Positions 1-64,000 of a stretch of DNA of 64,000 bases are shown piece after piece. Both the position numbers and the translations under genes were made by a program. The notes beneath the pieces are model-generated. The model did no database searches. It had not been told where the DNA came from and was given only the letters and a program-made list of their open reading frames with translations. Source of the DNA: Escherichia phage EC150; the sequence record ON210137.1; one strand, 5' to 3'. The number at the start of each line of letters is the position of its first letter. The first letter of the stretch is position 1.

Positions 1-156
1 CTTTATGAGGCAAAAGGACTTATTATTGATGGAAGGCAAATTGTCTTCACGGTAGTCAGCGGAATGCATTGGTTCGTGAAGCGTGATGTCGAGGGCCGTG
101 ACATGTTTGTCGCAGGATTTCCAGAAACAAGATTCCAATTGGAGAAGGTTAAATGA
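1..156 (+). CDS. hypothetical protein, C-terminal fragment (gene starts upstream of window)
   Basis: Frame-1 ORF open from window edge to TGA at 154-156; overlaps next start in ATGA arrangement. Confidence 0.4.
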   Translation, partial: LYEAKGLIIDGRQIVFTVVSGMHWFVKRDVEGRDMFVAGFPETRFQLEKVK

Positions 157-485
157 AATTGAAATGGTACGTGGACCCTGAGACGACAGGCTCATACAGG
201 TCATTCCAACGTCGCGGCTGGCCGATTTGTTACAGCGGCAATCCCGATAAAGAAGACTGCGAGATGCTCGCCGCGATAGTAAGTCTTAATCATGACGGCT
301 ATGAAGGCCACTACGCGAGAGCAACCAACCTTCGGCTCAAGGTGCGCATCCATTTCAAGGTCGCAGGCGAGGACCGCACCGGACTCTCCAAAGAAGAGTT
401 CAGCAGCATTGCCGAAGCAAAGGCATGGCTAAAGGCGTTCTACAAGGCCAATCCTAAATTTTATCCAACTAAGGGTGCATCATGA
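153..485 (+). CDS. hypothetical protein (110 aa)
   Basis: ORF track; GGAGAAGG Shine-Dalgarno 5-12 nt upstream of ATG 153. Confidence 0.5.
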   Translation: MKLKWYVDPETTGSYRSFQRRGWPICYSGNPDKEDCEMLAAIVSLNHDGYEGHYARATNLRLKVRIHFKVAGEDRTGLSKEEFSSIAEAKAWLKAFYKANPKFYPTKGAS

Positions 486-973
486 CTAACAAAACGCAAC
501 GCATCAATTTTGAAGGTAAAGAATACGAAATAGACGCTCGTGCAAGATTCGTTGCGCGCGATTCTAACGGAACCATCTGGGCGTATGAGGGAAAGCCTGC
601 ATGGAACGATTGGTGCGGCCAGTGGGGATATGCAATTGGCGATTCACTTTGGTGTAAGCAAATTGGTGATGGAAAGATGTTCAAAGAGAATAAACCATCA
701 TCACGTGATTCATTGAAGGAAGTCGAATCAATCAAAATCCAAGACCAAGCGCCATCGACAGATAACCAATACGCAGTCGGGCAACGTGACATCGAGCAAC
801 TCGACGAGGGCGGCTATTATACGCGCCACATCTATGCCATGACGCATGAAGGACTTTGCAGCAAGTCGGACATCGCCGCTGAACTGGCCCATCGTGACTT
901 ACAAATCGACCTTCTCAAGATAGAAGTGCAGAACTTACGAAACACCCTGTTAAATACTTGGAGCTTAAAATGA
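482..973 (+). CDS. hypothetical protein (163 aa)
   Basis: ORF track; ATGA start/stop overlap with upstream gene (translational coupling). Confidence 0.5.
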   Translation: MTNKTQRINFEGKEYEIDARARFVARDSNGTIWAYEGKPAWNDWCGQWGYAIGDSLWCKQIGDGKMFKENKPSSRDSLKEVESIKIQDQAPSTDNQYAVGQRDIEQLDEGGYYTRHIYAMTHEGLCSKSDIAAELAHRDLQIDLLKIEVQNLRNTLLNTWSLK

Positions 974-1395
974 TACAACGTTACGACCTGACATATGATG
1001 TGGTATCAGAAGATTGCTCCATCACTCCCGTTCCAGAGAGTCATGAAGGACGTTTTGTTGCATATGAGGACTATGCCGCGCTGGAAGCGAAATACAGTGA
1101 AGCGCAACGCGAGTTGGTTGCATTACGCTCACAGGTCCGTGATGCATCGGTGCTTGTTAAGCAGTTGCACGACGTTGTTGCTACTATAGGCGTGGATGAT
1201 GATGCGCCGAAGGAGGAAGCGTGGACCGTGTGGCTTGGTGGCGCGAATCCGGTGCCTGGGAAGATGGTTGAGTTTGAATTACTCAACGGTTATAAATCAA
1301 AAGAGGCCGTCCCTTCGGATAATTTGAACTGGGGTGCAGTGGCAAGCCCGACTGGCGCAAAGATTGTTGCTTATCGGGTCGTTAAGGAGGGGTGA
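970..1395 (+). CDS. hypothetical protein (about 141 aa)
   Basis: ORF track frame; ATG 970 overlaps upstream TGA 971-973; track start 958 is a TTG. Confidence 0.5.
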   Translation: MIQRYDLTYDVVSEDCSITPVPESHEGRFVAYEDYAALEAKYSEAQRELVALRSQVRDASVLVKQLHDVVATIGVDDDAPKEEAWTVWLGGANPVPGKMVEFELLNGYKSKEAVPSDNLNWGAVASPTGAKIVAYRVVKEG

Positions 1396-1928
1396 TGGGC
1401 GGCTTTTGGCGTAAAGCTAAATACTCTAAAGACTTGCATTACTTCTTGGATAATGAAGGCATAAGTATATGTGGTAGGTACAGAAGGGATAATGAATCAG
1501 CGTCGCAAAGTAATAAGGCTGAATGGTTACTCAAGGAAGAATGCAAAGTTTGCCGCAAACGTTTTTGTGACAAAACTAGCATAACTGATTACATAAAGGA
1601 GCTTAGAAAAAGATGTAAAAGCCCGCAAGAGTTTGCCATAGCTCTTTGGGATGATCACCCTGAGTTGAGAAGCGAATGGTTAAAGACTGATGCAATCAAT
1701 TATATCTTCAAATCGAAATACAGGACGACAGCAAGATATAAAATGGATGAAGCAGTAATTCAGAAGGTATTTTCTTATTGGAGGGATACAGTCGATATTG
1801 TGAAAATAAAGAAATACCAAAACGAAGTGCTGCTGGAATTGGAGAGGATTGGCTATAAAGTCACCAATAAAATGATAAAAGAAGAAATAAAAAGGAGAAC
1901 GGAAAAGGGACTGATGCCTAAGATATAG
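1395..1928 (+). CDS. hypothetical Cys-rich protein (CxxC...CxxC, putative zinc-binding), AT-rich gene
   Basis: ORF track; AGGAGG at 1386-1391; ATGA overlap with upstream gene; cysteine pairs CGRY / CKVCRKRFC in translation. Confidence 0.45.
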   Translation: MGGFWRKAKYSKDLHYFLDNEGISICGRYRRDNESASQSNKAEWLLKEECKVCRKRFCDKTSITDYIKELRKRCKSPQEFAIALWDDHPELRSEWLKTDAINYIFKSKYRTTARYKMDEAVIQKVFSYWRDTVDIVKIKKYQNEVLLELERIGYKVTNKMIKEEIKRRTEKGLMPKI

Positions 1929-2177
1929 TGAATAAACGAACACTGTTTACGTGTTTTGAAGAATGGAATGTGTGCAATGGGTCGCTTTATGCGGCCTTTT
2001 GTCGTTTGGGTCGTGTTTTGCGATGGAATAATTATGATGAGGTGTTTTATTTATTGATTGTGCGGAAATATTTAGAAATATATTTCATAGGTCGTGTCTA
2101 TTGGTCCGTGGTGTTTGTTAGATTATATCTATGGATTGAAATTTTAGTGTCGTGAAACGTGGTGTTTGAACACATTT

Positions 2178-2540
2178 GATACGCCTAAAATACGGCTAAA
2201 AATTAAGCGTATCATGGCTGCAGGCCGCGTCGTTCCTGGATTCTTCTTTTTAAAATTGGTACACCCTTACGTCATGATACGTCATGGTTTTTTATCCGTA
2301 TCAGTGTACAGCCCTTGCCGCGCCTGGCTTGTACATTAATCTTACGGATGATACGGATAAAACTGGGCATCGTTATATATAAAACTCCAAAAATAAATAA
2401 ACTCCATTTTAAAAACATTTATATTAATTTTTTTCATATCCTCATACTTATGTTAATTTATATATTTAACGTATCATCCGTAAGATATAAGTAAAAACAA
2501 AGACTTGCGGCAATACGGATGATACGTCATGATACGCTTC
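2178..2540. repeat. Repeat locus A: inverted GATACGG/CCGTATC-type repeats (CTTACGGATGATACGGATAAAA at 2341-2362; inverse CGTATCATCCGTAAG at 2470-2484) flanking a ~105 bp AT-rich core
   Basis: Read directly; further copies at 2178-2196, 2208-2218, 2269-2304, 2511-2537. Confidence 0.6.
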
Positions 2541-2763
2541 AACCAGCCAGCAGCGGCTAAGTCATTGATTTGCATAACAAGCGGCGAAAGGGATGGATTT
2601 CTTTTATACGTATCAAACAGTACACCACGCACCACGGTCCGCTATTCATTCAGTACTATGATTTGTGTACGTTTACAGCCAATTTGAACATCAATCTGCA
2701 CTTGAATATAATGTTCATTCATTGTATAATTCACACTATTAATTTGCACTATGGGATTTGCAC

Positions 2764-3238
2764 TATGAGTCAAGATTATGTAGCAATGCCTGAAGACTTT
2801 GAAGACCCGCGATTTGCAGAGCATAATCAGGCATTATTCGATGAGTTCATTGACCTTGTTATTCAGGGCCATGACATGCGCGCAGCTTTTGCACTAGTAT
2901 TTGGCATGGAGGTTGCGACCGATAACTACACTGGCCAGCGAGTCCTCTGCACGCAACGCAATCCGTACTACAAGATGCGCTACAAAAAGCGTATGGAAGA
3001 GATGCCATTGAAGGAATTGTGGAGCGTAAAGAGTTCCATCCACAATTTAGTGAAGCTTGTGCGTGATCCAGAAGTCGCGGCGTCAGCCAAGCTTAATGCC
3101 ATTCGTGAACTGAATATCATCTACGGCATCACGATGATTGATGAGAATGGCAATAGTAAAATGGGCCGTTCCATGGACGATTTCTACAAGGATTTTGGAG
3201 AGGCAGCCAAAGAGGGTGAGCAATTCTCCCGCCACTAG
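2764..3238 (+). CDS. hypothetical protein (158 aa)
   Basis: In-frame ATG 2764 (MSQDYVAMPEDFED...) inside track ORF 2570..3238; upstream extension starts at TTG and is low-complexity; start codon overlapped by an ATTTGCACTAT copy. Confidence 0.5.
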
Positions 3239-3258
3239 CCAATTTGCACTATAAAACG

Positions 3259-3291
3259 GCCCTAGAACACATTTTCTCCACTTCTAGGGCC
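3259..3291. terminator. Perfect 10-bp stem hairpin (GGCCCTAGAA / TTCTAGGGCC, 13-nt loop) between convergent genes
   Basis: Inverted repeat read directly; 20 nt after stop of CDS 2764..3238; weak U-tract on minus strand only. Confidence 0.45.
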
Positions 3292-3666
3292 ATCGGTAAT
3301 ACGACGGGGAAGGTTACAACCATAAACGCGTTAGAAAGTGTATTATTATAAGTCATCTTTTAGTCACTTTACGTAACAATTTACGACCTTCCGCCGTCCA
3401 GTCGAACGACTCCACCAGCAGATTTGCACTATAACCTAAGACGATGCGCCCTTTCTCGTTATCGACCCGCCAACAAGTCTCGAATAGCATTCGATTTGCA
3501 CTATTAACTATCGCCGCAACGCGCGCTGGGTAAGCGCAATTTGCACTATGGTCGTAAAGGGATAAGGTGCGACCACTTCCGATGGACAACGTAGCGATGA
3601 GAATAAGCGTATTCATAAGCCACCAATTTGCACTATGAAAAGCGACCCCGAAGGGCCGCCATTCGA

Positions 3667-4293
3667 TTAGATGATCTGGAATGTGTATGACTTGTTGCCG
3701 AACTCGAAGTTCAAGCGCCCAGCTTCCTTAAGCTTCATGCGGAAGCGAATGTGCTTGCTATCCGGTAATCCCAGCGCGATGAAAGCTACGCGGACCGATT
3801 TGAACTCGCCTACACCCTCGACCATAACGCCGTTACGGGTGAGACGCTTTTGCGCCACTTCCTTATTATCCCAACTTTTTGCAATGCCTTCGCTATTCGA
3901 ACGGCGATGGGAAGAAGTTCCATTTTGCACTACGCAATTTGCACTATCGTTTAGGCCGCTCTTAACGAAGGCTTCATACTCTTCGTCGGTCATCGCGTCG
4001 AGTTCTTCCTGAGTCGGCTCAGACTTTTTAACGACCGCACGCGCCTTATGCGTTTTTACATCGCTGGGCACTTCCTCGCGCGGCTTCGCGTCGGGAATGG
4101 GCGATTCGTTGGACGGCTCATCGAGCGCGTTCAAGGACTCGATTAACGCGATTACGCGAGTCTCGGCGGTCCGGCGGTCCGCGAACTTTTTAATCGGCTT
4201 CGAACCGGAATTTGCGTTGTAAAATGCAACGAGGTCGGCGGTCTTAGTTGCGATAACGTCGCCGCTAGTCGAGAAGCGATTTAAGCTAACCAT
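3667..4293 (-). CDS. hypothetical protein (208 aa)
   Basis: ORF track; long ORF; no recognised motif. Confidence 0.5.
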   Translation of the reverse strand: MVSLNRFSTSGDVIATKTADLVAFYNANSGSKPIKKFADRRTAETRVIALIESLNALDEPSNESPIPDAKPREEVPSDVKTHKARAVVKKSEPTQEELDAMTDEEYEAFVKSGLNDSANCVVQNGTSSHRRSNSEGIAKSWDNKEVAQKRLTRNGVMVEGVGEFKSVRVAFIALGLPDSKHIRFRMKLKEAGRLNFEFGNKSYTFQII

Positions 4294-4373
4294 AATAAAC
4301 TCCTATTTGTTAGGGCGCTAAGCGCGAAAGAATTTTATTAAAGCGCCGCGCACGACGCTCTTAAAATCCTCTC

Positions 4374-4658
4374 TTACGCTTCGACGAGGGAGAAGGTTTC
4401 AAATTCTTCTTCGCCCATAACGAGTAAAATATTCCCGATTTCGACCGCTTCGAAGAAGTATCCGTTAACGTTTACTTCGAAGGCTTCGCGGTCCGATTCC
4501 GGTAACGCCGCGTAAAGTTTAAAAGCCTCGGCGACCGTTACCCCACCCGCTTCGATAGTTTGGTCTACGTTCGCGGCGTAGACTTCGGATAAATTTTGTT
4601 TTACGCCGTAGTTCTCGACGATAGCGTTACGGATAGAAGAAACGTTAAGAATAGCCAT
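4374..4658 (-). CDS. small acidic protein, paralog family member 1 (94 aa)
   Basis: ORF track; shares EVYAANVDQTIE / VNVNGYFFEAVEIG blocks with CDS 5292..5582; conserved promoter and leader upstream. Confidence 0.6.
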   Translation of the reverse strand: MAILNVSSIRNAIVENYGVKQNLSEVYAANVDQTIEAGGVTVAEAFKLYAALPESDREAFEVNVNGYFFEAVEIGNILLVMGEEEFETFSLVEA

Positions 4659-4726
4659 TTTAAACTCCTAGTTGGGAGAGGCGTTAACGACCTATTCGTT
4701 AACTCATCCCGTCCCGATATGAGTAC

Positions 4727-4756
4727 ATTATAATATAGTGTAGAAAAAAGTAAAGC
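4727..4756 (-). promoter_or_regulatory. sigma70-like promoter TTTACT-16-TATAAT for CDS 4374..4658
   Basis: Reverse complement of 4727-4756 reads TTTACTTTTTTCTACACTATATTATAAT; same architecture as the two promoters below. Confidence 0.5.
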
Positions 4757-4798
4757 ACTTTTTCGATAAAAATGCGATAAATTATTTTATCTTTTTCC

Positions 4799-4826
4799 TT
4801 TACTTCTTCGTACACTCGCGTATACT
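4799..4826 (+). promoter_or_regulatory. sigma70-like promoter TTTACT-16-TATACT for CDS 4882..5184
   Basis: CCTTTACTTCTTCGTACACT...TATACT read directly; followed by TATATCGAGACGGG leader element. Confidence 0.5.
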
Positions 4827-4881
4827 TGTTTATATCGAGACGGGCGATGGCCTTCCTTCTACTAGCATCGGGAGTTTTATT

Positions 4882-5184
4882 ATGACTACTTTAATCTCTT
4901 CTATCCTTACTTACGACGAAGACCGTTTAACCGTTCGTTCTCTTATCGCCGCCGTTAACGCGGAACTAGAATCCACCATCATTAAGGTCCGCGCGGTCGC
5001 TTTCGTCGGCCTTTCCTTCGACGATATTAAGTATGCCGAACGTAGCGCCATCCGCTTCGCGAAGACCGACGACGAAGCCGTTACCCTTATCGAGACGGTT
5101 ACGCCGCGCGGCGAAGCGTTAATTATCGTCGAGTATATCGACGTAGAGGGCGATAAGGCTTATAAATATTTTATCGCAAAATAA
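4882..5184 (+). CDS. small protein, paralog cassette member (100 aa), distant relative of the other two
   Basis: ORF track; GGGAG Shine-Dalgarno; shares the promoter/leader element. Confidence 0.55.
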   Translation: MTTLISSILTYDEDRLTVRSLIAAVNAELESTIIKVRAVAFVGLSFDDIKYAERSAIRFAKTDDEAVTLIETVTPRGEALIIVEYIDVEGDKAYKYFIAK

Positions 5185-5196
5185 CGAAAAAGTGCT

Positions 5197-5224
5197 TTAC
5201 TTCTTCGTACACTAAGACTATAAT
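5197..5224 (+). promoter_or_regulatory. sigma70-like promoter TTTACT-16-TATAAT for CDS 5292..5582
   Basis: GCTTTACTTCTTCGTACACT...TATAAT read directly; leader shares ATATCGAGAGGGG, GAATAGGTCG and CTCCCAACTAGGAG with the leader of CDS 4374..4658. Confidence 0.5.
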
Positions 5225-5291
5225 GTTTTATATCGAGAGGGGAGAGGAAGCGAATAGGTCGCCTTCCCGCCCTCCCAACTAGGAGAATATT

Positions 5292-5582
5292 ATGATTACT
5301 TTATCCGCTATCCGTTCCGCTCGCGTCGAGACTTCCGAAAACTCTAACGTATTTGGCGAAACCTTAGAGAGCGTTTATCTCTCTAACGTCGACGCGACTA
5401 TCGAATCTATTTATGAGCCGATCAACTTCCTCGACCTTTACAAGTATCGCGACGAGGACATCGTATCATCCCGCGTAACTATCAACGGCTTCGTCTATAC
5501 GATTACCGAAATCGGCGGCGAATATATCGCGGTCCCGCAACTCGGCGGCGAAGTAACTTATTTTAAAATCGTCTCCTTATAA
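5292..5582 (+). CDS. small acidic protein, paralog family member 2 (96 aa)
   Basis: ORF track; AGGAG Shine-Dalgarno; paralog of CDS 4374..4658. Confidence 0.6.
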   Translation: MITLSAIRSARVETSENSNVFGETLESVYLSNVDATIESIYEPINFLDLYKYRDEDIVSSRVTINGFVYTITEIGGEYIAVPQLGGEVTYFKIVSL

Positions 5583-5602
5583 TACCCTTCCGTTACTAAT
5601 AG

Positions 5603-5628
5603 GCCGCGCTTAGTCGCGGCTTTTCTTC
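5603..5628 (+). terminator. rho-independent terminator (GCCGCG-CTTAGT-CGCGGC then TTTTCTT)
   Basis: GC hairpin followed by T-tract, 20 nt after stop of CDS 5292..5582. Confidence 0.6.
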
Positions 5629-5746
5629 GTCCCTATCCCGATGCGCGTCTACGCGAAAACTCCTTTATCCTTCCCTTCGTCGTCGCATAATCTTCTTCGA
5701 GATGCTCCTTAGTTCGCATAACAGGTATTACGTTAAATGGAGAACA

Positions 5747-5820
5747 TCGCGTAAGTCCTTGTTTTATATAGACACCTATATCGGACCGTTAGGGCGGGTC
5801 GCGTAAGTCGTTGTTTTATA
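5747..5820. repeat. 22-bp direct repeat pair TCGCGTAAGTC(C/G)TTGTTTTATA (5747-5768, 5799-5820)
   Basis: Read directly; one mismatch; non-coding region. Confidence 0.55.
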
Positions 5821-5945
5821 AAGGCGCAAAACTTTCCCTTCGTTCCGAACTAAAACGAGAAATGTGCCGACCCTTCGCCCGAAAATAGTACGTATGCGAA
5901 ATTACATGCATCTCGAATAATCCCTCCCGATATTATCCTACACGC

Positions 5946-6008
5946 AATCATTCGCTTTCGAATCATTATGCTTCATATTGTTATGCGTCGAATCATTCGC
6001 TTTCGAAT
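5946..6008. repeat. 18-bp perfect direct repeat pair AATCATTCGCTTTCGAAT (5946-5963, 5991-6008)
   Basis: Read directly; non-coding region. Confidence 0.55.
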
Positions 6009-6096
6009 TGTAACGCTGGAAACTGTAACGGCGATTGATTATTGCGTTCGTGTGGTTTTTATGGCATGGGTCTTTTGGTGCGTTTTGGTACTTGAT

Positions 6097-6210
6097 GAAA
6101 TTTGCAGTACACTAATCAAAATACGACACATTTGGTCCACTAACTTTTCAAAGAAAAAGTCCTAGACAGTACCGTACTATTTTGTACCCACAGGAAATTT
6201 GCAGTACACT
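6097..6210. repeat. 17-bp perfect direct repeat pair GAAATTTGCAGTACACT (6097-6113, 6194-6210), related to the ATTTGCACTAT motif
   Basis: Read directly; shares ATTTGCA core with the 2.7-3.9 kb array. Confidence 0.55.
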
Positions 6211-6280
6211 CCTGCGCGGCAGGCAAAACAAAGGGCCGCACTAAGCGACCCACGATTCACGGTTAAATCAGCAACACCCA

Positions 6281-6661
6281 CTATTCGCTCTTATGGGCAT
6301 CACCAAAGCCATCCGCAATCTGGCTGATCAATGATTCAATGGACACAGTTTTACCAATTGATCGAGCGGTAATAGCAAGCATATTATCAATCAAACCATG
6401 ATTGGATGCGTATGGTTCAGGTTTTGAATCATCTTCAGGACAACCAAAAAGCTGGTCGCGCAAACTTTCGAGAGAACGCTCAACATTTTCCAACTTCTCT
6501 TCTAAATCGGATTGGCGACGTAAAACCCATGTCAAGTCACGGTTGCCAACTTCCAATCCATCAGAATAGCAAGGTGGAGCGTCAATTTTGTTGCTGGAAC
6601 CAAAAGCAGTGCCGCTGCCTTTAGTATAAGTATGGCTCATAGAATCATTTTTATTTGACAT
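6281..6661 (-). CDS. hypothetical protein (126 aa)
   Basis: ORF track; no recognised motif. Confidence 0.5.
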   Translation of the reverse strand: MSNKNDSMSHTYTKGSGTAFGSSNKIDAPPCYSDGLEVGNRDLTWVLRRQSDLEEKLENVERSLESLRDQLFGCPEDDSKPEPYASNHGLIDNMLAITARSIGKTVSIESLISQIADGFGDAHKSE

Positions 6662-6735
6662 ATCATTACCTTTAATATTTGGTGATTAACAATAACTATA
6701 ATAAAGCCGCATAGCGCGGCATTCAAATCGATTTA

Positions 6736-6984
6736 TTAATTGTGACGATTGGATTCATCAATCGATACCAATTGTGCAGGGTTGCCGGATACCGTTGCGC
6801 CGATGATTCCCATTTGAGAGAAAAATTCTGAATAAACCTCTTTCCAGTACTTGCGCGCTGCTTTCTGGGCTTGACCTTTGCGCTTATAACTTTTGCCTTG
6901 AAAGATGAAGCGGTCTTTTGGAGCGTAATACTCCACCACACCTTCCAGCCATTGTAAGAATGCTACTGATTCATTTTTATTCAT
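6736..6984 (-). CDS. hypothetical protein (82 aa)
   Basis: ORF track. Confidence 0.45.
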   Translation of the reverse strand: MNKNESVAFLQWLEGVVEYYAPKDRFIFQGKSYKRKGQAQKAARKYWKEVYSEFFSQMGIIGATVSGNPAQLVSIDESNRHN

Positions 6985-6991
6985 GTTAACC

Positions 6992-7387
6992 TCAATATTT
7001 TAATAAGAAAGCGCCCAACCAACTTTCCTCAATCTCGCGGCCAGTAGCCACACGGTCGGTCTTTGATATGGGTCTGGATTCGCCACAGGGCAACCCGTCC
7101 TGTAGTTGTGTACTATTGCCAATCCTCACCAGAACCTTTCCATCAGGGTCGATATAAGCGCGACAACCCATGATTTCGAGTCGTTGTAGACACTGGCGAA
7201 TCGTTTTCAGCTTCTCACCGGACCTGATAGAGCGCGGTCGCGACCGCTGACCGTTCTTATTCACTTTGCGCTTTGCAACCGGAATATCATTGATGCGCTG
7301 CGACTTGGGTCGATAATAGGCTTCTTCGCCAGGAGTTGCACCTGGCGTCAGTTCGCGTTTGAGATCCTTTTCAATATCGATGATCAT
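6992..7387 (-). CDS. hypothetical basic protein (about 131 aa; track start 7459 possible)
   Basis: ORF track; internal ATG at 7387 preferred because the N-terminal extension is Cys-rich low-complexity. Confidence 0.4.
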   Translation of the reverse strand: MIIDIEKDLKRELTPGATPGEEAYYRPKSQRINDIPVAKRKVNKNGQRSRPRSIRSGEKLKTIRQCLQRLEIMGCRAYIDPDGKVLVRIGNSTQLQDGLPCGESRPISKTDRVATGREIEESWLGAFLLKY

Positions 7388-7488
7388 GATTATGCCGCTG
7401 CAGCGTAAACAATTGCATAAGCAATTCCAAACAGCGCAGCAATACATACCGTGCCCCAAAATGCAAAGCGTCGTGACTCTTTATCCAT

Positions 7489-7722
7489 TTATTTATCCCC
7501 CAACGTCCATGAATTAAACACTAATTTTGCCATTTCATCTTGTGAAACCACATTATAGTGCTTAGGCAAATCGCTTTCTGATAATACCTTCTGGGCTTCT
7601 TCTTTTGTCTCAAAGAGAGGGATGAAAAAGACCAAGCGGTTATCTTCAGGATCAATGCCGCAGATGACGTATTTTGGCAATGCTTTTGCTTTTTGAGTCT
7701 TATCAATATCTTCAAATTTCAT
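7489..7722 (-). CDS. hypothetical protein (about 77 aa)
   Basis: ORF track; start set at MKFEDIDK methionine. Confidence 0.4.
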   Translation of the reverse strand: MKFEDIDKTQKAKALPKYVICGIDPEDNRLVFFIPLFETKEEAQKVLSESDLPKHYNVVSQDEMAKLVFNSWTLGDK

Positions 7723-7777
7723 AATACACCTCACTTGTTAACGTATAATGAGTATAACTTAATCGAGCATAAAGTAA

Positions 7778-7797
7778 AGGCGCTTTTCAGCGCCTTG
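7778..7797 (-). terminator. hairpin (GGCGC-TTTTCA-GCGCC) downstream of the minus-strand tail fibre gene
   Basis: Palindrome 7 nt below the stop of CDS 7804..10119; moderately T-rich downstream on the minus strand. Confidence 0.5.
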
Positions 7798-7803
7798 AGT
7801 GAA

Positions 7804-10119
7804 TTATTTTGCTGATTTCAGCACGGCTATCTCTGCCTTGAGTTCATCAATCTGATCCATCAATGCGAGAATAGCCTCGTGGTGCAATGCCGCTGCAACG
7901 CCGTAAGTGTCAACTGACTTGATATCTTCGACAACAGTCCCATCCTTGAGTTCCGTGTTTGAATATTTCAAAGTTTTTACTGCGTCAGGAAATACACCTT
8001 CTACATCTTGAGCTATAAATCCGATGCCATTCGGTTTCTCTGACTTATCAAGGCGCTCCCAAGTCACACCCTTGATCAATCTCATCTTTCCTAACGGGTC
8101 GGAAATCCTTTGAATATTTGTTTTGACCCTCTCATCAGACGTGCTGACCCAGTTCCCTGCAGTAGCAGTACCATCAGGCATAAATTTGAAATCTGCTGCA
8201 GCGCCTTGCCCATTGTTTATGGATATTTGCGCGTGCATCAAATCAGTTCCAGTACCTCGAACGCCTCCGAATGTATAGCTGCCAGCATACCAATCCCCTG
8301 AAAAATATGATACATACCCAGGCGTTGACTGGTTGAAGTTTATCATCCTCATACCGTTGCTTTCATACGCTGAAACGCCTACTGAATTCAACGGTTGCAC
8401 AACAAGGTCTTTTGGTCTGAGATATGCATTAACATTCAGCGCCCCGTCTGTCCTTTCCGTACTAATTTGATTTATGGAGTTAGGGAAATAAAATGTGCCA
8501 TCTTGCGCAAACTTCCATTCTTGCACCCCATTAGATATCACAGCACCTTGTTCAGACGTTAATCCATCAATCTTACCGTATGCTTGCAAGAATGCTTGAT
8601 ACGCAATGTTGGTGCCAATTTTATATTCAGATTTTACACTGCCGCCACTGACAAGCGTTCCGGTTGCAGGTTTTACTGCGTCACCATTAATAACGCTCCA
8701 AGTCGTATTCGCAGCAGCAAATCCACCCGATGCACGAATCACCCAAACGCCTACAAAGTTACGACCCATTATTTCACTGTTTGAACGGCCATAAACCGGA
8801 CTTACTCGCGAAGCATCAAAACTCACCCTAATAACACCATTACCAGTTACCGGTTCTGGTGACAATGGTGTTTCTACCTGACCCGGTACAATAGCACCCG
8901 TCTGCCCGTAGGCGACGACGCCACCAATATCCCCGTAAATGTTTGGTGCAGCTGAATCAAACACAACACCATCAGCGTTGGAGTTTGCGGTGCCATTTCC
9001 TGCGCCGTCACCTCGTCCATAAAGAGCGGCTAATGAACCGACTTGAACGCCGTTTTTGTCGGGCACACGGAAAGTCGTTGAGCCATTACCAAGAGAATAC
9101 TTTCCGCGCTTTGTTGGGTCCGCAAGCCAATCCGCATCAGCAATAGGAGTCAGCATTTGAGCATATGCCCAAAGCTCAGGCCAGTCTGCGCGGTTAAGCA
9201 ATTGCCCGTCTGCAACAACTTCATATGGCTGGATGTAAGCACGGCTATCACGAAGATGAAAATCACCAACACCATAGTTCATTACACCGTTCATGTTCGG
9301 TCCAACGGTGCCAGTGTTGATAAGGTTTTCAACCCAACGTTTAGTCGCAGCATCATAATCATTCACAGGGTCACCAGCAAGCGGAGTTGGGCCTGTCGGT
9401 CGAATATTCAACCAAGCCTGCGCATTATCCCCTGATCCTGTGCCGCCCATGGAAGTGGGCACGATATTTTGATCAGCGACTTGTCCGAATCCAAAAGCAG
9501 ACTTCATGCCCTGAATAGTACTCTGCCCTGTGCCACCGTTTGCCACTGGTACTACATCAAGTTCGCTATAAACCTTTTTCCAAGGTGACCAAAAGTCGCC
9601 ATTAAATACCCTGTTGTATTCAGGGCCAACCGTTGCTGTGTATTTTTGTGAACAAGCATTTGCTGAAATTTGGATTACTTCCAATACTCCAGACGATAAG
9701 GTTGGGTAGTTCAAAGCAGGTGATGCTGATAGACTGTTCGGCTGGTAATATTGGCCAAACCATGAACCAGTCAAAGCATTGAGATTTATTCCGTTAGGAA
9801 TCTCTCCAAAGTTTCGGACAGTACCCGTCAAAGTCGCAGCAGTAGTTCGAATGGAAAGCATGTCGCCAGCCGCCCATGCACGCGCTGCAGTTCCTTCCTG
9901 TGCACGCTGCACGGTCAGGACGTTTCCAACAACGGCTGTTACTGTGACGATTTCGAATTGGAGGCCTGTCGCAGCGTCTACGATTGTCGCCACTACACGC
10001 TCGTTTGCAGCCAAGGTCGGAAATCCCGACCCTGAGCGAATTGTGATTGTGGTGTCTGAAGTCGTCGTTGGCTGAGCGAGCGCGACCTCAAAGTTGTTTT
10101 TGAATATTAGCCTTGGCAT
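7804..10119 (-). CDS. tail fibre / tailspike protein with C-terminal intramolecular chaperone (peptidase S74-type) domain
   Basis: 771 aa; C-terminus contains SDERVKTNI and GIGFIAQDVEGVFP, which I recognise as intramolecular chaperone motifs of phage tail spikes/fibres; Gly-rich central region. Confidence 0.75.
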   Translation of the reverse strand: MPRLIFKNNFEVALAQPTTTSDTTITIRSGSGFPTLAANERVVATIVDAATGLQFEIVTVTAVVGNVLTVQRAQEGTAARAWAAGDMLSIRTTAATLTGTVRNFGEIPNGINLNALTGSWFGQYYQPNSLSASPALNYPTLSSGVLEVIQISANACSQKYTATVGPEYNRVFNGDFWSPWKKVYSELDVVPVANGGTGQSTIQGMKSAFGFGQVADQNIVPTSMGGTGSGDNAQAWLNIRPTGPTPLAGDPVNDYDAATKRWVENLINTGTVGPNMNGVMNYGVGDFHLRDSRAYIQPYEVVADGQLLNRADWPELWAYAQMLTPIADADWLADPTKRGKYSLGNGSTTFRVPDKNGVQVGSLAALYGRGDGAGNGTANSNADGVVFDSAAPNIYGDIGGVVAYGQTGAIVPGQVETPLSPEPVTGNGVIRVSFDASRVSPVYGRSNSEIMGRNFVGVWVIRASGGFAAANTTWSVINGDAVKPATGTLVSGGSVKSEYKIGTNIAYQAFLQAYGKIDGLTSEQGAVISNGVQEWKFAQDGTFYFPNSINQISTERTDGALNVNAYLRPKDLVVQPLNSVGVSAYESNGMRMINFNQSTPGYVSYFSGDWYAGSYTFGGVRGTGTDLMHAQISINNGQGAAADFKFMPDGTATAGNWVSTSDERVKTNIQRISDPLGKMRLIKGVTWERLDKSEKPNGIGFIAQDVEGVFPDAVKTLKYSNTELKDGTVVEDIKSVDTYGVAAALHHEAILALMDQIDELKAEIAVLKSAK

Positions 10120-10157
10120 TTTACGGTCCTCGTTTTGTCGACAACCGTATTATAACC

Positions 10158-10499
10158 TTAATTTCTTTTGAGAGGAATATGGCGGTTGCTGTCATTATTT
10201 GGTTTAATAATGAGCATAAAAACGATTAGAAAGATGATGGCTGATATACTTAATTCAATCAGCGCGGCTTGAGATATAGATTGATCTTCATGATACTGCT
10301 TTTGCATTTCTGCTTTCTTCTGAGCGCAAACTTCAGGTGATATGTAATCGCCTTTTGAGTTGCCATAATAAATCTCGCCATTCTCAGAAATAAGCCTGCC
10401 GCAAATATCCGTGTCAGCCTTTGCGCTTGACATCATAATAACGGTGCCGATGATAGCGGCAATTGTCCAGATTAGCAGTTGTGATAAGGTATTATTCAT
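10158..10499 (-). CDS. membrane-anchored exported protein (N-terminal signal peptide, C-terminal transmembrane helix)
   Basis: ORF track; hydrophobic N- and C-termini; AAAGAGG Shine-Dalgarno on minus strand. Confidence 0.5.
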   Translation of the reverse strand: MNNTLSQLLIWTIAAIIGTVIMMSSAKADTDICGRLISENGEIYYGNSKGDYISPEVCAQKKAEMQKQYHEDQSISQAALIELSISAIIFLIVFMLIIKPNNDSNRHIPLKRN

Positions 10500-10694
10500 G
10501 ATAACCTCTTTAATTCCCTTCCCATATCGGGAAGGGTGAATATTATTTTACGCGAAAGAATAGGCGCGTGCCACACAGCGAGTCCCAACGGCCCTCACCA
10601 TCCCATATCGACCCAACACCAGCGGTGATTGGGCCAGCAGAATTGGCGGCATTGGCCCAGGCTAGACGTTTCAACTTCCAACTGCACCAACGAT

Positions 10695-10928
10695 TCACAT
10701 TTCATCTCCAGATTGCAAAACAAGTCCCGCATAGATGATTGCTAAAGCTAAAGGCGCACCACTTCCCGCCTCTCTGTTCTCTTTAATCTGAAGAGCATCC
10801 TTAAGGAATTGCAACTGAACGTTGAATTCATTTTCAATTCCAAGCACTCCAGACAATCCTTTTACAGAATCTGCATATGCCTTGTCTAGCACTTCTTTTG
10901 GTACTGTTAAAGTCAATTCATTTGCCAT
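10695..10928 (-). CDS. small protein with C-terminal hydrophobic segment
   Basis: ORF track; internal Met start chosen to limit overlap with upstream gene. Confidence 0.4.
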   Translation of the reverse strand: MANELTLTVPKEVLDKAYADSVKGLSGVLGIENEFNVQLQFLKDALQIKENREAGSGAPLALAIIYAGLVLQSGDEM

Positions 10929-11139
10929 TTTCTTTCCACTCCACGAATGTACTGCCACTTGTTTCTCTATTTAGCAGGTATCTGCCGCGCATTCCATGAA
11001 GGCTGAACTCAACCGTCGATGGATTAGATTTTGAAAGCCACATCACTTGACCGTCGAATGGTCCGCCGATGCATGTGTATTTGGCCTTTGGCTCACTCCT
11101 TTTGGGTCGCTTTGCCCGCTCTTTGATTGATAGTCTCAT
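10918..11139 (-). CDS. hypothetical small basic protein (73 aa)
   Basis: ORF track. Confidence 0.35.
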   Translation of the reverse strand: MRLSIKERAKRPKRSEPKAKYTCIGGPFDGQVMWLSKSNPSTVEFSLHGMRGRYLLNRETSGSTFVEWKENGK

Positions 11140-11354
11140 CAGTCTTCACCTTGAGATTCAAGACAAGTAAGGACAAGCCACGTCATCGGAAGAATCAAAA
11201 CCAGAGAAATAAGTGACCAAATGGACCAACACAAGATGACAGACTTGAATGTGTGAACGTCGCCAAACGTAGCAGTGAAACAAAATCCCATTACGAAAGC
11301 AATCGCTGTGGAGTGATTATCAATGGCTTTGATGGCGCGGTCGATGAGTTTCAT
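11139..11354 (-). CDS. small membrane protein with two predicted transmembrane helices (71 aa)
   Basis: ORF track; two hydrophobic stretches. Confidence 0.45.
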   Translation of the reverse strand: MKLIDRAIKAIDNHSTAIAFVMGFCFTATFGDVHTFKSVILCWSIWSLISLVLILPMTWLVLTCLESQGED

Positions 11355-11435
11355 ATTACCTCCGGTTTTGAGTTAATATGATTATAATGCAGAATTTCAG
11401 AAAGGCAAACTTTTTGTGAATTTAAATTAAAAAAA

Positions 11436-11456
11436 TGGCCAGAAATAATCTGGCCA
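11436..11456. other. palindromic hairpin TGGCCAG-AAATAAT-CTGGCCA flanked by A-tracts on both sides
   Basis: Read directly; T-tract follows on the minus strand; lies at the boundary between the minus-strand block and terL. Confidence 0.4.
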
Positions 11457-11502
11457 AAAAGATCACCCTTTATCCACTACTAAGCTGGAATCATAATTTT
11501 AC

Positions 11503-11532
11503 TTGATATAGCTGTCTCAAGCAAACTATAAT
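11503..11532 (+). promoter_or_regulatory. putative sigma70 promoter TTGATA-18-TATAAT upstream of terL
   Basis: Hexamers read directly; TATAAT ends 1 nt before ATG 11533, which argues for ATG 11566 as the real start. Confidence 0.4.
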
Positions 11533-11565
11533 ATGAATAAAATATTAACACATAATTGGAAAGTC

Positions 11566-12993
11566 ATGTACCAGTTGAATCCTGCTTTAAGAGAAGTCTG
11601 GAAGACGAAAGCGCGATACAAAGTCATATACGGCGGTCGTGCATCTTCCAAATCGCACGATGCCGCTGGTTTTGCTATTTATTTGGCGGCAAACTTCAAA
11701 TTAAAATTCCTTTGCGTTCGACAATTCCAGAACAAGATTTCTGAATCAGTATATACGCTATTAAAAGACAAAATAGAAATTTCTGATTTCAAAGACGAGT
11801 TCAACTTATTAAAGAACTCTATTGAACACAAAAGAACAAAATCTGAATTCTTATTTTACGGTATCGCACGCAACGTTGATGAAATCAAATCAACAGAAGG
11901 CGTTGATGTTCTTTGGCTTGAAGAAGCGCATGCGCTGACTGAAGAGCAGTGGGACATCATTGAGCCGACAATTCGTAAGGAAGGGTCCGAAATATGGATC
12001 ATATTTAACCCTGATGAAGAGGCTGATTTTGTCTACCAGAACTTTGTCATGCGACCGCCGAAGAATGCCATCGTTAAGAAGATTAACTGGCAAGACAACC
12101 CATTCTTGTCGCAAACAATGCTGGATGTTATCGCTGGCATGTATGAGCGCGACCCGAAAAAGGCAGAACACGTTTATGGCGGAGTACCGAAGACTGGCGG
12201 CGACAAGTCGGTAATCAACCGTGCATTCGTCAAGGCCGCGCTAAACCTCCACAAACACCCTACGCTGGGATGGAGCTTGTCAGGGTCTAACCGTATAGGC
12301 TTTGACGTGGCGGACGACGGCGACGACTTAAACGCCACAGCATTTGTCACTGGCAACGTATTGCGCGGCATCAAGACATGGGAAGGTCTGGAGGATGAAT
12401 TGCTTAAGTCCGCAAGCGGAGTCTGGAAAGACGCATTGACATTCGGCGCATCAATCACCTATGACGCCATCGGTGTTGGTGCATTTGCTGGTTCAAAATT
12501 TGATGAGCTTAATGAGTGTGCAATCCATGAAAATCCAACATTCCCAAGAATCGAATTTAATGCGTTCAACGCGCAAGGTGCTGTTGATGATCCTGATGAC
12601 GTTTTCCTTGAGTTACCACACGTTGAAATACTCAATAAAGACCATTTCGCAAACATAAAAGCGCAAAAATGGACTGAGATTGCCGAACGATTCAGAAAGA
12701 CATATGAGTATGCGACAGGGCAAGCCGTATATCCGACCGATGAGTTGATTTCCATCGACACAGACGGCATCCCAGAACTTGGTATTCCCGCTTGGTCTGC
12801 GGAAGAGATTGAGACGTTTCTTTTTGAGATGTCAGCGCCGCGCAAAGATACGTCTGTTCTTGGTAAGTTCAAAGTTGAATCGAAAAAAGATATGGCAAAG
12901 CGTGGAGTCAAATCGCCTAACAAAGCGGACGCAGCAATCATGGCATTGATGAAACCAATTGTTGCAGCATCCGGCTTCTTCTCTAACCTTTAA
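11566..12993 (+). CDS. terL: terminase large subunit
   Basis: Walker A-like YGGRASSKSHD near N-terminus, Walker B-like VLWLEEAH; start of morphogenesis module; GGAAAG Shine-Dalgarno before ATG 11566 (track start 11533 has none). Confidence 0.8.
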   Translation: MYQLNPALREVWKTKARYKVIYGGRASSKSHDAAGFAIYLAANFKLKFLCVRQFQNKISESVYTLLKDKIEISDFKDEFNLLKNSIEHKRTKSEFLFYGIARNVDEIKSTEGVDVLWLEEAHALTEEQWDIIEPTIRKEGSEIWIIFNPDEEADFVYQNFVMRPPKNAIVKKINWQDNPFLSQTMLDVIAGMYERDPKKAEHVYGGVPKTGGDKSVINRAFVKAALNLHKHPTLGWSLSGSNRIGFDVADDGDDLNATAFVTGNVLRGIKTWEGLEDELLKSASGVWKDALTFGASITYDAIGVGAFAGSKFDELNECAIHENPTFPRIEFNAFNAQGAVDDPDDVFLELPHVEILNKDHFANIKAQKWTEIAERFRKTYEYATGQAVYPTDELISIDTDGIPELGIPAWSAEEIETFLFEMSAPRKDTSVLGKFKVESKKDMAKRGVKSPNKADAAIMALMKPIVAASGFFSNL

Positions 12994-12996
12994 CAA

Positions 12997-13236
12997 TTAA
13001 ATCATTCCGTGCTGAAGGTCGAGCTTTCTTGCGGCAAACGACCTGGCACGGAATCGCTTACCCGCCCTTACTGCCTGTCGAATTTTCTTTTGCAAACACT
13101 TACGGTCAAAATCGTTGCGGTCGACGGCTTCGAGTAAATCGCGACGCAGTGCACCCAGTGTCGACTTTTCGGAGACTTCAACGCCCAGCGCGGCTGCAAC
13201 ATCTTTCAAAACATCGAGTTCGGTTAAAGTTCTCAT
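12997..13236 (-). CDS. hypothetical small basic protein (79 aa)
   Basis: ORF track; second gene of an opposite-strand pair between terL and portal. Confidence 0.4.
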   Translation of the reverse strand: MRTLTELDVLKDVAAALGVEVSEKSTLGALRRDLLEAVDRNDFDRKCLQKKIRQAVRAGKRFRARSFAARKLDLQHGMI

Positions 13237-13649
13237 TTGATAATCCCCTTGATGTCTGATTCTGCCATAAAGATTGGAGTGCCGCCGCCAGGAACAATAG
13301 AGCGCGTGACCTTGTCAAACATATCGTTTTCTTCAACTTGAATACGATAAAATTTATTTTTGGATGAAGATGGGCACAATCCCATAAATTTTCCGATGCC
13401 GCGAACGCATTCATCTTCAAAGTATACTGTTTCACCTTGAATGGAGTCGATGTCGTCTACTGGATAGACCTTGCGACCCAATAGCCACTCATCCAAAGTC
13501 GCCTGCAAGACGTTGCGCGCATCTAAAATCCACGGGTCAATAGTAGCACCTTCATATCGCGCAGCAGTGGCCTTTGCCAGTTCTTCATATTCGCATACGT
13601 TAACGACTTCGCCGTTGTGCAAGACGACAAATACAATTGTTGTGCTCAT
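13233..13649 (-). CDS. hypothetical protein (138 aa)
   Basis: ORF track; 4-nt overlap with downstream gene; AT-rich divergent promoter region upstream. Confidence 0.5.
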   Translation of the reverse strand: MSTTIVFVVLHNGEVVNVCEYEELAKATAARYEGATIDPWILDARNVLQATLDEWLLGRKVYPVDDIDSIQGETVYFEDECVRGIGKFMGLCPSSSKNKFYRIQVEENDMFDKVTRSIVPGGGTPIFMAESDIKGIIK

Positions 13650-13744
13650 TTCAATCTCCTTTCGTTTGGTTAACTAAAATATAACTCAAAATGATACAAA
13701 AGCAAAATATTTTATGAACTATTTATGATCACCATACATATCAT

Positions 13745-13773
13745 TTGCTTACAAACACATGAATATTTATAAT
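13745..13773 (+). promoter_or_regulatory. putative sigma70 promoter TTGCTT-17-TATAAT upstream of portal gene
   Basis: Hexamers read directly. Confidence 0.45.
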
Positions 13774-13811
13774 ATAGATTGATTCCCTTTCACTGTCAGG
13801 TGGCGTTAACA

Positions 13812-16187
13812 ATGAAAATTCTTGGCATAAAACTCTGGGAGAAGACGCAACCAGAAGCCGAACCAGCGGAGATGCCGCCAGGCGACCCATTGGCACCGTT
13901 TGAACGCCTTGAAAGGCGCGGCAGCGGTCAACGCTGGGAAAAGACTGAAAGCAATCGACCGACCTTTAAAACGGTTGATGACTTCCCTTTATATGAGCCT
14001 GATATTAATGGCGATGGTGTTGCAATCATAAAAGGTCGTTCAGTCGATTCCGCAACAGTATCCAAAAAGGTTATGGATAATGCCTTAAAGAACATCAGTT
14101 CAGAAGGGCAAGTCAACCCATACACAGTACCTATTCAACTTCAAAACTGGTATTTGTCACAGTCATTCATCGGCTATCAAGCTTGTGCCATCATCGCACA
14201 GCATTGGCTGGTGAACAAGGCATGTTCCATGGTAGGCCGCGATGCGGTCCGTAAAGGTTGGGAAGTCAAATCCAGTTCTGAGTCAGAATTGTCAGTACAG
14301 GCAAGCGAACGCCTAAAGCAAATTGATAAAGAATTTAATATCAAAGAGCACTTAGTTGAAGCCGAACGATTCAAAAATATTTTTGGTATCCGCGTCATCA
14401 TATTTGATGTGCGTAGTGATGACCCAGAATATTACAGCAAGCCTTTTAACATTGATGGTGTGACAAAGGGGTCTTATAAGGGAATCATTCAGGTTGACCC
14501 TTATTGGATGATGCCGTTTCTGACGTCTGAAAACACAGCAGACCCTGCATCACAGCACTTCTATGACCCAGAATATTGGGTAATCAGCGGACAACGTTAT
14601 CATCGCAGCCACCTCATAATCTTGCGCAACGATGAGCCAGCTGATATTCTCAAGCCGACTTATATTTACGGCGGCATTCCTCTGACTCAGCAGATTTATG
14701 AACGCATCTATGCCGCTGAACGTACCGCCAACGAAGCGCCATTGCTGGCGATGTCCAAGCGTACAACGACGCTGCGGACCGACGTTGACAAGGCTATTGC
14801 CAATGAGCGGTCTTTTGCAGAACGTCTGATGATGTGGATCAAGTACCGCGACAACTATGCAGTCAAAGTGCTTGGCCAAAAAGAAGAGATGGACCAGTTT
14901 GACATCAACTTGTCAGACTTCGACAGCATCATCATGAACCAGTACCAGCTTGTGGCCGCAATCGCAAAAGTTCCGTCGACCAAACTGCTTGGGACTTCGC
15001 CAAAAGGCTTTAACGCCACTGGTGAATTCGAGATGGTCAGCTATCACGAAGAGTTGGAAACGTGCCAGCAGCATGACCTGACAAAAATTCTCGACCGCCA
15101 TTACAAAATCCTTCTCAAATCAGAAGGGGTGGATGTCGATGTTAAGGTTGCATGGGAACCAGTTGGCTCACTTACTGCTACTCAACTTGCAGAAATCAAT
15201 GATAAGCGAGCCAACACTGGCAAAACTCTTATTGATGCTGGCGTCATTTCTCCTGATGAAGAGCGCGACCGCATCAAAGACGACAAAAACAGCGGCTACA
15301 ACCGTCTGCCGGAAGACGCAGCAGAAGAAACCCCAGGGATGTCTCCAGAGAATATGGCATTGCTTGGCAAGTCTGCTGGTGAAGTCCTGCAAGGTAAGGC
15401 CGATATTGAACAGGCGAAAGCTGATGTCGTTAAGATGGGCGGCCAGTTCTATAGCGAAACAGGTATTATGCCAGAGGGTGCCGCGCGCGGTGAGTTGGCG
15501 GAAAACCCTGACAAAGCGCCTGTCGAAATCAACATGGACGATACCGATGATGAATCGAGCCATCACATTGATGTCCTAACGCAGTTGAAAGAAGGGCTGG
15601 AGGGTATTGCGGATTACTACCTGAAAGAAGGTCAGGATGTGGATTTTGACCCTCAAAAAGATTCACGGTCGGTGCAACCGTCTACCCTTCCAAGCGTTAA
15701 AGGACACGTAGTCAACTTACGCCACAACGTGGGTAAAATGGACGCAGCATCATTACCTAAGATGAAGTTGCACGGAATGATTCTTGGCATTGAGAATCCG
15801 CGAAACAGCATTCGTAGAGGAAACAGCATTGACGGTGAATGGGCCGTGAAGATGCCGCACCACTACGGATTCATCAAGGGCACCAAGGGCGCAGACGGTG
15901 ATGAAGTCGACTGCTTTGTGGGTCCAAATCTGAAGTCGCCGAAAGTCTTTATTGTGAACCAAAACGATAACTACTCTGGCGAGTTTGATGAACACAAGTG
16001 TATGCTTGGATTCGATTCAGCAGAAGAAGCGAAAGAAGCTTATCAAGCATCATTTGGTAACGGTTGGAACGGCTTCGACTCAATCCACGAATTAGATGTG
16101 AACTCATTCAAGGAGTGGTTGAAGGGTGATTGCTCTCAAGCATACGGAGCACTCAATAATCCTACTAATTCACCGAAGCAAGGTTGA
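13812..16187 (+). CDS. portal protein (putative)
   Basis: About 790 aa ORF just after terL and before a MuF-like head morphogenesis gene; GGTGG Shine-Dalgarno before ATG 13812; track start 13779 is a TTG. Confidence 0.6.
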   Translation: MKILGIKLWEKTQPEAEPAEMPPGDPLAPFERLERRGSGQRWEKTESNRPTFKTVDDFPLYEPDINGDGVAIIKGRSVDSATVSKKVMDNALKNISSEGQVNPYTVPIQLQNWYLSQSFIGYQACAIIAQHWLVNKACSMVGRDAVRKGWEVKSSSESELSVQASERLKQIDKEFNIKEHLVEAERFKNIFGIRVIIFDVRSDDPEYYSKPFNIDGVTKGSYKGIIQVDPYWMMPFLTSENTADPASQHFYDPEYWVISGQRYHRSHLIILRNDEPADILKPTYIYGGIPLTQQIYERIYAAERTANEAPLLAMSKRTTTLRTDVDKAIANERSFAERLMMWIKYRDNYAVKVLGQKEEMDQFDINLSDFDSIIMNQYQLVAAIAKVPSTKLLGTSPKGFNATGEFEMVSYHEELETCQQHDLTKILDRHYKILLKSEGVDVDVKVAWEPVGSLTATQLAEINDKRANTGKTLIDAGVISPDEERDRIKDDKNSGYNRLPEDAAEETPGMSPENMALLGKSAGEVLQGKADIEQAKADVVKMGGQFYSETGIMPEGAARGELAENPDKAPVEINMDDTDDESSHHIDVLTQLKEGLEGIADYYLKEGQDVDFDPQKDSRSVQPSTLPSVKGHVVNLRHNVGKMDAASLPKMKLHGMILGIENPRNSIRRGNSIDGEWAVKMPHHYGFIKGTKGADGDEVDCFVGPNLKSPKVFIVNQNDNYSGEFDEHKCMLGFDSAEEAKEAYQASFGNGWNGFDSIHELDVNSFKEWLKGDCSQAYGALNNPTNSPKQG

Positions 16188-16188
16188 T

Positions 16189-17040
16189 ATGGCTTTTAAA
16201 GCTTCGAAAAAACGTGAACGCCGCTCACCCGATAGAGTCGGGCGCGGCAGTCCGATAATCCCATCCAACGCTATTGCGATGGCCTATCGTCGTGAGATGA
16301 AAGGTCTTTGCTATGCGATGATTGACGACTATCAAGCAGGAATTGCTGAGTGGCTTGAAAAGAAGCAGGTTAAAAAGTTCTTTGCGCAAGACTCTGCTGA
16401 TTCAACTTTTCAGACCTTGATGAAGCGACTGCAACTGAAATGGGCAAAAGCTTTCGCCCGTGTCGGGTCAAAGATTGCCGCAGATTTCATCAAGTCAGTT
16501 GAAAAGGGCGCCACTTCTGCTACATTTGCAAGTCTTAAATCTGCAGGAATAGAAGCGCCAAAAGCCACATATAATAAATTCGTTGAGAACACTCTTAAAA
16601 CAAGCGAGACGTTCAACACGACTTTAGTGACTAAGGTTGGCGAAGATATTCACAACAGGGTGTACGAAGCGGTGATGCTTTCGCTGACTTCGCCAGACCC
16701 AGCACAACAAGGCACGTCAGGCATTCAGGCGGCATTGCGAAACGTAAAACACTTCTCTGCAAAGAGAGTCGACTTGATCGCTAAAGACCAGACAAGCAAG
16801 TTGTATTGCGTTCTAAGCGATGAAAGGATGCGCCAGAATGGAGTCGAAGAATTTGAGTGGGCGCACTCAGGAGCAGGAAAGGAGCCGCGAATCTCTCATG
16901 AACACGTCGACGGAATGAGATTCAAACTTGATGACAAGCGCCTATGGGAAGTTGGCGGCGAATTGAAGTTCAAAAAGGGTGACATCGGTCCTCCTGGATG
17001 GGCAATACACTGCAAGTGCAGAAAAATACCAATCATTTGA
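16189..17040 (+). CDS. head morphogenesis protein (Mu gpF / SPP1 gp7-like)
   Basis: Position after portal; C-terminal HEHVDG...CKCRKIP pattern typical of MuF-like proteins; ATG 16189 directly after portal stop. Confidence 0.6.
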   Translation: MAFKASKKRERRSPDRVGRGSPIIPSNAIAMAYRREMKGLCYAMIDDYQAGIAEWLEKKQVKKFFAQDSADSTFQTLMKRLQLKWAKAFARVGSKIAADFIKSVEKGATSATFASLKSAGIEAPKATYNKFVENTLKTSETFNTTLVTKVGEDIHNRVYEAVMLSLTSPDPAQQGTSGIQAALRNVKHFSAKRVDLIAKDQTSKLYCVLSDERMRQNGVEEFEWAHSGAGKEPRISHEHVDGMRFKLDDKRLWEVGGELKFKKGDIGPPGWAIHCKCRKIPII

Positions 17041-17047
17041 GGTCATT

Positions 17048-17968
17048 ATGACGATACCAATCAGCACGTTTCCTCTATCTGGACAAACGCCAGTATTGCC
17101 TGCTGTATATGCTAACGGTTTGGCGATTGTTTCAGAATTTACATCCGATAAAAACCTGATTGTTCCATTGAGTCCGCCATTGGCATCTGGATACAATTCA
17201 GTTGGTCAATTCTTTATGATCGGTAATGATGGCGATTCTACCAGCAAGCCGAATCTGACACTTTCAGTTCCCAAAATGAACATAACAGACGTGCAGACTG
17301 GTTTAACTGCATCTACAATCACCATCGCTTTTGGAGAAGCAGTGATTATAGGCATGGAGTCTGGAGGGTCCAAGAATGCTGTCGCCGTTAAGGTAGTCAA
17401 ATCCAGCGGCAACCAATACACGTTACCAGCGGCAACGGCTTCTGTTCTCGGCGGCGTCAAGATAGGAAGTGGCATAAGTGTTGCAGGTGACGGTACAATT
17501 AGTGTTACTCAATACTCGTTACCGATTGCATCAGCATCAACCTTGGGTGGCGTAAAAGTAGGAACGACACTATCAATTGATGGTTCTGGAGTTCTTAATG
17601 CTGCTGCAAGCAATGTGCAAAACACAAGCAATAGTGTAAGCAATCCTCCGACAACTCTGGTGAATCTGGCAACATTAAACCTGCCTGCAGGGAAATGGCT
17701 TGTGACAGCAAGTCAGTTGACTGTCGCAACAGAAGGAGTTCAAGCGAATACCGGAATTACAGTAAAATTGTCAACAAGTAATTCAGATATTACGGATGAT
17801 GCATTCACGATGTCTGCTGGCATTCGGGCTGCAGGTCGTTTCGGCGGCAATATTCCAACAAAGATAATTACTCTTGCCGCGCCTGGCAACGTGTATCTAA
17901 ACTATCAATGCACAGACGCATTGACATCTACCGTTTACGGACAGATCACCGCAATTAAGTTGAACTAA
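17048..17968 (+). CDS. structural protein with internal tandem repeat (putative head fibre/decoration or Ig-like)
   Basis: GAGG Shine-Dalgarno; tandem ~30 aa repeat YTLPAATASVLGGVKIGSGISVAGDG / YSLPIASASTLGGVKVGTTLSIDGSG. Confidence 0.45.
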   Translation: MTIPISTFPLSGQTPVLPAVYANGLAIVSEFTSDKNLIVPLSPPLASGYNSVGQFFMIGNDGDSTSKPNLTLSVPKMNITDVQTGLTASTITIAFGEAVIIGMESGGSKNAVAVKVVKSSGNQYTLPAATASVLGGVKIGSGISVAGDGTISVTQYSLPIASASTLGGVKVGTTLSIDGSGVLNAAASNVQNTSNSVSNPPTTLVNLATLNLPAGKWLVTASQLTVATEGVQANTGITVKLSTSNSDITDDAFTMSAGIRAAGRFGGNIPTKIITLAAPGNVYLNYQCTDALTSTVYGQITAIKLN

Positions 17969-18149
17969 AGAGGAAGTTATGCAAAAGATTATGCAGTCAC
18001 GTTACGTTAAAGTGCGAAATATTAATTGCAACTCTTTGCTTTCTTGGAAATGGGCTGTTTACGACTCGATGCTGATTGGCGTTTTAGTTGCTGGAGTGCT
18101 TTTTAATATTCACTGAATCGCCTGGCAATGGATTGCCGCAGGATTTCAC

Positions 18150-18425
18150 GCGTATAATGACGTATCATCCGTATCAAGTAAGTAGTTGTTTTCAAAAGAA
18201 TCTTACGGATGATACGGATGATACGCGTTGCCGCGATACTTTATAGGAATTCAAATAAATTAATTTAAAATTATATATCTAATTTAATTTTATTTTTTTA
18301 TAAACTCTTATATATGAAAAGTATCCGTATCATCCGTATCATCCGTAGCACACCAGTGATAGCGCGGCTTATACACCGATACGGATAAAAATACGCCTCA
18401 TTTTATCCGTATCATCCGTATCACA
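18150..18425. repeat. Repeat locus B: inverted arrays of GGATGATACG / CGTATCATCC units (CTTACGGATGATACGGATGATACG at 18202-18225; GTATCCGTATCATCCGTATCATCCGTA at 18321-18347) flanking a ~95 bp AT-rich core
   Basis: Read directly; shares the 17-mer CTTACGGATGATACGGA and TTTTATCCGTATCA with locus A at 2.3 kb. Confidence 0.6.
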
Positions 18426-18540
18426 CTAATTAAGGCGCGCGGCTATATCGGTTGTTATACATATTCAAACCATAATTATTGTTTGCCTAAGTTTTTTTCA
18501 TTAGATATAATACACAATACTTATTTGAGGGTGGATGCGA

Positions 18541-19953
18541 ATGCAAACGGCACGCGAAATTGACAAAAATGGATTCTTGACGATTGTGGGTTGTCCCATT
18601 TCGTCATTTGGCATTTTTGATTATTCTGCAGGTCAGGTTGGACTTGATGGTGATCCGAATCGCATCGTAAAAGTTTATCGCCCAGAGTCAGCGGTGAAAG
18701 ACCCCGAAGCGATAGATTCATTCAAAAATATCCCTTTCATCGACAATCACGAAATGCTTTCTGGATTCGAAGGTGATGAGGATAACACAGCACCCGAAGA
18801 GTATGGCGTTGATGGCGTTCTAACTGGCAATGTTTATTATGACAAGCCATGGATGCGCGGCGACCTTAAAGTTTTTAGCCGTCGTCTGAAGAAAGCCATC
18901 GATTCTGGAAAGGTTGACTTGTCTTTGGGCTATGACTGTGAATTCATCATACAGTCTGGAGAGTTTGACGGGCAGCCGTATGAAGTGGTACAGACAACTC
19001 TTCGCGGCAACCACATTGCTCTCGTGGACGTTGGTCGAGTACCAGGTGCACGGGTGCTGGATGGTCGTTGCTTTGACCATCTTTGTTTGACGACTGTAAC
19101 ACCATCCAACGAGGATTTAGACATGCCAAAACCGTTAAAAGGTAAAGCGCGTGATAATGCTGTTGAACAGCTGAAGTCGCTGATCCCTGCGCTCGAACAA
19201 TTTCTGAATGAAGAGAGCACCGAAGCTGCTCATCAGGACGAAGTTGAAGTGAAAGCAGAAGAGAAGGATTCAACCGAAGAACGTGAAGAAGTGATGGTTG
19301 ATCCAGAAGTCAAAGCAGAAGCTGAAGAGACTCCAGAAGGTGAAGAGAAGTTTGAAGTTGAAACTGAATCTCACGCTGGCGGCGAGCTTCCGCAACTGAT
19401 CAGCCAAATCGAAGCACTTATTGCAAAACTGAAAGGTGGCGCGGTAGGTGATGAAGAAGAAGTTGAAGCCGAAGTCAAAGACGAAGAAGTTGAAGTCAAG
19501 GCTGAAGATGTATCACCTTGCGACAAAGCTGAAGATGTGGTTAGCGGCCTGCAAAACAGCAACGTAAAGGGGGCTTCGGTCGAAAAAGATGACAAACCGA
19601 CAAAAGCGGCGAAAGCGTCGCCAGGTCCAGCAAAAGGGGAACACTCAATGGCATCTGATTCAGCAGTTGCTGCTTTCTACGCTGATTCTGCTCGTAAGAA
19701 TAGCCTCTACCAGCGCCTGTCTAAAGTTGTTGGTGCCTTTGATCATGCAACTATGGACTCCAAGTCCGTAGCGAAATATGGCGCTAAAAAGTTAGGCTTG
19801 AAGTGCGTTGATGGTGCTGAGTTTGACGTGGTGGATAATTATCTGCGCGGCGTTGAACACGGTCAAAAACAGCGTGTAGTCGCAAAACAAAAGGCTGCTG
19901 CGGATTCTGCAGCAACTGACGAAGCGTTTGAAGCTTGGTTGAAAGGGGAATAA
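18541..19953 (+). CDS. prohead protease / scaffolding fusion protein (putative)
   Basis: Globular N-terminal domain followed by long acidic Glu-rich coiled-coil region; immediately upstream of capsid genes; GAGGGTGG Shine-Dalgarno. Confidence 0.55.
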   Translation: MQTAREIDKNGFLTIVGCPISSFGIFDYSAGQVGLDGDPNRIVKVYRPESAVKDPEAIDSFKNIPFIDNHEMLSGFEGDEDNTAPEEYGVDGVLTGNVYYDKPWMRGDLKVFSRRLKKAIDSGKVDLSLGYDCEFIIQSGEFDGQPYEVVQTTLRGNHIALVDVGRVPGARVLDGRCFDHLCLTTVTPSNEDLDMPKPLKGKARDNAVEQLKSLIPALEQFLNEESTEAAHQDEVEVKAEEKDSTEEREEVMVDPEVKAEAEETPEGEEKFEVETESHAGGELPQLISQIEALIAKLKGGAVGDEEEVEAEVKDEEVEVKAEDVSPCDKAEDVVSGLQNSNVKGASVEKDDKPTKAAKASPGPAKGEHSMASDSAVAAFYADSARKNSLYQRLSKVVGAFDHATMDSKSVAKYGAKKLGLKCVDGAEFDVVDNYLRGVEHGQKQRVVAKQKAAADSAATDEAFEAWLKGE

Positions 19954-19955
19954 AC

Positions 19956-20573
19956 ATGACTTTCCAAACTAGTGTAGGCCGTCAATATACAACTGGCTTT
20001 CCTGGCGACATCGTTCGCGACGGCCCACAGCGTGGGAAGCCAGGCCGAATTGCCAACGCTAACGAAGGCGCAAACGTAAACGCCATCAGCCGTGTGTTCG
20101 GTTTTAAGACTGACGTATCCTTAATGGGTACTGGTCAAACCAAAACTTTGGGCGCGCAGGACTTTGAAGTTGAGCTGGGCGGCACTAACTACTACGGCAT
20201 CCTCGGCAATAGCAAGCGTTACGCGCTGTATGGCAACTCTACTGGCCCTTTGGGTGCCAGCATGGTTCTGCCTCAATATAGCGAAGGCGAGTTCTATGAT
20301 ATGTGCACGGGCCTCGTAGTTGAAGTATTCAACCCAAGCACCAGTCCGCAGACGCTTAACTATGGCGACCTGCTTGCTTATGTACCTAAAGGCATTTCCA
20401 GCGGTAACAACCCGAACAACTTGCCTATTGGTGCAATTATCGCCTATACTGGCTCATTGCCAACTGGCATGGTTGCCATCCCAGGCGGTATTGTGATTGA
20501 CCCGACGACTATTGCCCTTTCCGGCCCAAGCGTCCAGTCTTCCACTTATACCATTGTACAATTGACTCGTTAA
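19956..20573 (+). CDS. capsid-associated protein (putative decoration/minor capsid)
   Basis: Position between scaffold and major capsid genes; Gly-rich. Confidence 0.4.
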   Translation: MTFQTSVGRQYTTGFPGDIVRDGPQRGKPGRIANANEGANVNAISRVFGFKTDVSLMGTGQTKTLGAQDFEVELGGTNYYGILGNSKRYALYGNSTGPLGASMVLPQYSEGEFYDMCTGLVVEVFNPSTSPQTLNYGDLLAYVPKGISSGNNPNNLPIGAIIAYTGSLPTGMVAIPGGIVIDPTTIALSGPSVQSSTYTIVQLTR

Positions 20574-20587
20574 TAGGCAGGTGAATA

Positions 20588-21727
20588 ATGACTCGCATTA
20601 GCCAAACACACTCTCGCCTCCCAGCGAGCAAGGTGCGCCCTTTTGATATGCAATCCGTGACCGACGCGGCTGTTTCCCAGCTTGCGCGTATCGGTATTGT
20701 GTTTGATTCCGCGATTGTGCGTGATCAGATTGAGCACTTAAACCGTGCAGGCGCTTTCCGCGTAGGTGACGCCGCATTTACTGCGCCGCAGACCACGCCA
20801 TCAATCCCGACCCCGCTGCAGTTCCTGCAACAGTGGCTGCCTGGCTTCGTCAAAATCATGACCGCTGCCCGTAAAATTGACGAGCTGGTTGGTATTGATA
20901 CTGTTGGTCAGTGGGAAGATGCAGAAATCGTTCAGGGCATCGTTGAACCAGCTGGCACCGCAGTTGAATATGGTGATTTCACCTCTATTCCTCTGGCAAG
21001 CTGGAACGTGAACTTTGAACGCCGTTCCATCGTTCGCGGTGAAATGGGCATGGCAGTCGGCATGCTGGAAGAAGGCCGCGCGTCTGCGATGCGTCTGAAC
21101 TCTGCAGAGACCAAGCGCCAGCAGGCTGCTGTATCTCTGGAAATCATGCGTAACGCAATCGGCTTCTATGGTTGGTATAACGGGAACAACCGCACGTTCG
21201 GCTTCCTGAATGATCCAAACCTGCCAGCGGCAATGACTTCAAACACCACTTCCGGCTGGGCTACTGCGACCTTCCAACAGGTGACTGCAGACATCCGTTT
21301 GATGGTTCGTCAAATCCGTGTCAACTCTCAGGACCAGATTGATCCAGAGAAGGTTGATATGACTCTGGCGCTGCCGACCAACTCTATTGATTGGCTGTCA
21401 AACACCACCGACTTCGGTATTTCTGTACGTGACTGGATCACCCAGACTTATCCGAAGATGAAGATCAAATCTGCACCGGAACTCAACGGCGCACTTGGCA
21501 GTGACCCGACTTTCCTGAACGTGGCATATCTGTACGCTGATCACATCGATTCCTCAATTGATGGCTCAAGCGATGATGGTTCCGTATTCAGTCAACTGGT
21601 CCAGACTAAGTTTATGACTCTGGGCGTTGAGAAACGCGCTAAGAGCTACGTTGAAGACTACGCAAACGCAACAGCAGGCGTTCTGCTCAAGCGTCCTTTC
21701 GCAGTCGTCCGTATGACTGGTATCTAA
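20588..21727 (+). CDS. major capsid protein (putative)
   Basis: 379 aa ORF after protease/scaffold; followed by a strong hairpin. Confidence 0.6.
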
Positions 21728-21752
21728 TTGCTGTGATTACACAGTAAAACAC

Positions 21753-21782
21753 ATGGGGCGTGGTCGAAAGGCTTCGCCCCAT
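21753..21782 (+). terminator. GC-rich hairpin (ATGGGGCG ... CGCCCCAT) after major capsid gene
   Basis: Inverted repeat read directly; weak T-tract, so may be partial terminator or processing site. Confidence 0.45.
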
Positions 21783-21842
21783 ATCAATAGACCTCAAGGG
21801 CTGTAGGGGCTTATCTGAGGCTTATATAAATAGGACTACAAA

Positions 21843-22307
21843 ATGCCAAAATACATCGTTTCAACTATGTCTATGTCAGTCAACTACACTTTCTATACGG
21901 AAGTGAAAGAAAACCCGAATGCAAAAGCTGGTTCAGGCGCTCTTCCAAATATTCGCAAACAGATTCTGATCAAGGGCGGTGCTGGTCTTACTTCGGCAAC
22001 TTCCGGCTTTGGTGAAATGGCAAAAGGCGCTGATGGTGCACCTTTGTGGACTCCTGAAGGAATCGTCACCGTTGTAAGCGATGCTGATTTTGAACATTTA
22101 AAAGATCATCACGTATTCAAGCAGCACCTTGAAAAAGGTCTGGTTAAAGTGGTTAACCACGACATCGTTGGCAATCATAAAGCTGTCGCTAAAGAAGCGC
22201 GCGGCATGTCAGATGACCCGTTCGCACCTATGACGCGTGAGACGGCTGACAAGCGCATCAAGGTTAAATTGAGCGGCGAACAAGAAGATGATTTGTTCCG
22301 CGTTTAA
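21843..22307 (+). CDS. hypothetical virion protein (154 aa)
   Basis: ORF track; position in head-tail joining region. Confidence 0.5.
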   Translation: MPKYIVSTMSMSVNYTFYTEVKENPNAKAGSGALPNIRKQILIKGGAGLTSATSGFGEMAKGADGAPLWTPEGIVTVVSDADFEHLKDHHVFKQHLEKGLVKVVNHDIVGNHKAVAKEARGMSDDPFAPMTRETADKRIKVKLSGEQEDDLFRV

Positions 22308-22321
22308 ATAAGGTGAATGCC

Positions 22322-22777
22322 ATGTCATTAGATTACGAAAAGTTCAGAATAAAATTTCCACAGTTTGCTGATCAGGTAAAATTCCCTGACACAACGCTTC
22401 AAGTATTCTATGACATGGCATGTGAATTTATTGAATCACAAGACAGTCCTTGTCGTGTTTTAAATGGCAGTAAATTGGAGCTGGCATTGGAATATATGAC
22501 GGCTCATCTTTTATGCATAGCCACAGACCAACAGGTGTCTGTGTCTTCTGGTGACGGAGTTGAACAAGGCGGCTTCGTGACTGGTGCAACAATCGGTGAC
22601 ATCACCGTGAATAAGGTAGCGCCGCCTGCAAGTGATGGTTGGGAATACTGGCTTTCAAGCACTCCTTATGGCATGGCGCTTTGGGCGCTTCTGCAAGCAC
22701 TGGCTGTCGGCGGCTTGTCGTTTGGCGGTCTTCCAGAGCGCGAAGGATTTCGTAAAATTGGTGGGGTATTCTGGTGA
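22322..22777 (+). CDS. head-tail connector/adaptor region protein (hypothetical)
   Basis: ORF track; AAGGTG Shine-Dalgarno before ATG 22322. Confidence 0.45.
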   Translation: MSLDYEKFRIKFPQFADQVKFPDTTLQVFYDMACEFIESQDSPCRVLNGSKLELALEYMTAHLLCIATDQQVSVSSGDGVEQGGFVTGATIGDITVNKVAPPASDGWEYWLSSTPYGMALWALLQALAVGGLSFGGLPEREGFRKIGGVFW

Positions 22778-23160
22778 GGATTCCTGGCGTAAACTTATAT
22801 CGAGTTGCGACAAAGGTCATCGGTCGCCAACCGATTCAATATTACATGTACAAGGGGCGCACTCTTGATAAAATGCGCAACTACGTTACCACTTATGAAG
22901 AACCAATCACGCTACTTGCTTCGGTGCAGGCTGTTCTTCGAAATCAATACGTCGAGCTTGGATTGGAGCTTCAAAAGAACTATGTCAAAATCTGGGTAGA
23001 CAAAGACATTGTTGACCTTGACCGCGACGCTTCCGGCGACTATTTTGTGTTTGGTGGGAAAACGTATAAAATGGAAGATGAAACGACATGGTTTGACCAA
23101 GATGGTTGGACGACTTGCCTTGCCGTGGAAATAAAACAAAGCTTTCCAGTGTCTACTTGA
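22774..23160 (+). CDS. hypothetical virion protein
   Basis: ORF track; GTG start overlapping upstream stop; in-frame ATG 22846 is an alternative. Confidence 0.45.
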   Translation: MRIPGVNLYRVATKVIGRQPIQYYMYKGRTLDKMRNYVTTYEEPITLLASVQAVLRNQYVELGLELQKNYVKIWVDKDIVDLDRDASGDYFVFGGKTYKMEDETTWFDQDGWTTCLAVEIKQSFPVST

Positions 23161-23167
23161 GGTGTAT

Positions 23168-23743
23168 ATGACAGATGTCGACCTGATTGACATGCTGGCA
23201 ACGCGAATTGAAGAAGGTCTGGCGGCGTATAGTCGTGCAGACCTTTCTGCTGTTCCGGTCCAGAAAAAGTATCAACCGACTCAACAGGGTATTCCGACTG
23301 GTGACCAAATTTGGTTTAACCTTTTATTCTCAGTTCCGTTTGGATGGTCCATGAGGAAAAGTGAATTTGTCAATGATGAGTCTCAATTTGTAAACGGAAA
23401 ATTCAAAGATATTGAAGATCAAATATACGCTACACGTTTTCAAATCAGCGGCTTATTTCCAGAAGTTCCTGGCAATCCAGAAAAGCCTACTGCTAATGAC
23501 GTATTGACTTATTTGGCAAGATTCATAACTCATAAAGCGAATTTGAGGGATTGGTTCAAAAAGCATCAGGCATCAGTATATCGAATCGACATGAATAATA
23601 ATGAAAAGTTTTATGATGACATGTCGCAATTTGAATCATTCCCTTCTTTTGATTTGGTAATACTTCACAGAAACGCAATTTCAATTGATACTCCTGCTGT
23701 TGCAAGAGCTGTTAATAATGATTTGGGTGATATTCCGGTGTAA
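23168..23743 (+). CDS. hypothetical virion protein
   Basis: ORF track; GAGGTG Shine-Dalgarno before ATG 23168. Confidence 0.45.
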   Translation: MTDVDLIDMLATRIEEGLAAYSRADLSAVPVQKKYQPTQQGIPTGDQIWFNLLFSVPFGWSMRKSEFVNDESQFVNGKFKDIEDQIYATRFQISGLFPEVPGNPEKPTANDVLTYLARFITHKANLRDWFKKHQASVYRIDMNNNEKFYDDMSQFESFPSFDLVILHRNAISIDTPAVARAVNNDLGDIPV

Positions 23744-23744
23744 T

Positions 23745-24230
23745 ATGACAAAATCAAAAATGATAGAAAAACAGATTAAGGCGCTTCAGTCTATGAAGGG
23801 TCTTACTGTTGAGGCAGGATGGTTTGATTCTACCAGATACCCTTCAGAAACTGGTGGAGAAGGAATACTGGTGTCAGAAGTCGCGCGACTTAACGAGTTT
23901 GGTCACATAGCTGTTTTGAACTTTGGACAAGGCCCAGTCAGGGTAGAAGTGCCACCCAGACCATTCATGAGATATGCCTATGAATTATTCGTTAGTGAGC
24001 GCAGTGAAATAGAGAATAAAATTGCTAAAAAGATTTTTTCCGGTAAAATAGACGCTAGACAGGCATTGGGTCAAATTGGGCTTGCGATGGAAGCAAAGAT
24101 TGTCGAATCAATTAAAAACGGACCGTGGCAACCAAATGCCAGATATACTGTACGTGTGAAGGGATTCGACAAGCCTTTGATTCACACTAGCCTCATGTGG
24201 CAATCTGTCAGCAGCCAAGTCATTAAATAA
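23745..24230 (+). CDS. virion morphogenesis / tail completion protein (putative)
   Basis: ATG 23745 directly after upstream stop; position immediately before tail sheath. Confidence 0.45.
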   Translation: MTKSKMIEKQIKALQSMKGLTVEAGWFDSTRYPSETGGEGILVSEVARLNEFGHIAVLNFGQGPVRVEVPPRPFMRYAYELFVSERSEIENKIAKKIFSGKIDARQALGQIGLAMEAKIVESIKNGPWQPNARYTVRVKGFDKPLIHTSLMWQSVSSQVIK

Positions 24231-24242
24231 GAGGACACCGAC

Positions 24243-25781
24243 GTGATCAGTCAATCTCGTTATATTAAAATTGTATCAGGGGTCGGAGCAGGCGCGGCTG
24301 TTGCAGTTCGCAAACTGTCGCTTCGCGTCATGACTTCTAATACAGTTCTGCCGCCGGGCATTGTAGCAGAATTTTCAACGGCTGATGCTGTTGGATCATA
24401 TTTCGGTTATTCTTCCGAAGAATATAAGCGCGCAGCATTATATTTTGGATTCATCAGCAAGCAAATTAACTCGCCTGATTCAATCAGCTTCTCGCGTATT
24501 GTTTCAACTGCGATTCCAGCAATGGTCATCGGTGATACTGAGCCTAAAGTGCTTGCTACGTTTCAAGCATTCACTGGCGCTATTTTAAGCATCACTTATG
24601 ATGGCACAGACTACCTGACTGACGCAATTAACCTTTCAGCGGCAACAAGTCTGGCGAATGTGGCTGAACTTCTGGAAACGGCAATCAATACTAAATTTGC
24701 AGCAGAAGGTGGCACGTCGGTGCCTGCACTTGCTGATGCAGAAGTGTATTGGAACGCTAATACTCAGCAGTTCACGCTGGAAGCAGCGCCGTCGACCGCT
24801 GGCGCAGGCAACCTGTCTATCAACGTCACAGGCCAACCGACCGACCCGTCTCAAGCATTGGGTTGGACCACCACTGGCACCGTAACCGTTGCAGGCCAGG
24901 GCGTTTCAAGTCCGGTAGAAGCAATCGCAGCATCTGTGGAAATCTCCAACAACTTCGGCTCATTCCTTTTTGCTGGGGCTGACCGAACTCTGGAAGAAAT
25001 TACCGCTGTGGCAGCGTGGAATCATTCGCAGAATAATATGTACATGTATTTATTCTCGACTTCGTTTGCTAATATCGGGTCATACTACACCGCTCTGAAA
25101 GGGTACTCAGGCGTTGGCATGATGATTCGCGCAACTAACCTTGCCAACGATTACATCGACCAAGCACCTGCTGAAATCCTCGCGGCAACAAACTATAATA
25201 CTGTGAATGCGACTCAAAACTACATGTATTATCAGTTTGATACTCGCAACGTGACTGTTTCAACTGACTCTCGCGCAGATACTGCTGATCAAAACCGTGC
25301 GAACTACATCGGCGCTACTCAGCAGGCCGGACAAACCTTGGCATTCTTCCAGCGCGGCGTATTGATGGGCGGGTCAACAGCAGCAGTTGATATGAACACT
25401 TATGCCAACGAAATGTGGCTCAAGTCTGCTATTACATCTCAGCTGTTCAGCATGTTCTTGAATCTTGGTCGCGTCCCTGCTAACGAAGAAGGGAAAGCGA
25501 CTGTGCAAGCCATGATTCAGGTTGCTGTGGATAACGCAAAAGTGAACGGCACCATCTCTGTTGGCAAGGCGCTGACTGAGATTCAGAAACAATACATCAC
25601 GCAAACTTCCGGTGACAACACTGCTTGGCGGCAGGTTGAAACTATCGGTTACTGGCTGACTGTAGATTTTGATACTGAAACCACTTCCGATGGGCGCACC
25701 GAATACTATGCAACATACACGCTAATCTACTCTAAAGATGATGCTGTGCGTCGCGTTGAAGGTCGTGACGTTCTTATCTAA
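24243..25781 (+). CDS. tail sheath protein (putative)
   Basis: 512 aa ORF followed by a small tube-like gene; AAGAGGA Shine-Dalgarno; GTG start. Confidence 0.6.
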   Translation: MISQSRYIKIVSGVGAGAAVAVRKLSLRVMTSNTVLPPGIVAEFSTADAVGSYFGYSSEEYKRAALYFGFISKQINSPDSISFSRIVSTAIPAMVIGDTEPKVLATFQAFTGAILSITYDGTDYLTDAINLSAATSLANVAELLETAINTKFAAEGGTSVPALADAEVYWNANTQQFTLEAAPSTAGAGNLSINVTGQPTDPSQALGWTTTGTVTVAGQGVSSPVEAIAASVEISNNFGSFLFAGADRTLEEITAVAAWNHSQNNMYMYLFSTSFANIGSYYTALKGYSGVGMMIRATNLANDYIDQAPAEILAATNYNTVNATQNYMYYQFDTRNVTVSTDSRADTADQNRANYIGATQQAGQTLAFFQRGVLMGGSTAAVDMNTYANEMWLKSAITSQLFSMFLNLGRVPANEEGKATVQAMIQVAVDNAKVNGTISVGKALTEIQKQYITQTSGDNTAWRQVETIGYWLTVDFDTETTSDGRTEYYATYTLIYSKDDAVRRVEGRDVLI

Positions 25782-25787
25782 ATAATT

Positions 25788-25805
25788 GCCGCCGTAACTG
25801 GCGGC
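25788..25805 (+). other. hairpin GCCGCC-GTAACT-GGCGGC between sheath and tube genes
   Basis: Inverted repeat read directly; no T-tract. Confidence 0.35.
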
Positions 25806-25828
25806 CATCTCTCTGAGAGGAATCTGTA

Positions 25829-26296
25829 ATGATTAACGTTTCCGGTTTTGGCGCTTCGATTCGTTTAGTGGCATCAAACACTTTTCCAAATGGTGTAACC
25901 CTTTCTGATTTCGCAGATGATGCTGATCCGATTGACGCGCCTGATCTTCAAATCTCTGAAGCCGCAATGGGGCTTAACGGTGACCTGGTAGTCTGGAACC
26001 GTGCCAACCCTCTTGAAGTAGGCGTCAACATCATCCCTACTTCTGAAAGCGATGTAAACTTAGATGTTCTGGCAGCGGCTAACCGTGTAGGCAAGCGCAA
26101 GAACTCTGCGAAAGACGTGATCACCCTTATTCTGACCTACCCTTCTGGCATGGTCATTACACTGAACAAGGGCACTTTGACGACTGGTTCAGTAATTCCT
26201 GGCATCCAGTCTCAGGGTCGTGTAAAAACACGTCAATATCGCTTTAAGTTTGAGAACGTAGTCAAAACTGGCGTGAGCAACCAAGAGATTTTATAA
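25829..26296 (+). CDS. tail tube protein (putative), paralog A
   Basis: 155 aa directly after sheath; N-terminus MINVSGFGASIRLVA closely matches CDS 27247..27744. Confidence 0.55.
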   Translation: MINVSGFGASIRLVASNTFPNGVTLSDFADDADPIDAPDLQISEAAMGLNGDLVVWNRANPLEVGVNIIPTSESDVNLDVLAAANRVGKRKNSAKDVITLILTYPSGMVITLNKGTLTTGSVIPGIQSQGRVKTRQYRFKFENVVKTGVSNQEIL

Positions 26297-26625
26297 TGTA
26301 TCAAATACCACTTGACAGCGTACCTAACCAGAATATCAGCTTTAACGTTGACGGGGCTTATTGGCAGCTGCACATATTCGCCGCAATTGAGCACATGTGC
26401 GCAGATGTTTACCGCAATGGCGAATTGTTGATTCAAGGGGTGCGCTGTTTTGGTGGTATACCAATGGTGCCTTATAAATATCTCATGATTGGGTACGGCA
26501 ATTTTATTTTTGACAGCACGCCCGATTATGAGAACTTTAATTCTGGCGGCTGTAATTTATATTACATGTCAGAATCTGAGTTGGCTGAATTCCAGAAAAC
26601 TGCTGAAGCGGAGTTTGCAATTTGA
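26296..26625 (+). CDS. hypothetical tail protein (109 aa)
   Basis: ORF track; start overlaps upstream stop. Confidence 0.45.
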   Translation: MYQIPLDSVPNQNISFNVDGAYWQLHIFAAIEHMCADVYRNGELLIQGVRCFGGIPMVPYKYLMIGYGNFIFDSTPDYENFNSGGCNLYYMSESELAEFQKTAEAEFAI

Positions 26626-26978
26626 CAACTCTAACGATTGAAGTTAATGATAACAACGACCTGTTTCTGCCTGATGGAAGAAATTTGAATATTCTGTCAG
26701 GAGAAAAGGCCATGGTACAAGTTATCAAGGCAGCGCATCAAATGCGACTTGGTGAAGACTTGTACGATGTTGAAAACGGAGTCGATTATTTAGGCACTGT
26801 TTTCAAATCGCCCGTTGATGAAGACGGTGCGAGAAAGTCGATTGCAGATGCTATTCTGAAGAAAGCAGACGTTGCCGGAATCGACTCATTGACTGTCACC
26901 ATCCAAAACGGTATTCTTGGATTCACCGCTGAAGTGGTGACTATTTATGGCGAACGTATAAAGGTGAGTAATCAATAA
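26622..26978 (+). CDS. hypothetical tail protein (118 aa)
   Basis: ORF track; TTG start overlapping upstream stop. Confidence 0.4.
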   Translation: MTTLTIEVNDNNDLFLPDGRNLNILSGEKAMVQVIKAAHQMRLGEDLYDVENGVDYLGTVFKSPVDEDGARKSIADAILKKADVAGIDSLTVTIQNGILGFTAEVVTIYGERIKVSNQ

Positions 26979-27244
26979 TGGCACAAGTAATTCATTTTGC
27001 TAATGGCGTCATGAAATTTGGCGAAAAATTTGAAGACGCATCTGAATTATTTAACAAGACTTCAAAGCCTGTTGTGGAGAAGAAAGAACAGGTTGAAGAG
27101 AAGGCAGTAGAATCGAAAGTTGATTTTGATTCGATGAGCGTCTCTGAATTGAAGGCTTATGCAAAGGAACATGAGATTGACATCAAAGGTCTTTCTTATA
27201 AGGATGAAATTCTTGCAGCAGTTAAATCTGCATCTGCGGAGTAA
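26978..27244 (+). CDS. small protein with C-terminal HeH/SAP-like motif (88 aa)
   Basis: C-terminal MSVSELKAYAKEHEIDIKGLSYKDEILAAV resembles HeH/Rho-N type helix-extension-helix motif. Confidence 0.45.
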   Translation: MAQVIHFANGVMKFGEKFEDASELFNKTSKPVVEKKEQVEEKAVESKVDFDSMSVSELKAYAKEHEIDIKGLSYKDEILAAVKSASAE

Positions 27245-27246
27245 AC

Positions 27247-27744
27247 ATGGTCAATATTAGTGGATTTGGCACAAGCATTAGAATTGTCGCTCTCCAATCT
27301 TTTCCTGTTGGGCTGAATATCAGTTCTTTGTCTGATGACCAGGATTCGCTAATTATTGAGGAAGTTGAATCAGTAGGCTATCAACTTACTTATGACGGCG
27401 GCATTTGTATTTATGACAAGGCCGCCGTCGTTCGCGTATCCATTGCGGTGATCCCAAACACTGAAGATGACATAAACCTAAAGCTTTTGCTTTCCGCTCG
27501 TAAAGGCGGATTCAAGTGGCTTCCTATACAGGATGTCACGTCAATGCTTATTACATATCCTGATGGCGGCAGAGTAGCATTTTCGAACGGGACCATAATC
27601 AGCGGTCCGCTTGGCGACTCCATTGAGCAATCCGGTCGTCGCAAGACAAACAGATATACATTCGTGTTTGCCAGCTACGGCGGCGCACAGAGCACATCGC
27701 AAATTGCAAAAGGCGTGGTGCAGAGCATATTGGGGTCAATTTAA
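27247..27744 (+). CDS. tail tube-like protein, paralog B (putative tube initiator)
   Basis: 165 aa; N-terminus MVNISGFGTSIRIVA and overall pattern parallel CDS 25829..26296. Confidence 0.5.
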   Translation: MVNISGFGTSIRIVALQSFPVGLNISSLSDDQDSLIIEEVESVGYQLTYDGGICIYDKAAVVRVSIAVIPNTEDDINLKLLLSARKGGFKWLPIQDVTSMLITYPDGGRVAFSNGTIISGPLGDSIEQSGRRKTNRYTFVFASYGGAQSTSQIAKGVVQSILGSI

Positions 27745-28277
27745 TGGCTATCGATTTATTGTCATATAGTCTTTCAAACAGAAGCTTCAAAATAAGAAGC
27801 TTCAACCTTGGGGAAGTGTCAACGCTTGGTTGGGCTATTGTTAACGTAAAAATAAGACTCCAAGCAAAGATATTCAAAAACCAAAGGGAAGACGGAAGCT
27901 ATATCGTCGATGGCAGAGTCAAAATGCCTAGAATATTGACTGTGACTGTAATAGCACAGACAAAAAGCGCGTCCGACGCAATCGCAAAGATGTTGCAGAA
28001 CAGGTCCACGATATACACAATAAATTCTCGTGGGCTAATCTTTGAACGTATGGTACTGCAAAATAACAATTTCAGCCAAGATGCTGACAATATAACCTCA
28101 CAACCCATACAACTAGTCTTCCATGAGATATTAACACAGCAGGATGTGTCTATTCAAACAGCGCAAGCAGCCGACTCAACTGTCATTGAGCGCGGCATCG
28201 CTTACATAAAAGAGACTACTGCCAGCGTCACTGGCGTTGCAACAAAGGTGATGAATGGCATCAAGGGGATGTTCTGA
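27744..28277 (+). CDS. hypothetical tail protein (177 aa)
   Basis: ORF track; start/stop overlap. Confidence 0.45.
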   Translation: MAIDLLSYSLSNRSFKIRSFNLGEVSTLGWAIVNVKIRLQAKIFKNQREDGSYIVDGRVKMPRILTVTVIAQTKSASDAIAKMLQNRSTIYTINSRGLIFERMVLQNNNFSQDADNITSQPIQLVFHEILTQQDVSIQTAQAADSTVIERGIAYIKETTASVTGVATKVMNGIKGMF

Positions 28278-28837
28278 TGGACTTTGTTTCGATTCTGCTT
28301 TCTGGTCAATCTCTGACCATAACGAATGAGTCGACAGGGCTTCCTGTCTGGACAAGGCTTTCTCCAGTGTCTGCAGAAATAACATCACCAGCAGAAACTA
28401 CTCAATTTCCACTTGCTGGAACGGCGATGCAGGTGGTGGAAGTATCAAGCACATCCTCAGTAAGCAATTTACAGGCGGCAAAAGTAATAATGCCAGCGCA
28501 CATGGCGCTAAACGTAATTTGCAACGACCAATCGACTATTGAAAACATAATTAATACATTCGACAATGATGAAGTCACATTTTCAATAGCTTCTCGAAGC
28601 ATAATTGCAAGTAAAATGTCGATGTCTGATGTCGAAATAACTCAGTCAGAAGAAAACCTGAATGGAGTCTCAATTGTAATAACATTTGAACAGACGTCAT
28701 TTAGTATTCAAGGAAGCTTTGACCCTAAACAGTCCGCAGATGAATCGTCAAATGGCGTGGCTATTAAAGAGCCAGTCAGTTTGACTACAACTGTGAGTTC
28801 GTTATATAATAAAATAAAATCAACAGTAGGAATATAA
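28277..28837 (+). CDS. hypothetical tail protein (186 aa)
   Basis: ORF track; start/stop overlap. Confidence 0.45.
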   Translation: MDFVSILLSGQSLTITNESTGLPVWTRLSPVSAEITSPAETTQFPLAGTAMQVVEVSSTSSVSNLQAAKVIMPAHMALNVICNDQSTIENIINTFDNDEVTFSIASRSIIASKMSMSDVEITQSEENLNGVSIVITFEQTSFSIQGSFDPKQSADESSNGVAIKEPVSLTTTVSSLYNKIKSTVGI

Positions 28838-28838
28838 A

Positions 28839-29255
28839 ATGAAGATCACCAATAAACAAACTGGTCGTAAAGTAGAAATTAAAATCAGCAAAATGACTGC
28901 GATGGAAGGTTGGAACATACAGCGCCGATTTATCGAATTTGCAATGTCAAAAGACCCTGCATTCCGTTCAGAATACACAATGGAAGTATTAAGCTTTGCA
29001 AAGGTTGAACTTGATGTCGGGCAAGAAATTCCGCTGAGCACTGGCGCACTTATTGACAACCATCTTGGCGACTGGGAAAACTTGAAATTGGTTTTCGAAG
29101 CGGTGTTGATGGAAAACGGAATCAACCCAGAGACTCACGCTGAACGTGAAGGATACTGGGAACAAGCTGGCGGCGAAATGGCTGCAGCATTTATTGGCGA
29201 ATCGATGCGATTAATCGCGCCATTCCTCAGCGGCGAGACTCCAAACAAGGGGTAA
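28839..29255 (+). CDS. tail assembly chaperone (putative)
   Basis: Small acidic protein immediately upstream of tape measure gene. Confidence 0.4.
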   Translation: MKITNKQTGRKVEIKISKMTAMEGWNIQRRFIEFAMSKDPAFRSEYTMEVLSFAKVELDVGQEIPLSTGALIDNHLGDWENLKLVFEAVLMENGINPETHAEREGYWEQAGGEMAAAFIGESMRLIAPFLSGETPNKG

Positions 29256-29258
29256 ACT

Positions 29259-31439
29259 GTGTCTGACTCATTAGAAAAATTTGTTCTTCAATATACGGTG
29301 GACTTGAAAGAGTCCATCAATCGTCTTGAGCAATTGCAAGATAAGGTTGATCGGTTGATCAGACAAATAAAGGCCGCTGGTAAGGACTTCACCGGAGCAT
29401 TCAAAGATGTGTTTGGTGAGCTGAAGCCTCTCACAGCTGAACTGGGGTCCATTGACGGAATCCTTGCGCGGCTTACTTATCGCTTTGCCGCGCTCGTTCC
29501 TGTTGTCGCAGGATTGGCTGTCGTAGTCAAATCCATTGTTGATGTTCGAAAAGAATACGAAGCGCAAAGGAAGCTGGGTTTTGAAGCAGGACTTTCACCA
29601 ATTGGCGTGGAGCAACTACAGCGACAATTGAATGAGAGTTCAGGCGGAGTTCTTGGTGCGCAAGGGTCAAGGGATTTGATCAGCAAGGCTTCTAATCTCG
29701 CATTCAACGCATACACCAACCCAGATGTTATGAACAAGGACAACTTGTTACTTAACAAGATGGGAACCAGTCCTTTCAACAGTAACGGCGGCATCAAAGA
29801 CACAAACCGGCTGCTTGATGAAATTGGCACAAAGCTGAGAAGTGTGAATGAGCAAACCGCTCGTGCTATTGGTGCTCTGGCAGGTTTTACCGCTGATGAA
29901 GTCCGTGCGCTTCGTGAGCGAAATCAATCAGTCAAAGAAAGCACCCGTATAAGCGACGAAGAAACCGCGAAGCTGCAAAGACAGCAGGTCGCACTTGAAA
30001 CGATACGAAACAGCATGGGCCAAATTCAAGAAGACTGGCGACGCATTGAACTGGTAATCGGCGAGAACGTGATGCCGGCATTCTCGACGCTTGTCAGCAA
30101 GACTGCCGATACAGTCGAAGGATTCCAGATGATGTTTCAAAGAATGTCTGATGGATGGTCTGAATTTGTCGACAATTTCATCGCTGACTTGAAACACCCG
30201 TTTGATAAACAGGCGGCTGTCAACGAGCGCCACGAGCGTGCCGTTGATAGATGGATCACTCAGATGGCTGACGGCGATGTGAAACGCCAGAGGAGTCAGG
30301 AGCAAAACGCGGCTGAACAACGTTCTGCGCAAGCACTTTTCACTCGCGATATAAACCTGTTTTCAAGCGCCGTTTCAACCTTTGCTGGTGTTATTGATGA
30401 GCGACAAGCGTGGGCTGCATGGGCTGGTGAGATAGGACGAAGCGCAGGCCAATCCGCAATGCCTGGCACGCCAGCACTAAGCACTGGTGCGACCGTAGGC
30501 AACAACTTGGGGTCAGGAAATCCGACTGCATATGACTCAATCTATGAGGAAGCCTCCAAGCGTTATGGAATCCCTGTTGCGATGATGAAGGCCGTCACAG
30601 AAGTCGAATCTGGATTCAACCCTAATGCCGTAAGCGGAGCAGGCGCGACCGGACTGATGCAAATAATGCCTTCCAACTTCAAGGGACTTGGTATCACAGA
30701 CGGTAATGACCCAAGACAAAACATTATGGGCGGCGCTCAACTTCTCAAGGAATATTTAACTGCTGCCAATGGCGATTGGAATCTTGCACTGACTATGTAT
30801 CACGGCGGATATGACCGCAGCGGATGGGGAAAGAACACCCGTGCATACCCTGGCAAGGTGATGGCCGCTCTCGAACGACAGGCGAATGGAGAATACGCCA
30901 CGGGAGCGCCGCAAGGTGCACCAGTTACTCCAGTGCTTAGCGGTAGCGGAGTAGAAGCGTCAAAAGGCAGCTACGCTCCAGTACAGGGCCAATCCCGCCA
31001 AACGGTGCAATACAGACAGTTGCAAGAAGCCATTGCAGGATACCTAAACGTGCCAGTTGAGCAGCTGATGCAAGGACAAGTCAACAAAGGTGATATTGAC
31101 TTTGCTCAAACTTACCTTAAACTTGGAACGCAAAGGGATTATATTAAAAACATGCAGCTGGCTTCAACTCCAGGTGTAAGGCCGAACATTCAGGCCGAAG
31201 CCATGAAGAATGCTCGTCTCGCGGCATTCCAGCTTGAAGCATTCCAGAAATACGGCGGCGACCTTTCCGCGAATAGTCGACCTGGTGGGCGTGATATTAC
31301 TATGGGTCAGAAAAACGTTGTCATCAACGTCAACGGCGCTCAAGACCCAAGAAGCACGGCGATTGAGACTAAGCGTGTGCTTGAACAAGATGATATAAAC
31401 GACATAAACAACCTTACTGCTACACCTTTGAAGTGGTGA
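29259..31439 (+). CDS. tail tape measure protein with C-terminal lytic transglycosylase (SLT) domain
   Basis: Coiled-coil N-terminal part with hydrophobic segment; SLT motifs TEVESGFNPNAVS and GLMQIMP; GTG start with AAGGGG Shine-Dalgarno. Confidence 0.7.
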   Translation: MSDSLEKFVLQYTVDLKESINRLEQLQDKVDRLIRQIKAAGKDFTGAFKDVFGELKPLTAELGSIDGILARLTYRFAALVPVVAGLAVVVKSIVDVRKEYEAQRKLGFEAGLSPIGVEQLQRQLNESSGGVLGAQGSRDLISKASNLAFNAYTNPDVMNKDNLLLNKMGTSPFNSNGGIKDTNRLLDEIGTKLRSVNEQTARAIGALAGFTADEVRALRERNQSVKESTRISDEETAKLQRQQVALETIRNSMGQIQEDWRRIELVIGENVMPAFSTLVSKTADTVEGFQMMFQRMSDGWSEFVDNFIADLKHPFDKQAAVNERHERAVDRWITQMADGDVKRQRSQEQNAAEQRSAQALFTRDINLFSSAVSTFAGVIDERQAWAAWAGEIGRSAGQSAMPGTPALSTGATVGNNLGSGNPTAYDSIYEEASKRYGIPVAMMKAVTEVESGFNPNAVSGAGATGLMQIMPSNFKGLGITDGNDPRQNIMGGAQLLKEYLTAANGDWNLALTMYHGGYDRSGWGKNTRAYPGKVMAALERQANGEYATGAPQGAPVTPVLSGSGVEASKGSYAPVQGQSRQTVQYRQLQEAIAGYLNVPVEQLMQGQVNKGDIDFAQTYLKLGTQRDYIKNMQLASTPGVRPNIQAEAMKNARLAAFQLEAFQKYGGDLSANSRPGGRDITMGQKNVVINVNGAQDPRSTAIETKRVLEQDDINDINNLTATPLKW

Positions 31440-31443
31440 TAAT

Positions 31444-32316
31444 TTGAAAAAGAGAATCCTTAAGGTCACCTTATCTATGCCGGATGGCACAAGCCAAGTT
31501 CTTGATGAAGGATTGATGCTCAGATGCCGAATCAAAAAGGCAGCACTTTCCGTTCAGAATAAGGCCACGATTGAAGTCGCAGGATTAACAGGGTACTTGA
31601 GAGAGTACCTGCTTTCCAACTTCACGGCATTCAACAAACGTCTGCGTGATCAAGGTCAGTTGGCGGCGAACTACGTTAATGTGACTATTGAAGCTGGATA
31701 CAGAGAAGGGAGCGTAATCAGCAGCAACTTGGTATACAAGGGACAGGTGACTACGGTGGAGATAACAGCGCCGCCGCCGAATATCGTCATCAGAATCACG
31801 TGTTATACAAACCAAATAAACAGAACGAAGTTCATAACTCAAGCCGCGCCATCCAACCCGACTTTCAAAGAGTTTGTGGAATGGTCTGCAAAGCAAATGG
31901 ACATTGATACTGTTATTTGCGACACGTCGATTAACAATCAGCGCCTTGTAAACCCAGGAAGAACGACATATGTTGCTGCTGCGCTGCTGCTTGAGATCCA
32001 GAACTATCAACGCAACTCCATCGCGGCATACATTGATGACGATACGTTAATTGTTAAGGATAAAGACAAAATTCTAAATCCAGACCAGATTACGGTCATT
32101 GAGGAATTTGTCGGAATACCGATGTGGAACGAGTGGGGTGCAGACTTCACTTGTATGTATAACGCAGATTTGAAGCTTGCACAAGGTGTTAAATTCAAAT
32201 CAGTCTTAAACCCAAGCTTGAACGACACCACATTTGTCATCATGCAACTTGAATATGATTTAGCGAGTCGTGATGACATATTTACGGTGACGGGCGGCGT
32301 TGCACCATCGGCATAA
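31444..32316 (+). CDS. baseplate protein (putative)
   Basis: ORF track (TTG start; in-frame ATG 31477 is an alternative); position after tape measure. Confidence 0.4.
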   Translation: MKKRILKVTLSMPDGTSQVLDEGLMLRCRIKKAALSVQNKATIEVAGLTGYLREYLLSNFTAFNKRLRDQGQLAANYVNVTIEAGYREGSVISSNLVYKGQVTTVEITAPPPNIVIRITCYTNQINRTKFITQAAPSNPTFKEFVEWSAKQMDIDTVICDTSINNQRLVNPGRTTYVAAALLLEIQNYQRNSIAAYIDDDTLIVKDKDKILNPDQITVIEEFVGIPMWNEWGADFTCMYNADLKLAQGVKFKSVLNPSLNDTTFVIMQLEYDLASRDDIFTVTGGVAPSA

Positions 32317-32318
32317 AT

Positions 32319-32840
32319 ATGAGAAAGAATAAAATAATCGACTTGTTTGGCGTAACTTATGAAATTCATCAATTCAGCGCAATAGATGCATTTGAAATGG
32401 TCGATGACATAAGTATATTAACCCCACTTGAATTATTGAGTGAATGTTATGTAATAAAATACGACGGGTCCAAAGTAAGGCTTAATTCTGAAAAAGTAAT
32501 TAGTGAAGAAGTGAAAAGTATTCCTAATCACTTGCCGCCTAATCTTGTGTTGAAAGTGTTAATGGAAGCCGTTAAAAAGCACAACTTTGGATTCCTTAGC
32601 GATTGGAAAAGCACCAAAATTCCAAATAGATTCTTGGCGGATGCACCGACAGTAGAGCCTAATTATCTTGAGCCAATGGTTGCAAGTCTAATAAATAACG
32701 GCCTTGCATCTTTAAAGGAGTTGGAAGAATACTATTCACTGCGTGATGCATTTGCTATGTTTGATGGTTTAATAGCAAAATCACTTAATGAAGCCTACTC
32801 AAACGAAGCTGCCATTAAAGAATCAAAGTCAAATCGCTAA
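32319..32840 (+). CDS. hypothetical baseplate-region protein (173 aa)
   Basis: ORF track. Confidence 0.45.
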   Translation: MRKNKIIDLFGVTYEIHQFSAIDAFEMVDDISILTPLELLSECYVIKYDGSKVRLNSEKVISEEVKSIPNHLPPNLVLKVLMEAVKKHNFGFLSDWKSTKIPNRFLADAPTVEPNYLEPMVASLINNGLASLKELEEYYSLRDAFAMFDGLIAKSLNEAYSNEAAIKESKSNR

Positions 32841-32898
32841 AATATTGCTTATAGACTCCTTATAGATTATAATTTGTTGATCAGATATAAGGAGTCTA

Positions 32899-33626
32899 TG
32901 ATGGCAGAAAAGTTAACCCAACTTACAAGCCCCAACCAAACTGACAAATCAAGTATGTTTGCCGCGCTTCAGGGAATGCTGGACCGTGGCAAGTATACCA
33001 CTGATGGCATGATTCCTGCGCAAGTAATATCTTATGACCGCAAGAAAAATTTAGCAGTCATAAAACCTGTTATTCATTTCGTAAGTCTTGATGATAAGCC
33101 AGTGGAGCGTCAACCTTTGGTGTCAATTCCGGTACTGGCAATCGGCGGCGGCGGATTCGTGATCAACTTCCCTTTGAAGGAAGGCGACTTGGGCTGGATA
33201 TTCGCTGGCGACCGCGAGTTGTCGACATTCCTTGAAGAATTGAAGCCGGCCGCGCCTACCAATGGCCGTGTAAAAACTTTCGCTGATGGACTGTTCATAC
33301 CGGATGTATTCCGAAAATACACCATAAGCGGAGAGGATGCAGGGTCAATGGTAATTCAATCCCTCAGCGGCGCTGTGAGAATTGCACTAAGCGATGACTC
33401 AATAAACATAATTGCGTCTGCTGGAGTAAACGTCAAGACCCCGATAACCACTATCGATCAACAATTGATAGTAAATGGAAAGGCAACATTCAATGGTGGG
33501 ATAGAAGGCAAAGAAGGAACGACGGCAACGCTTCCGACTGGCACAACGGTCGGTGGCATTGATGTATCCACTCACGGGCATATCGGTAACGGGCCTGGAA
33601 ACAGAACTGGGAATATGATAGAATGA
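32899..33626 (+). CDS. baseplate spike/hub protein (gpV-like, putative)
   Basis: AAGGAG Shine-Dalgarno before ATG 32899; position before baseplate J-like gene; Gly-rich beta-type sequence. Confidence 0.4.
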
Positions 33627-34894
33627 GTGCACAATATTCTTACATAGTAAGCACTGGTGTGATCACCATTGACACGGCAGATTTATTGGCTGATATTCAA
33701 GGTGAATGGATTGAGTCTTTAGGGGTCGGGCTTGATGTTGATGCTTCGACGCCGCAAGGCACGCTAATCGCAACAGAGACGTTGGCAAGAACTTCAGTGA
33801 TGAAGAATAATGCCGAATTGGGAAGTCTCATCAACCCTAACTACTCATATGGAGTATACCTTGATGCAATAGCGGCGCTTCTTGGCATCGAGCGCACAAA
33901 GAATGTAAGCACAATGTTGAAAGGTGTGACTGCAGAGGGAACGCCGCTGCTGGAAATTCCTGCTGGAAGTCTTCTTACTGATTCAAATGGTACATACTGG
34001 TATGTGCTGGAAGACGTTCAAATCACTTCGACTGGCAAGACAAGCAATATGACTCTTGCTTCAAAAGAGTATGGCTCATTCACTGTTGCGCCTGATGAAG
34101 AGTTTACAGTTGTGCAAGGTTATGACGTCATCGGATGGTCAAGAACTTATTCAACATCATCAACGACGACCGTGCCAGGCACGCAATACATGGGCGACGG
34201 AGCATTAAAGGCCGCTCGCGTTAAGCGTCTTTACCAGCAGGGAATCGCATCGCTTGGTGCCATTCGCGCTCGCGCCATGTCGGTCGACGGTGTAGAATCT
34301 GTGATGGTCGTGGAGAATGACACGGGAGTCCCTGGAACGGTGCGCGGCATTACGTTCTCAACGCCTAACGGTGTTTGGGTATGTGCAAGCGGAACATTTG
34401 ACAAGCAGGTGTTTGCGGAGACGATATTCAAGGCGAAGATGGGCGGTCAACCTTGGGACTTTGGTGCTACTAATCAAGGGAATCCGGTAAACTCGCCTGA
34501 TGGAATCGAAGTGGTCGATGCAGAATCACAGTTGTCTTATTTCGTCAAATTTAACACTGCAGTGATATATGATTTGTATGTTGACATAACCGTTTCAAGA
34601 GGAACGGCGACCGCTGATGCAGAGTCCATTATTGCCGCTGTACTAAATTACGGAAATGGCAATTTTAACGGTGAGCAGGGATATACAGTAGGCCAATCTC
34701 AATCTTCTTTTGAAATTGCTTCGGCAGTATCCTGCGAATATCCAGGACTTTATATCAAAGATTGCAAAATTGCAGCAGTTAAAAGCGGACAGGCAGCGCC
34801 AACTTATCCTTCCGATTATGGCAGCGAGTGGATTGCCAATCCTTGGGACAAGGCCAATACTATGCGCGGCTTCATCAACGTTAAATTTGTGTGA
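33623..34894 (+). CDS. baseplate J-like protein (putative)
   Basis: 423 aa; position between spike-like protein and fibre genes; start overlaps upstream stop. Confidence 0.5.
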   Translation: MSAQYSYIVSTGVITIDTADLLADIQGEWIESLGVGLDVDASTPQGTLIATETLARTSVMKNNAELGSLINPNYSYGVYLDAIAALLGIERTKNVSTMLKGVTAEGTPLLEIPAGSLLTDSNGTYWYVLEDVQITSTGKTSNMTLASKEYGSFTVAPDEEFTVVQGYDVIGWSRTYSTSSTTTVPGTQYMGDGALKAARVKRLYQQGIASLGAIRARAMSVDGVESVMVVENDTGVPGTVRGITFSTPNGVWVCASGTFDKQVFAETIFKAKMGGQPWDFGATNQGNPVNSPDGIEVVDAESQLSYFVKFNTAVIYDLYVDITVSRGTATADAESIIAAVLNYGNGNFNGEQGYTVGQSQSSFEIASAVSCEYPGLYIKDCKIAAVKSGQAAPTYPSDYGSEWIANPWDKANTMRGFINVKFV

Positions 34895-34900
34895 GGAACT

Positions 34901-37639
34901 ATGCAAAAGTTTGACACAAACCTGTTGCAAAACCTTAAGTGGATGCAGAACAACGCGCCAAACATCACATCTTTGGTTCAGAAGAAGAGTGATTGGTATG
35001 AGCGATATCAAGATCAGTTTTGGATTGACTGGTACAAAAACATATTCAACATTGATACTTGTGATGCAATGGGCATCTATATTTGGTGCGACATCCTATG
35101 CATACCAAGAGACTTTGTTGACTTAAGTAACTATGAGCACAACTGGGCATTCGGGCCAACACGCGACAACTTTGAAGGGCCGGACAATATCGGCGGCAAC
35201 TTCTTTGGTGCTGGCGGAAAGGTTGTGAAAAACATTGAAGAAGCGCGCATCCTTCTGAAGCTTCGTTATCTGACGCTTACAAGTGATGGCCGCATCGAAA
35301 GCATCAACCGTATGCTTAAGTGGATTTTTAACCGTGGGGAAGCTTGGGATTACTCTTCATCCCGATACGCATATGTGACAGACAATACTCAAGGCGCGGT
35401 GTCTTCTTCTGAATCAACAAACGGTTCATTCCTTCTGTATGACTGGCAGGGGTCGACTGAGATTCAGCACGATTATAAACAAATTCTTTTGAGTCACGGC
35501 AACAACGCAGGACTTACCATAAGTGGGGTGGCAGGGACTGTTTCGCGAATGGCACACCCAGACTGGTATTCATGGGGTAATGGGTCCGGCGCTGGTATTG
35601 TCGGCGGTGATACACGCCAATATGGCGGCCCTGACTATTACGGCCAACTGTGCGGTGATTACCCAGGAGAGGCCATAGAGAATTTCGCCAACGCAGTACG
35701 GGTCATCAAGACTGCTTCCAGCGGCGAGCCTGTGTATTCTTTGGCCAGTAATCCAAGTGCCCAATCTATTGCGCTTCCTTCTCAGGCTGGTGTCAACGTT
35801 TGCTATAGCTTCTACATAAAAGTGCTTTCTGAAAACGTGGCTTCTGTTTCCGTAACAGAGAACAGTGATGCATCGAGTAATGGAAAACTTTTCGACCCAG
35901 TGACTGGGCAGTTCAACCTTGACTCTTCTTTGAGTTATTTCATCACAGGCAAGTTCGACGGTGTGAGAAGGGAATCAAACCGTGGTGGCATCAAGGCAAT
36001 CGGCGGCGATTGGTACAGAATCTGGATTGTAGAACAAACTGCGAACGCGACAGCTGGGGTAAACACAAGCTTTTCAATTGAGTTGAAAGCAACTGCCGCT
36101 GGATCAACCCAGACTCGCGAATTGCCTGAAGGGTCTGATGCACTTCTTTTTGGATACTCCATTTGCGTTTGCGACCCTGTTCAGAATCCTAATGGGCCTG
36201 AGCCTTATTTCTATGGGACTCAAAATCCGCCTGCAGATGGAACAGCAATTTTGTCTGTCACGGCAGGAACGCTCAACAGCATTTCTTGCGCAAACGGTCC
36301 GTTGACGACAAGAAATGGCGTGGTGGGCGAGTCATTTATGCAGCCTGGGTCATCACTTGCGTACTCTGGTTCAATCGGCGGCTACCCGTACCCAGGAAAC
36401 GCCACTCTAATCGCAGAAACAGACGGAATCAGACGCTCATGGAACGTTAGCCGATTGGACGGAGTACCGCCGCCGCCGACCGCTGACTATTACATGGAAT
36501 ACGTCATCGGGCCTTATTTCGCCAACAACTTGTCTGATAACTTTAAGACGCTAGTTGGTGACAGGAATGAAGGATTCTTGCCAGCAAATGCCGGAATACG
36601 TTGGCAGCTTTACCAAGAAGTCGCAGACTTATCTGATATTGATTTGACTGTCAGCAACATAACAGACACGCGAGTAGGATTCGAAACGGAAGGTGTCGCA
36701 TGGATTAACACTGACGGCATCATCAGAGTTGGCGGCATTAACGAGTGGCCGTTGAACAACTTCAAAGGTGTTATACGACAGCTTGAGTCTTTGAAAGGTG
36801 TGAACCAAGTTATCGACGGCGCACTTGTCAACGACTATTCAATCTCAAAAGCATCAAGAGATGACTTTGGTCGTGAAATCCCACGTGCCGCGATCACAAA
36901 CTACTGGCGATACACACAGCCCAATGACGGCACATCTTTTGGCAACATCGTCAAGGACGGAGACAACACGGTAACGGCAACGCCAATAAGCGGTGTGCCC
37001 AACCAGTTTCCATCATTCAAGCTTTCCGCTACAATAGGGACTGTGCCAGCGTCCGGCTATGCACGCGCTGTACTTGCTACTAAATACACTGGCAGCCTGA
37101 CTGGTCCTTTGTCATTTATCGCAATAGTTAAAAACAACACGGTAAACGGTCAAAAACTTTTCGTAACCGTACCGGATGGTATGGGCGGCTATATCCCTAA
37201 ATTCTACAGCATAGGCGCAGGTGATTTGCAACGTATCGAAATTGACCTTGCCGCTGAGATTGTTGCAGGAACGACTTGGGATGGTTCGACGGGTGGAGTC
37301 AGTATTGGTTTGATATCAGGGAAAGACTTGCCGACCGAAGTTGGTACGACTCTTGAACTTGATATTTTAAGCTTGATGCTTGTTTCTGGTAATACGATGA
37401 ATGCGCTTGCGATTTCAACAAGCGAAGATTTTGCAAAGAAAACTGCAACTTCTATATACATCAAAAACCCAGGGTCACTGGCGACTGGAGTGCAATTGAT
37501 AGCTTCGAATGGGGATGTTGTAGCGACAGTAAACTTTCCAAGAAGTGCTGCTGGCGGTTATGTTTCAAGCATGAATATAACTGACTTAACTGGTGATTGG
37601 GCATCAACCCTTTTATCAAAAATTAAATACATCGTGTAG
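34901..37639 (+). CDS. large baseplate wedge / tail fibre-associated protein (912 aa)
   Basis: GTGAGGAA Shine-Dalgarno; large Gly/Ser/Thr-rich protein preceding tail fibre. Confidence 0.5.
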   Translation: MQKFDTNLLQNLKWMQNNAPNITSLVQKKSDWYERYQDQFWIDWYKNIFNIDTCDAMGIYIWCDILCIPRDFVDLSNYEHNWAFGPTRDNFEGPDNIGGNFFGAGGKVVKNIEEARILLKLRYLTLTSDGRIESINRMLKWIFNRGEAWDYSSSRYAYVTDNTQGAVSSSESTNGSFLLYDWQGSTEIQHDYKQILLSHGNNAGLTISGVAGTVSRMAHPDWYSWGNGSGAGIVGGDTRQYGGPDYYGQLCGDYPGEAIENFANAVRVIKTASSGEPVYSLASNPSAQSIALPSQAGVNVCYSFYIKVLSENVASVSVTENSDASSNGKLFDPVTGQFNLDSSLSYFITGKFDGVRRESNRGGIKAIGGDWYRIWIVEQTANATAGVNTSFSIELKATAAGSTQTRELPEGSDALLFGYSICVCDPVQNPNGPEPYFYGTQNPPADGTAILSVTAGTLNSISCANGPLTTRNGVVGESFMQPGSSLAYSGSIGGYPYPGNATLIAETDGIRRSWNVSRLDGVPPPPTADYYMEYVIGPYFANNLSDNFKTLVGDRNEGFLPANAGIRWQLYQEVADLSDIDLTVSNITDTRVGFETEGVAWINTDGIIRVGGINEWPLNNFKGVIRQLESLKGVNQVIDGALVNDYSISKASRDDFGREIPRAAITNYWRYTQPNDGTSFGNIVKDGDNTVTATPISGVPNQFPSFKLSATIGTVPASGYARAVLATKYTGSLTGPLSFIAIVKNNTVNGQKLFVTVPDGMGGYIPKFYSIGAGDLQRIEIDLAAEIVAGTTWDGSTGGVSIGLISGKDLPTEVGTTLELDILSLMLVSGNTMNALAISTSEDFAKKTATSIYIKNPGSLATGVQLIASNGDVVATVNFPRSAAGGYVSSMNITDLTGDWASTLLSKIKYIV

Positions 37640-37649
37640 AGGAACGGCA

Positions 37650-39437
37650 ATGCCAACACTTATTAACAGACCTTTCGCGCAAAGCGGTGATGTATCCGTG
37701 GTGCCGGATGCAAGCCCAAGCGGTTATGTGAACTTCCAGCGCGGCTACACCCCTGACTATGCACTTGCCCTGGAGGCTGGAAACGTCGCCGCGAAAGCTG
37801 TTGAGCGCGAATCAATGAACTGGTTGCTGAATTTGATTACAGACAACCTTATGTTTATTCAAGATCATGGCGCTCAACAATATTTCTCTTCTGACTTGAA
37901 GCCGGATGGATACCCGAAAAACGCCATCGTAGTAAGCAACTCTGGAACGCCTTCAGCGCCTGAGTGGCGCATCTTTCAAAGCGTGGTCGACGGCAACACA
38001 AGCGCCGTACCAGCTAACGGAGAAACGGAATCTTGGCAGGAATTAACGTTGCCCAGCGAAGCGCGAAAATACATTCCGATGCCTGCTGGCGGCGATGCGC
38101 AAAACCCGTACTTTGTTCGCGGATTGATTTCAAGTTTTGTGGACTTCGATAATATTACGACTTCCACCACTATTGTAATTCAATCCGATTCCGTCGCTGC
38201 TCTGTGCTCTAACATCCCGAATGCGGTTGGCGCAACGAAGGTTGCAGGTCGGCTGCAGGTCTGCGCTTGGCAGGTCGATGCACAAACATTTGCCTTGCAG
38301 CAATATACATCAATGAATGGCTATTTGTTTACTCGCTCTTACACTTCTGGTGCTTGGAGTGCTTGGATTCAAAATGCCACTGTTCAAGACGTGCAAATCG
38401 GAACTCCAAACCTTGCATCTGGTAAAGGCGCGCAAGATATAATCCTCACCGTTCCAGCAGGGTATTCATGGCCACCTTCTGCGGGTAGTCGTTTGACCAT
38501 CGTCAATGACGTGACTACTACCGGACCTGTCACCGTGACCATTGGTGTAAACAAAGTTGCCGTTCTTGGATTCGACGGCGGCGAGTTACCAGCTGGCGCT
38601 ATCGTAGGCTTGTTGCCATTCACCATCATTTATGACGGCGCTGTTTGGCGTCTCCTTCAGGCATTTGGCGCGGCGCAAATCGGCGTTGATGCTACTGAGC
38701 CGCAACAGTTTGTTACAAAGCGCCAACTCGATGCTTTGGCTGCGAAGTTGATCACTATGGGTGATGTATTCGAAGTAGGTGAGACTCGATTCCTCACCAA
38801 CGGGACCAACCCAAACACTAAACTGGGCGCTTACGGTCAGGTATGGACACGACTTCCTGATAACATGGTCATCAGAACATCTGGCACGGCGCGAAACGGT
38901 CTTGCCACTGGCGGCGCGGACTCTGTTACTCTTACCGCCGCCATGCTTCCTCTCCACAATCACAGCGTCAACATAACAACGCGCCAGAGCGGACCATGGT
39001 CCAATACAACTGGAGACGCAGGTAACCATAACCACACAGGCGATACAAGCCAAAACGGCGCTCACGTCCACGGTATGGATGCAGCAGGGAATCACCATCA
39101 CGACAGCGGTTGGGGAGAGTCAAACGTTCAAGATGCAAGGTACGGCGTTTATGATGGAACGCAAAACAACTTCGGAAGTCGAAAGGGCGGCGACTGGGAT
39201 AACTACAAATACAATACTTCAACTAATGGCAACCATGTCCATAATATTCAATCTTCTGGATCACACACCCATGGTTTGAATATAAATTACGCTGGTAATC
39301 ATAGCCATGGCTATACACTTCCCGCTCACACTCACGATGTGGTCGGGAATACTGGCGATGCAGGACAGTTGGTGCCAACGGCTGTTGCGACTTTGCCGCG
39401 ATACGTTGTTTTGAATGGCTGGTACAGAAGCGCATAA
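37650..39437 (+). CDS. tail fibre protein with His-rich HxH repeats in distal part
   Basis: GAGGAA Shine-Dalgarno before ATG 37650; repeated HxH motifs (NHNHTGD, AHVHG, GNHHHD, NHVHN, SHTHG, NHSHG, AHTHD) as in metal-binding fibre tips. Confidence 0.7.
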   Translation: MPTLINRPFAQSGDVSVVPDASPSGYVNFQRGYTPDYALALEAGNVAAKAVERESMNWLLNLITDNLMFIQDHGAQQYFSSDLKPDGYPKNAIVVSNSGTPSAPEWRIFQSVVDGNTSAVPANGETESWQELTLPSEARKYIPMPAGGDAQNPYFVRGLISSFVDFDNITTSTTIVIQSDSVAALCSNIPNAVGATKVAGRLQVCAWQVDAQTFALQQYTSMNGYLFTRSYTSGAWSAWIQNATVQDVQIGTPNLASGKGAQDIILTVPAGYSWPPSAGSRLTIVNDVTTTGPVTVTIGVNKVAVLGFDGGELPAGAIVGLLPFTIIYDGAVWRLLQAFGAAQIGVDATEPQQFVTKRQLDALAAKLITMGDVFEVGETRFLTNGTNPNTKLGAYGQVWTRLPDNMVIRTSGTARNGLATGGADSVTLTAAMLPLHNHSVNITTRQSGPWSNTTGDAGNHNHTGDTSQNGAHVHGMDAAGNHHHDSGWGESNVQDARYGVYDGTQNNFGSRKGGDWDNYKYNTSTNGNHVHNIQSSGSHTHGLNINYAGNHSHGYTLPAHTHDVVGNTGDAGQLVPTAVATLPRYVVLNGWYRSA

Positions 39438-39445
39438 GGTGATTT

Positions 39446-40090
39446 ATGATTAATGCAAACGTAATATCTAAAGGGACCGGATGCAGCATGGATGTTGCAG
39501 AGAAATGGGTGGACCCTTTCAAGCAGGCTTGTGAGCACTACGGAATCAAAAGCAAGAATGCCATCGCGGCATTCCTTGCAAACGTAGGAGTAGAGACGGG
39601 CAGCTTGAAGACCTTTGTGGAAAATCTCAACTACTCTGCTCAAGGTCTTGCCAATACATGGCCTAGTCGTTACAGCGTCAGCGGTCGCTCTGGAAGTGCC
39701 CCGAACTCATTGGCCCTGTCGATTGCCCGTAAACCTGTGGAAATCGCCAATAATACATATGCAAACCGCATGGGCAACGGTTCAGTAGCATCTGGCGACG
39801 GTTGGAAGTACCGTGGCCGTGGTGCCATTCAGCTGACTGGAAAGGCCAACTATGCGGAATATACGCGTCAATCAGGCTATGATGCATTGAACAATCCTGA
39901 TATTCTGACTGAACCAAAATACATTGCTGACAGCGCGGCATGGTTCTTTAAGAATAGCGGCTGTATTCCTCTTGCGGATGCAGGAAATTTTGATTCAACC
40001 GTTAAGCGGATTAACGGGGCCGCGCCGAACGCAGCAAACCACGGTGAGTTGCGAAGAAAGCGTTACAAAGATGCACTAGCAGTTATGTAA
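39446..40090 (+). CDS. endolysin, glycoside hydrolase family 19-like
   Basis: Motifs AAFLANVGVETGSL and YRGRGAIQLTGKANY match GH19 chitinase/lysozyme catalytic region; last gene of late operon. Confidence 0.8.
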   Translation: MINANVISKGTGCSMDVAEKWVDPFKQACEHYGIKSKNAIAAFLANVGVETGSLKTFVENLNYSAQGLANTWPSRYSVSGRSGSAPNSLALSIARKPVEIANNTYANRMGNGSVASGDGWKYRGRGAIQLTGKANYAEYTRQSGYDALNNPDILTEPKYIADSAAWFFKNSGCIPLADAGNFDSTVKRINGAAPNAANHGELRRKRYKDALAVM

Positions 40091-40092
40091 GA

Positions 40093-40122
40093 AAAAGGCC
40101 CATATGGGCCTTTGTTTATTTT
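40093..40122. terminator. bidirectional rho-independent terminator (GGCCCA-TA-TGGGCC flanked by A-tract and T-tract)
   Basis: Perfect palindrome 40097-40110 with AAAAA upstream and TTTGTTTATTTT downstream; between convergent endolysin and minus-strand genes. Confidence 0.7.
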
Positions 40123-40328
40123 ACGGCTTCAACTTGGACGGGCGGAGCGGAACTTGTATCAATGTCTGGTAAGTCGAAATAATACCCCGCCATACCAATT
40201 GCACCCACAATCGCGGCCCGTGCCACCTTGCTGCTAATTGACTCCCCAATAAGCTTTACCAACAGGGATAAGATTTGAGACATCAAAGCCTTTTTCAGCC
40301 TTTTGTTTTCTTCCAAATCTTTCTGCAT
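40116..40328 (-). CDS. small membrane protein (one transmembrane helix), possible holin-like
   Basis: ORF track, internal Met start; hydrophobic AAIVGAIGMAGYYF; convergent with endolysin. Confidence 0.35.
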   Translation of the reverse strand: MQKDLEENKRLKKALMSQILSLLVKLIGESISSKVARAAIVGAIGMAGYYFDLPDIDTSSAPPVQVEAVK

Positions 40329-40342
40329 AACTACCACCCATG

Positions 40343-40885
40343 TCAACGCACTTCCTGTGTCTTAACATTACCTGAAGCATCTCTCAAGGGCAGTGGATAG
40401 TAGGCCATTTGGTAGTCTGATACGCCTTCAATGTGATAAAACACGATTACGTCTTTGCTGTTGATGAGCATGTTAACGATATCTGATTTATCTTCTGGAG
40501 TGAGTATTAGTGCGCCGCCTGTCCTGCTGTCTACTGCAACAGGGTATGTCTTGTCGACAAGGCCGCTGTCCAATGTATTATACCTGACAACGATTTCAGG
40601 GGCATCAACTTTTTCCATTGACATTCCGAACACAAACGACACGACCTGCCGACCGCGATCATTCATTACGCACATCTTTTCTTTGTCAAATCTTTCTTTT
40701 ATTGCGTCGTATTTATTCCAGCAAAACTCAAATGACTGCCCATTGTTGAAATATCTTGTCAAAACTTTTGCACTTCCATTCGGCGGCGTAAACATATTTT
40801 CAGCCGATGCAGTCTTGGTGAAGAATATAACTGTCAGCACAGCCATGATGATGATCAAAACAATCTTTAACTTGTTCGCTTTCAT
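40343..40885 (-). CDS. exported protein with N-terminal signal peptide (180 aa)
   Basis: N-terminal hydrophobic stretch then ASAEN (signal peptidase-like site). Confidence 0.5.
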   Translation of the reverse strand: MKANKLKIVLIIIMAVLTVIFFTKTASAENMFTPPNGSAKVLTRYFNNGQSFEFCWNKYDAIKERFDKEKMCVMNDRGRQVVSFVFGMSMEKVDAPEIVVRYNTLDSGLVDKTYPVAVDSRTGGALILTPEDKSDIVNMLINSKDVIVFYHIEGVSDYQMAYYPLPLRDASGNVKTQEVR

Positions 40886-40965
40886 TATAATTCACCTTTT
40901 GATTATGAATATTAATAGTATAGGCTCAAGGTTTTGAAAGTAAATACGCCGAAAGTAAATAAAAG

Positions 40966-40990
40966 AAAAGCCGGAAATTTCCGGCTTTAT
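40966..40990 (-). terminator. rho-independent terminator (AAAGCCGGAAATTTCCGGCTTT palindrome, T-tract on minus strand)
   Basis: Palindrome read directly; about 70 nt downstream of stop of CDS 41061..42038. Confidence 0.6.
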
Positions 40991-41060
40991 GTATACACTG
41001 TATATTAAATTCTAGAAAACGGCGCGATAGATTATACGCACCAATTATTTATCCAGTGTG

Positions 41061-42038
41061 TTAAAAATACTCCATATCGGTAATATCACGGAAGCATTTA
41101 TACAAGGCAGAGCGCGGCACGTCAACGATGCCAAAGTTGAAGAATTTATATGTCAGATACTTGTTGCGATAATTCTCGCGATTCTCCCAAAGCATTTTTC
41201 TCTCTGCCATAGGCATTGAACCAGCGGATACGCGGAAAGGAATCATTTCACCTTTCTCATCAACATATTTTGGATTGACAACCACAAATGATCCAAGGTA
41301 TCCTTTTGCAACTAAGCCTTCAGCCTCTTTCGAACGCTTAGTGCGACCCAACTCATCAATGAATGCTTCGTTGTTATTCTCCATCATCTCAACGAAGTCT
41401 ATGATCAGACCTTCTTCATCGGTCCACGGCTTGTCCTTCCACACATCACGTGACTTTGGCGTCGCGCGGCCATGCTTGTATTTGCCCGTCCAAGACTTGC
41501 CATACAAGCCTTCATAGCCAAGCTGGTCTGCTTCGATTTGCATCGCCGCGTACTGTTCCATATTTTCGATGTTTCGATATTCGAGAGCGCGAAGGAATGG
41601 GCGTCGACCATGGTTGAGGAGGTGCTGATTGACTTCAGCAACTCTAGCGCGATAGTTTGCATAACGCTTTTCAAAAGGCAAATCAGGGTCGCTGAAGTCA
41701 TCAAACACCCACCATGTAAAGTTAGTGATTGCATCAGTGTTCATGCATGCAGTATAGGCCTGTTGCATGACGTTCTTGTCGTTCGGATTACCGTCAATTA
41801 GCTCTCCATCAAGTCCGTGAATCAATTCACCCAAGAATAGGAACTCTTTTTTGATTTGAATATTGCGCAGCGCCATGCCGGACGTGCCCATTGGCAAGTT
41901 GTCATACGCCATCGCGCGTATGCCATCGACCTTGAAGGATAATCCGCAAGGCAGCGGCACATCTTCGCCGCGCTCGATGATTTGTTTACGCTGACAGCCT
42001 TTCATTGGTTTTAATGCTTTGATTTCTCCTGCCATCAC
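41061..42038 (-). CDS. ATP-dependent DNA ligase (putative)
   Basis: Nucleotidyltransferase motif I KVDGIR (KxDGxR) with downstream motif III-like FLGELIHGLDGELI. Confidence 0.55.
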   Translation of the reverse strand: MMAGEIKALKPMKGCQRKQIIERGEDVPLPCGLSFKVDGIRAMAYDNLPMGTSGMALRNIQIKKEFLFLGELIHGLDGELIDGNPNDKNVMQQAYTACMNTDAITNFTWWVFDDFSDPDLPFEKRYANYRARVAEVNQHLLNHGRRPFLRALEYRNIENMEQYAAMQIEADQLGYEGLYGKSWTGKYKHGRATPKSRDVWKDKPWTDEEGLIIDFVEMMENNNEAFIDELGRTKRSKEAEGLVAKGYLGSFVVVNPKYVDEKGEMIPFRVSAGSMPMAERKMLWENRENYRNKYLTYKFFNFGIVDVPRSALYKCFRDITDMEYF

Positions 42039-42628
42039 TCAAACTCCTTATTCATCACTTGTTCCAGCGCATAGGCATAAGCCTGATCAGTCGATTTGAT
42101 AAACGTTCCGTTGTACATCACACCTTTACGGTCCTTGATGTCTTCATAGGCGGCTTGAGCGCAATCAGACAGTCGAAGTCCATAATCATGTGCTACGCCG
42201 GAAAGATAATCGACTGCGCCCATGATGGTGACATCAATATCCATACTTTGATTTTTAGCAATGGCGTCACCAAGCCGTCCAAGAGTCTTTGCCAAGCGAA
42301 GGATAAACGAGTGAGGGTGAGCGCCTTTGTCAGCGCAACCGCCGCCGTTGATGTCTTCGATTTTTGCACCGTTTTGCGCGGCAAGAATAGTTAACACAAC
42401 AAGGCAATCGCCGATGTCATCCTTGATTGCGGATTGTAAATCACAGATGGCCTGCTCTGTATATCCGATTTCAGGGTCAAAGAACACAAGGTCATGTAAT
42501 TGATCAACGTGGTCGGTCAACTCCCCAAACTCGCTAATAAGCTTCGGGTATTGGTCCTTAAGGTCGCAGCCTTGGATGATGTTACGTTCAGAAGCCCACT
42601 GGCGAATGTTTGCATAAATCTGGTTCAT
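42035..42628 (-). CDS. MazG-like nucleotide pyrophosphohydrolase (putative)
   Basis: All-alpha protein with EFGELTDHVDQLHD and DIGDCLVVL acidic motifs reminiscent of MazG EExxE/D boxes. Confidence 0.45.
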   Translation of the reverse strand: MNQIYANIRQWASERNIIQGCDLKDQYPKLISEFGELTDHVDQLHDLVFFDPEIGYTEQAICDLQSAIKDDIGDCLVVLTILAAQNGAKIEDINGGGCADKGAHPHSFILRLAKTLGRLGDAIAKNQSMDIDVTIMGAVDYLSGVAHDYGLRLSDCAQAAYEDIKDRKGVMYNGTFIKSTDQAYAYALEQVMNKEFE

Positions 42629-43143
42629 TTATTTTCCTTTGATGCGTTGAATTGATCGATTTTAATTTTAGCCTGATTATAAGTATCAATCAAGCTATTA
42701 ACCTTCTCTTTTAATCGGTTTGTTTCTGCGGCGAACTGAACAAGAAATCTGACATCGTCTTCTGATAGTCCACAGTTTCCTTCTGGGATAGAGAGGCGTC
42801 CAGTGGTCGCAGAGTCGGGCACACTCCTGAGTAACTCACGGGAGCAGCTGAGTTGCTCGCGCAGCTTGATATTCCCAGACTTGTAACGAGCAATAGTGTC
42901 ATCAGCAACCAGTTGCGCTTCCTGGCGACCCTTCTCATATGCCGATGCCGATTCAACCTGTAAAGATGCAATTTGCTCTTCGAGTGCATTTATCTTGTCC
43001 TTACGCTCATTAAGCGATGTCAGATATTGATTATCCTTTGCCAGTGATGCGTTGGTTTGCTGCAGGTCTTCAACGTATGATCCAGCGGCAAACGCGCCAA
43101 CAAGGGCAAGAATCTTCAGGAGCGGTACAATTCTTTCTATCAT
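42625..43143 (-). CDS. Rz-like inner-membrane spanin (i-spanin, putative)
   Basis: N-terminal transmembrane helix IVPLLKILALVGAFAAGSYV then coiled-coil region; embedded alternative-frame lipoprotein ORF. Confidence 0.5.
   Translation of the reverse strand: MIERIVPLLKILALVGAFAAGSYVEDLQQTNASLAKDNQYLTSLNERKDKINALEEQIASLQVESASAYEKGRQEAQLVADDTIARYKSGNIKLREQLSCSRELLRSVPDSATTGRLSIPEGNCGLSEDDVRFLVQFAAETNRLKEKVNSLIDTYNQAKIKIDQFNASKENK
42711..42938 (-). CDS. Rz1-like outer-membrane lipoprotein spanin (o-spanin, putative), embedded in alternate frame
   Basis: Alternate-frame ORF inside CDS 42625..43143; signal MRRVARKRNWLLMTLLLVTSLGISS followed by Cys (lipobox-like ISSC). Confidence 0.4.
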   Translation of the reverse strand: MRRVARKRNWLLMTLLLVTSLGISSCASNSAAPVSYSGVCPTLRPLDASLSQKETVDYQKTMSDFLFSSPQKQTD

Positions 43144-43155
43144 GATGCACCAGAT

Positions 43156-43182
43156 AAATAAAAGGCCGCCAATCGGCAGCCT
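43156..43182 (-). terminator. rho-independent terminator on minus strand (GGCTGCC-GATT-GGCGGCC then TTTTATTTAT)
   Basis: Hairpin with one mismatch plus T-tract when read on the minus strand; downstream of CDS 43201..44061. Confidence 0.5.
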
Positions 43183-43200
43183 TGTTGATTTGATTGTCGA

Positions 43201-44061
43201 TTAAAACTCTTCTGCGTCGGTCGGAGTTTCATTGACAGGACCAGCGGCACCGCTTGCTTCTTCCTGCTTGCTGCGGTCAATGTTAACGTTGCCGCCAACT
43301 ACGTCGTTGTGGAATGCTTTGGCGACTTCGTACAAACCTTTGTCCTGCACCAGACCTTCCAGCTCAAACTTCAGAACTGACCATGTGTTGCCGTCTTTGG
43401 ACTGGGATGCAGTACCCATGCGAACGATGTTCATAAAGGTCGGCGGCGTTTTCAGACCCTGCGGAGTCTGAACTTTCTTCTGCTGCAGAGCGGTCATCAG
43501 CATGCGAGACGGCTTGATCATGGAAGAAGTCAGAGACAGCATTGCGCTACCAAATTCACCAGTTTCTTCGTTCAACAGAATCACAAAGTGGTTGCGTGTA
43601 TCTGCGTAGTAAGGCGATTTCTTCTCGTGCACCTTGCCGTTTTCGTCCGGCACGAATACCTTACCGTTGATCTCAACAGCGCGGCCTGCCGCGACTTCTG
43701 CATCAACGTGCTCTTTGGTGAATTCACCTTTAAAGCCTTTATCGTCGGACTCGCGACCGCCCCAAAGGATGAAGGTGCGTTTGAATGCGCAAGGGATGAT
43801 CTGCACGCCTTTCTTACCGTCATACAACTCACCAGTAACGGTGTTGTAAAGCATTCCGGCTTTTGCGCCAGGAACGTGTTTTGGATCATCTTCGTCGACC
43901 ATAGGAGACATCTTCTGCAGGACGACGATAAAAGGAATGGCATACGCATCGGCATCGGCACCTTCAAAACCAGCGCCAAAATCGGTCATGTCGACAAAAT
44001 CAGCCATAGCGGACATCTGGGTGTTTTTCACTGCAACTTCGGTAGTTTCTTTCTTAGACAT
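43201..44061 (-). CDS. putative single-stranded DNA-binding protein (acidic C-terminal tail ending in Phe)
   Basis: 286 aa; C-terminus ...ETPTDAEEF resembles acidic tails of SSB/T7 gp2.5-type proteins; replication module context. Confidence 0.35.
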   Translation of the reverse strand: MSKKETTEVAVKNTQMSAMADFVDMTDFGAGFEGADADAYAIPFIVVLQKMSPMVDEDDPKHVPGAKAGMLYNTVTGELYDGKKGVQIIPCAFKRTFILWGGRESDDKGFKGEFTKEHVDAEVAAGRAVEINGKVFVPDENGKVHEKKSPYYADTRNHFVILLNEETGEFGSAMLSLTSSMIKPSRMLMTALQQKKVQTPQGLKTPPTFMNIVRMGTASQSKDGNTWSVLKFELEGLVQDKGLYEVAKAFHNDVVGGNVNIDRSKQEEASGAAGPVNETPTDAEEF

Positions 44062-44120
44062 TTGATATTTTCCTATAGTATCAAGTTTCGTGGCAACCTG
44101 ATTTCAAGATAAAGGTTAAA

Positions 44121-44678
44121 TTACTTTTTGCTTTTAGGCAAGGTTATTTTAGCTTCTTTGTATTCAAAAACGCTAATATCTTCACTAACTGGATTGCCTG
44201 CTTCCAGCTGTTCTTTTACAAATGACTTCAGTGTAGCAGAATGAACGCCTTGTTTCAAGGTGGCTTCAACACCATCTTCACGCAGCGCGGCAACAATCTC
44301 TTGCGCCTGTTCGATTTCTTCGCGACCAAACTCAGCCGTGACGCTGGACTTGATCAGGCCGCCGTAACCGTTGTTTACAAGCCAATCGAAAACTTTTAAT
44401 TCGTTTTCTTTCTTGATTGAAGCGTTCACCTTGGACTCGACCTTGATTTTGGTCTTGTCCTCAAGCTTGATTTCGGACACGCCAAGCTCATCCATAACGC
44501 CAGGAAGCAAAACAGTTTTGATTTCACTGATACGCTGCTTTTGCATATCAGCTTCATCTTCAAGCTCTGTCAAAGCTTCTTGGCGTTCTGCCAGTTCAGA
44601 TACTAAGCGCGCAAGGCGCTCTTGAATGCTCTCAGGAGCAACCTGCGGCAAATCATCTTCCCAATTAATATTGCTCAT
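44121..44678 (-). CDS. hypothetical acidic coiled-coil protein (185 aa)
   Basis: ORF track. Confidence 0.5.
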   Translation of the reverse strand: MSNINWEDDLPQVAPESIQERLARLVSELAERQEALTELEDEADMQKQRISEIKTVLLPGVMDELGVSEIKLEDKTKIKVESKVNASIKKENELKVFDWLVNNGYGGLIKSSVTAEFGREEIEQAQEIVAALREDGVEATLKQGVHSATLKSFVKEQLEAGNPVSEDISVFEYKEAKITLPKSKK

Positions 44679-44938
44679 ATTTTACCTTCTTGCATTAGCC
44701 CTTCAACACGGGTCATTTGATAACGTTCAGGTTTCCAAGCCGCCAAAGCCTTCTCAGCGCCTTTTAAGGTTTTATACGCCTTGATGCCAGGCGTGATAAC
44801 AGTATTCACCCCAGCACCGTTGCCATAATCAAACTCTTTAACAACGCGAAACATTCCGTCAATTTCTTTGACCAAAAGACGTTTGAAAGCGATTGCGCCA
44901 GTAGCTTCATTTTTGTAACGTTCAAGGATGCGTACCAT
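44675..44938 (-). CDS. hypothetical protein (87 aa)
   Basis: ORF track; 4-nt overlap with downstream gene. Confidence 0.45.
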   Translation of the reverse strand: MVRILERYKNEATGAIAFKRLLVKEIDGMFRVVKEFDYGNGAGVNTVITPGIKAYKTLKGAEKALAAWKPERYQMTRVEGLMQEGKI

Positions 44939-45012
44939 TTTGTATTCCTCTGTTTCGTTTCGATGAAGTAATTATGACTCATCTTCCATGACAAGTCAAA
45001 TTATTTTTGATA

Positions 45013-46536
45013 TTAATTCATCTTTTTGCCGTCGAGGATGTGATCAGCAAGCATAGATTTCATGCTCAGTGAACGCTGAATTTCTTCGTCGATGGTATCA
45101 ACGCCAATAAAATCAACATACAACACGCTTGATTTGGTGCCGATGCGGTGATTTCGGTCTTCGGATTGTTTGCGCAGCTCGTTGTCGTAGTTGCAAGAAT
45201 AATAAATTGCCAAGTCAGCGGCGGTAAGCGTGATTCCGATGCCTGCCGCTGCAGCGTGACAAACCAAGACTTGCGTTCCACCGTTCTCGACTGTGTTTTT
45301 CTGGAAGTCATCAATCAAGAACTCGCGCTGCTCTTTTGACGTCTCACCGTTATATACACCAGTGACCACGCCTTCAGACTCAAGCCAATCCTTAATCTGG
45401 TTCATCTCTTCCTTAAAGATGGCCCAAACGATGAATTTGCGCTCTGGGTCGTCTTCCAGCACCCCTTCCACATAATCCTTAAAGGCCGTGAATCGTGGGT
45501 TGTCTTCCATGTAAACCATCTCATCATACACCTTAACAAAGCCTGATGTCACCTGCTTCATCTTAGTGCGCGACGCGATCATCTCAAACTTGACGTTTTC
45601 TTCTTCGCCCTTGTATTCCATCAAATAGTTGTACTCATTCTTGAGTTCATCGTAAACATCACGTTGTTTAGGCGACAACTCGAAGTCAATAAACTTGTAC
45701 ACCTTCTCTGGAAGGTCAGGCAAGTATTCTGCTTTTGTTGCACGAAAATAGTGCGGTTCCATCAGCCGGATAAGCTTGTCAAGGTTTTTGTACATCGGTC
45801 GGCCAAACTGGTCTTTGCGCGGCACTTGCGGAATCCCATAGCCATTGCCGCCGATTTTCTTGAGGATGGCTTGCATCTCTGGGTCGTGCGCTTCAAGCAG
45901 CACTGTAAATTCAGAGTTAAAGGCACGGAATGATTTAGTGCCGAGCAATCCTGCTTCAAGGAAGTGGTATTGCATGTAAATATCCGCAGGCGAGCGCGGC
46001 AACGGCGTGCCAGAAAGGATTCGACGGGCCTTTGCCAGCCGTCCCAATTCCACAACCTTGATGGAGCGTTTGGCTGTGTTATTCTTGATGCGCGTTGATT
46101 CGTCGATGATCATCAGGCAGCGGTACTTCTTCAAGACCGACTCGATGTGTTGATAACCGACTGGTGTGTTGACAGTGTCGATGTTGAATGAGAAGATGCG
46201 CGCAGGCACTTCGCCTTCGGGGTAGTGATCAGCAAACATCTTCTCCCAAAGCGCCTTGCCCTTTTTAGTTTTCATCTTATCGTTGCCGCGCCAGTAGTGT
46301 CCAATCCACTTGATGGAAAGGTGCTCTGGTGCTTCACGACGAATCCAGTTTGAGTGGACACCGTTTGGAGCGATGACGACCATGGCATCGAACGCGCCAG
46401 CGGCGAAGTGCTTTTCAAACTCTGCCAAAGCGGTCCAAGTTTTACCAAGACCCTGTTCCATGAAATAGGCAAAGTATTTTCTGCGGCCTGCTTTATCAAG
46501 CGCCAGAAGCTGGTGGCGCATCCCTTGTGTTTTCAT
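45013..46536 (-). CDS. SNF2-family (DEAD/DEAH-like) helicase
   Basis: Walker A EQGLGKT, DExx box MIIDESTRIKN, helicase C-terminal region. Confidence 0.75.
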   Translation of the reverse strand: MKTQGMRHQLLALDKAGRRKYFAYFMEQGLGKTWTALAEFEKHFAAGAFDAMVVIAPNGVHSNWIRREAPEHLSIKWIGHYWRGNDKMKTKKGKALWEKMFADHYPEGEVPARIFSFNIDTVNTPVGYQHIESVLKKYRCLMIIDESTRIKNNTAKRSIKVVELGRLAKARRILSGTPLPRSPADIYMQYHFLEAGLLGTKSFRAFNSEFTVLLEAHDPEMQAILKKIGGNGYGIPQVPRKDQFGRPMYKNLDKLIRLMEPHYFRATKAEYLPDLPEKVYKFIDFELSPKQRDVYDELKNEYNYLMEYKGEEENVKFEMIASRTKMKQVTSGFVKVYDEMVYMEDNPRFTAFKDYVEGVLEDDPERKFIVWAIFKEEMNQIKDWLESEGVVTGVYNGETSKEQREFLIDDFQKNTVENGGTQVLVCHAAAAGIGITLTAADLAIYYSCNYDNELRKQSEDRNHRIGTKSSVLYVDFIGVDTIDEEIQRSLSMKSMLADHILDGKKMN

Positions 46537-46955
46537 GACAATTCCTCTAAATACTTGATGATGTGGTGAATAGTTCCCTTCACGATTATCTCACGTTGAA
46601 CGTCTGCAATATTATAACGCTTTAATTCAATCGAAGGGTGGACTAAATAAAACATCTTCTCAGAATCGACTTTAAGCAAAACAAATGATGGGTATTTCCA
46701 ATCATTCCACGAAGAAAGAAAGCTGCACTGACCTTTCTCAAATGCATTTCTGAAAGGTGCAGTGGTGGCCCTTGCAGGCCACGATTCAAAGAACTTCATT
46801 TCAAGCCAAAAGCCGCGCCCTTTCCGGTTGGTGCCGATTACATCCGGCACACCATCACCCGTCATGGATTCGATTCTTTGAAGCTTCAATGCTGATTCTG
46901 AATGCTTCTTCAGGGGCACAAAAATGTATTTTTGTTCACGGTTGTTTGTTGCCAT
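46533..46955 (-). CDS. VRR-NUC domain nuclease (putative)
   Basis: GDGVPDVIG...GRGFWLEMK pattern resembles VRR-NUC; adjacent to SNF2 helicase as often seen; track start 47006 is an alternative. Confidence 0.5.
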   Translation of the reverse strand: MATNNREQKYIFVPLKKHSESALKLQRIESMTGDGVPDVIGTNRKGRGFWLEMKFFESWPARATTAPFRNAFEKGQCSFLSSWNDWKYPSFVLLKVDSEKMFYLVHPSIELKRYNIADVQREIIVKGTIHHIIKYLEELS

Positions 46956-49839
46956 CTGGATACACCTGTTTGATAACGTCGACGATGAACATATCAATGC
47001 CTTCAAGCTTGCGGCCTTTCATCAGGAAGAATGCACCGTTCCCGACGTACTCTGCAATGTACTTCCCGTATTTCTGGAACTTCTCTGGGCGAATCCTGAA
47101 GCGCATTGGCGAGTCGGTCGAATCGTCCTTGCACATAAGGTCGATGAATTGAGTTTCAAGCTTGTTTCCATACTGGTCAAATTCTGCGTAGCGGCCATCG
47201 GCCTGAAGACCCTTTTTAAGCTTGCCGTGCTTTGTATAAATGCCGCGCTCAAGACGTTTACGGATGCGTGTTGCTTCGTTCTCGTCTGCCAGCACTTTCT
47301 TGGTCAGCTTGCCGATTACTATTGCACGCTCATCATCGCCTACTTCCTTCATCTGGCGTATTGAAGCGCCGGAAGTGACGCCAATCAGATATGGGTCATT
47401 ATATGCCCAGCCGAACTTGGTGTGCATCTCTGTAAGGTCGCCGTATTTAACTTCAGCATTGGCCAATGCATCCTTCTGCTTTTGCGTTAAGGTTCCGGCT
47501 TCACGTGCTTCGATGTACTTCATCGCCTTCACCATTCCGTACCCTTTAGCGTTCATGATGCCGCCGATTAGCTTTCCGTTAGCGATGGTCCAGTTCATTG
47601 AAGAGTGATCAGGGTCGATTGGCACATAATCCACGCCTTCCTTCGCAAGTTCACGTAATATCGCAATCGTCTGGTCTTCGTCCTTAGCAGCGCGTAAGCA
47701 AGCAGCGGCAAATTCCAACGGGTAGTGTCGTTTAAGCCACAAGGTCCAGTAGGTTACGACCGCGTATGACACGGAGTGTGACTTGTTAAAGCCCCATGAC
47801 CCGAACGTCGCCATCGCCTGCCAAAGCTTTCTTGCATCCGCTTCCGGTACGCCGTTATTTATTGCGCCTGCAACGAAGTCTTCGCCAAGCTTGTTAAAGT
47901 ATTCCTCGCCCTTACGACCTGACATCGCCTTACGCACGGCTGATGTTTTCGCCCAGTCGAATGAACCAATCTCTTTAACCACGGCCATGATTTGCTCTTG
48001 GTAAAGAAACACGCCGTAAGTCTCTTTTAAGTACGGCTCAAGCTGCGGCACGTCGTACTCAATCGGCGCACGCCCTGCCGCGCGTTCAATGTATTTCTGG
48101 GCCATACCGGATGACAACGGGCCAGGTCGACCAAGTGCTGTCAGGTTATCGATTTTGTTGAAGTTGTCAACGTGCACAAAGTTGGTTACTGAGCGCACAG
48201 CGTCACCTTCAAACTGAAAGATTCCTGACATCTTGTTTTCGTTAAGGATATCAAGGACGCTTTGGTCATCAAGCTTGATTCCGTATAGCGTTTCAGCATC
48301 TATCACGCCAGTATCAGAAATGATTCCGAGGGTGCGAAGACCCAACGCATCAAGCTTCAAAAGGTTAAGGTATTCGCTGTCAGGCTTATCAATTTGCGCA
48401 ATCCCTTCCGCCGTTACCGTACAGTAATCAGAGATTGGGTCATTACACACGATGATTCCCGCTGCGTGAACGCCAGTGTGGGAAGGGTGAATCTCAAGGT
48501 CACCCATGCATCGCGCGGCGTCAGGATATTTCGCCACGAACTCTTGGCCCGTGGTCGTTGTTGCAAAAGTATCCTCCAGGCCGTGACCATAACGGGCGTC
48601 ACCGGATGAGTATTCAAGCAATGCGTTTTTAATGTTGGCCGTTTCGTGATATCCAATGTTGAACTTCTTACCAACCTGAGCCATTACTGAGTTGGCCTTA
48701 AGCGTGTTGATGTTGCCAAGCTTTGCAACGTTCATTTCGCCATATTTTTCTTTAAGGTAATCAAACACCATATAACGTTTGGTGTCCTCAAAGTCAATAT
48801 CAATATCAGGGAGGTCGGCGCGGCTTACGTCGATGAATCGGGCAAATAGCAGCTTATACGGGATTGGGTCAACTTCCGTGATGCCGAGGCAATAACAAAC
48901 CAGTGAACCAGCCGATGAGCCGCGTGCAGGACCGACAAGCATTTTTGTTTTTGCGAATCGTACAAGGTCCGCTACTACCAGAAAGTATGAGTCGAAATCT
49001 TTCAACTGAATCTGGTGAATTTCTTCGTTGAAGCGGTCCTCATATTCCTGAGTCCATTCTTTGATGTGACCTGCTTTGAGACGGTACTCCATCCCCTCAC
49101 GCGCAAGCTTTACCATATCACCAGCAAGGTGAATAATCGGTGCCTTGCGTAATTTCAGGTCAAGTCCGACTATGCCGTTTGCTATGTCAACAGCATTGGC
49201 CGTTGCCTGATTCAGCTCATCTTCCGTCAAGATGCCTTTAAGCTGTTTGCGCAAGTCTTCCGCGTCAACGATGCAGTGCGGCTTGACCGTGTCGCGCACT
49301 TCCCAAGCATAAGCAAAGTCAACGTGCTCAGGTGAAGGCATGTGGTTGTATCCGGTTAAAACCAGCGGCCTTCCGTTGCTGCGGTGAGCCAACACCTGGC
49401 GCTTAGCCAAAAGGAACGATGATGGGTTGACGTCTATATAATCGTAGTCCTCTGGCCGCAGCAGCTCAACGGCACCGCCACAGAATTTAACGACGCCATC
49501 AAGCGCACCGAACTCTTCACGGGTAAGCCCACCGCGCTGCGTTGAAAGTGTTGTAGCGTTGTAAAAAGATTTTAAGTCAAGGGACAGTATCCAAGCCTTC
49601 GGTTTGAATCCCTTTTTCGGGTCCGCATCAGGGTCGATGATTGGAATCTCCATCCCAAACATAGGCTTAATATCATTTTTCTGGCATTCCTTTTCCCAGC
49701 GGACGTGACCCCATGTGTTGTTATCAACTAATGCCGCGACTTCGCAGCCCAACTCTTTGAGCCGTGCTATAATTTCAGGATGCCGTCCATAAACTTCTTT
49801 GAACGTGTAACCGCTGCGAACTCTCAATTGTGGAAACAT
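46936..49839 (-). CDS. dnaE: DNA polymerase III alpha subunit-like replicative polymerase (DnaE family) with N-terminal PHP domain
   Basis: 967 aa; N-terminal PHP-like region; polymerase core motifs; adjacent DnaQ-like exonuclease. Confidence 0.8.
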   Translation of the reverse strand: MFPQLRVRSGYTFKEVYGRHPEIIARLKELGCEVAALVDNNTWGHVRWEKECQKNDIKPMFGMEIPIIDPDADPKKGFKPKAWILSLDLKSFYNATTLSTQRGGLTREEFGALDGVVKFCGGAVELLRPEDYDYIDVNPSSFLLAKRQVLAHRSNGRPLVLTGYNHMPSPEHVDFAYAWEVRDTVKPHCIVDAEDLRKQLKGILTEDELNQATANAVDIANGIVGLDLKLRKAPIIHLAGDMVKLAREGMEYRLKAGHIKEWTQEYEDRFNEEIHQIQLKDFDSYFLVVADLVRFAKTKMLVGPARGSSAGSLVCYCLGITEVDPIPYKLLFARFIDVSRADLPDIDIDFEDTKRYMVFDYLKEKYGEMNVAKLGNINTLKANSVMAQVGKKFNIGYHETANIKNALLEYSSGDARYGHGLEDTFATTTTGQEFVAKYPDAARCMGDLEIHPSHTGVHAAGIIVCNDPISDYCTVTAEGIAQIDKPDSEYLNLLKLDALGLRTLGIISDTGVIDAETLYGIKLDDQSVLDILNENKMSGIFQFEGDAVRSVTNFVHVDNFNKIDNLTALGRPGPLSSGMAQKYIERAAGRAPIEYDVPQLEPYLKETYGVFLYQEQIMAVVKEIGSFDWAKTSAVRKAMSGRKGEEYFNKLGEDFVAGAINNGVPEADARKLWQAMATFGSWGFNKSHSVSYAVVTYWTLWLKRHYPLEFAAACLRAAKDEDQTIAILRELAKEGVDYVPIDPDHSSMNWTIANGKLIGGIMNAKGYGMVKAMKYIEAREAGTLTQKQKDALANAEVKYGDLTEMHTKFGWAYNDPYLIGVTSGASIRQMKEVGDDERAIVIGKLTKKVLADENEATRIRKRLERGIYTKHGKLKKGLQADGRYAEFDQYGNKLETQFIDLMCKDDSTDSPMRFRIRPEKFQKYGKYIAEYVGNGAFFLMKGRKLEGIDMFIVDVIKQVYPDGNKQP

Positions 49840-50381
49840 TATTTACTCCAGATGTCATATACGCCAATTTGTTGGCAGACTTTGTGCAGTAATATTACGT
49901 CGTCTAATGCACGGTGCTTCTGTTCATATTTTCCGAAATATAATTCATACAGCTCTTGAAGCTTAACTCTTCGGCCAAAAATAGGCAAGGTTTGCTCAAC
50001 TGTACATATGTTTATTTCTGGAAAATTAACATCATCAAGCGTAAGTCCTTCGCGCTGTAGTGCATAATCAAGAATGTTTTTATCGAACGCATGGTTGTGC
50101 GCGATAGTTGCATCAGTCTTCTTGAAGATTTCTTTTAGCTGCGGGACGAAATTGATGAACGGTGGATTGCACTCAAGGTCTTCATTAGTTAATCCGGTAA
50201 TCTTTGTGATGATTTCTTCAATCACAATTTCAGGATTAATTATGAATTCAAACGTTTCAAGAATCTCTTTGCCGTCTGTCAACAGACCTGCAAATTCAAT
50301 AGGACGCGGCTGCATCCCAAGCGGCGCTTTCGGGTGCACGGTCAATCCGGTTGTTTCGAAGTCATAAGGGAGAAATAACAC
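49839..50381 (-). CDS. DnaQ-like 3'-5' exonuclease (proofreading subunit)
   Basis: Exo I motif YDFETTG near N-terminus; Exo III-like HRALDDV near C-terminus; 1-nt overlap with dnaE start. Confidence 0.8.
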   Translation of the reverse strand: MLFLPYDFETTGLTVHPKAPLGMQPRPIEFAGLLTDGKEILETFEFIINPEIVIEEIITKITGLTNEDLECNPPFINFVPQLKEIFKKTDATIAHNHAFDKNILDYALQREGLTLDDVNFPEINICTVEQTLPIFGRRVKLQELYELYFGKYEQKHRALDDVILLHKVCQQIGVYDIWSK

Positions 50382-50394
50382 ATTAGCCTCCTAC

Positions 50395-50419
50395 AAAAAG
50401 GCCGCCCATTAGGACGGCC
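50395..50419 (-). terminator. rho-independent terminator on minus strand (GGCCG stem, T-tract)
   Basis: Minus strand reads GGCCGTCCTAATGGGCGGCC then TTTTTGTAGG; between CDS 50436..50987 and the DnaQ gene. Confidence 0.5.
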
Positions 50420-50435
50420 ACAGATTCACGATTCG

Positions 50436-50987
50436 TTATACGGTGTACGGAGTACCGTCTTGATTCAAGCGCACGATAAACTTAAGGTCGACGCCAATAA
50501 TATCACGCGTGTCAAAGATCACATAGTTGTAGCGACGTTGACCAGCAATGTTAGGATTGGTGTGGGAGTCGGTGATGACTTCCTGCGCAACCTGAATATG
50601 TTCGTTCTTAAAGAACTCACGCCATTCGGCAAGTTCTGCGGCAGTCACGTGCATGCCAAGGTGGCTAACCTGATTATCGTGCGCATCGATGTATTCAATG
50701 TTTTCGTTAATCCAGTTGCAGCCCTTTGTGTAGTCAAGGATTTCAAGCTCAAGAGGCTTACCAGCGCTGCCATCAGTTCCGTTTCCAGCTTGATAGTTGA
50801 AGCGTAAATCAGCTTCGTTGGTGCAATCGCCGCGCTGGCCTTTAAAGTCATCAGATTCAAATACGCGACCAGTAGCAACAACGTGATCATGGAACCATTC
50901 TGTCAGGCCGATTTTAGCCAGGAAATTCTGTGCGCGCTGAGCACCTGGGATTGACAGGGCGATTTGTTCAATTTTAAAATGTGGCAT
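50436..50987 (-). CDS. hypothetical protein, possibly VOC/glyoxalase-like
   Basis: ORF track; weak resemblance only. Confidence 0.45.
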   Translation of the reverse strand: MPHFKIEQIALSIPGAQRAQNFLAKIGLTEWFHDHVVATGRVFESDDFKGQRGDCTNEADLRFNYQAGNGTDGSAGKPLELEILDYTKGCNWINENIEYIDAHDNQVSHLGMHVTAAELAEWREFFKNEHIQVAQEVITDSHTNPNIAGQRRYNYVIFDTRDIIGVDLKFIVRLNQDGTPYTV

Positions 50988-51083
50988 TTTGTTTCCTTAA
51001 TTAAATATTATTGATTAATTACTGTGTTATCTTCGTCCTGTTTCTTTTCAGGAGCGGGTGTGACAACTTCAAATGTTCGTGAT

Positions 51084-51767
51084 TTATTTCCCAAATGGAA
51101 TATCAGTACCAGACATAAAGCGCCATGCGCCCGTAATTAAGATATGGCGAATGAAGTCAGCAATTACTTGCGGCTCAGTCTCCAATCCATTCATCAGTGC
51201 CTTTTTCTGGTATTCAGCAGCATACTCAGGAGTCCAGCCGCGAGTCGCGCAAACAGCATCTTCAATCTGTTTGGACATGCCAGTACCACGTAGCTTGTTA
51301 GGACTAATAGAGAATACCGTGATGCCGTATTTAGGCGTAAGCTCGTGAGCCATCTGCTTGCTAATCATAAGCGCAGCAGCCTTGGATGCATTATAACACA
51401 AGCTGGACGTCATAGGAATGTGCGCAGCGTTAGAAACGATATTGATCACAAAACCTTTGTTGTCGATAAGACTTTTCAGCGCGGCTTGAGTCGTGTTAAC
51501 GAAAGAGAATGCGTTGGTGTGCATAACGCGATTGAACTCTTCGTAGTTAACATCTTCGAACCAGTTGTTGGAGTTGACGCCAGCGCAGTTGATCAAGCCT
51601 TCTACATCATATGGGCTTAAAATTTCTTTCATCTGTTTAGCGTCGCGGACGTCATATCCGTATGCTGAATCGATGCCAAGCACGTTATGACCGTAAGCGC
51701 CAAGGGTGTCAAAAATAGATTTACCAAGACCGGAATTGGAACCTGTTACAACAATTACTTTTTTCAT
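51084..51767 (-). CDS. short-chain dehydrogenase/reductase (SDR) family oxidoreductase
   Basis: N-terminal cofactor-binding VTGSNSGLGKSI (TGxxxGxG) and catalytic YNASKAA (YxxxK). Confidence 0.8.
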   Translation of the reverse strand: MKKVIVVTGSNSGLGKSIFDTLGAYGHNVLGIDSAYGYDVRDAKQMKEILSPYDVEGLINCAGVNSNNWFEDVNYEEFNRVMHTNAFSFVNTTQAALKSLIDNKGFVINIVSNAAHIPMTSSLCYNASKAAALMISKQMAHELTPKYGITVFSISPNKLRGTGMSKQIEDAVCATRGWTPEYAAEYQKKALMNGLETEPQVIADFIRHILITGAWRFMSGTDIPFGK

Positions 51768-51790
51768 TTATTTATCCTTTTTGGACTTCG

Positions 51791-51820
51791 TTTCGATGAG
51801 ATAAATATAACTCATCGAAA
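51791..51820. other. perfect 10-bp stem-loop (TTTCGATGAG / CTCATCGAAA, 10-nt loop) between HAD-like and SDR genes
   Basis: Inverted repeat read directly; no T-tract. Confidence 0.4.
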
Positions 51821-51832
51821 CGCACAAGTAAA

Positions 51833-52705
51833 CTATTTATTGAAATTAATATTATGGGTGTTGACAAGACGTTCACACATGGCGCTGTAAACACCATCGT
51901 CGTGTATTGAGTCTTCGTGCTTCAGGCCGCTGATTGCGAAGCGTGTAAGCTTGACAATCTTAAGCTCGAACAGATGCCACATGTGGTAGTCTTCCGGCGT
52001 TTTCAACGTTACGCCATTAGGGAAAAGCACCTGCATAACCTGGCCTACCATCACAGCGTTATCGCCATAGACAGCGTTGCGCTCACGAAAGGTTGCTGCC
52101 ATTGCATCAAGAATATCGGCGGCAGTTGCCGGAGATTGTTCAACTTCCACAGCCTTAGTCTCTTCTTGCCCTGTTGCGCTTGGATCAATTGCTAATTGTT
52201 GCACCACTTCACCTGCCTTGCAAAGATTAAATGTAAAAGCGATTTTATTTTGAGCAACGGAATTATAATACAATGCTTCATCTTGCATCCGCGCGAGTAC
52301 GTCTTGTCGGTCGTCGAATACGTTGATGATTCGATAATCGCCGTGGCGCAATGCGTGCGATAGCCATGCAGATTTCATAATAGTTGATGGACGTTTGTCG
52401 CCATAGTCTCTCATCTTGATTGTAAATTCATCAAAAGGAAAAACATTGTCCAGACGTTCAAAAGTCACTTGTCTGTATTTTTCTGGCCTTGCAGTCCAAT
52501 ATTCAACCGCCTCACCGCGAAGAGATGCCGACTCTACTGCTGATGCAATGTGAGGATAGAACTGATCATAACCAATACCGCTATGATAGTCATCATAGTC
52601 TGACAACGGACCTGCCACCTTGATGCGGTCTAAGCGCCAACGGTCATCAAACAGCGTTCCGTCAAGGTCGAATACGTTTAAGATTTCGCTGTTTTTAATG
52701 CTCAT
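51833..52705 (-). CDS. HAD-superfamily phosphatase-like protein with C-terminal domain of unknown function
   Basis: HAD motif I VFDLDGTLFDD near N-terminus. Confidence 0.5.
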   Translation of the reverse strand: MSIKNSEILNVFDLDGTLFDDRWRLDRIKVAGPLSDYDDYHSGIGYDQFYPHIASAVESASLRGEAVEYWTARPEKYRQVTFERLDNVFPFDEFTIKMRDYGDKRPSTIMKSAWLSHALRHGDYRIINVFDDRQDVLARMQDEALYYNSVAQNKIAFTFNLCKAGEVVQQLAIDPSATGQEETKAVEVEQSPATAADILDAMAATFRERNAVYGDNAVMVGQVMQVLFPNGVTLKTPEDYHMWHLFELKIVKLTRFAISGLKHEDSIHDDGVYSAMCERLVNTHNINFNK

Positions 52706-53505
52706 CCTTTTGATACTCCATCTTTAGCAACTGGATTGTTGGTGATTGGCATCGCACTCCAAAACTGGATGCGCAACTCTTCTTGCTGTGACGTGGTATC
52801 CATCCAATCACGATACCAAGGGCAATGGGCTTTGCCATGACGAGGAAACGCGCATTTACCCATACCGATGCATTGCGGCTGTAATAATGGATTTGCCCAC
52901 GGGTGCACCTTGAGGACTTCCGCAACCATTGCGCGGAATACTTCTTGATACTCGCCTTGAGTGCGCGTGCACAAGCGGTTTGACGCCATCTGCTGCAGCG
53001 TGCGCAAGTTGAACTTTGCCATGATATGCGTTTGCATATTAGAAGGCAACACGGCACGTGCATCTTGAATCTCTGCGCCAGCCGCGCGAAGCTCTTGATA
53101 CAAAGCATCGATAGTCGCCATCGCATCATCCCACTTCTCTGCCAGTTCAGCGGCCTTCTCGTCATGACGAGTCCATCCCTTTGGATCATCCTCTGGGTAA
53201 GTGAATTTAGCAGGACGAATCGCATCAAATGCAGACGACTCCTGAGCGCGGCTGGTGCGTTCTTGATATGCGCCTGTGCGTGTGCGTACCATCTGATGGG
53301 TCATGTTCTTTGATACATCTGTGATATCAAAGATATAGTCCACAAAGTCAAAAGGCGACTTGATTGTATCAAGCATGTAGCGCCAATGCTCTTGCTTCTC
53401 TGATTCCGTCATCTCAGAGACAGGCTTACCAGTCATGCGCGTGTTCTTTGTTTCCAGCAAAAGGTCAAGTGCATCTTGGGTGTATCGAATTAATTCAACT
53501 TTCAT
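52702..53505 (-). CDS. flavin-dependent thymidylate synthase (ThyX)-like protein with divergent signature motif
   Basis: HQMVRTRTGAYQERTSR resembles ThyX HxxVRHRxxSxSQxSxRY block but with RTR in place of RHR; C-terminal NLRTL...TQGEYQEVFRAM also ThyX-like. Confidence 0.55.
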   Translation of the reverse strand: MKVELIRYTQDALDLLLETKNTRMTGKPVSEMTESEKQEHWRYMLDTIKSPFDFVDYIFDITDVSKNMTHQMVRTRTGAYQERTSRAQESSAFDAIRPAKFTYPEDDPKGWTRHDEKAAELAEKWDDAMATIDALYQELRAAGAEIQDARAVLPSNMQTHIMAKFNLRTLQQMASNRLCTRTQGEYQEVFRAMVAEVLKVHPWANPLLQPQCIGMGKCAFPRHGKAHCPWYRDWMDTTSQQEELRIQFWSAMPITNNPVAKDGVSKG

Positions 53506-53518
53506 TTTAATTATCCTA

Positions 53519-53965
53519 TTAACGGTAATTCACTAGTTGCTGATCACCAGAGAAGGTGCAATGATAAACGAATTGTGCGTTATAAAGCAACTGAAAACTT
53601 TTCTTTGGTTCATTATTAGAACTCATCGATGTAAAGATTTCTGCACCAGAACGGTTTTCACCAATCAGATTAATAAAGCCGCCAGTTGAACGAGGCTGGA
53701 CGAAAGTGAAACGTTGCATCCACGGAGTACGGTTGGCACCTTTCCCTGTGAATCCCTGAATCTGAATATTCAGACCTTCTTGCTCGTTCACACCGATGTA
53801 AGTGGTAATCTTCGCACCAGTCGTTGCTGCGGTCTTACCGTCCATCGCTTCGCAATCGTAAACAGCGATTGAATCGGAAGTACGGATGGCAGCTTCAGTC
53901 GCTTCCATATACATGGTGCCGAGAATAGCAGTTGCGGCAAGCGCGATTCCAGTGATTCGTTTCAT
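53519..53965 (-). CDS. exported protein with N-terminal signal peptide (148 aa)
   Basis: N-terminal MKRITGIALAATAILGTMYMEATEAA hydrophobic signal-like segment. Confidence 0.5.
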   Translation of the reverse strand: MKRITGIALAATAILGTMYMEATEAAIRTSDSIAVYDCEAMDGKTAATTGAKITTYIGVNEQEGLNIQIQGFTGKGANRTPWMQRFTFVQPRSTGGFINLIGENRSGAEIFTSMSSNNEPKKSFQLLYNAQFVYHCTFSGDQQLVNYR

Positions 53966-54030
53966 TTCCGTTTCCTCTATGAGTTCTGCTTCAATGATTA
54001 AAGTATACGCCCATTGAAGCAGAAAGCAAA

Positions 54031-55026
54031 TTATTTATTAGCAATATAAGCAAATTTTTGATAGTTATTTGCTTTGATGAGTTTTTCAACTTCAACAAGG
54101 TCATGAGCGACGTCATCAAGCAAAATGTTGCGCCAGGTAGCAAATCGACCGACACTAAACACGTTCAAATCCATGGTCAGCTGCAGGAGTAGGGCGTGTC
54201 GCAAGTCTTTCGGAATGTCGACAATCTTGCCATATTTCTGGTCGACCTTTTCAACTTCTTCAAGAGCAATGTCACTCCATGAGAGGCCAAAAGCTGTCAA
54301 CACTTCGTCGACTTCTGCGCGCAGCTTGATGTCACGGTAACGAGTGATGCCGCCAGCGGCTTCAACTGCAGCTTCACTCACGCTGACCAAAGGAATTGTT
54401 TCAATGATCAGTGTGTCGCCAGTGATTGATGCGCGGTAAGTTCTGACGGAGTAGTCAGGGAAGTAAATTGTTTGATACAAATCACACTTACGTTTAATCT
54501 TAAAGCGGTAAACGCGAATGTTTGCTTTATCAAATGAGAAATCAAGCTTTTGATCAATCCCAGCCAGCTTCATCATGACTGGCAGCGGCGACGTGTTGAT
54601 GATTGGCGTCTCGCTATAGCCGCAAAGAGTATCAACCGGAGTATTAAAGAATATGCGGTCACCCAGTTTGTCGACAAGCTGATCATAAAAGTCATCAGGC
54701 GCAATATAACGTGTTGCAGTCTTAAGCTTCATGATTGAACGGCTGCCAAACTGATTGGTGACCTTCATGGAATACATATTGGCAAGGTTGATTGGGCAAT
54801 GGTCGTGGTAGTAGTTGCCGCGAAAATACACAGCCTTGTCAACTGTCACGGCCTTGAAAGGGATTCCGGTAATACGGCTTACTTCTTCGCCGCGAAAGCG
54901 TAGAAGCGCCTTGTGCTGTTGCGCTCGTTCCCCTGCTTCGTACACAATAGAGTTCGGGAAGTGACACGCTGTGATAAGTCCTGCCAGTCCGCCGCCGATA
55001 ATCATTACAGGTTGTTTCATGTTCAT
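54031..55026 (-). CDS. FAD/NAD(P)-binding Rossmann-fold oxidoreductase-like protein
   Basis: N-terminal dinucleotide-binding motif VMIIGGGLAGLITA (GxGxxG). Confidence 0.55.
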   Translation of the reverse strand: MNMKQPVMIIGGGLAGLITACHFPNSIVYEAGERAQQHKALLRFRGEEVSRITGIPFKAVTVDKAVYFRGNYYHDHCPINLANMYSMKVTNQFGSRSIMKLKTATRYIAPDDFYDQLVDKLGDRIFFNTPVDTLCGYSETPIINTSPLPVMMKLAGIDQKLDFSFDKANIRVYRFKIKRKCDLYQTIYFPDYSVRTYRASITGDTLIIETIPLVSVSEAAVEAAGGITRYRDIKLRAEVDEVLTAFGLSWSDIALEEVEKVDQKYGKIVDIPKDLRHALLLQLTMDLNVFSVGRFATWRNILLDDVAHDLVEVEKLIKANNYQKFAYIANK

Positions 55027-55104
55027 TTGTCCTTTGTGGGTGATATGAGAAGTATAATAGCTAAATTATTTTACAGCAACAAGTCATTTTATTTAGTACA
55101 GATG

Positions 55105-55131
55105 AAAAAAGACCCACAACAAGTGTGGGTC
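55105..55131 (-). terminator. rho-independent terminator on minus strand (GACCCACA-ACAA-GTGTGGGTC plus T-tract)
   Basis: Palindrome with AAAAAA on + strand (T-tract on minus) just below the stop of CDS 55159..56004. Confidence 0.6.
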
Positions 55132-55158
55132 AATTACCGCTGCATAACCGTCCTAAGG

Positions 55159-56004
55159 TTATTCCGCTTGATCACCGTCTTCGGCATCTTCGTTGGATTC
55201 AACATCGACAAACTCGATGTGACCCATCTCTTCCAGCTTGCTCAGGTAGGAGCGAACTGAAGCGCCAAACAGTTGATCTTTAACTTTTTCGCCCAGCTCA
55301 TCGATAGACTGTGCCACGCCAACTTCGCCTTCTTTGATCGCCGCCAGAACGCGTCCACGGGTGGAATGCTCTTGCGGCTGACTCAGGCCATTGCCAGTGT
55401 AGATGAAGTGAGTAGCTTTTGCACGACGCTGACCATTGGCCTTTTTGGCAGCCTTACGTTCTGCGATGGCTTTGCGACGTTCTTCAGCTTCTTGCTTACG
55501 CTGTTCTTTCTGCTGTTCTGCAGCTTCTTTCGCCGCAATCTTAGCAGCTTCACGCTCTGCCTTGCGTTTCGCTTTGGCTTCTTCTTTGGCCTTCTCTTTT
55601 TCGGCCTTCGCTGCAGCACGGGCTTGATCACGCTCTGCTTTCTTAGCAGCAGCTTGTTCAGCTTTCAGGCGCTTGGCTTCTTCTTTAGCCTTTGCCTTTT
55701 CGATTTCTTTCGCTGCTTTAGCGGCTTCACGCTCTGCTTTCTTAGCAGCAGCCTTTTCTGCACGCTCTTTGGCCTTCTTGGCTGCTTCTTCAGCACGCTT
55801 CTGAGCCTTCTCATCAGCAGCCTGCTTGCGTTTCAGGGCAGCTTCTTCACGCTTGGCTTGTTTTTCCTGCTCACGCTTCTGGCGTTTTTCTTCGGCTTCT
55901 TTCTTTTTAGCCAGACGTTTTTCTTCAGCCACGCGACGACGTTCTGCTGCAGCTGCTTGTTTTTCTTCTTTAGATAATACTTTGATTGCTTCGGCCATGT
56001 TCAC
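55159..56004 (-). CDS. Lys/Ala/Glu-rich repeat protein (long charged helix, histone H1-like / TolA-like repeats) with C-terminal acidic domain
   Basis: About 190 aa of KAEEAAKKA-type imperfect repeats then a globular region and acidic tail EDAEDGDQAE; repetitive DNA 55400-55950. Confidence 0.55.
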   Translation of the reverse strand: MNMAEAIKVLSKEEKQAAAAERRRVAEEKRLAKKKEAEEKRQKREQEKQAKREEAALKRKQAADEKAQKRAEEAAKKAKERAEKAAAKKAEREAAKAAKEIEKAKAKEEAKRLKAEQAAAKKAERDQARAAAKAEKEKAKEEAKAKRKAEREAAKIAAKEAAEQQKEQRKQEAEERRKAIAERKAAKKANGQRRAKATHFIYTGNGLSQPQEHSTRGRVLAAIKEGEVGVAQSIDELGEKVKDQLFGASVRSYLSKLEEMGHIEFVDVESNEDAEDGDQAE

Positions 56005-56157
56005 AGTCCTTAAATAAATTAGTTTATTTTATATTCCCCGTTTGGGATAACTTAATTATGCCTTCAGTCGCCGCCAGTAGCAACTAAAAACTCTGGCAGC
56101 AATGCCACTTTAATTAAACTGATTTTCAGTTTTATTTTTCGTAAATTTACGTCAACA

Positions 56158-57342
56158 TTAACGCGCTTTCAAATCACGGTACACGGTCAGATTCTTTTTA
56201 GCGCGGGTAATAGCGGTGTACATCATCTTTGCATACGGAACGCCGCGCAGGATTTCTTCCAACACGCACACATTGTCCCACTCGCTGCCTTGCGATTTGT
56301 GCACCGTTATGACATAGCCATAGTCCATGCCTCCAACGGCTCGTTGGGCCTCTTTGCGCACTTCCTGATCAGTAGAGAAGGAAAGAGGATTTATCTTCAC
56401 CTTTATATCTTTGCCATCGGTAAGCGAGCGCAAGTTGACATACATGATTTCATTAGACTCGTCTTCATCCCTTTCAAAGTCCGGCACTGGCTCATAACTA
56501 ATAACAATCCCTTGCTCGCCATTACAGAATCCTGGACCGTGTTGGTTGAATGTGCAAATAACTTTCTCTCCGATTCCTGGCATCGGCGTTATACGTCCGC
56601 TCACTTGCCGCAATAATGAATTCCATTTATCTTTGGTGCTATTATATGAGCAAATAATTTGATCATCTTCGCCCATGAATTTCTTCAACGCAGTAACGCG
56701 CGGCGATTCAGCCAACACCTTGACATCATCGTATTCACGCGGAGGAAGTCGGTTGCCCTGTCGCACGAAGAAGGAAGCGCGGATGATGTTGGACTCTTTC
56801 CCTTGCCGCATGATTTCGGTTAACAGTACGTCAACGGCATCTTCAGTAAAGTAGGCGGCGGCTTTTACCGGAGGGACTTGTCCAATGTCGCCTAATGCCA
56901 GAACAGGGATGCGGTGATCAAGAAGGCGCTCTGCGTCCCACTCGCCAACCATTGAAGCTTCATCAAGGACGACAAGATGCGGCCTTTCATCAAGCGTTGA
57001 CTTCCTTGCAAAGATTGGTTCATTGTCATCGTTAACGCCGCGCACGTTATAGATGAACTGGTGAAGGGTCTTAGCGCCACGACACCCTTTCTGCTTCAAT
57101 CGGCTGGCGGCCTTTCCGGTCGGCGCAATATAAATGGCACCGTACTCACCGACACAACGGCGCACAATCTCACGCGCAATAGAGGTTTTACCTGTTCCTG
57201 CATAGCCAGCGATGAAAAACACGCGCTTCGTTGTTTTGCCGTCCTGCAATCGCTTGTACCATGCAACGGCCTTTTCGATGGCGTCAATCTGTTGCGCGTT
57301 AAACTGAATCACTGGCTCATCATTAAATTCTGGAATGTTCAT
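56158..57342 (-). CDS. Dda/RecD/Pif1-like superfamily 1 DNA helicase
   Basis: Walker A AGYAGTGKTS, Walker B VVLDEASM, C-terminal YVITVHKSQGSEW motif. Confidence 0.75.
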   Translation of the reverse strand: MNIPEFNDEPVIQFNAQQIDAIEKAVAWYKRLQDGKTTKRVFFIAGYAGTGKTSIAREIVRRCVGEYGAIYIAPTGKAASRLKQKGCRGAKTLHQFIYNVRGVNDDNEPIFARKSTLDERPHLVVLDEASMVGEWDAERLLDHRIPVLALGDIGQVPPVKAAAYFTEDAVDVLLTEIMRQGKESNIIRASFFVRQGNRLPPREYDDVKVLAESPRVTALKKFMGEDDQIICSYNSTKDKWNSLLRQVSGRITPMPGIGEKVICTFNQHGPGFCNGEQGIVISYEPVPDFERDEDESNEIMYVNLRSLTDGKDIKVKINPLSFSTDQEVRKEAQRAVGGMDYGYVITVHKSQGSEWDNVCVLEEILRGVPYAKMMYTAITRAKKNLTVYRDLKAR

Positions 57343-57668
57343 TATAACTCCACTACGCTTTCAAGGTCCAGATATACTGGAATAAAATGGCAATCTTCTT
57401 TTCGTTCAAACATCTCACCGTCAACATGACTGAAGAAAACAGTTGTGTTTGGTATCTTCCACCCTTGCTCGCCGCGCACTAGGTATGCCATGGATTCAAC
57501 AGGGATGTAAAGCGATACCGGATTTGCGGCAAAGATGAATTTGATTCTGTCTGGTTGACCAAGGAATCGCATAATTGTAAGACTTGAATTCAGTCTTGTA
57601 TTAAGGAAGGACTCAACGATGCCGACGTGTGTTGCACGTTCGCGTTGCTTCGTATCTTTTTCGTTCAT
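57342..57668 (-). CDS. hypothetical protein (108 aa)
   Basis: ORF track; 1-nt overlap with helicase start. Confidence 0.45.
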   Translation of the reverse strand: MNEKDTKQRERATHVGIVESFLNTRLNSSLTIMRFLGQPDRIKFIFAANPVSLYIPVESMAYLVRGEQGWKIPNTTVFFSHVDGEMFERKEDCHFIPVYLDLESVVEL

Positions 57669-57771
57669 TTCAGGCGACCTTTGTTAGTGCGGAAATATTT
57701 TCTGATAGTATAATTGCAGATATAGTATAAAGCAAAGTAAATCGAAATTGTGAACTAAATGGTAAATATTG

Positions 57772-57799
57772 TTGACTTTGTATCACTCAATATTATACT
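57772..57799 (+). promoter_or_regulatory. putative sigma70 promoter TTGACT-16-TATACT
   Basis: Hexamers read directly about 30 nt upstream of the GGAAAGAAAG Shine-Dalgarno of CDS 57829. Confidence 0.5.
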
Positions 57800-57828
57800 G
57801 CAGGTATTGATCACCGAAGGAAAGAAAG

Positions 57829-58911
57829 ATGGCTAGTTTAAGAGAAGAAGCAAAAATAATCGAAGAGTTTTTGACAGAACTCCAAAGAGGCATTCCAGAA
57901 GATGAACGCGTCATGACCGTGTTTGCGCCTGAAGCAACGGTGCAGACCGACGAGCGCGGCAAAAAGATTAACAGCAGCTTCTGGCCTAAGCCTTGGAAGC
58001 TTGGCAAGCCGCTGATGCAACATCAGAACGGTTACGCCTGCATAAGTTCAATGCGTAAGTCTCCCAACCCAAAGACAGGCGAGATGCGATACTGGCGCAC
58101 GGAATCGGCTTTCGGTCATGGCATGGCGATGATGGTCGACGACATCGGTCACGGTAAAGGGTCCAAAGGCGATTTAGATTTAGAGTTCTTTTTCGAGCGT
58201 CTGAAGCCAACCGTCATTGTTGAGACTTCACCGAACAACCACCAGCTGTGGTATTTCTTTAAAGACCCGATTGACCATCTTATCCAGTTCAAAGCATTCC
58301 TTGGGTCTTTCGTAAACATGGTACTCAAGAAGGGCGGCGACAACACGATTAAAGACGTGACGCGCGTGGGCCGTGTTCCTGGTTGCATCAACAACAAGCG
58401 TGTGACTCACGACGGCCCTTACAAATATGTCGATGAGAACGGCGACCCGTTCCGCTGCCGACTTGTCCATGCAGACTATTCTTTGCGATACACAATCGAA
58501 GAGATTTGCCAAGCCTTCGGTTTCCACGTCGTTATGCCGCAAAAGCGTGAAATTCAAATTGACGTTGACGAATACAAATATGATGCTGTTTGGTATAAAA
58601 TAGCCCAGCAAATCCTTTCGCGCAATAAGATGGGTGAAGGGTCCGATGGCGATGTTGTTGAAAACATGTCAGGTAAATGCCGCATCATCTGCCCTTGGGG
58701 TGAAGAGCACACCAACGGCGACCCATATGGCGCTTACTTTCGCGGCCCAATCCCTGGCGCTGAACATGAATTCGTTTTCGGTTGCGCTCACGACTGTCAC
58801 CGGAAAGGTGAAGGTAAGAAAGGCTGGACAGCTTTTGTTGAAGCAGTAGTCATGCCTTATATTGAGAATCAACTTGATATGATAAATCGTCGCGCAGGTG
58901 GCATAAAATAG
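57829..58911 (+). CDS. archaeo-eukaryotic primase (AEP)-type primase-polymerase with C-terminal Cys/His zinc-binding region (putative)
   Basis: AEP-like motifs: DxD-type MAMMVDDIGHG, His motif NNHQLWYFF, RVGRVPGCINNK; C-terminal CPWGEEH...CAHDCH. Confidence 0.5.
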   Translation: MASLREEAKIIEEFLTELQRGIPEDERVMTVFAPEATVQTDERGKKINSSFWPKPWKLGKPLMQHQNGYACISSMRKSPNPKTGEMRYWRTESAFGHGMAMMVDDIGHGKGSKGDLDLEFFFERLKPTVIVETSPNNHQLWYFFKDPIDHLIQFKAFLGSFVNMVLKKGGDNTIKDVTRVGRVPGCINNKRVTHDGPYKYVDENGDPFRCRLVHADYSLRYTIEEICQAFGFHVVMPQKREIQIDVDEYKYDAVWYKIAQQILSRNKMGEGSDGDVVENMSGKCRIICPWGEEHTNGDPYGAYFRGPIPGAEHEFVFGCAHDCHRKGEGKKGWTAFVEAVVMPYIENQLDMINRRAGGIK

Positions 58912-58912
58912 T

Positions 58913-58940
58913 TTGCTTTTATTTTTCTAGCAACTATAAT
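58913..58940 (+). promoter_or_regulatory. putative sigma70 promoter TTGCTT-16-TATAAT
   Basis: Hexamers read directly; followed by AGAGGTGA Shine-Dalgarno and ATG 58970. Confidence 0.5.
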
Positions 58941-58969
58941 CATTTTATGAACTGAAGCAGAGGTGATTT

Positions 58970-59116
58970 ATGAAAAGCGAAGAATTGAATATCGAGCTTG
59001 AAGGTCTGTTAAAGTCGTTAGAACCTAAGCCCGTAGAGCTTCCCACCCTTGAAGGTGTCATGGCTCACCACCAATCGGCTGCGGCCAAACACTACTATGA
59101 ATTTATTAAGGAATAA
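58970..59116 (+). CDS. hypothetical small protein (48 aa)
   Basis: Below track size cutoff; strong Shine-Dalgarno and promoter upstream; stop abuts next gene. Confidence 0.35.
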   Translation: MKSEELNIELEGLLKSLEPKPVELPTLEGVMAHHQSAAAKHYYEFIKE

Positions 59117-59118
59117 AA

Positions 59119-59409
59119 ATGAACGAACCAAAAATGATGACTGTTGAAGAAGCGCAAAAGCTTCGTGTTGAAAACGAGCTTAAGCTTGTCAACCAGATTC
59201 TTCCCTTGTTTGCAGGCTACGCAGTTGAGGAAGTTGTTGGTGCAATCCTTAACGTATCCACGCACGTAGCGATGAATCTTCAGGCCGAGCGATTCAACAC
59301 GCTGCTGACTATTAAAAATCTTACGGTCAGTGCAACGTTCACCGTTGAGCCAGTCAATTTTGACGAAGCTTCAGCCGCGATTCAACAGCAAAGAGATCAA
59401 GAGGTGTAG
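59119..59409 (+). CDS. hypothetical protein (96 aa)
   Basis: ORF track. Confidence 0.5.
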   Translation: MNEPKMMTVEEAQKLRVENELKLVNQILPLFAGYAVEEVVGAILNVSTHVAMNLQAERFNTLLTIKNLTVSATFTVEPVNFDEASAAIQQQRDQEV

Positions 59410-59410
59410 C

Positions 59411-59674
59411 ATGGGCGCTTTCCGTAACGAGTTCATCTGGAACGTTACTAGCAATCTCTCGACTTGTCCTAACTGTGCGAGCGATGTGATCAAGGTGCGG
59501 CAGCATCGCAACGCAGAGGAAGGTGCCTGGGAGGACGGCGACCTTGTAGAGTGCCAGTGCTGCTCTCACGAAGGCGTGGTGGAGCTTTACGCAGGAGAAG
59601 GTTGTCCACCAGCAGAACGTTCAGCACGCGTTGAATGGGATGCGACAGACTCCATCGGTGATCCTCAACAGTAA
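59411..59674 (+). CDS. small zinc-ribbon protein (CPNC ... CQCC)
   Basis: AGAGGTG Shine-Dalgarno before ATG 59411; two Cys pairs. Confidence 0.45.
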   Translation: MGAFRNEFIWNVTSNLSTCPNCASDVIKVRQHRNAEEGAWEDGDLVECQCCSHEGVVELYAGEGCPPAERSARVEWDATDSIGDPQQ

Positions 59675-59793
59675 ATTTAGGTATAGATACATATGAAAGC
59701 CGTAAAGAAATACACATTAATCATTTCCCTTGTTATCATCCTGGGGCTATTATATGTATTGGATATGGCATATTATTTGGCAGGGGTGAGTAA

Positions 59794-60084
59794 GTGAATA
59801 TTGTAATTCTTTATGGTGAGAATATCAGCGATGACGACATCGAAGTTGCCGTTGATGTTTACGGTATCGATGAGGTGAAACGTGTTGAAGAAATTAATGG
59901 CGCAAATCTTAACGAGATTGTCAAAGAAGCTGGTTGCCCTTCGGAAGAGATTCTGGTGGTTACTAACGATGACCTGTCTTCTATGGATTGTTTGCGTCGC
60001 ATCTTCACCGATTGCCAATACCTTCATGCTGTTCAGTCAGTAAACAAATTGAGAAAGGCATACGCTGACCAATTTCCTTGCTGA
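59794..60084 (+). CDS. hypothetical acidic protein (96 aa)
   Basis: ORF track; GTG start with AGGGGTGAG Shine-Dalgarno. Confidence 0.4.
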   Translation: MNIVILYGENISDDDIEVAVDVYGIDEVKRVEEINGANLNEIVKEAGCPSEEILVVTNDDLSSMDCLRRIFTDCQYLHAVQSVNKLRKAYADQFPC

Positions 60085-60134
60085 TAGTTCACCAGTTATA
60101 TTGCTTTAAACTGAGTTTTACTATATTAATATAC

Positions 60135-60160
60135 AACGCCAGATTTCTGGCGTTTATTTA
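60135..60160 (+). terminator. rho-independent terminator (ACGCCAG-ATTTC-TGGCGT then TTATTTA)
   Basis: Hairpin plus T-rich tract about 50 nt after stop of CDS 59794..60084. Confidence 0.6.
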
Positions 60161-60220
60161 CCGCACCCTGAAAGGATATATCCATGCAACAATATAACAA
60201 AGCCGTATCAGGAGGATTAA

Positions 60221-61891
60221 ATGTCAATTGAACATGACAATCTTCCAGAGGATACAGGTGATGAATTTGGTGCAATCTTTGACGAAATTCAAGATGCTGG
60301 TGTTTCAGAAGAAATGCAAGCGGCAGAGCAGCAAGGCACCAGAGCTAAAATCAGCCTCCAGCACAAGGCTGTTGAGAAAGATGCAGAGCGCATGGAATGC
60401 TACGGTGAAGAAGACTTGGTTGAAAGGGCACGTTTGCTCGCCTCACTTCAGGTAATCAAGTTCCCTCACTACAAACCGACGAAAGATGATTTTGTTCTTC
60501 AGGCGGACCGGACGAGTGACATGAACCGTTATGCGGTTTTCGACGCGTTGTTTGATAAGGGAAGTGGCGTTGTTCCATTCCCTCACAAAGATACTTTTCG
60601 TGGGCGCTTAGTCGACCATCGCGGCGAAACATTCACCGACCGGACGTTGGAAGTCACAGAGATAGTTGCCGCTGTCGACGCAGCAGGGCTGTCCAACCCA
60701 AACTCACGTCAGGTCGCTCAATCCTATAAGGAATGGGCCATGCGTTATCAGCGCGACGACCTGATGGACTTCTTCTACAAGAAGCTGCCTGAATGGGACG
60801 GTACTGCGCGCATTGAGAAATACCTTATCGAGCTATTCCGACCGTTCGATACAGAGTTAAACCGACAAATCGGTGTGTATTTTTGGCTATCGCTCTATAA
60901 CCGCCTGACCAACCCTGGCTGTCAAGCGCCAATCTCCATCGCGCTCATCGGCGGCCAGAACGCAGGGAAAAGTTATTTTAGCAAGCTGCTTTGCGAAGCT
61001 ATTATGAACGACCGCCACGCAACACCGATTCCGTTGAACTTGGCCGCGCAGAACTTCAACCCGTTCTTGCGAGCTATTACGGGTCGCTCAATTATCGCGA
61101 ACGTTGGCGAGATGACAGGCTTTAAAAAAGCTGACATCGAAAACATGAAAGCATTCCTGACTAAGACGGAAGATGACCTGGACTTCAAATTTGAAGACAC
61201 GCAGGTTAAACCACGCCAGTGGATTGCTATCATGGACGGCAACGAATACGCAGGTATGCAGCGTGACGACACGGGCAACCGTCGTGTGTACCCTATATTT
61301 GTTGGCCAACTCGCTGACAAGGACGGGCAACCGAACTGGTCCAAAGACTTCCAAGCTGACCTTTCCACTTTGAAAGAAGACGTTTGGCAGCTGATGGCTG
61401 AGTGCGCCGCATGGATGGAGAAGCACGGCGAAGCAGGTTACAATGCCTTTGTTGGTGAAACATCTCGCATGCTTACTGAGTTCAGCAAGAACGAAATGGA
61501 ACGTGCTCGCGGCGTTATCCGTGATGAGATGGTCGACAACGACCTTGTTGAAGTAGTCATTACCGCGCCTTATGACCGACATCACAGCGGACGCTGGCAC
61601 ATCACCAGTGGTGCAATTGCTATGGGATTCAGAGCTAAGTGCGGCAAGTCGCCTTTCTCACGTACCCTTGCGCCGCACATGTCGAAGCTTGGATTTGAGC
61701 CTGCGACCTATCGCAACCAGCGTGGTTACTTTACGCCGCTGATTAAGAATGAAGCAGGGGAATACATTTCTGACTTGATGACTATCTTAGCGTATCTTAT
61801 CCGCGACGAGTCTGACCCTGAAGATATTGAATTCTTGAAGAAGGTTATTGAGCGCAAACGTTCTTTAGGAAGAGATAAGGATGAATTCTGA
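60221..61891 (+). CDS. VirE-family / primase-associated P-loop NTPase (putative replicative helicase)
   Basis: Walker A IGGQNAGKSYFSKLL; Walker B-like WIAIMDGNEY; AGGAGG Shine-Dalgarno; adjacent to AEP primase. Confidence 0.55.
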   Translation: MSIEHDNLPEDTGDEFGAIFDEIQDAGVSEEMQAAEQQGTRAKISLQHKAVEKDAERMECYGEEDLVERARLLASLQVIKFPHYKPTKDDFVLQADRTSDMNRYAVFDALFDKGSGVVPFPHKDTFRGRLVDHRGETFTDRTLEVTEIVAAVDAAGLSNPNSRQVAQSYKEWAMRYQRDDLMDFFYKKLPEWDGTARIEKYLIELFRPFDTELNRQIGVYFWLSLYNRLTNPGCQAPISIALIGGQNAGKSYFSKLLCEAIMNDRHATPIPLNLAAQNFNPFLRAITGRSIIANVGEMTGFKKADIENMKAFLTKTEDDLDFKFEDTQVKPRQWIAIMDGNEYAGMQRDDTGNRRVYPIFVGQLADKDGQPNWSKDFQADLSTLKEDVWQLMAECAAWMEKHGEAGYNAFVGETSRMLTEFSKNEMERARGVIRDEMVDNDLVEVVITAPYDRHHSGRWHITSGAIAMGFRAKCGKSPFSRTLAPHMSKLGFEPATYRNQRGYFTPLIKNEAGEYISDLMTILAYLIRDESDPEDIEFLKKVIERKRSLGRDKDEF

Positions 61892-62538
61892 TGAATAAAG
61901 CAATCAACATCGCTAAATTCTTTCAACATCTCGGTGAACTGAACAAAGAGAGTGACGTTCACGGAGAAGAAATGAACCGGATGATTTCAACCGTGTTGCG
62001 TGGTTTTGGCTACGATAAGGACTCCATCACCTGCAAGCGCACGAAGCTTGTCGATGAGACATACCTTTACTACGTTGAATTGCGCGTAGGGAAAGATTTG
62101 ATGATCATCGACCCTAAATTGGAAGGGGCGCACTGTTTTGGCGCTCACCCTCGTGCAAGTGAATTCAAGGGGCGCGGTCGCAACCGACTCCAGAAGCTTG
62201 ATGATGCAGGCGACCTGAACATCTCGATGTTCCTCAAAGAGTTCCTTGCTTTGCCGAAGGTTGCATCTTCAACAGGTCGTGATGACCTGTGCAAGATTGG
62301 ATTCAGAACTAAAGATTTGCGCAATGCGCTACGCAAGAAGGGATTTGTGCCTTCTTATGATAACGTCGCCGCGCTGATGGCTTCCATGGAGGAAGCTGAA
62401 GCAATGGACAAGGTGCGCGGCTATTTCCTGAATACAGGCTACACAATGTATGAGTGGCACACCAAAGGATTGACGGTCGCCGACTTCATCTATTCATTAG
62501 AGCAGAAGTATGTACGCAATATGCAGGCCACAGGATAA
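61891..62538 (+). CDS. hypothetical protein (215 aa)
   Basis: ORF track; ATGA overlap with upstream gene. Confidence 0.5.
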   Translation: MNKAINIAKFFQHLGELNKESDVHGEEMNRMISTVLRGFGYDKDSITCKRTKLVDETYLYYVELRVGKDLMIIDPKLEGAHCFGAHPRASEFKGRGRNRLQKLDDAGDLNISMFLKEFLALPKVASSTGRDDLCKIGFRTKDLRNALRKKGFVPSYDNVAALMASMEEAEAMDKVRGYFLNTGYTMYEWHTKGLTVADFIYSLEQKYVRNMQATG

Positions 62539-62577
62539 TTATCATCAAAATATTTGCTTTTCTGACGAGGTGATATT

Positions 62578-62802
62578 ATGATTAATTTAGACAGGATTGA
62601 GTTAGCACTTAGTACCTTAATCAAATATTACCAGTTTGCTTTTAAGGCCAGTTTGTTCGGCTTGTTCAATCCTCATCAAGCAGCAAAGGCGCGAAGCAAT
62701 GCCAACCGCCTGCGTTGTACTGGTATAGTCATCCACGACCGGATATTGACAGAGGGTAGATTCAGCCATGAATACACAAGGGAGAATAACAAATCAGCGT
62801 AG
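62578..62802 (+). CDS. hypothetical protein (74 aa)
   Basis: ORF track; GAGGTGA Shine-Dalgarno. Confidence 0.4.
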   Translation: MINLDRIELALSTLIKYYQFAFKASLFGLFNPHQAAKARSNANRLRCTGIVIHDRILTEGRFSHEYTRENNKSA

Positions 62803-62977
62803 GGCTTTACAAGTCCTCATCCACTACCTGACACGCCTTTATCCAACGGCGCACGAGCAGAATCCATCAACGGGTCACCTGTTTAAGCGCCGTAACCTTT
62901 CGTTGAAAACATTCGCTTTAATCCAATACGACCGCTACCTGGACGGGCGCTACTGCGGCCCGAAGGATTCACTATGA
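62768..62977 (+). CDS. hypothetical protein (69 aa)
   Basis: ORF track; 35-nt overlap with upstream ORF makes one of the two doubtful. Confidence 0.3.
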   Translation: MNTQGRITNQRRALQVLIHYLTRLYPTAHEQNPSTGHLFKRRNLSLKTFALIQYDRYLDGRYCGPKDSL

Positions 62978-63252
62978 TTACTACATACAAAGTATTCTTT
63001 GTCAAGTGCACATCATCGATTGATGACCAGTTTACTGCTGGAAAGAATTATCCCGTGATTTCTGAGTCAAGACTAGATATAATCTTGAACGATCATGAAA
63101 TCTATGAGCCGATGCCAGCGACTGCGTTTGATGTTATCGGTCACGTTCGGATTAAGACGAATGTTGAAACGATGCATGACCCGTTGTTCAAGAAGCAGAT
63201 TAAGAATGCCATGCAAGACTTTTGCGCGGCTATGTTTAAATACTATAAGTGA
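62974..63252 (+). CDS. hypothetical protein (92 aa)
   Basis: ORF track; ATGA overlap. Confidence 0.45.
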   Translation: MITTYKVFFVKCTSSIDDQFTAGKNYPVISESRLDIILNDHEIYEPMPATAFDVIGHVRIKTNVETMHDPLFKKQIKNAMQDFCAAMFKYYK

Positions 63253-63259
63253 GTTGAAG

Positions 63260-63481
63260 ATGAGCAAGAAAACTCTTAAGGCTGGCGACCGTATCCGTTG
63301 GATGTCAGGACAGAATATGCGCGCAGGCACCATCCTTGAGCTGGATGAACACCTTACCGATTCTCGCGGTCGCAATCATTACCGTGTAAGAATCGATACA
63401 GTAAAGGAAGATGACAAGTCACTGGTTGGTGAAGTCGTCATCGTAACTCCACGTCAAATCAAGGCGGCTTGTGAAGTATGA
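63260..63481 (+). CDS. hypothetical protein (73 aa)
   Basis: In-frame ATG 63260 with GAGTTGAAG upstream; track ORF 63095 overlaps previous gene. Confidence 0.45.
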   Translation: MSKKTLKAGDRIRWMSGQNMRAGTILELDEHLTDSRGRNHYRVRIDTVKEDDKSLVGEVVIVTPRQIKAACEV

Positions 63482-63633
63482 ATAAATATCAATTTAGCGA
63501 TAATAAAATCAGTAAGGCAGATGCAATCAAGCAGCTTCGCCGCGTACTTGAAGCCAGCGGACATACGAAAGAGCGTGCACGCGTCCTGGCCAAAGAGCAT
63601 TATAAACGTTTCGTGTCACAAATCAGAGGTTGA
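63478..63633 (+). CDS. hypothetical small protein (51 aa)
   Basis: ATGA overlap with upstream stop; below track size cutoff. Confidence 0.35.
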   Translation: MNKYQFSDNKISKADAIKQLRRVLEASGHTKERARVLAKEHYKRFVSQIRG

Positions 63634-63635
63634 TT

Positions 63636-64000
63636 ATGATTATCCATCGCCCTTTAATGTTAAACAAAGAAGAAGCTAAAGAAATTTTACACGCATTGAG
63701 ACGTGCAGAAGCAGATGTCAACCTTCGTGTAAGGGTAAGAAACTTCATCATGAAGGAGTTTGAAAGTGATGATGTTGACTATGCCATTGATGAATTGCTG
63801 AAGCGCAACGTCAAGGGTGCAACAAGACCTGTGTATCATTCAAATTCTCGCTGCATTGCCTTACCTATTAAAACTTATGTTGATAAAAAGCCGCGCCTTA
63901 AGCCAATTGACATATTTGACATCAAGAACGGCGACTCAATCATAAGCAAGGACGCGGAAGAGGGTGCAATTCCTGTTAATGGCCGGGTGATTTACGTGTC
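63636..64000 (+). CDS. hypothetical protein, N-terminal fragment (runs off window)
   Basis: ATG 63636 with AGAGGTTGA upstream; frame open to window end. Confidence 0.4.
   Translation, partial: MIIHRPLMLNKEEAKEILHALRRAEADVNLRVRVRNFIMKEFESDDVDYAIDELLKRNVKGATRPVYHSNSRCIALPIKTYVDKKPRLKPIDIFDIKNGDSIISKDAEEGAIPVNGRVIYV

Follow-up and report, generated by a model that had tools for sequence, protein, structure and literature searches.

A putative split primase-helicase module in the genome of the Wifcevirus coliphage EC150

Introduction

Which proteins open and prime the DNA of a phage that encodes its own replicative polymerase? This question is raised by two genes of Escherichia phage EC150 (ON210137.1) encoded on the strand opposite to a block of replication genes in the window analysed here, the whole 64,000-nucleotide stretch of DNA taken from that record. 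The source phage is a Wifcevirus coliphage with 98% nucleotide identity to phage Mansfield. We assign a probability of about 80% to the reading that the pair would constitute a split primase-helicase module, a primosome serving the phage polymerase. The primase-helicase identification is correct but not new, close relatives having already been annotated and published: RefSeq and PHROGs label both genes "DNA primase", the second gene is a "primase superfamily helicase" in the BcepF1 and MTx records, and the orthologous module was described in the same terms in a 2025 paper on Pbunavirus (PMC12390725).

Results

The gene pair and its surroundings

Both coding sequences proposed in the initial annotation are present exactly, on the + strand, each starting with ATG (Table 1) and preceded by a good ribosome binding site (GAAGGAAAG for the primase gene and AGGAGG for the helicase gene). 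To judge by their Pfam and PHROG matches, neither of them is a chance ORF. A sigma-70-like promoter, which is a consensus match only, such matches not exceeding the chance count in the region, lies 30 nt 5' of the primase start, in the AT-rich stretch of 160 bp between the two divergent genes. Between the primase unit and the helicase unit sits a terminator-like hairpin, the equivalent of which is labelled a terminator in the WFH record. Downstream, the start codon of an ORF restricted to Wifcevirus and Kyle-like phages overlaps the stop codon of the helicase gene (ATGA), to which it is therefore probably translationally coupled.

The context described earlier for the opposite strand (DnaE/DnaQ polymerase, SNF2 and Dda-like helicase) was confirmed, and coordinates could be given to each component. 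The replisome that had been called largely autonomous is only partly borne out: polymerase, exonuclease, ligase and helicases are there, but no sliding clamp, clamp loader or SSB was detected among the ORFs of the replication block.

Table 1. Coordinates of the features considered in the EC150 window.
Feature	Position	Strand	Basis
Primase CDS, 360 aa	57829..58911	+	Profile matches, alignment, structure model
AEP (RepB'-like) catalytic domain	57901..58539	+	
Cys/His Zn-binding accessory module, C288-x5-H294-x24-C319-x-H321-x2-[C/H]324	58627..58818	+	
VapE/VirE-family SF3 helicase CDS, 556 aa	60221..61891	+	Profile matches, alignment, structure model
Walker A / P-loop GGQNAGKS, aa 243-251	60947..60973	+	
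Sigma-70-like promoter (candidate), TTGACT-16-TATACT	57772..57799	+	10/12 consensus matches
Four small lineage-specific ORFs in the primase-helicase gap	58970..60084	+	
Small ORF, 48 aa	58970-59116	+	
Small ORF, 96 aa	59119-59409	+	
Small ORF, 87 aa, CxxC...CxxC zinc ribbon, phrog_4446	59411-59674	+	
Small ORF, 96 aa	59794-60084	+	
Intrinsic-terminator-like hairpin, CGCCAG-ATTT-CTGGCG then TTTATTT	60137..60159	+	Sequence
215-aa ORF, ATG overlapping the helicase stop	61891..62538	+	
DnaE-like polymerase, 967 aa	46936-49839	-	
DnaQ-like proofreading exonuclease, 180 aa	49839-50381	-	
SNF2-like protein	45013-46536	-	
Dda-like SF1B helicase, divergent from the primase gene	56158-57342	-	
ATP-dependent ligase	41061-42038	-	
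Origin-like module A (candidate), paralogous to B, inverted	2170..2540	none	Repeats and AT content
Origin-like module B, candidate cis target	18120..18450	none	Repeats and AT content

The first gene encodes a RepB'-like protein of the AEP superfamily

The product of the first gene is composed of an N-terminal helix, an AEP catalytic domain (aa ~25-237), a linker helix, a Zn-binding module (aa ~267-330) and a C-terminal helix. Its membership of the AEP superfamily, claimed in the initial annotation, was established by a match to PF16793 (RepB_primase, of the PrimPol-PV1 supergroup; E 4.1e-36, 125 bits against a curated cutoff of 24.3, profile positions 4-181 of 186), by the AEP catalytic fold present in its AF2 model (pLDDT 87.6) and by a conserved acidic motif. 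A profile search also matched it to phrog_4861 (E 2.8e-198).

The individual motifs were checked on a family alignment of 31 sequences, 51-81% identical to the window protein. The proposed DxD motif held only in part: the single literal instance, D115-L-D117, is not conserved, whereas the acidic pair D104-D105 ("VDDIG"), adjacent rather than D-x-D, is invariant and aligns with D77-D78, the catalytic residues of RepB' (PMC8567376). The supposed His motif was not borne out, position 138 being H in 9 sequences, Y in 15 and F in 7; the invariant residues around motif II are Q139, S134 and N137. A His-to-Gln change at this motif is family-specific in RepB'-like and PolpTN2-like AEPs (PMC5862659), so the absence of the His does not exclude AEP membership. 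The R-x-PG-x-N-x-K motif is real, with R182, P184, N188, N189 and K190 invariant, and so are D171, D176 and R179; the two invariant Asp are both candidates for the third catalytic Asp of motif III, the counterpart of D134 in RepB'.

In the C-terminal Cys/His cluster the invariant residues are C288, H294, C319 and H321, with C (24/31 sequences) or H (7/31) at position 324, but C284 and C323 of the window protein are not conserved. No other segment of the protein is as conserved as this Zn module (mean identity 75%, versus 61% for the AEP core). No PriCT or other Pfam family was found in the C-terminal 100 residues, even at E<=10, and no DnaG-type zinc domain profile (zf-CHC2 or Prim_Zn_Ribbon) matched the module. 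In this stretch two helices enclose a Cys/His Zn module, in place of the helix bundle (PriCT-1) of the RepB' prototype.

The second gene encodes an SF3 ATPase of the VapE/VirE family

The second product starts with a disordered N-terminus, followed by an N-terminal domain (~61-188), an ATPase core (~189-383), a long linker helix (384-427) and a variable C-terminal helix/beta-hairpin domain (~431-556). Its residues 189-407 matched PF05272 (VapE-like) with E 1.6e-28 and 100.1 bits, above the curated cutoff of 25, and this family is annotated in 120/120 of its homologues among the matches listed; phrog_4630 was matched with E 4.2e-255 in a profile search. A sequence match at 4e-11 (identity 19%) was found to 7pds, SaPI1 Rep1, to which the Walker A sequence, the Walker-B-equivalent E297, N341 of motif C and the arginine finger R354-R355 all align. 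Residues G244, Q246, G249, K250, E297, N341 and R354-R355 are invariant in 30 helicase sequences, and the AF2 model (pLDDT 84.3) contains the SF3 ATPase fold. The Walker A/B motifs in a VirE-like context reported beforehand are thus confirmed by profile, motifs and fold. The C-terminal domain, with a mean identity of 22% versus 58% for the ATPase core, is the only obviously fast-evolving DNA-binding candidate among those examined in the replication module.

Co-inheritance of the two genes and natural fusion of their homologues

The idea that both proteins form a probable primosome is supported by their co-occurrence, by a natural fusion and by related primase-helicase fusions. Full-length primase is found in 355 phage records and full-length helicase in 351, with the same taxon profile; both genes are full length in ~350 phage genomes, and in Pbunavirus and Xanthomonas phages they are adjacent or nearly so, with spacings of 135-360 bp in Xanthomonas phage FoX6 and Pbunavirus. 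In addition, P0241, a metagenomic protein of 946 aa, is a natural fusion of the two homologues, its aa 22-368 being 46% identical to the whole primase and its aa 416-834 37% identical to aa 26-439 of the helicase (E 5e-79). Other relatives show the RepB_primase domain fused to DUF5906, DUF927, AAA_25 or DUF3987 ATPases. S-2L PrimPol, the AEP structure closest to the phage primase, likewise unites AEP and VirE parts (PMC8065100), and a replicase, a ligase and accessory helicases are encoded in the window.

Discussion

Proposed mechanism

In the mechanism that we propose, the RepB'-like AEP would carry out two-metal nucleotidyl transfer with the pair D104-D105 and either D171 or D176 as the third Asp, and the Zn module, taking the place of the RepB' accessory domain, would most likely hold the template and the initiating nucleotide. 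The VapE/VirE-family SF3 AAA+ protein, whose three tiers (N-terminal, ATPase and C-terminal DNA-binding) appear to follow the plan of SaPI1 Rep1, a self-loading initiator-helicase, would most likely form a hexameric ring that opens the phage DNA and unwinds the fork. Primers made on the exposed single strands would be elongated by the DnaE/DnaQ-type polymerase, and the phage ligase would do the sealing. Since this replicase is present, a primase-only role is more likely than that of a primase-polymerase. All functions of both proteins are assigned by homology, and this applies to the enzymatic activities, the presumed hexamer, the putative physical interaction between primase and helicase and the choice between rNTPs and dNTPs.

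With lower confidence, the fast-evolving C-terminal domain of the helicase may recognise genus-specific iterons in modules A and B, and the slow-evolving Zn module of the primase may use cross-genus GCCGCG boxes flanking AT cores as opposite-strand start signals, a scheme that resembles ssiA/ssiB priming by RepB' in the oriV of RSF1010.

Origin-like modules A and B

Although outside the original finding, these two modules are more interesting than the gene pair itself. Module B contains tandem and inverted 9-mers, ATCCGTATC, around a 91%-AT core (18236-18315); this 9-mer occurs 9 times where 0.42 would be expected, and 7 of the copies fall within 260 bp. Of all 80-bp intervals in the 64 kb, the two richest in AT fall on the two top k-mer clusters, modules A and B. 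The strand of the GCCGCG boxes (14/14) follows their side, + for those to the left of the core and - for those to its right, a rule noticed post hoc. Kyle, LBL3 and Salmonella phage PCSE1 have equivalent modules at the syntenic locus; the position is conserved across three other genera, whereas the repeat sequence is particular to each. Against the origin step counts Xylella phage MATE2, at whose syntenic site no origin-like module was found. Its taxonomic annotation places it in Carpasinavirus, and a primase homologue is present in Xanthomonas phage Carpasina of that genus.

Iteron/AT-rich modules were found only at A and B and, the terminator-like hairpin aside, no iterons, hairpins or notable repeats were present near the helicase gene (57300-62700). 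As the modules lie 40-55 kb from the gene pair, one of them exactly at a terminal-repeat boundary, and both upstream of + strand genes, they could instead serve packaging, end formation or transcription. To the reading that they are not origins but terminase/end-formation sites (A) and/or sites bound by a phage transcription regulator ahead of late and early genes, unconnected with the primase and helicase, we give somewhat less than even odds. The AT-rich core of module A (2389-2468) includes position ~2406, and at the corresponding point of phage WFH its 3701-bp direct terminal repeat begins; the terminal repeat of Kyle likewise begins within the core of its equivalent module; flanking repeats at a cut site are typical of pac sites, for instance that of SPP1, and fit such a role here. 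In the LBL3 record, moreover, sigma-70 promoters are predicted within the module. However, module B has the same design yet lies inside the genome at 16 kb from the end, inverted iterons around the most AT-rich DNA of a genome are the classic design of origins used by SF3-/iteron-type initiators, and the fast-evolving DNA-binding candidate singled out above belongs to the helicase. In phage T7, too, origin/promoter elements are found at the ends and take part in concatemer processing, so origin and end-formation roles need not exclude each other.

Alternative roles for the two proteins

The VapE-like protein might be solely an origin-opening initiator or a primase-loading platform, the fork being unwound by the Dda-like protein, the SNF2-like protein or the host DnaB. 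We regard this as unlikely, albeit with arguments in its favour: either of the two further helicase-type genes of the replication block could encode the fork helicase, SaPI Rep proteins are primarily initiators, and the paper on phage Banzai proposes the helicase orthologue as the candidate for the initiation protein without settling how the three helicases work together (PMC12390725). There, the orthologue (gp077) is interpreted both as a SaPI-type self-loading helicase and as a candidate initiator.

It is improbable that the 360-aa AEP is a primase-polymerase for repair, translesion synthesis, restart or terminal-repeat synthesis, with lagging-strand priming left to host DnaG. In favour of such a role, the protein nearest to it in structure, S-2L PrimPol, is a genuine DNA polymerase, RepB' lays down DNA primers at two sites only and supports leading-strand-only replication, and the lack of clamp and SSB genes among the block ORFs makes some host dependence likely. 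Against such a role stand the dedicated DnaE/DnaQ replicase, the universal conservation of the primase gene and its linkage to the helicase in ~350 genomes, and the fact that the accessory Zn module, a kind of domain that acts in primer initiation and length control, is the best-conserved part of the protein; a host range from Pseudomonas to E. coli also makes dependence on one particular DnaG-DnaB contact of the host less likely. Finally, that the pair is a recently acquired, dispensable replication cassette of the plasmid or satellite (RepB'/VapE) kind is highly improbable, for while plasmids, PICIs and integrative elements are the typical setting of RepB_primase and VapE domains, the two genes here are core genes, syntenic and co-diverging across Wifcevirus, Kylevirus, Pbunavirus and Serratia/Xanthomonas/Burkholderia phages, and 57-62 kb shows no composition anomaly.

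Comparison with known systems

In the Pbunavirus (PB1-like) phages, such as Banzai (gp075 primase, gp077 helicase), the same two families are found in the same gene order and strand (PMC12390725), together with the DnaE/DnaQ, ligase, Dda-like and SNF2-like companions of EC150; identity to the Pbunavirus orthologues is 64% for the primase and 44% for the helicase. The gene gap is ~360 bp in Pbunavirus, whereas in EC150 the genes are 1.3 kb apart, and four small lineage-specific ORFs and the terminator lie in between. The genome ends differ as well, with a 3.7-kb terminal repeat in Wifcevirus and reportedly headful-packaged, circularly permuted DNA in Banzai, the origins of which were inferred from GC skew only and not from iterons (PMC12390725).

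RepB' of the IncQ plasmid RSF1010 (PDB 3H20/3H25) shows marginal pairwise similarity to the phage primase (E 0.16) and, besides its different accessory domain, relies on RepA, an SF4-type helicase, and on RepC as a separate initiator. It primes with dNTPs, and only at ssiA/ssiB, for which a suggestive pattern in the phage, the inverted GCCGCG boxes around AT-rich cores, may be a counterpart. The closest AEP structure to the phage primase, cyanophage S-2L PrimPol (PDB 6ZP9), carries AEP, PriCT-2-like and VirE-family helicase parts fused in one chain (PMC8065100), in contrast to the split pair of EC150; its accessory domain is a helix bundle rather than a Zn module, and it is the only DNA polymerase of that phage, whereas EC150 has the DnaE/DnaQ replicase. 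The self-loading SF3 helicases SaPI1 Rep1 (PDB 7PDS) and SaPI5 PriRep5 are only 19% identical to the EC150 helicase, which has ~190 extra N-terminal residues, and in SaPIs the origin, an AT-rich region between iterons, lies next to the rep gene, unlike the distant modules of EC150. Further related systems are the primase-helicases of poxvirus (D5), ASFV (C962R) and phage NrS-1.

Annotation of the Primase and Helicase Genes

The initial annotation had placed a primosome, made up of an AEP-type primase and a VirE-like NTPase, at 57829–58911 and 60221–61891, and the coordinates of both ORFs proved exact. Each ORF is preceded by a strong ribosome-binding site; the first matches the Pfam family RepB_primase (E 4.1e-36) and phrog_4861 (E 2.8e-198), and the second the Pfam VapE-like domain (E 1.6e-28) and phrog_4630 (E 4.2e-255). 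Judged from the sequence, that both are real is statistically beyond doubt. The segment 57000–62600 showed 92–98% nucleotide identity to 28 Escherichia and Shigella phage records, with phage Mansfield at the top (98.2%); the window belongs to a Wifcevirus coliphage.

Both genes are labelled "DNA primase" in RefSeq (phage WFH gp071 and gp076) and in the curated BASEL record, and for the helicase the same label is found in PHROGs (phrog_4630) and in most GenBank records, where it is probably a carry-over from primase–helicase fusion proteins. The helicase gene is widely mislabelled, its proper name being VapE-type SF3 helicase. The interpretation of the gene pair is itself already known, since GenBank, RefSeq, and PHROGs annotate the genes and an orthologous module has been described in the Pbunavirus phage Banzai (2025), with the same replication inventory and interpretation, including the SaPI-helicase homology and a reading as "candidate initiation protein" (PMC12390725). 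The primosome reading is correct but not new, since that paper and the database annotations already describe it.

The Primase Core and Its Cys/His Module

A homologue search over 5.8 billion proteins identified 180 relatives of the 360-aa primase, almost all of them on myovirus contigs of about 60–75 kb (Pbunavirus, Kylevirus, and phages of Serratia, Erwinia, Xanthomonas, Burkholderia, and Luteibacter). In an alignment of 31 of these relatives, 51–81% identical to the window protein, the residues of catalytic type D104-D105, S134/N137/Q139, G169-G170-D171, D176, R179, R182, P184, and N188-N189-K190 are invariant. The pair D104-D105 aligned with the RepB' segment that holds the catalytic D77-D78 (for the roles of D77, D78, and D134 in RepB', see PMC8567376). 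Among the motifs originally read from the sequence, R-x-PG-x-N-x-K is borne out by R182, P184, and N188-N189-K190, and the acidic motif stands too, but as an adjacent Asp pair in place of the D-x-D spacing. The AEP-like His had to be given up, as position 138 varies (H, Y, or F); what is invariant is Q139, and precisely this exchange of His for Gln has been reported in RepB'-like and PolpTN2-like AEPs (PMC5862659). An AlphaFold model built from this alignment was confident (pLDDT 87.6). Both profile and fold searches place CDS 57829..58911 inside the AEP superfamily, to which the primase belongs; the evidence for its RepB'-like membership is the Pfam profile and the predicted fold, the direct sequence match to RepB' structures being marginal (E 0.16–0.32).

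The C-terminal Cys/His cluster is real: C288, H294, C319, and H321 are invariant in the 31 sequences, position 324 alternates between Cys and His, and the family does not conserve the window protein's C284 and C323. The model predicts a helix, a small beta module, and a helix C-terminal to the AEP core, and conservation within the primase is highest in the Cys/His module (75% mean identity, versus 61% for the AEP core). The primase matched neither PriCT nor any helix-bundle domain. When 14 members were scanned against Pfam (E ≤ 10) and PDB sequences were searched with a profile, no family emerged for the Cys/His module and the hits were only noise, such as antibodies and tailspikes; an assignment as a zf-CHC2 or UL52-type finger was not made. 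Because these searches gave no relative, we describe the module as a putative Zn-binding accessory domain placed in no named family.

The Helicase

The 556-aa helicase has 228 relatives on the same contig types as those of the primase, among them proteins named "primase superfamily helicase" (Serratia phage MTx) and "archaeo-eukaryotic primase superfamily helicase" (BcepF1). Its reading as a VirE-like NTPase with Walker motifs was correct, with the VapE-like domain match and an alignment to SaPI1 Rep1 (PDB 7PDS, E 4e-11) that covers Walker A (GGQNAGKS in the helicase, GGQGVGKS in Rep1), the Walker-B glutamate, the motif-C Asn, and the GNRR arginine finger, all of them invariant across a 30-sequence helicase alignment. 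After Rep1 came the NrS-1 helicase, SaPI5 PriRep5, poxvirus D5, ASFV C962R, papillomavirus E1, and AAV Rep40. Rep1 and PriRep5, both hexamer-forming SF3 helicases, additionally use a C-terminal domain to recognise and melt their own iteron origins (PMC9371898). By sequence homology, the window protein is more exactly an SF3 helicase of the self-loading initiator type. Its C-terminal domain (residues ~431–556) is the most variable part (22% identity, versus 58% for the ATPase core).

The start of a 215-aa ORF (61891–62538) overlaps the helicase stop codon (ATGA). This ORF has no family match and is confined to Wifcevirus and Kyle-like phages (27–30% identity), where it invariably follows the helicase directly; because of this restricted distribution, it was rejected as a conserved primosome partner and is not a core primosome subunit.

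Pairing and Replication Context

In tblastn searches, the primase was found at full length in 355 phage records and the helicase in 351, with identical taxon profiles. The gap between the two genes is only 135–360 bp in Pbunavirus and Xanthomonas phage FoX6; in the window, it is 1.3 kb and contains four small ORFs and a terminator-like hairpin (60137–60159). A profile search of 1.84 billion representatives detected close primase homologues within proteins of 850–1045 aa. The metagenomic protein P0241 (946 aa) carries RepB_primase and VapE in one chain, with 46% identity to the whole window primase, Zn cluster included, and 37% to helicase residues 26–439 (E 5e-79). In other relatives, the same primase domain is joined to DUF5906, DUF927, AAA_25, or DUF3987 ATPases, following the domain-shuffling pattern described for MGE primases (PMC5862659). 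The AEP structure closest to the window primase is that of S-2L PrimPol, which consists of an AEP plus a VirE helicase (PMC8065100). On the basis of this co-inheritance, natural fusion, and domain shuffling, the sequence comparisons support primase and helicase as a functional pair and, with it, the primosome interpretation.

Within the 1.3 kb gap, RefSeq calls a minus-strand ORF (WFH gp074, 59490–59717), whereas the BASEL record annotates the plus strand (59411–59674). The product of the plus-strand ORF has a zinc ribbon (CxxC...CxxC) and a phrog_4446 match (3e-10); RefSeq probably picked the wrong strand here.

The claim of a largely autonomous replisome is supported in part only: DnaE/DnaQ, helicases, and a ligase are encoded, but the replication-block ORFs, unassigned ones included, yielded no recognisable clamp, clamp loader, or SSB. 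The proposed mixed ancestry was confirmed: in Wifcevirus and in PB1-like phages, a DnaE/DnaQ replicase of bacterial type is combined with an AEP primase and an SF3 helicase.

Other genes of the minus strand deserve mention. A 281-aa Lys/Ala/Glu-rich protein (55159–56004, phrog_4765), whose gene has internal 99-nt repeats and is flanked by the Dda-like helicase gene and the nucleotide-metabolism genes, is predicted to form a long charged helix with a small domain at its C-terminal end. The nucleotide-metabolism cluster in the replication block (51084–55026) includes FabG-like reductase, PNK-like, and ThyX-like proteins, as well as a 331-aa protein (phrog_4828, without Pfam match) that has the dinucleotide-binding motif GGGLAG at its N-terminal end and whose counterpart in the Kyle record is an "oxidoreductase"; a role of this protein or cluster in DNA or nucleotide modification is possible. 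Finally, two proteins encoded at 43201–44678, flanked by the ligase/MazG genes and the SNF2 gene, matched the Pfam families Pam3_Gp34 (4e-86) and DUF7307 (Pam3 gp33-like, 3e-37).

Candidate Origin Modules

As a Rep1-type helicase implies an iteron origin, a search for one was carried out. Near the genes (57300–62700, including the divergent intergenic region 57669–57828 and the gaps after each gene), no origin, ssi hairpins, or iterons were found; the repeats there were short two-copy ones at chance level, and promoter and terminator scans near the genes likewise gave chance-level counts. GC skew was set aside as an indicator because cumulative skew merely tracks the direction of transcription. 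In an unbiased scan, the two most AT-rich 80-bp segments of the 64 kb coincided with the two top-ranked k-mer clusters. They form the cores of two paralogous modules, A and B, of ~330 bp each and in opposite orientation, present in 28/28 Wifcevirus records. The 9-mer ATCCGTATC occurs nine times window-wide (0.42 expected), and seven of these copies, in both orientations, lie in module B.

Features of the replication region, the origin-like modules, and the terminal repeat (L003, L005, and L007 are loci of compared phage genomes)
Feature	Coordinates	Strand	Content
Opposite-strand replication proteins		-	DnaE-like polymerase, DnaQ-like exonuclease, SNF2-type ATPase, Dda-like helicase, ATP-dependent ligase
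Opposite-strand nucleotide-metabolism-type proteins		-	MazG-like, PNK-like, ThyX-like, FabG-like
Module A	2170–2540		inverted paralogue of B; core 2389–2468 (87.5% AT); start of the WFH terminal repeat maps to ~2406
Module B	18120–18450		seven exact ATCCGTATC 9-mers (18167–18422) in tandem and inverted arrangement; core 18236–18315 (91% AT, the window's most AT-rich 80 bp); between head-morphogenesis and head-protease genes
GCCGCG/TGCCGC boxes	window 18134–18443, 2224–2512; L003 17584–17998; L005 11640–11973; L007 1283–1378		
Tandem array	5946–6008		15-nt AATCATTACGCTTCG x4.2, just before the right boundary of the terminal repeat
GAAATTTGCAGTACACT motif	6097, 6194		recurs just past the right boundary
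AATTTGCACTAT[A/G] motif	2741–2767, 3240, 3421, 3493, 3537, 3624		at least six copies within the terminal-repeat region
TAGTGCAA/TAGTGCGAA clusters	Kyle 800–1477		

The design of module B was also found at the syntenic head-gene gap of three other phages, each with different repeats: in Pantoea phage Kyle, the most AT-rich segment lies between GGAATAACC/AATAACC repeats; in Pseudomonas phage LBL3, the repeats are of the CCAAATTACC type; and in Salmonella phage PCSE1, they are ATATCGGC and, three times in tandem, GCCGTTATAT. At the same gap, no clear iteron/AT-rich module was seen in Xylella phage MATE2 (taxonomically annotated Carpasinavirus), so that the position is conserved in four genera and the module is not universal. 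A separate AT-rich site of Kyle (2403–2482) was rejected as an iteron module, being a promoter/operator-like region with the TTTTCGAAAA palindrome. Common to several genera is the motif GCCGCG, 3–5-fold enriched over the genome average; 14/14 copies in five sites are top-strand to the left of the AT core and bottom-strand to its right, an arrangement noticed post hoc. In LBL3, the boxes form a perfect 13-bp inverted repeat (CTACTGCCGCGAG ... CTCGCGGCAGTAG).

Phage WFH has an exact direct terminal repeat of 3701 bp, whose first base falls within the AT core of module A and whose last base corresponds to window position 6075. In Kyle, too, the terminal repeat starts within an AT core, that of a complete module carrying iterons of the Kyle type (locus L004, 29440–29760). 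As both repeats start in module AT cores, module A, by sequence comparison, marks the physical left genome end in two genera (Wifcevirus and Kylevirus). The AATTTGCACTAT[A/G] motif of the terminal-repeat region is probably an early promoter or operator motif.

We consider modules A and B candidate replication origins of this phage lineage, with a probability of roughly 0.3–0.4, the analogy with known initiators and the sequence design being the grounds. That the terminal repeats of WFH and Kyle begin inside module cores fits a role of module A in packaging or end formation, and it is also compatible with initiation at this origin duplicating the terminal repeat. Promoter-type regions would be a further explanation of both modules, since they lie upstream of genes and the LBL3 record predicts promoters at its own module. 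The start of the terminal repeat, the position upstream of genes, and the LBL3 promoters are the reasons for rating the origin reading no higher.

At the RSF1010 oriV, opening by RepC/RepA is followed by RepB' priming at the inverted ssiA and ssiB (PMC8567376). By this analogy, the sequence pattern suggests that the genus-specific iterons may be recognised by the helicase and a conserved start signal by the primase, a division of labour that fits because the helicase C-terminal domain is the most variable part and the primase Zn module the least variable. If modules A and B are origins, the 9–10-bp genus-specific iterons would be read by the fast-diverging C-terminal domain of the VapE-type helicase, which would melt the >87%-AT core and then load itself, and the cross-genus GCCGCG boxes, facing the core from both sides, would serve the RepB'-like primase as ssi-like start signals, recognised through its highly conserved Zn module. 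As the terminal repeat starts in the module core in Wifcevirus and Kylevirus, initiation at module A would also duplicate the repeat and thereby define the physical left genome end. Taken jointly (bidirectional origins, helicase-read iterons, primase-read boxes, and initiation coupled to end formation), this scheme is rather unlikely; if true, it would couple replication initiation to end formation. The candidate modules are the part most worth pursuing, as a testable handle on replication start and terminal-repeat formation, with relevance to therapeutically used Pbunavirus phages and to the reportedly very fast-replicating Wifcevirus.

Comparison with Known Primases

An AEP core accompanied by a Zn accessory domain has precedent in the superfamily, as PrimPol and UL52 carry Zn fingers. 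The window primase and RepB' have a RepB'-like AEP core in common and differ in what accompanies it, a putative Zn accessory module in the former and a helix bundle in the latter. Dinucleotide formation by RepB' requires the helix-bundle domain, and in DnaG-type primases that role falls to a zinc-binding domain (PMC8567376). The combination of a RepB'-like AEP core with a putative Zn accessory module in place of the helix bundle is the point of note in the phage enzyme.
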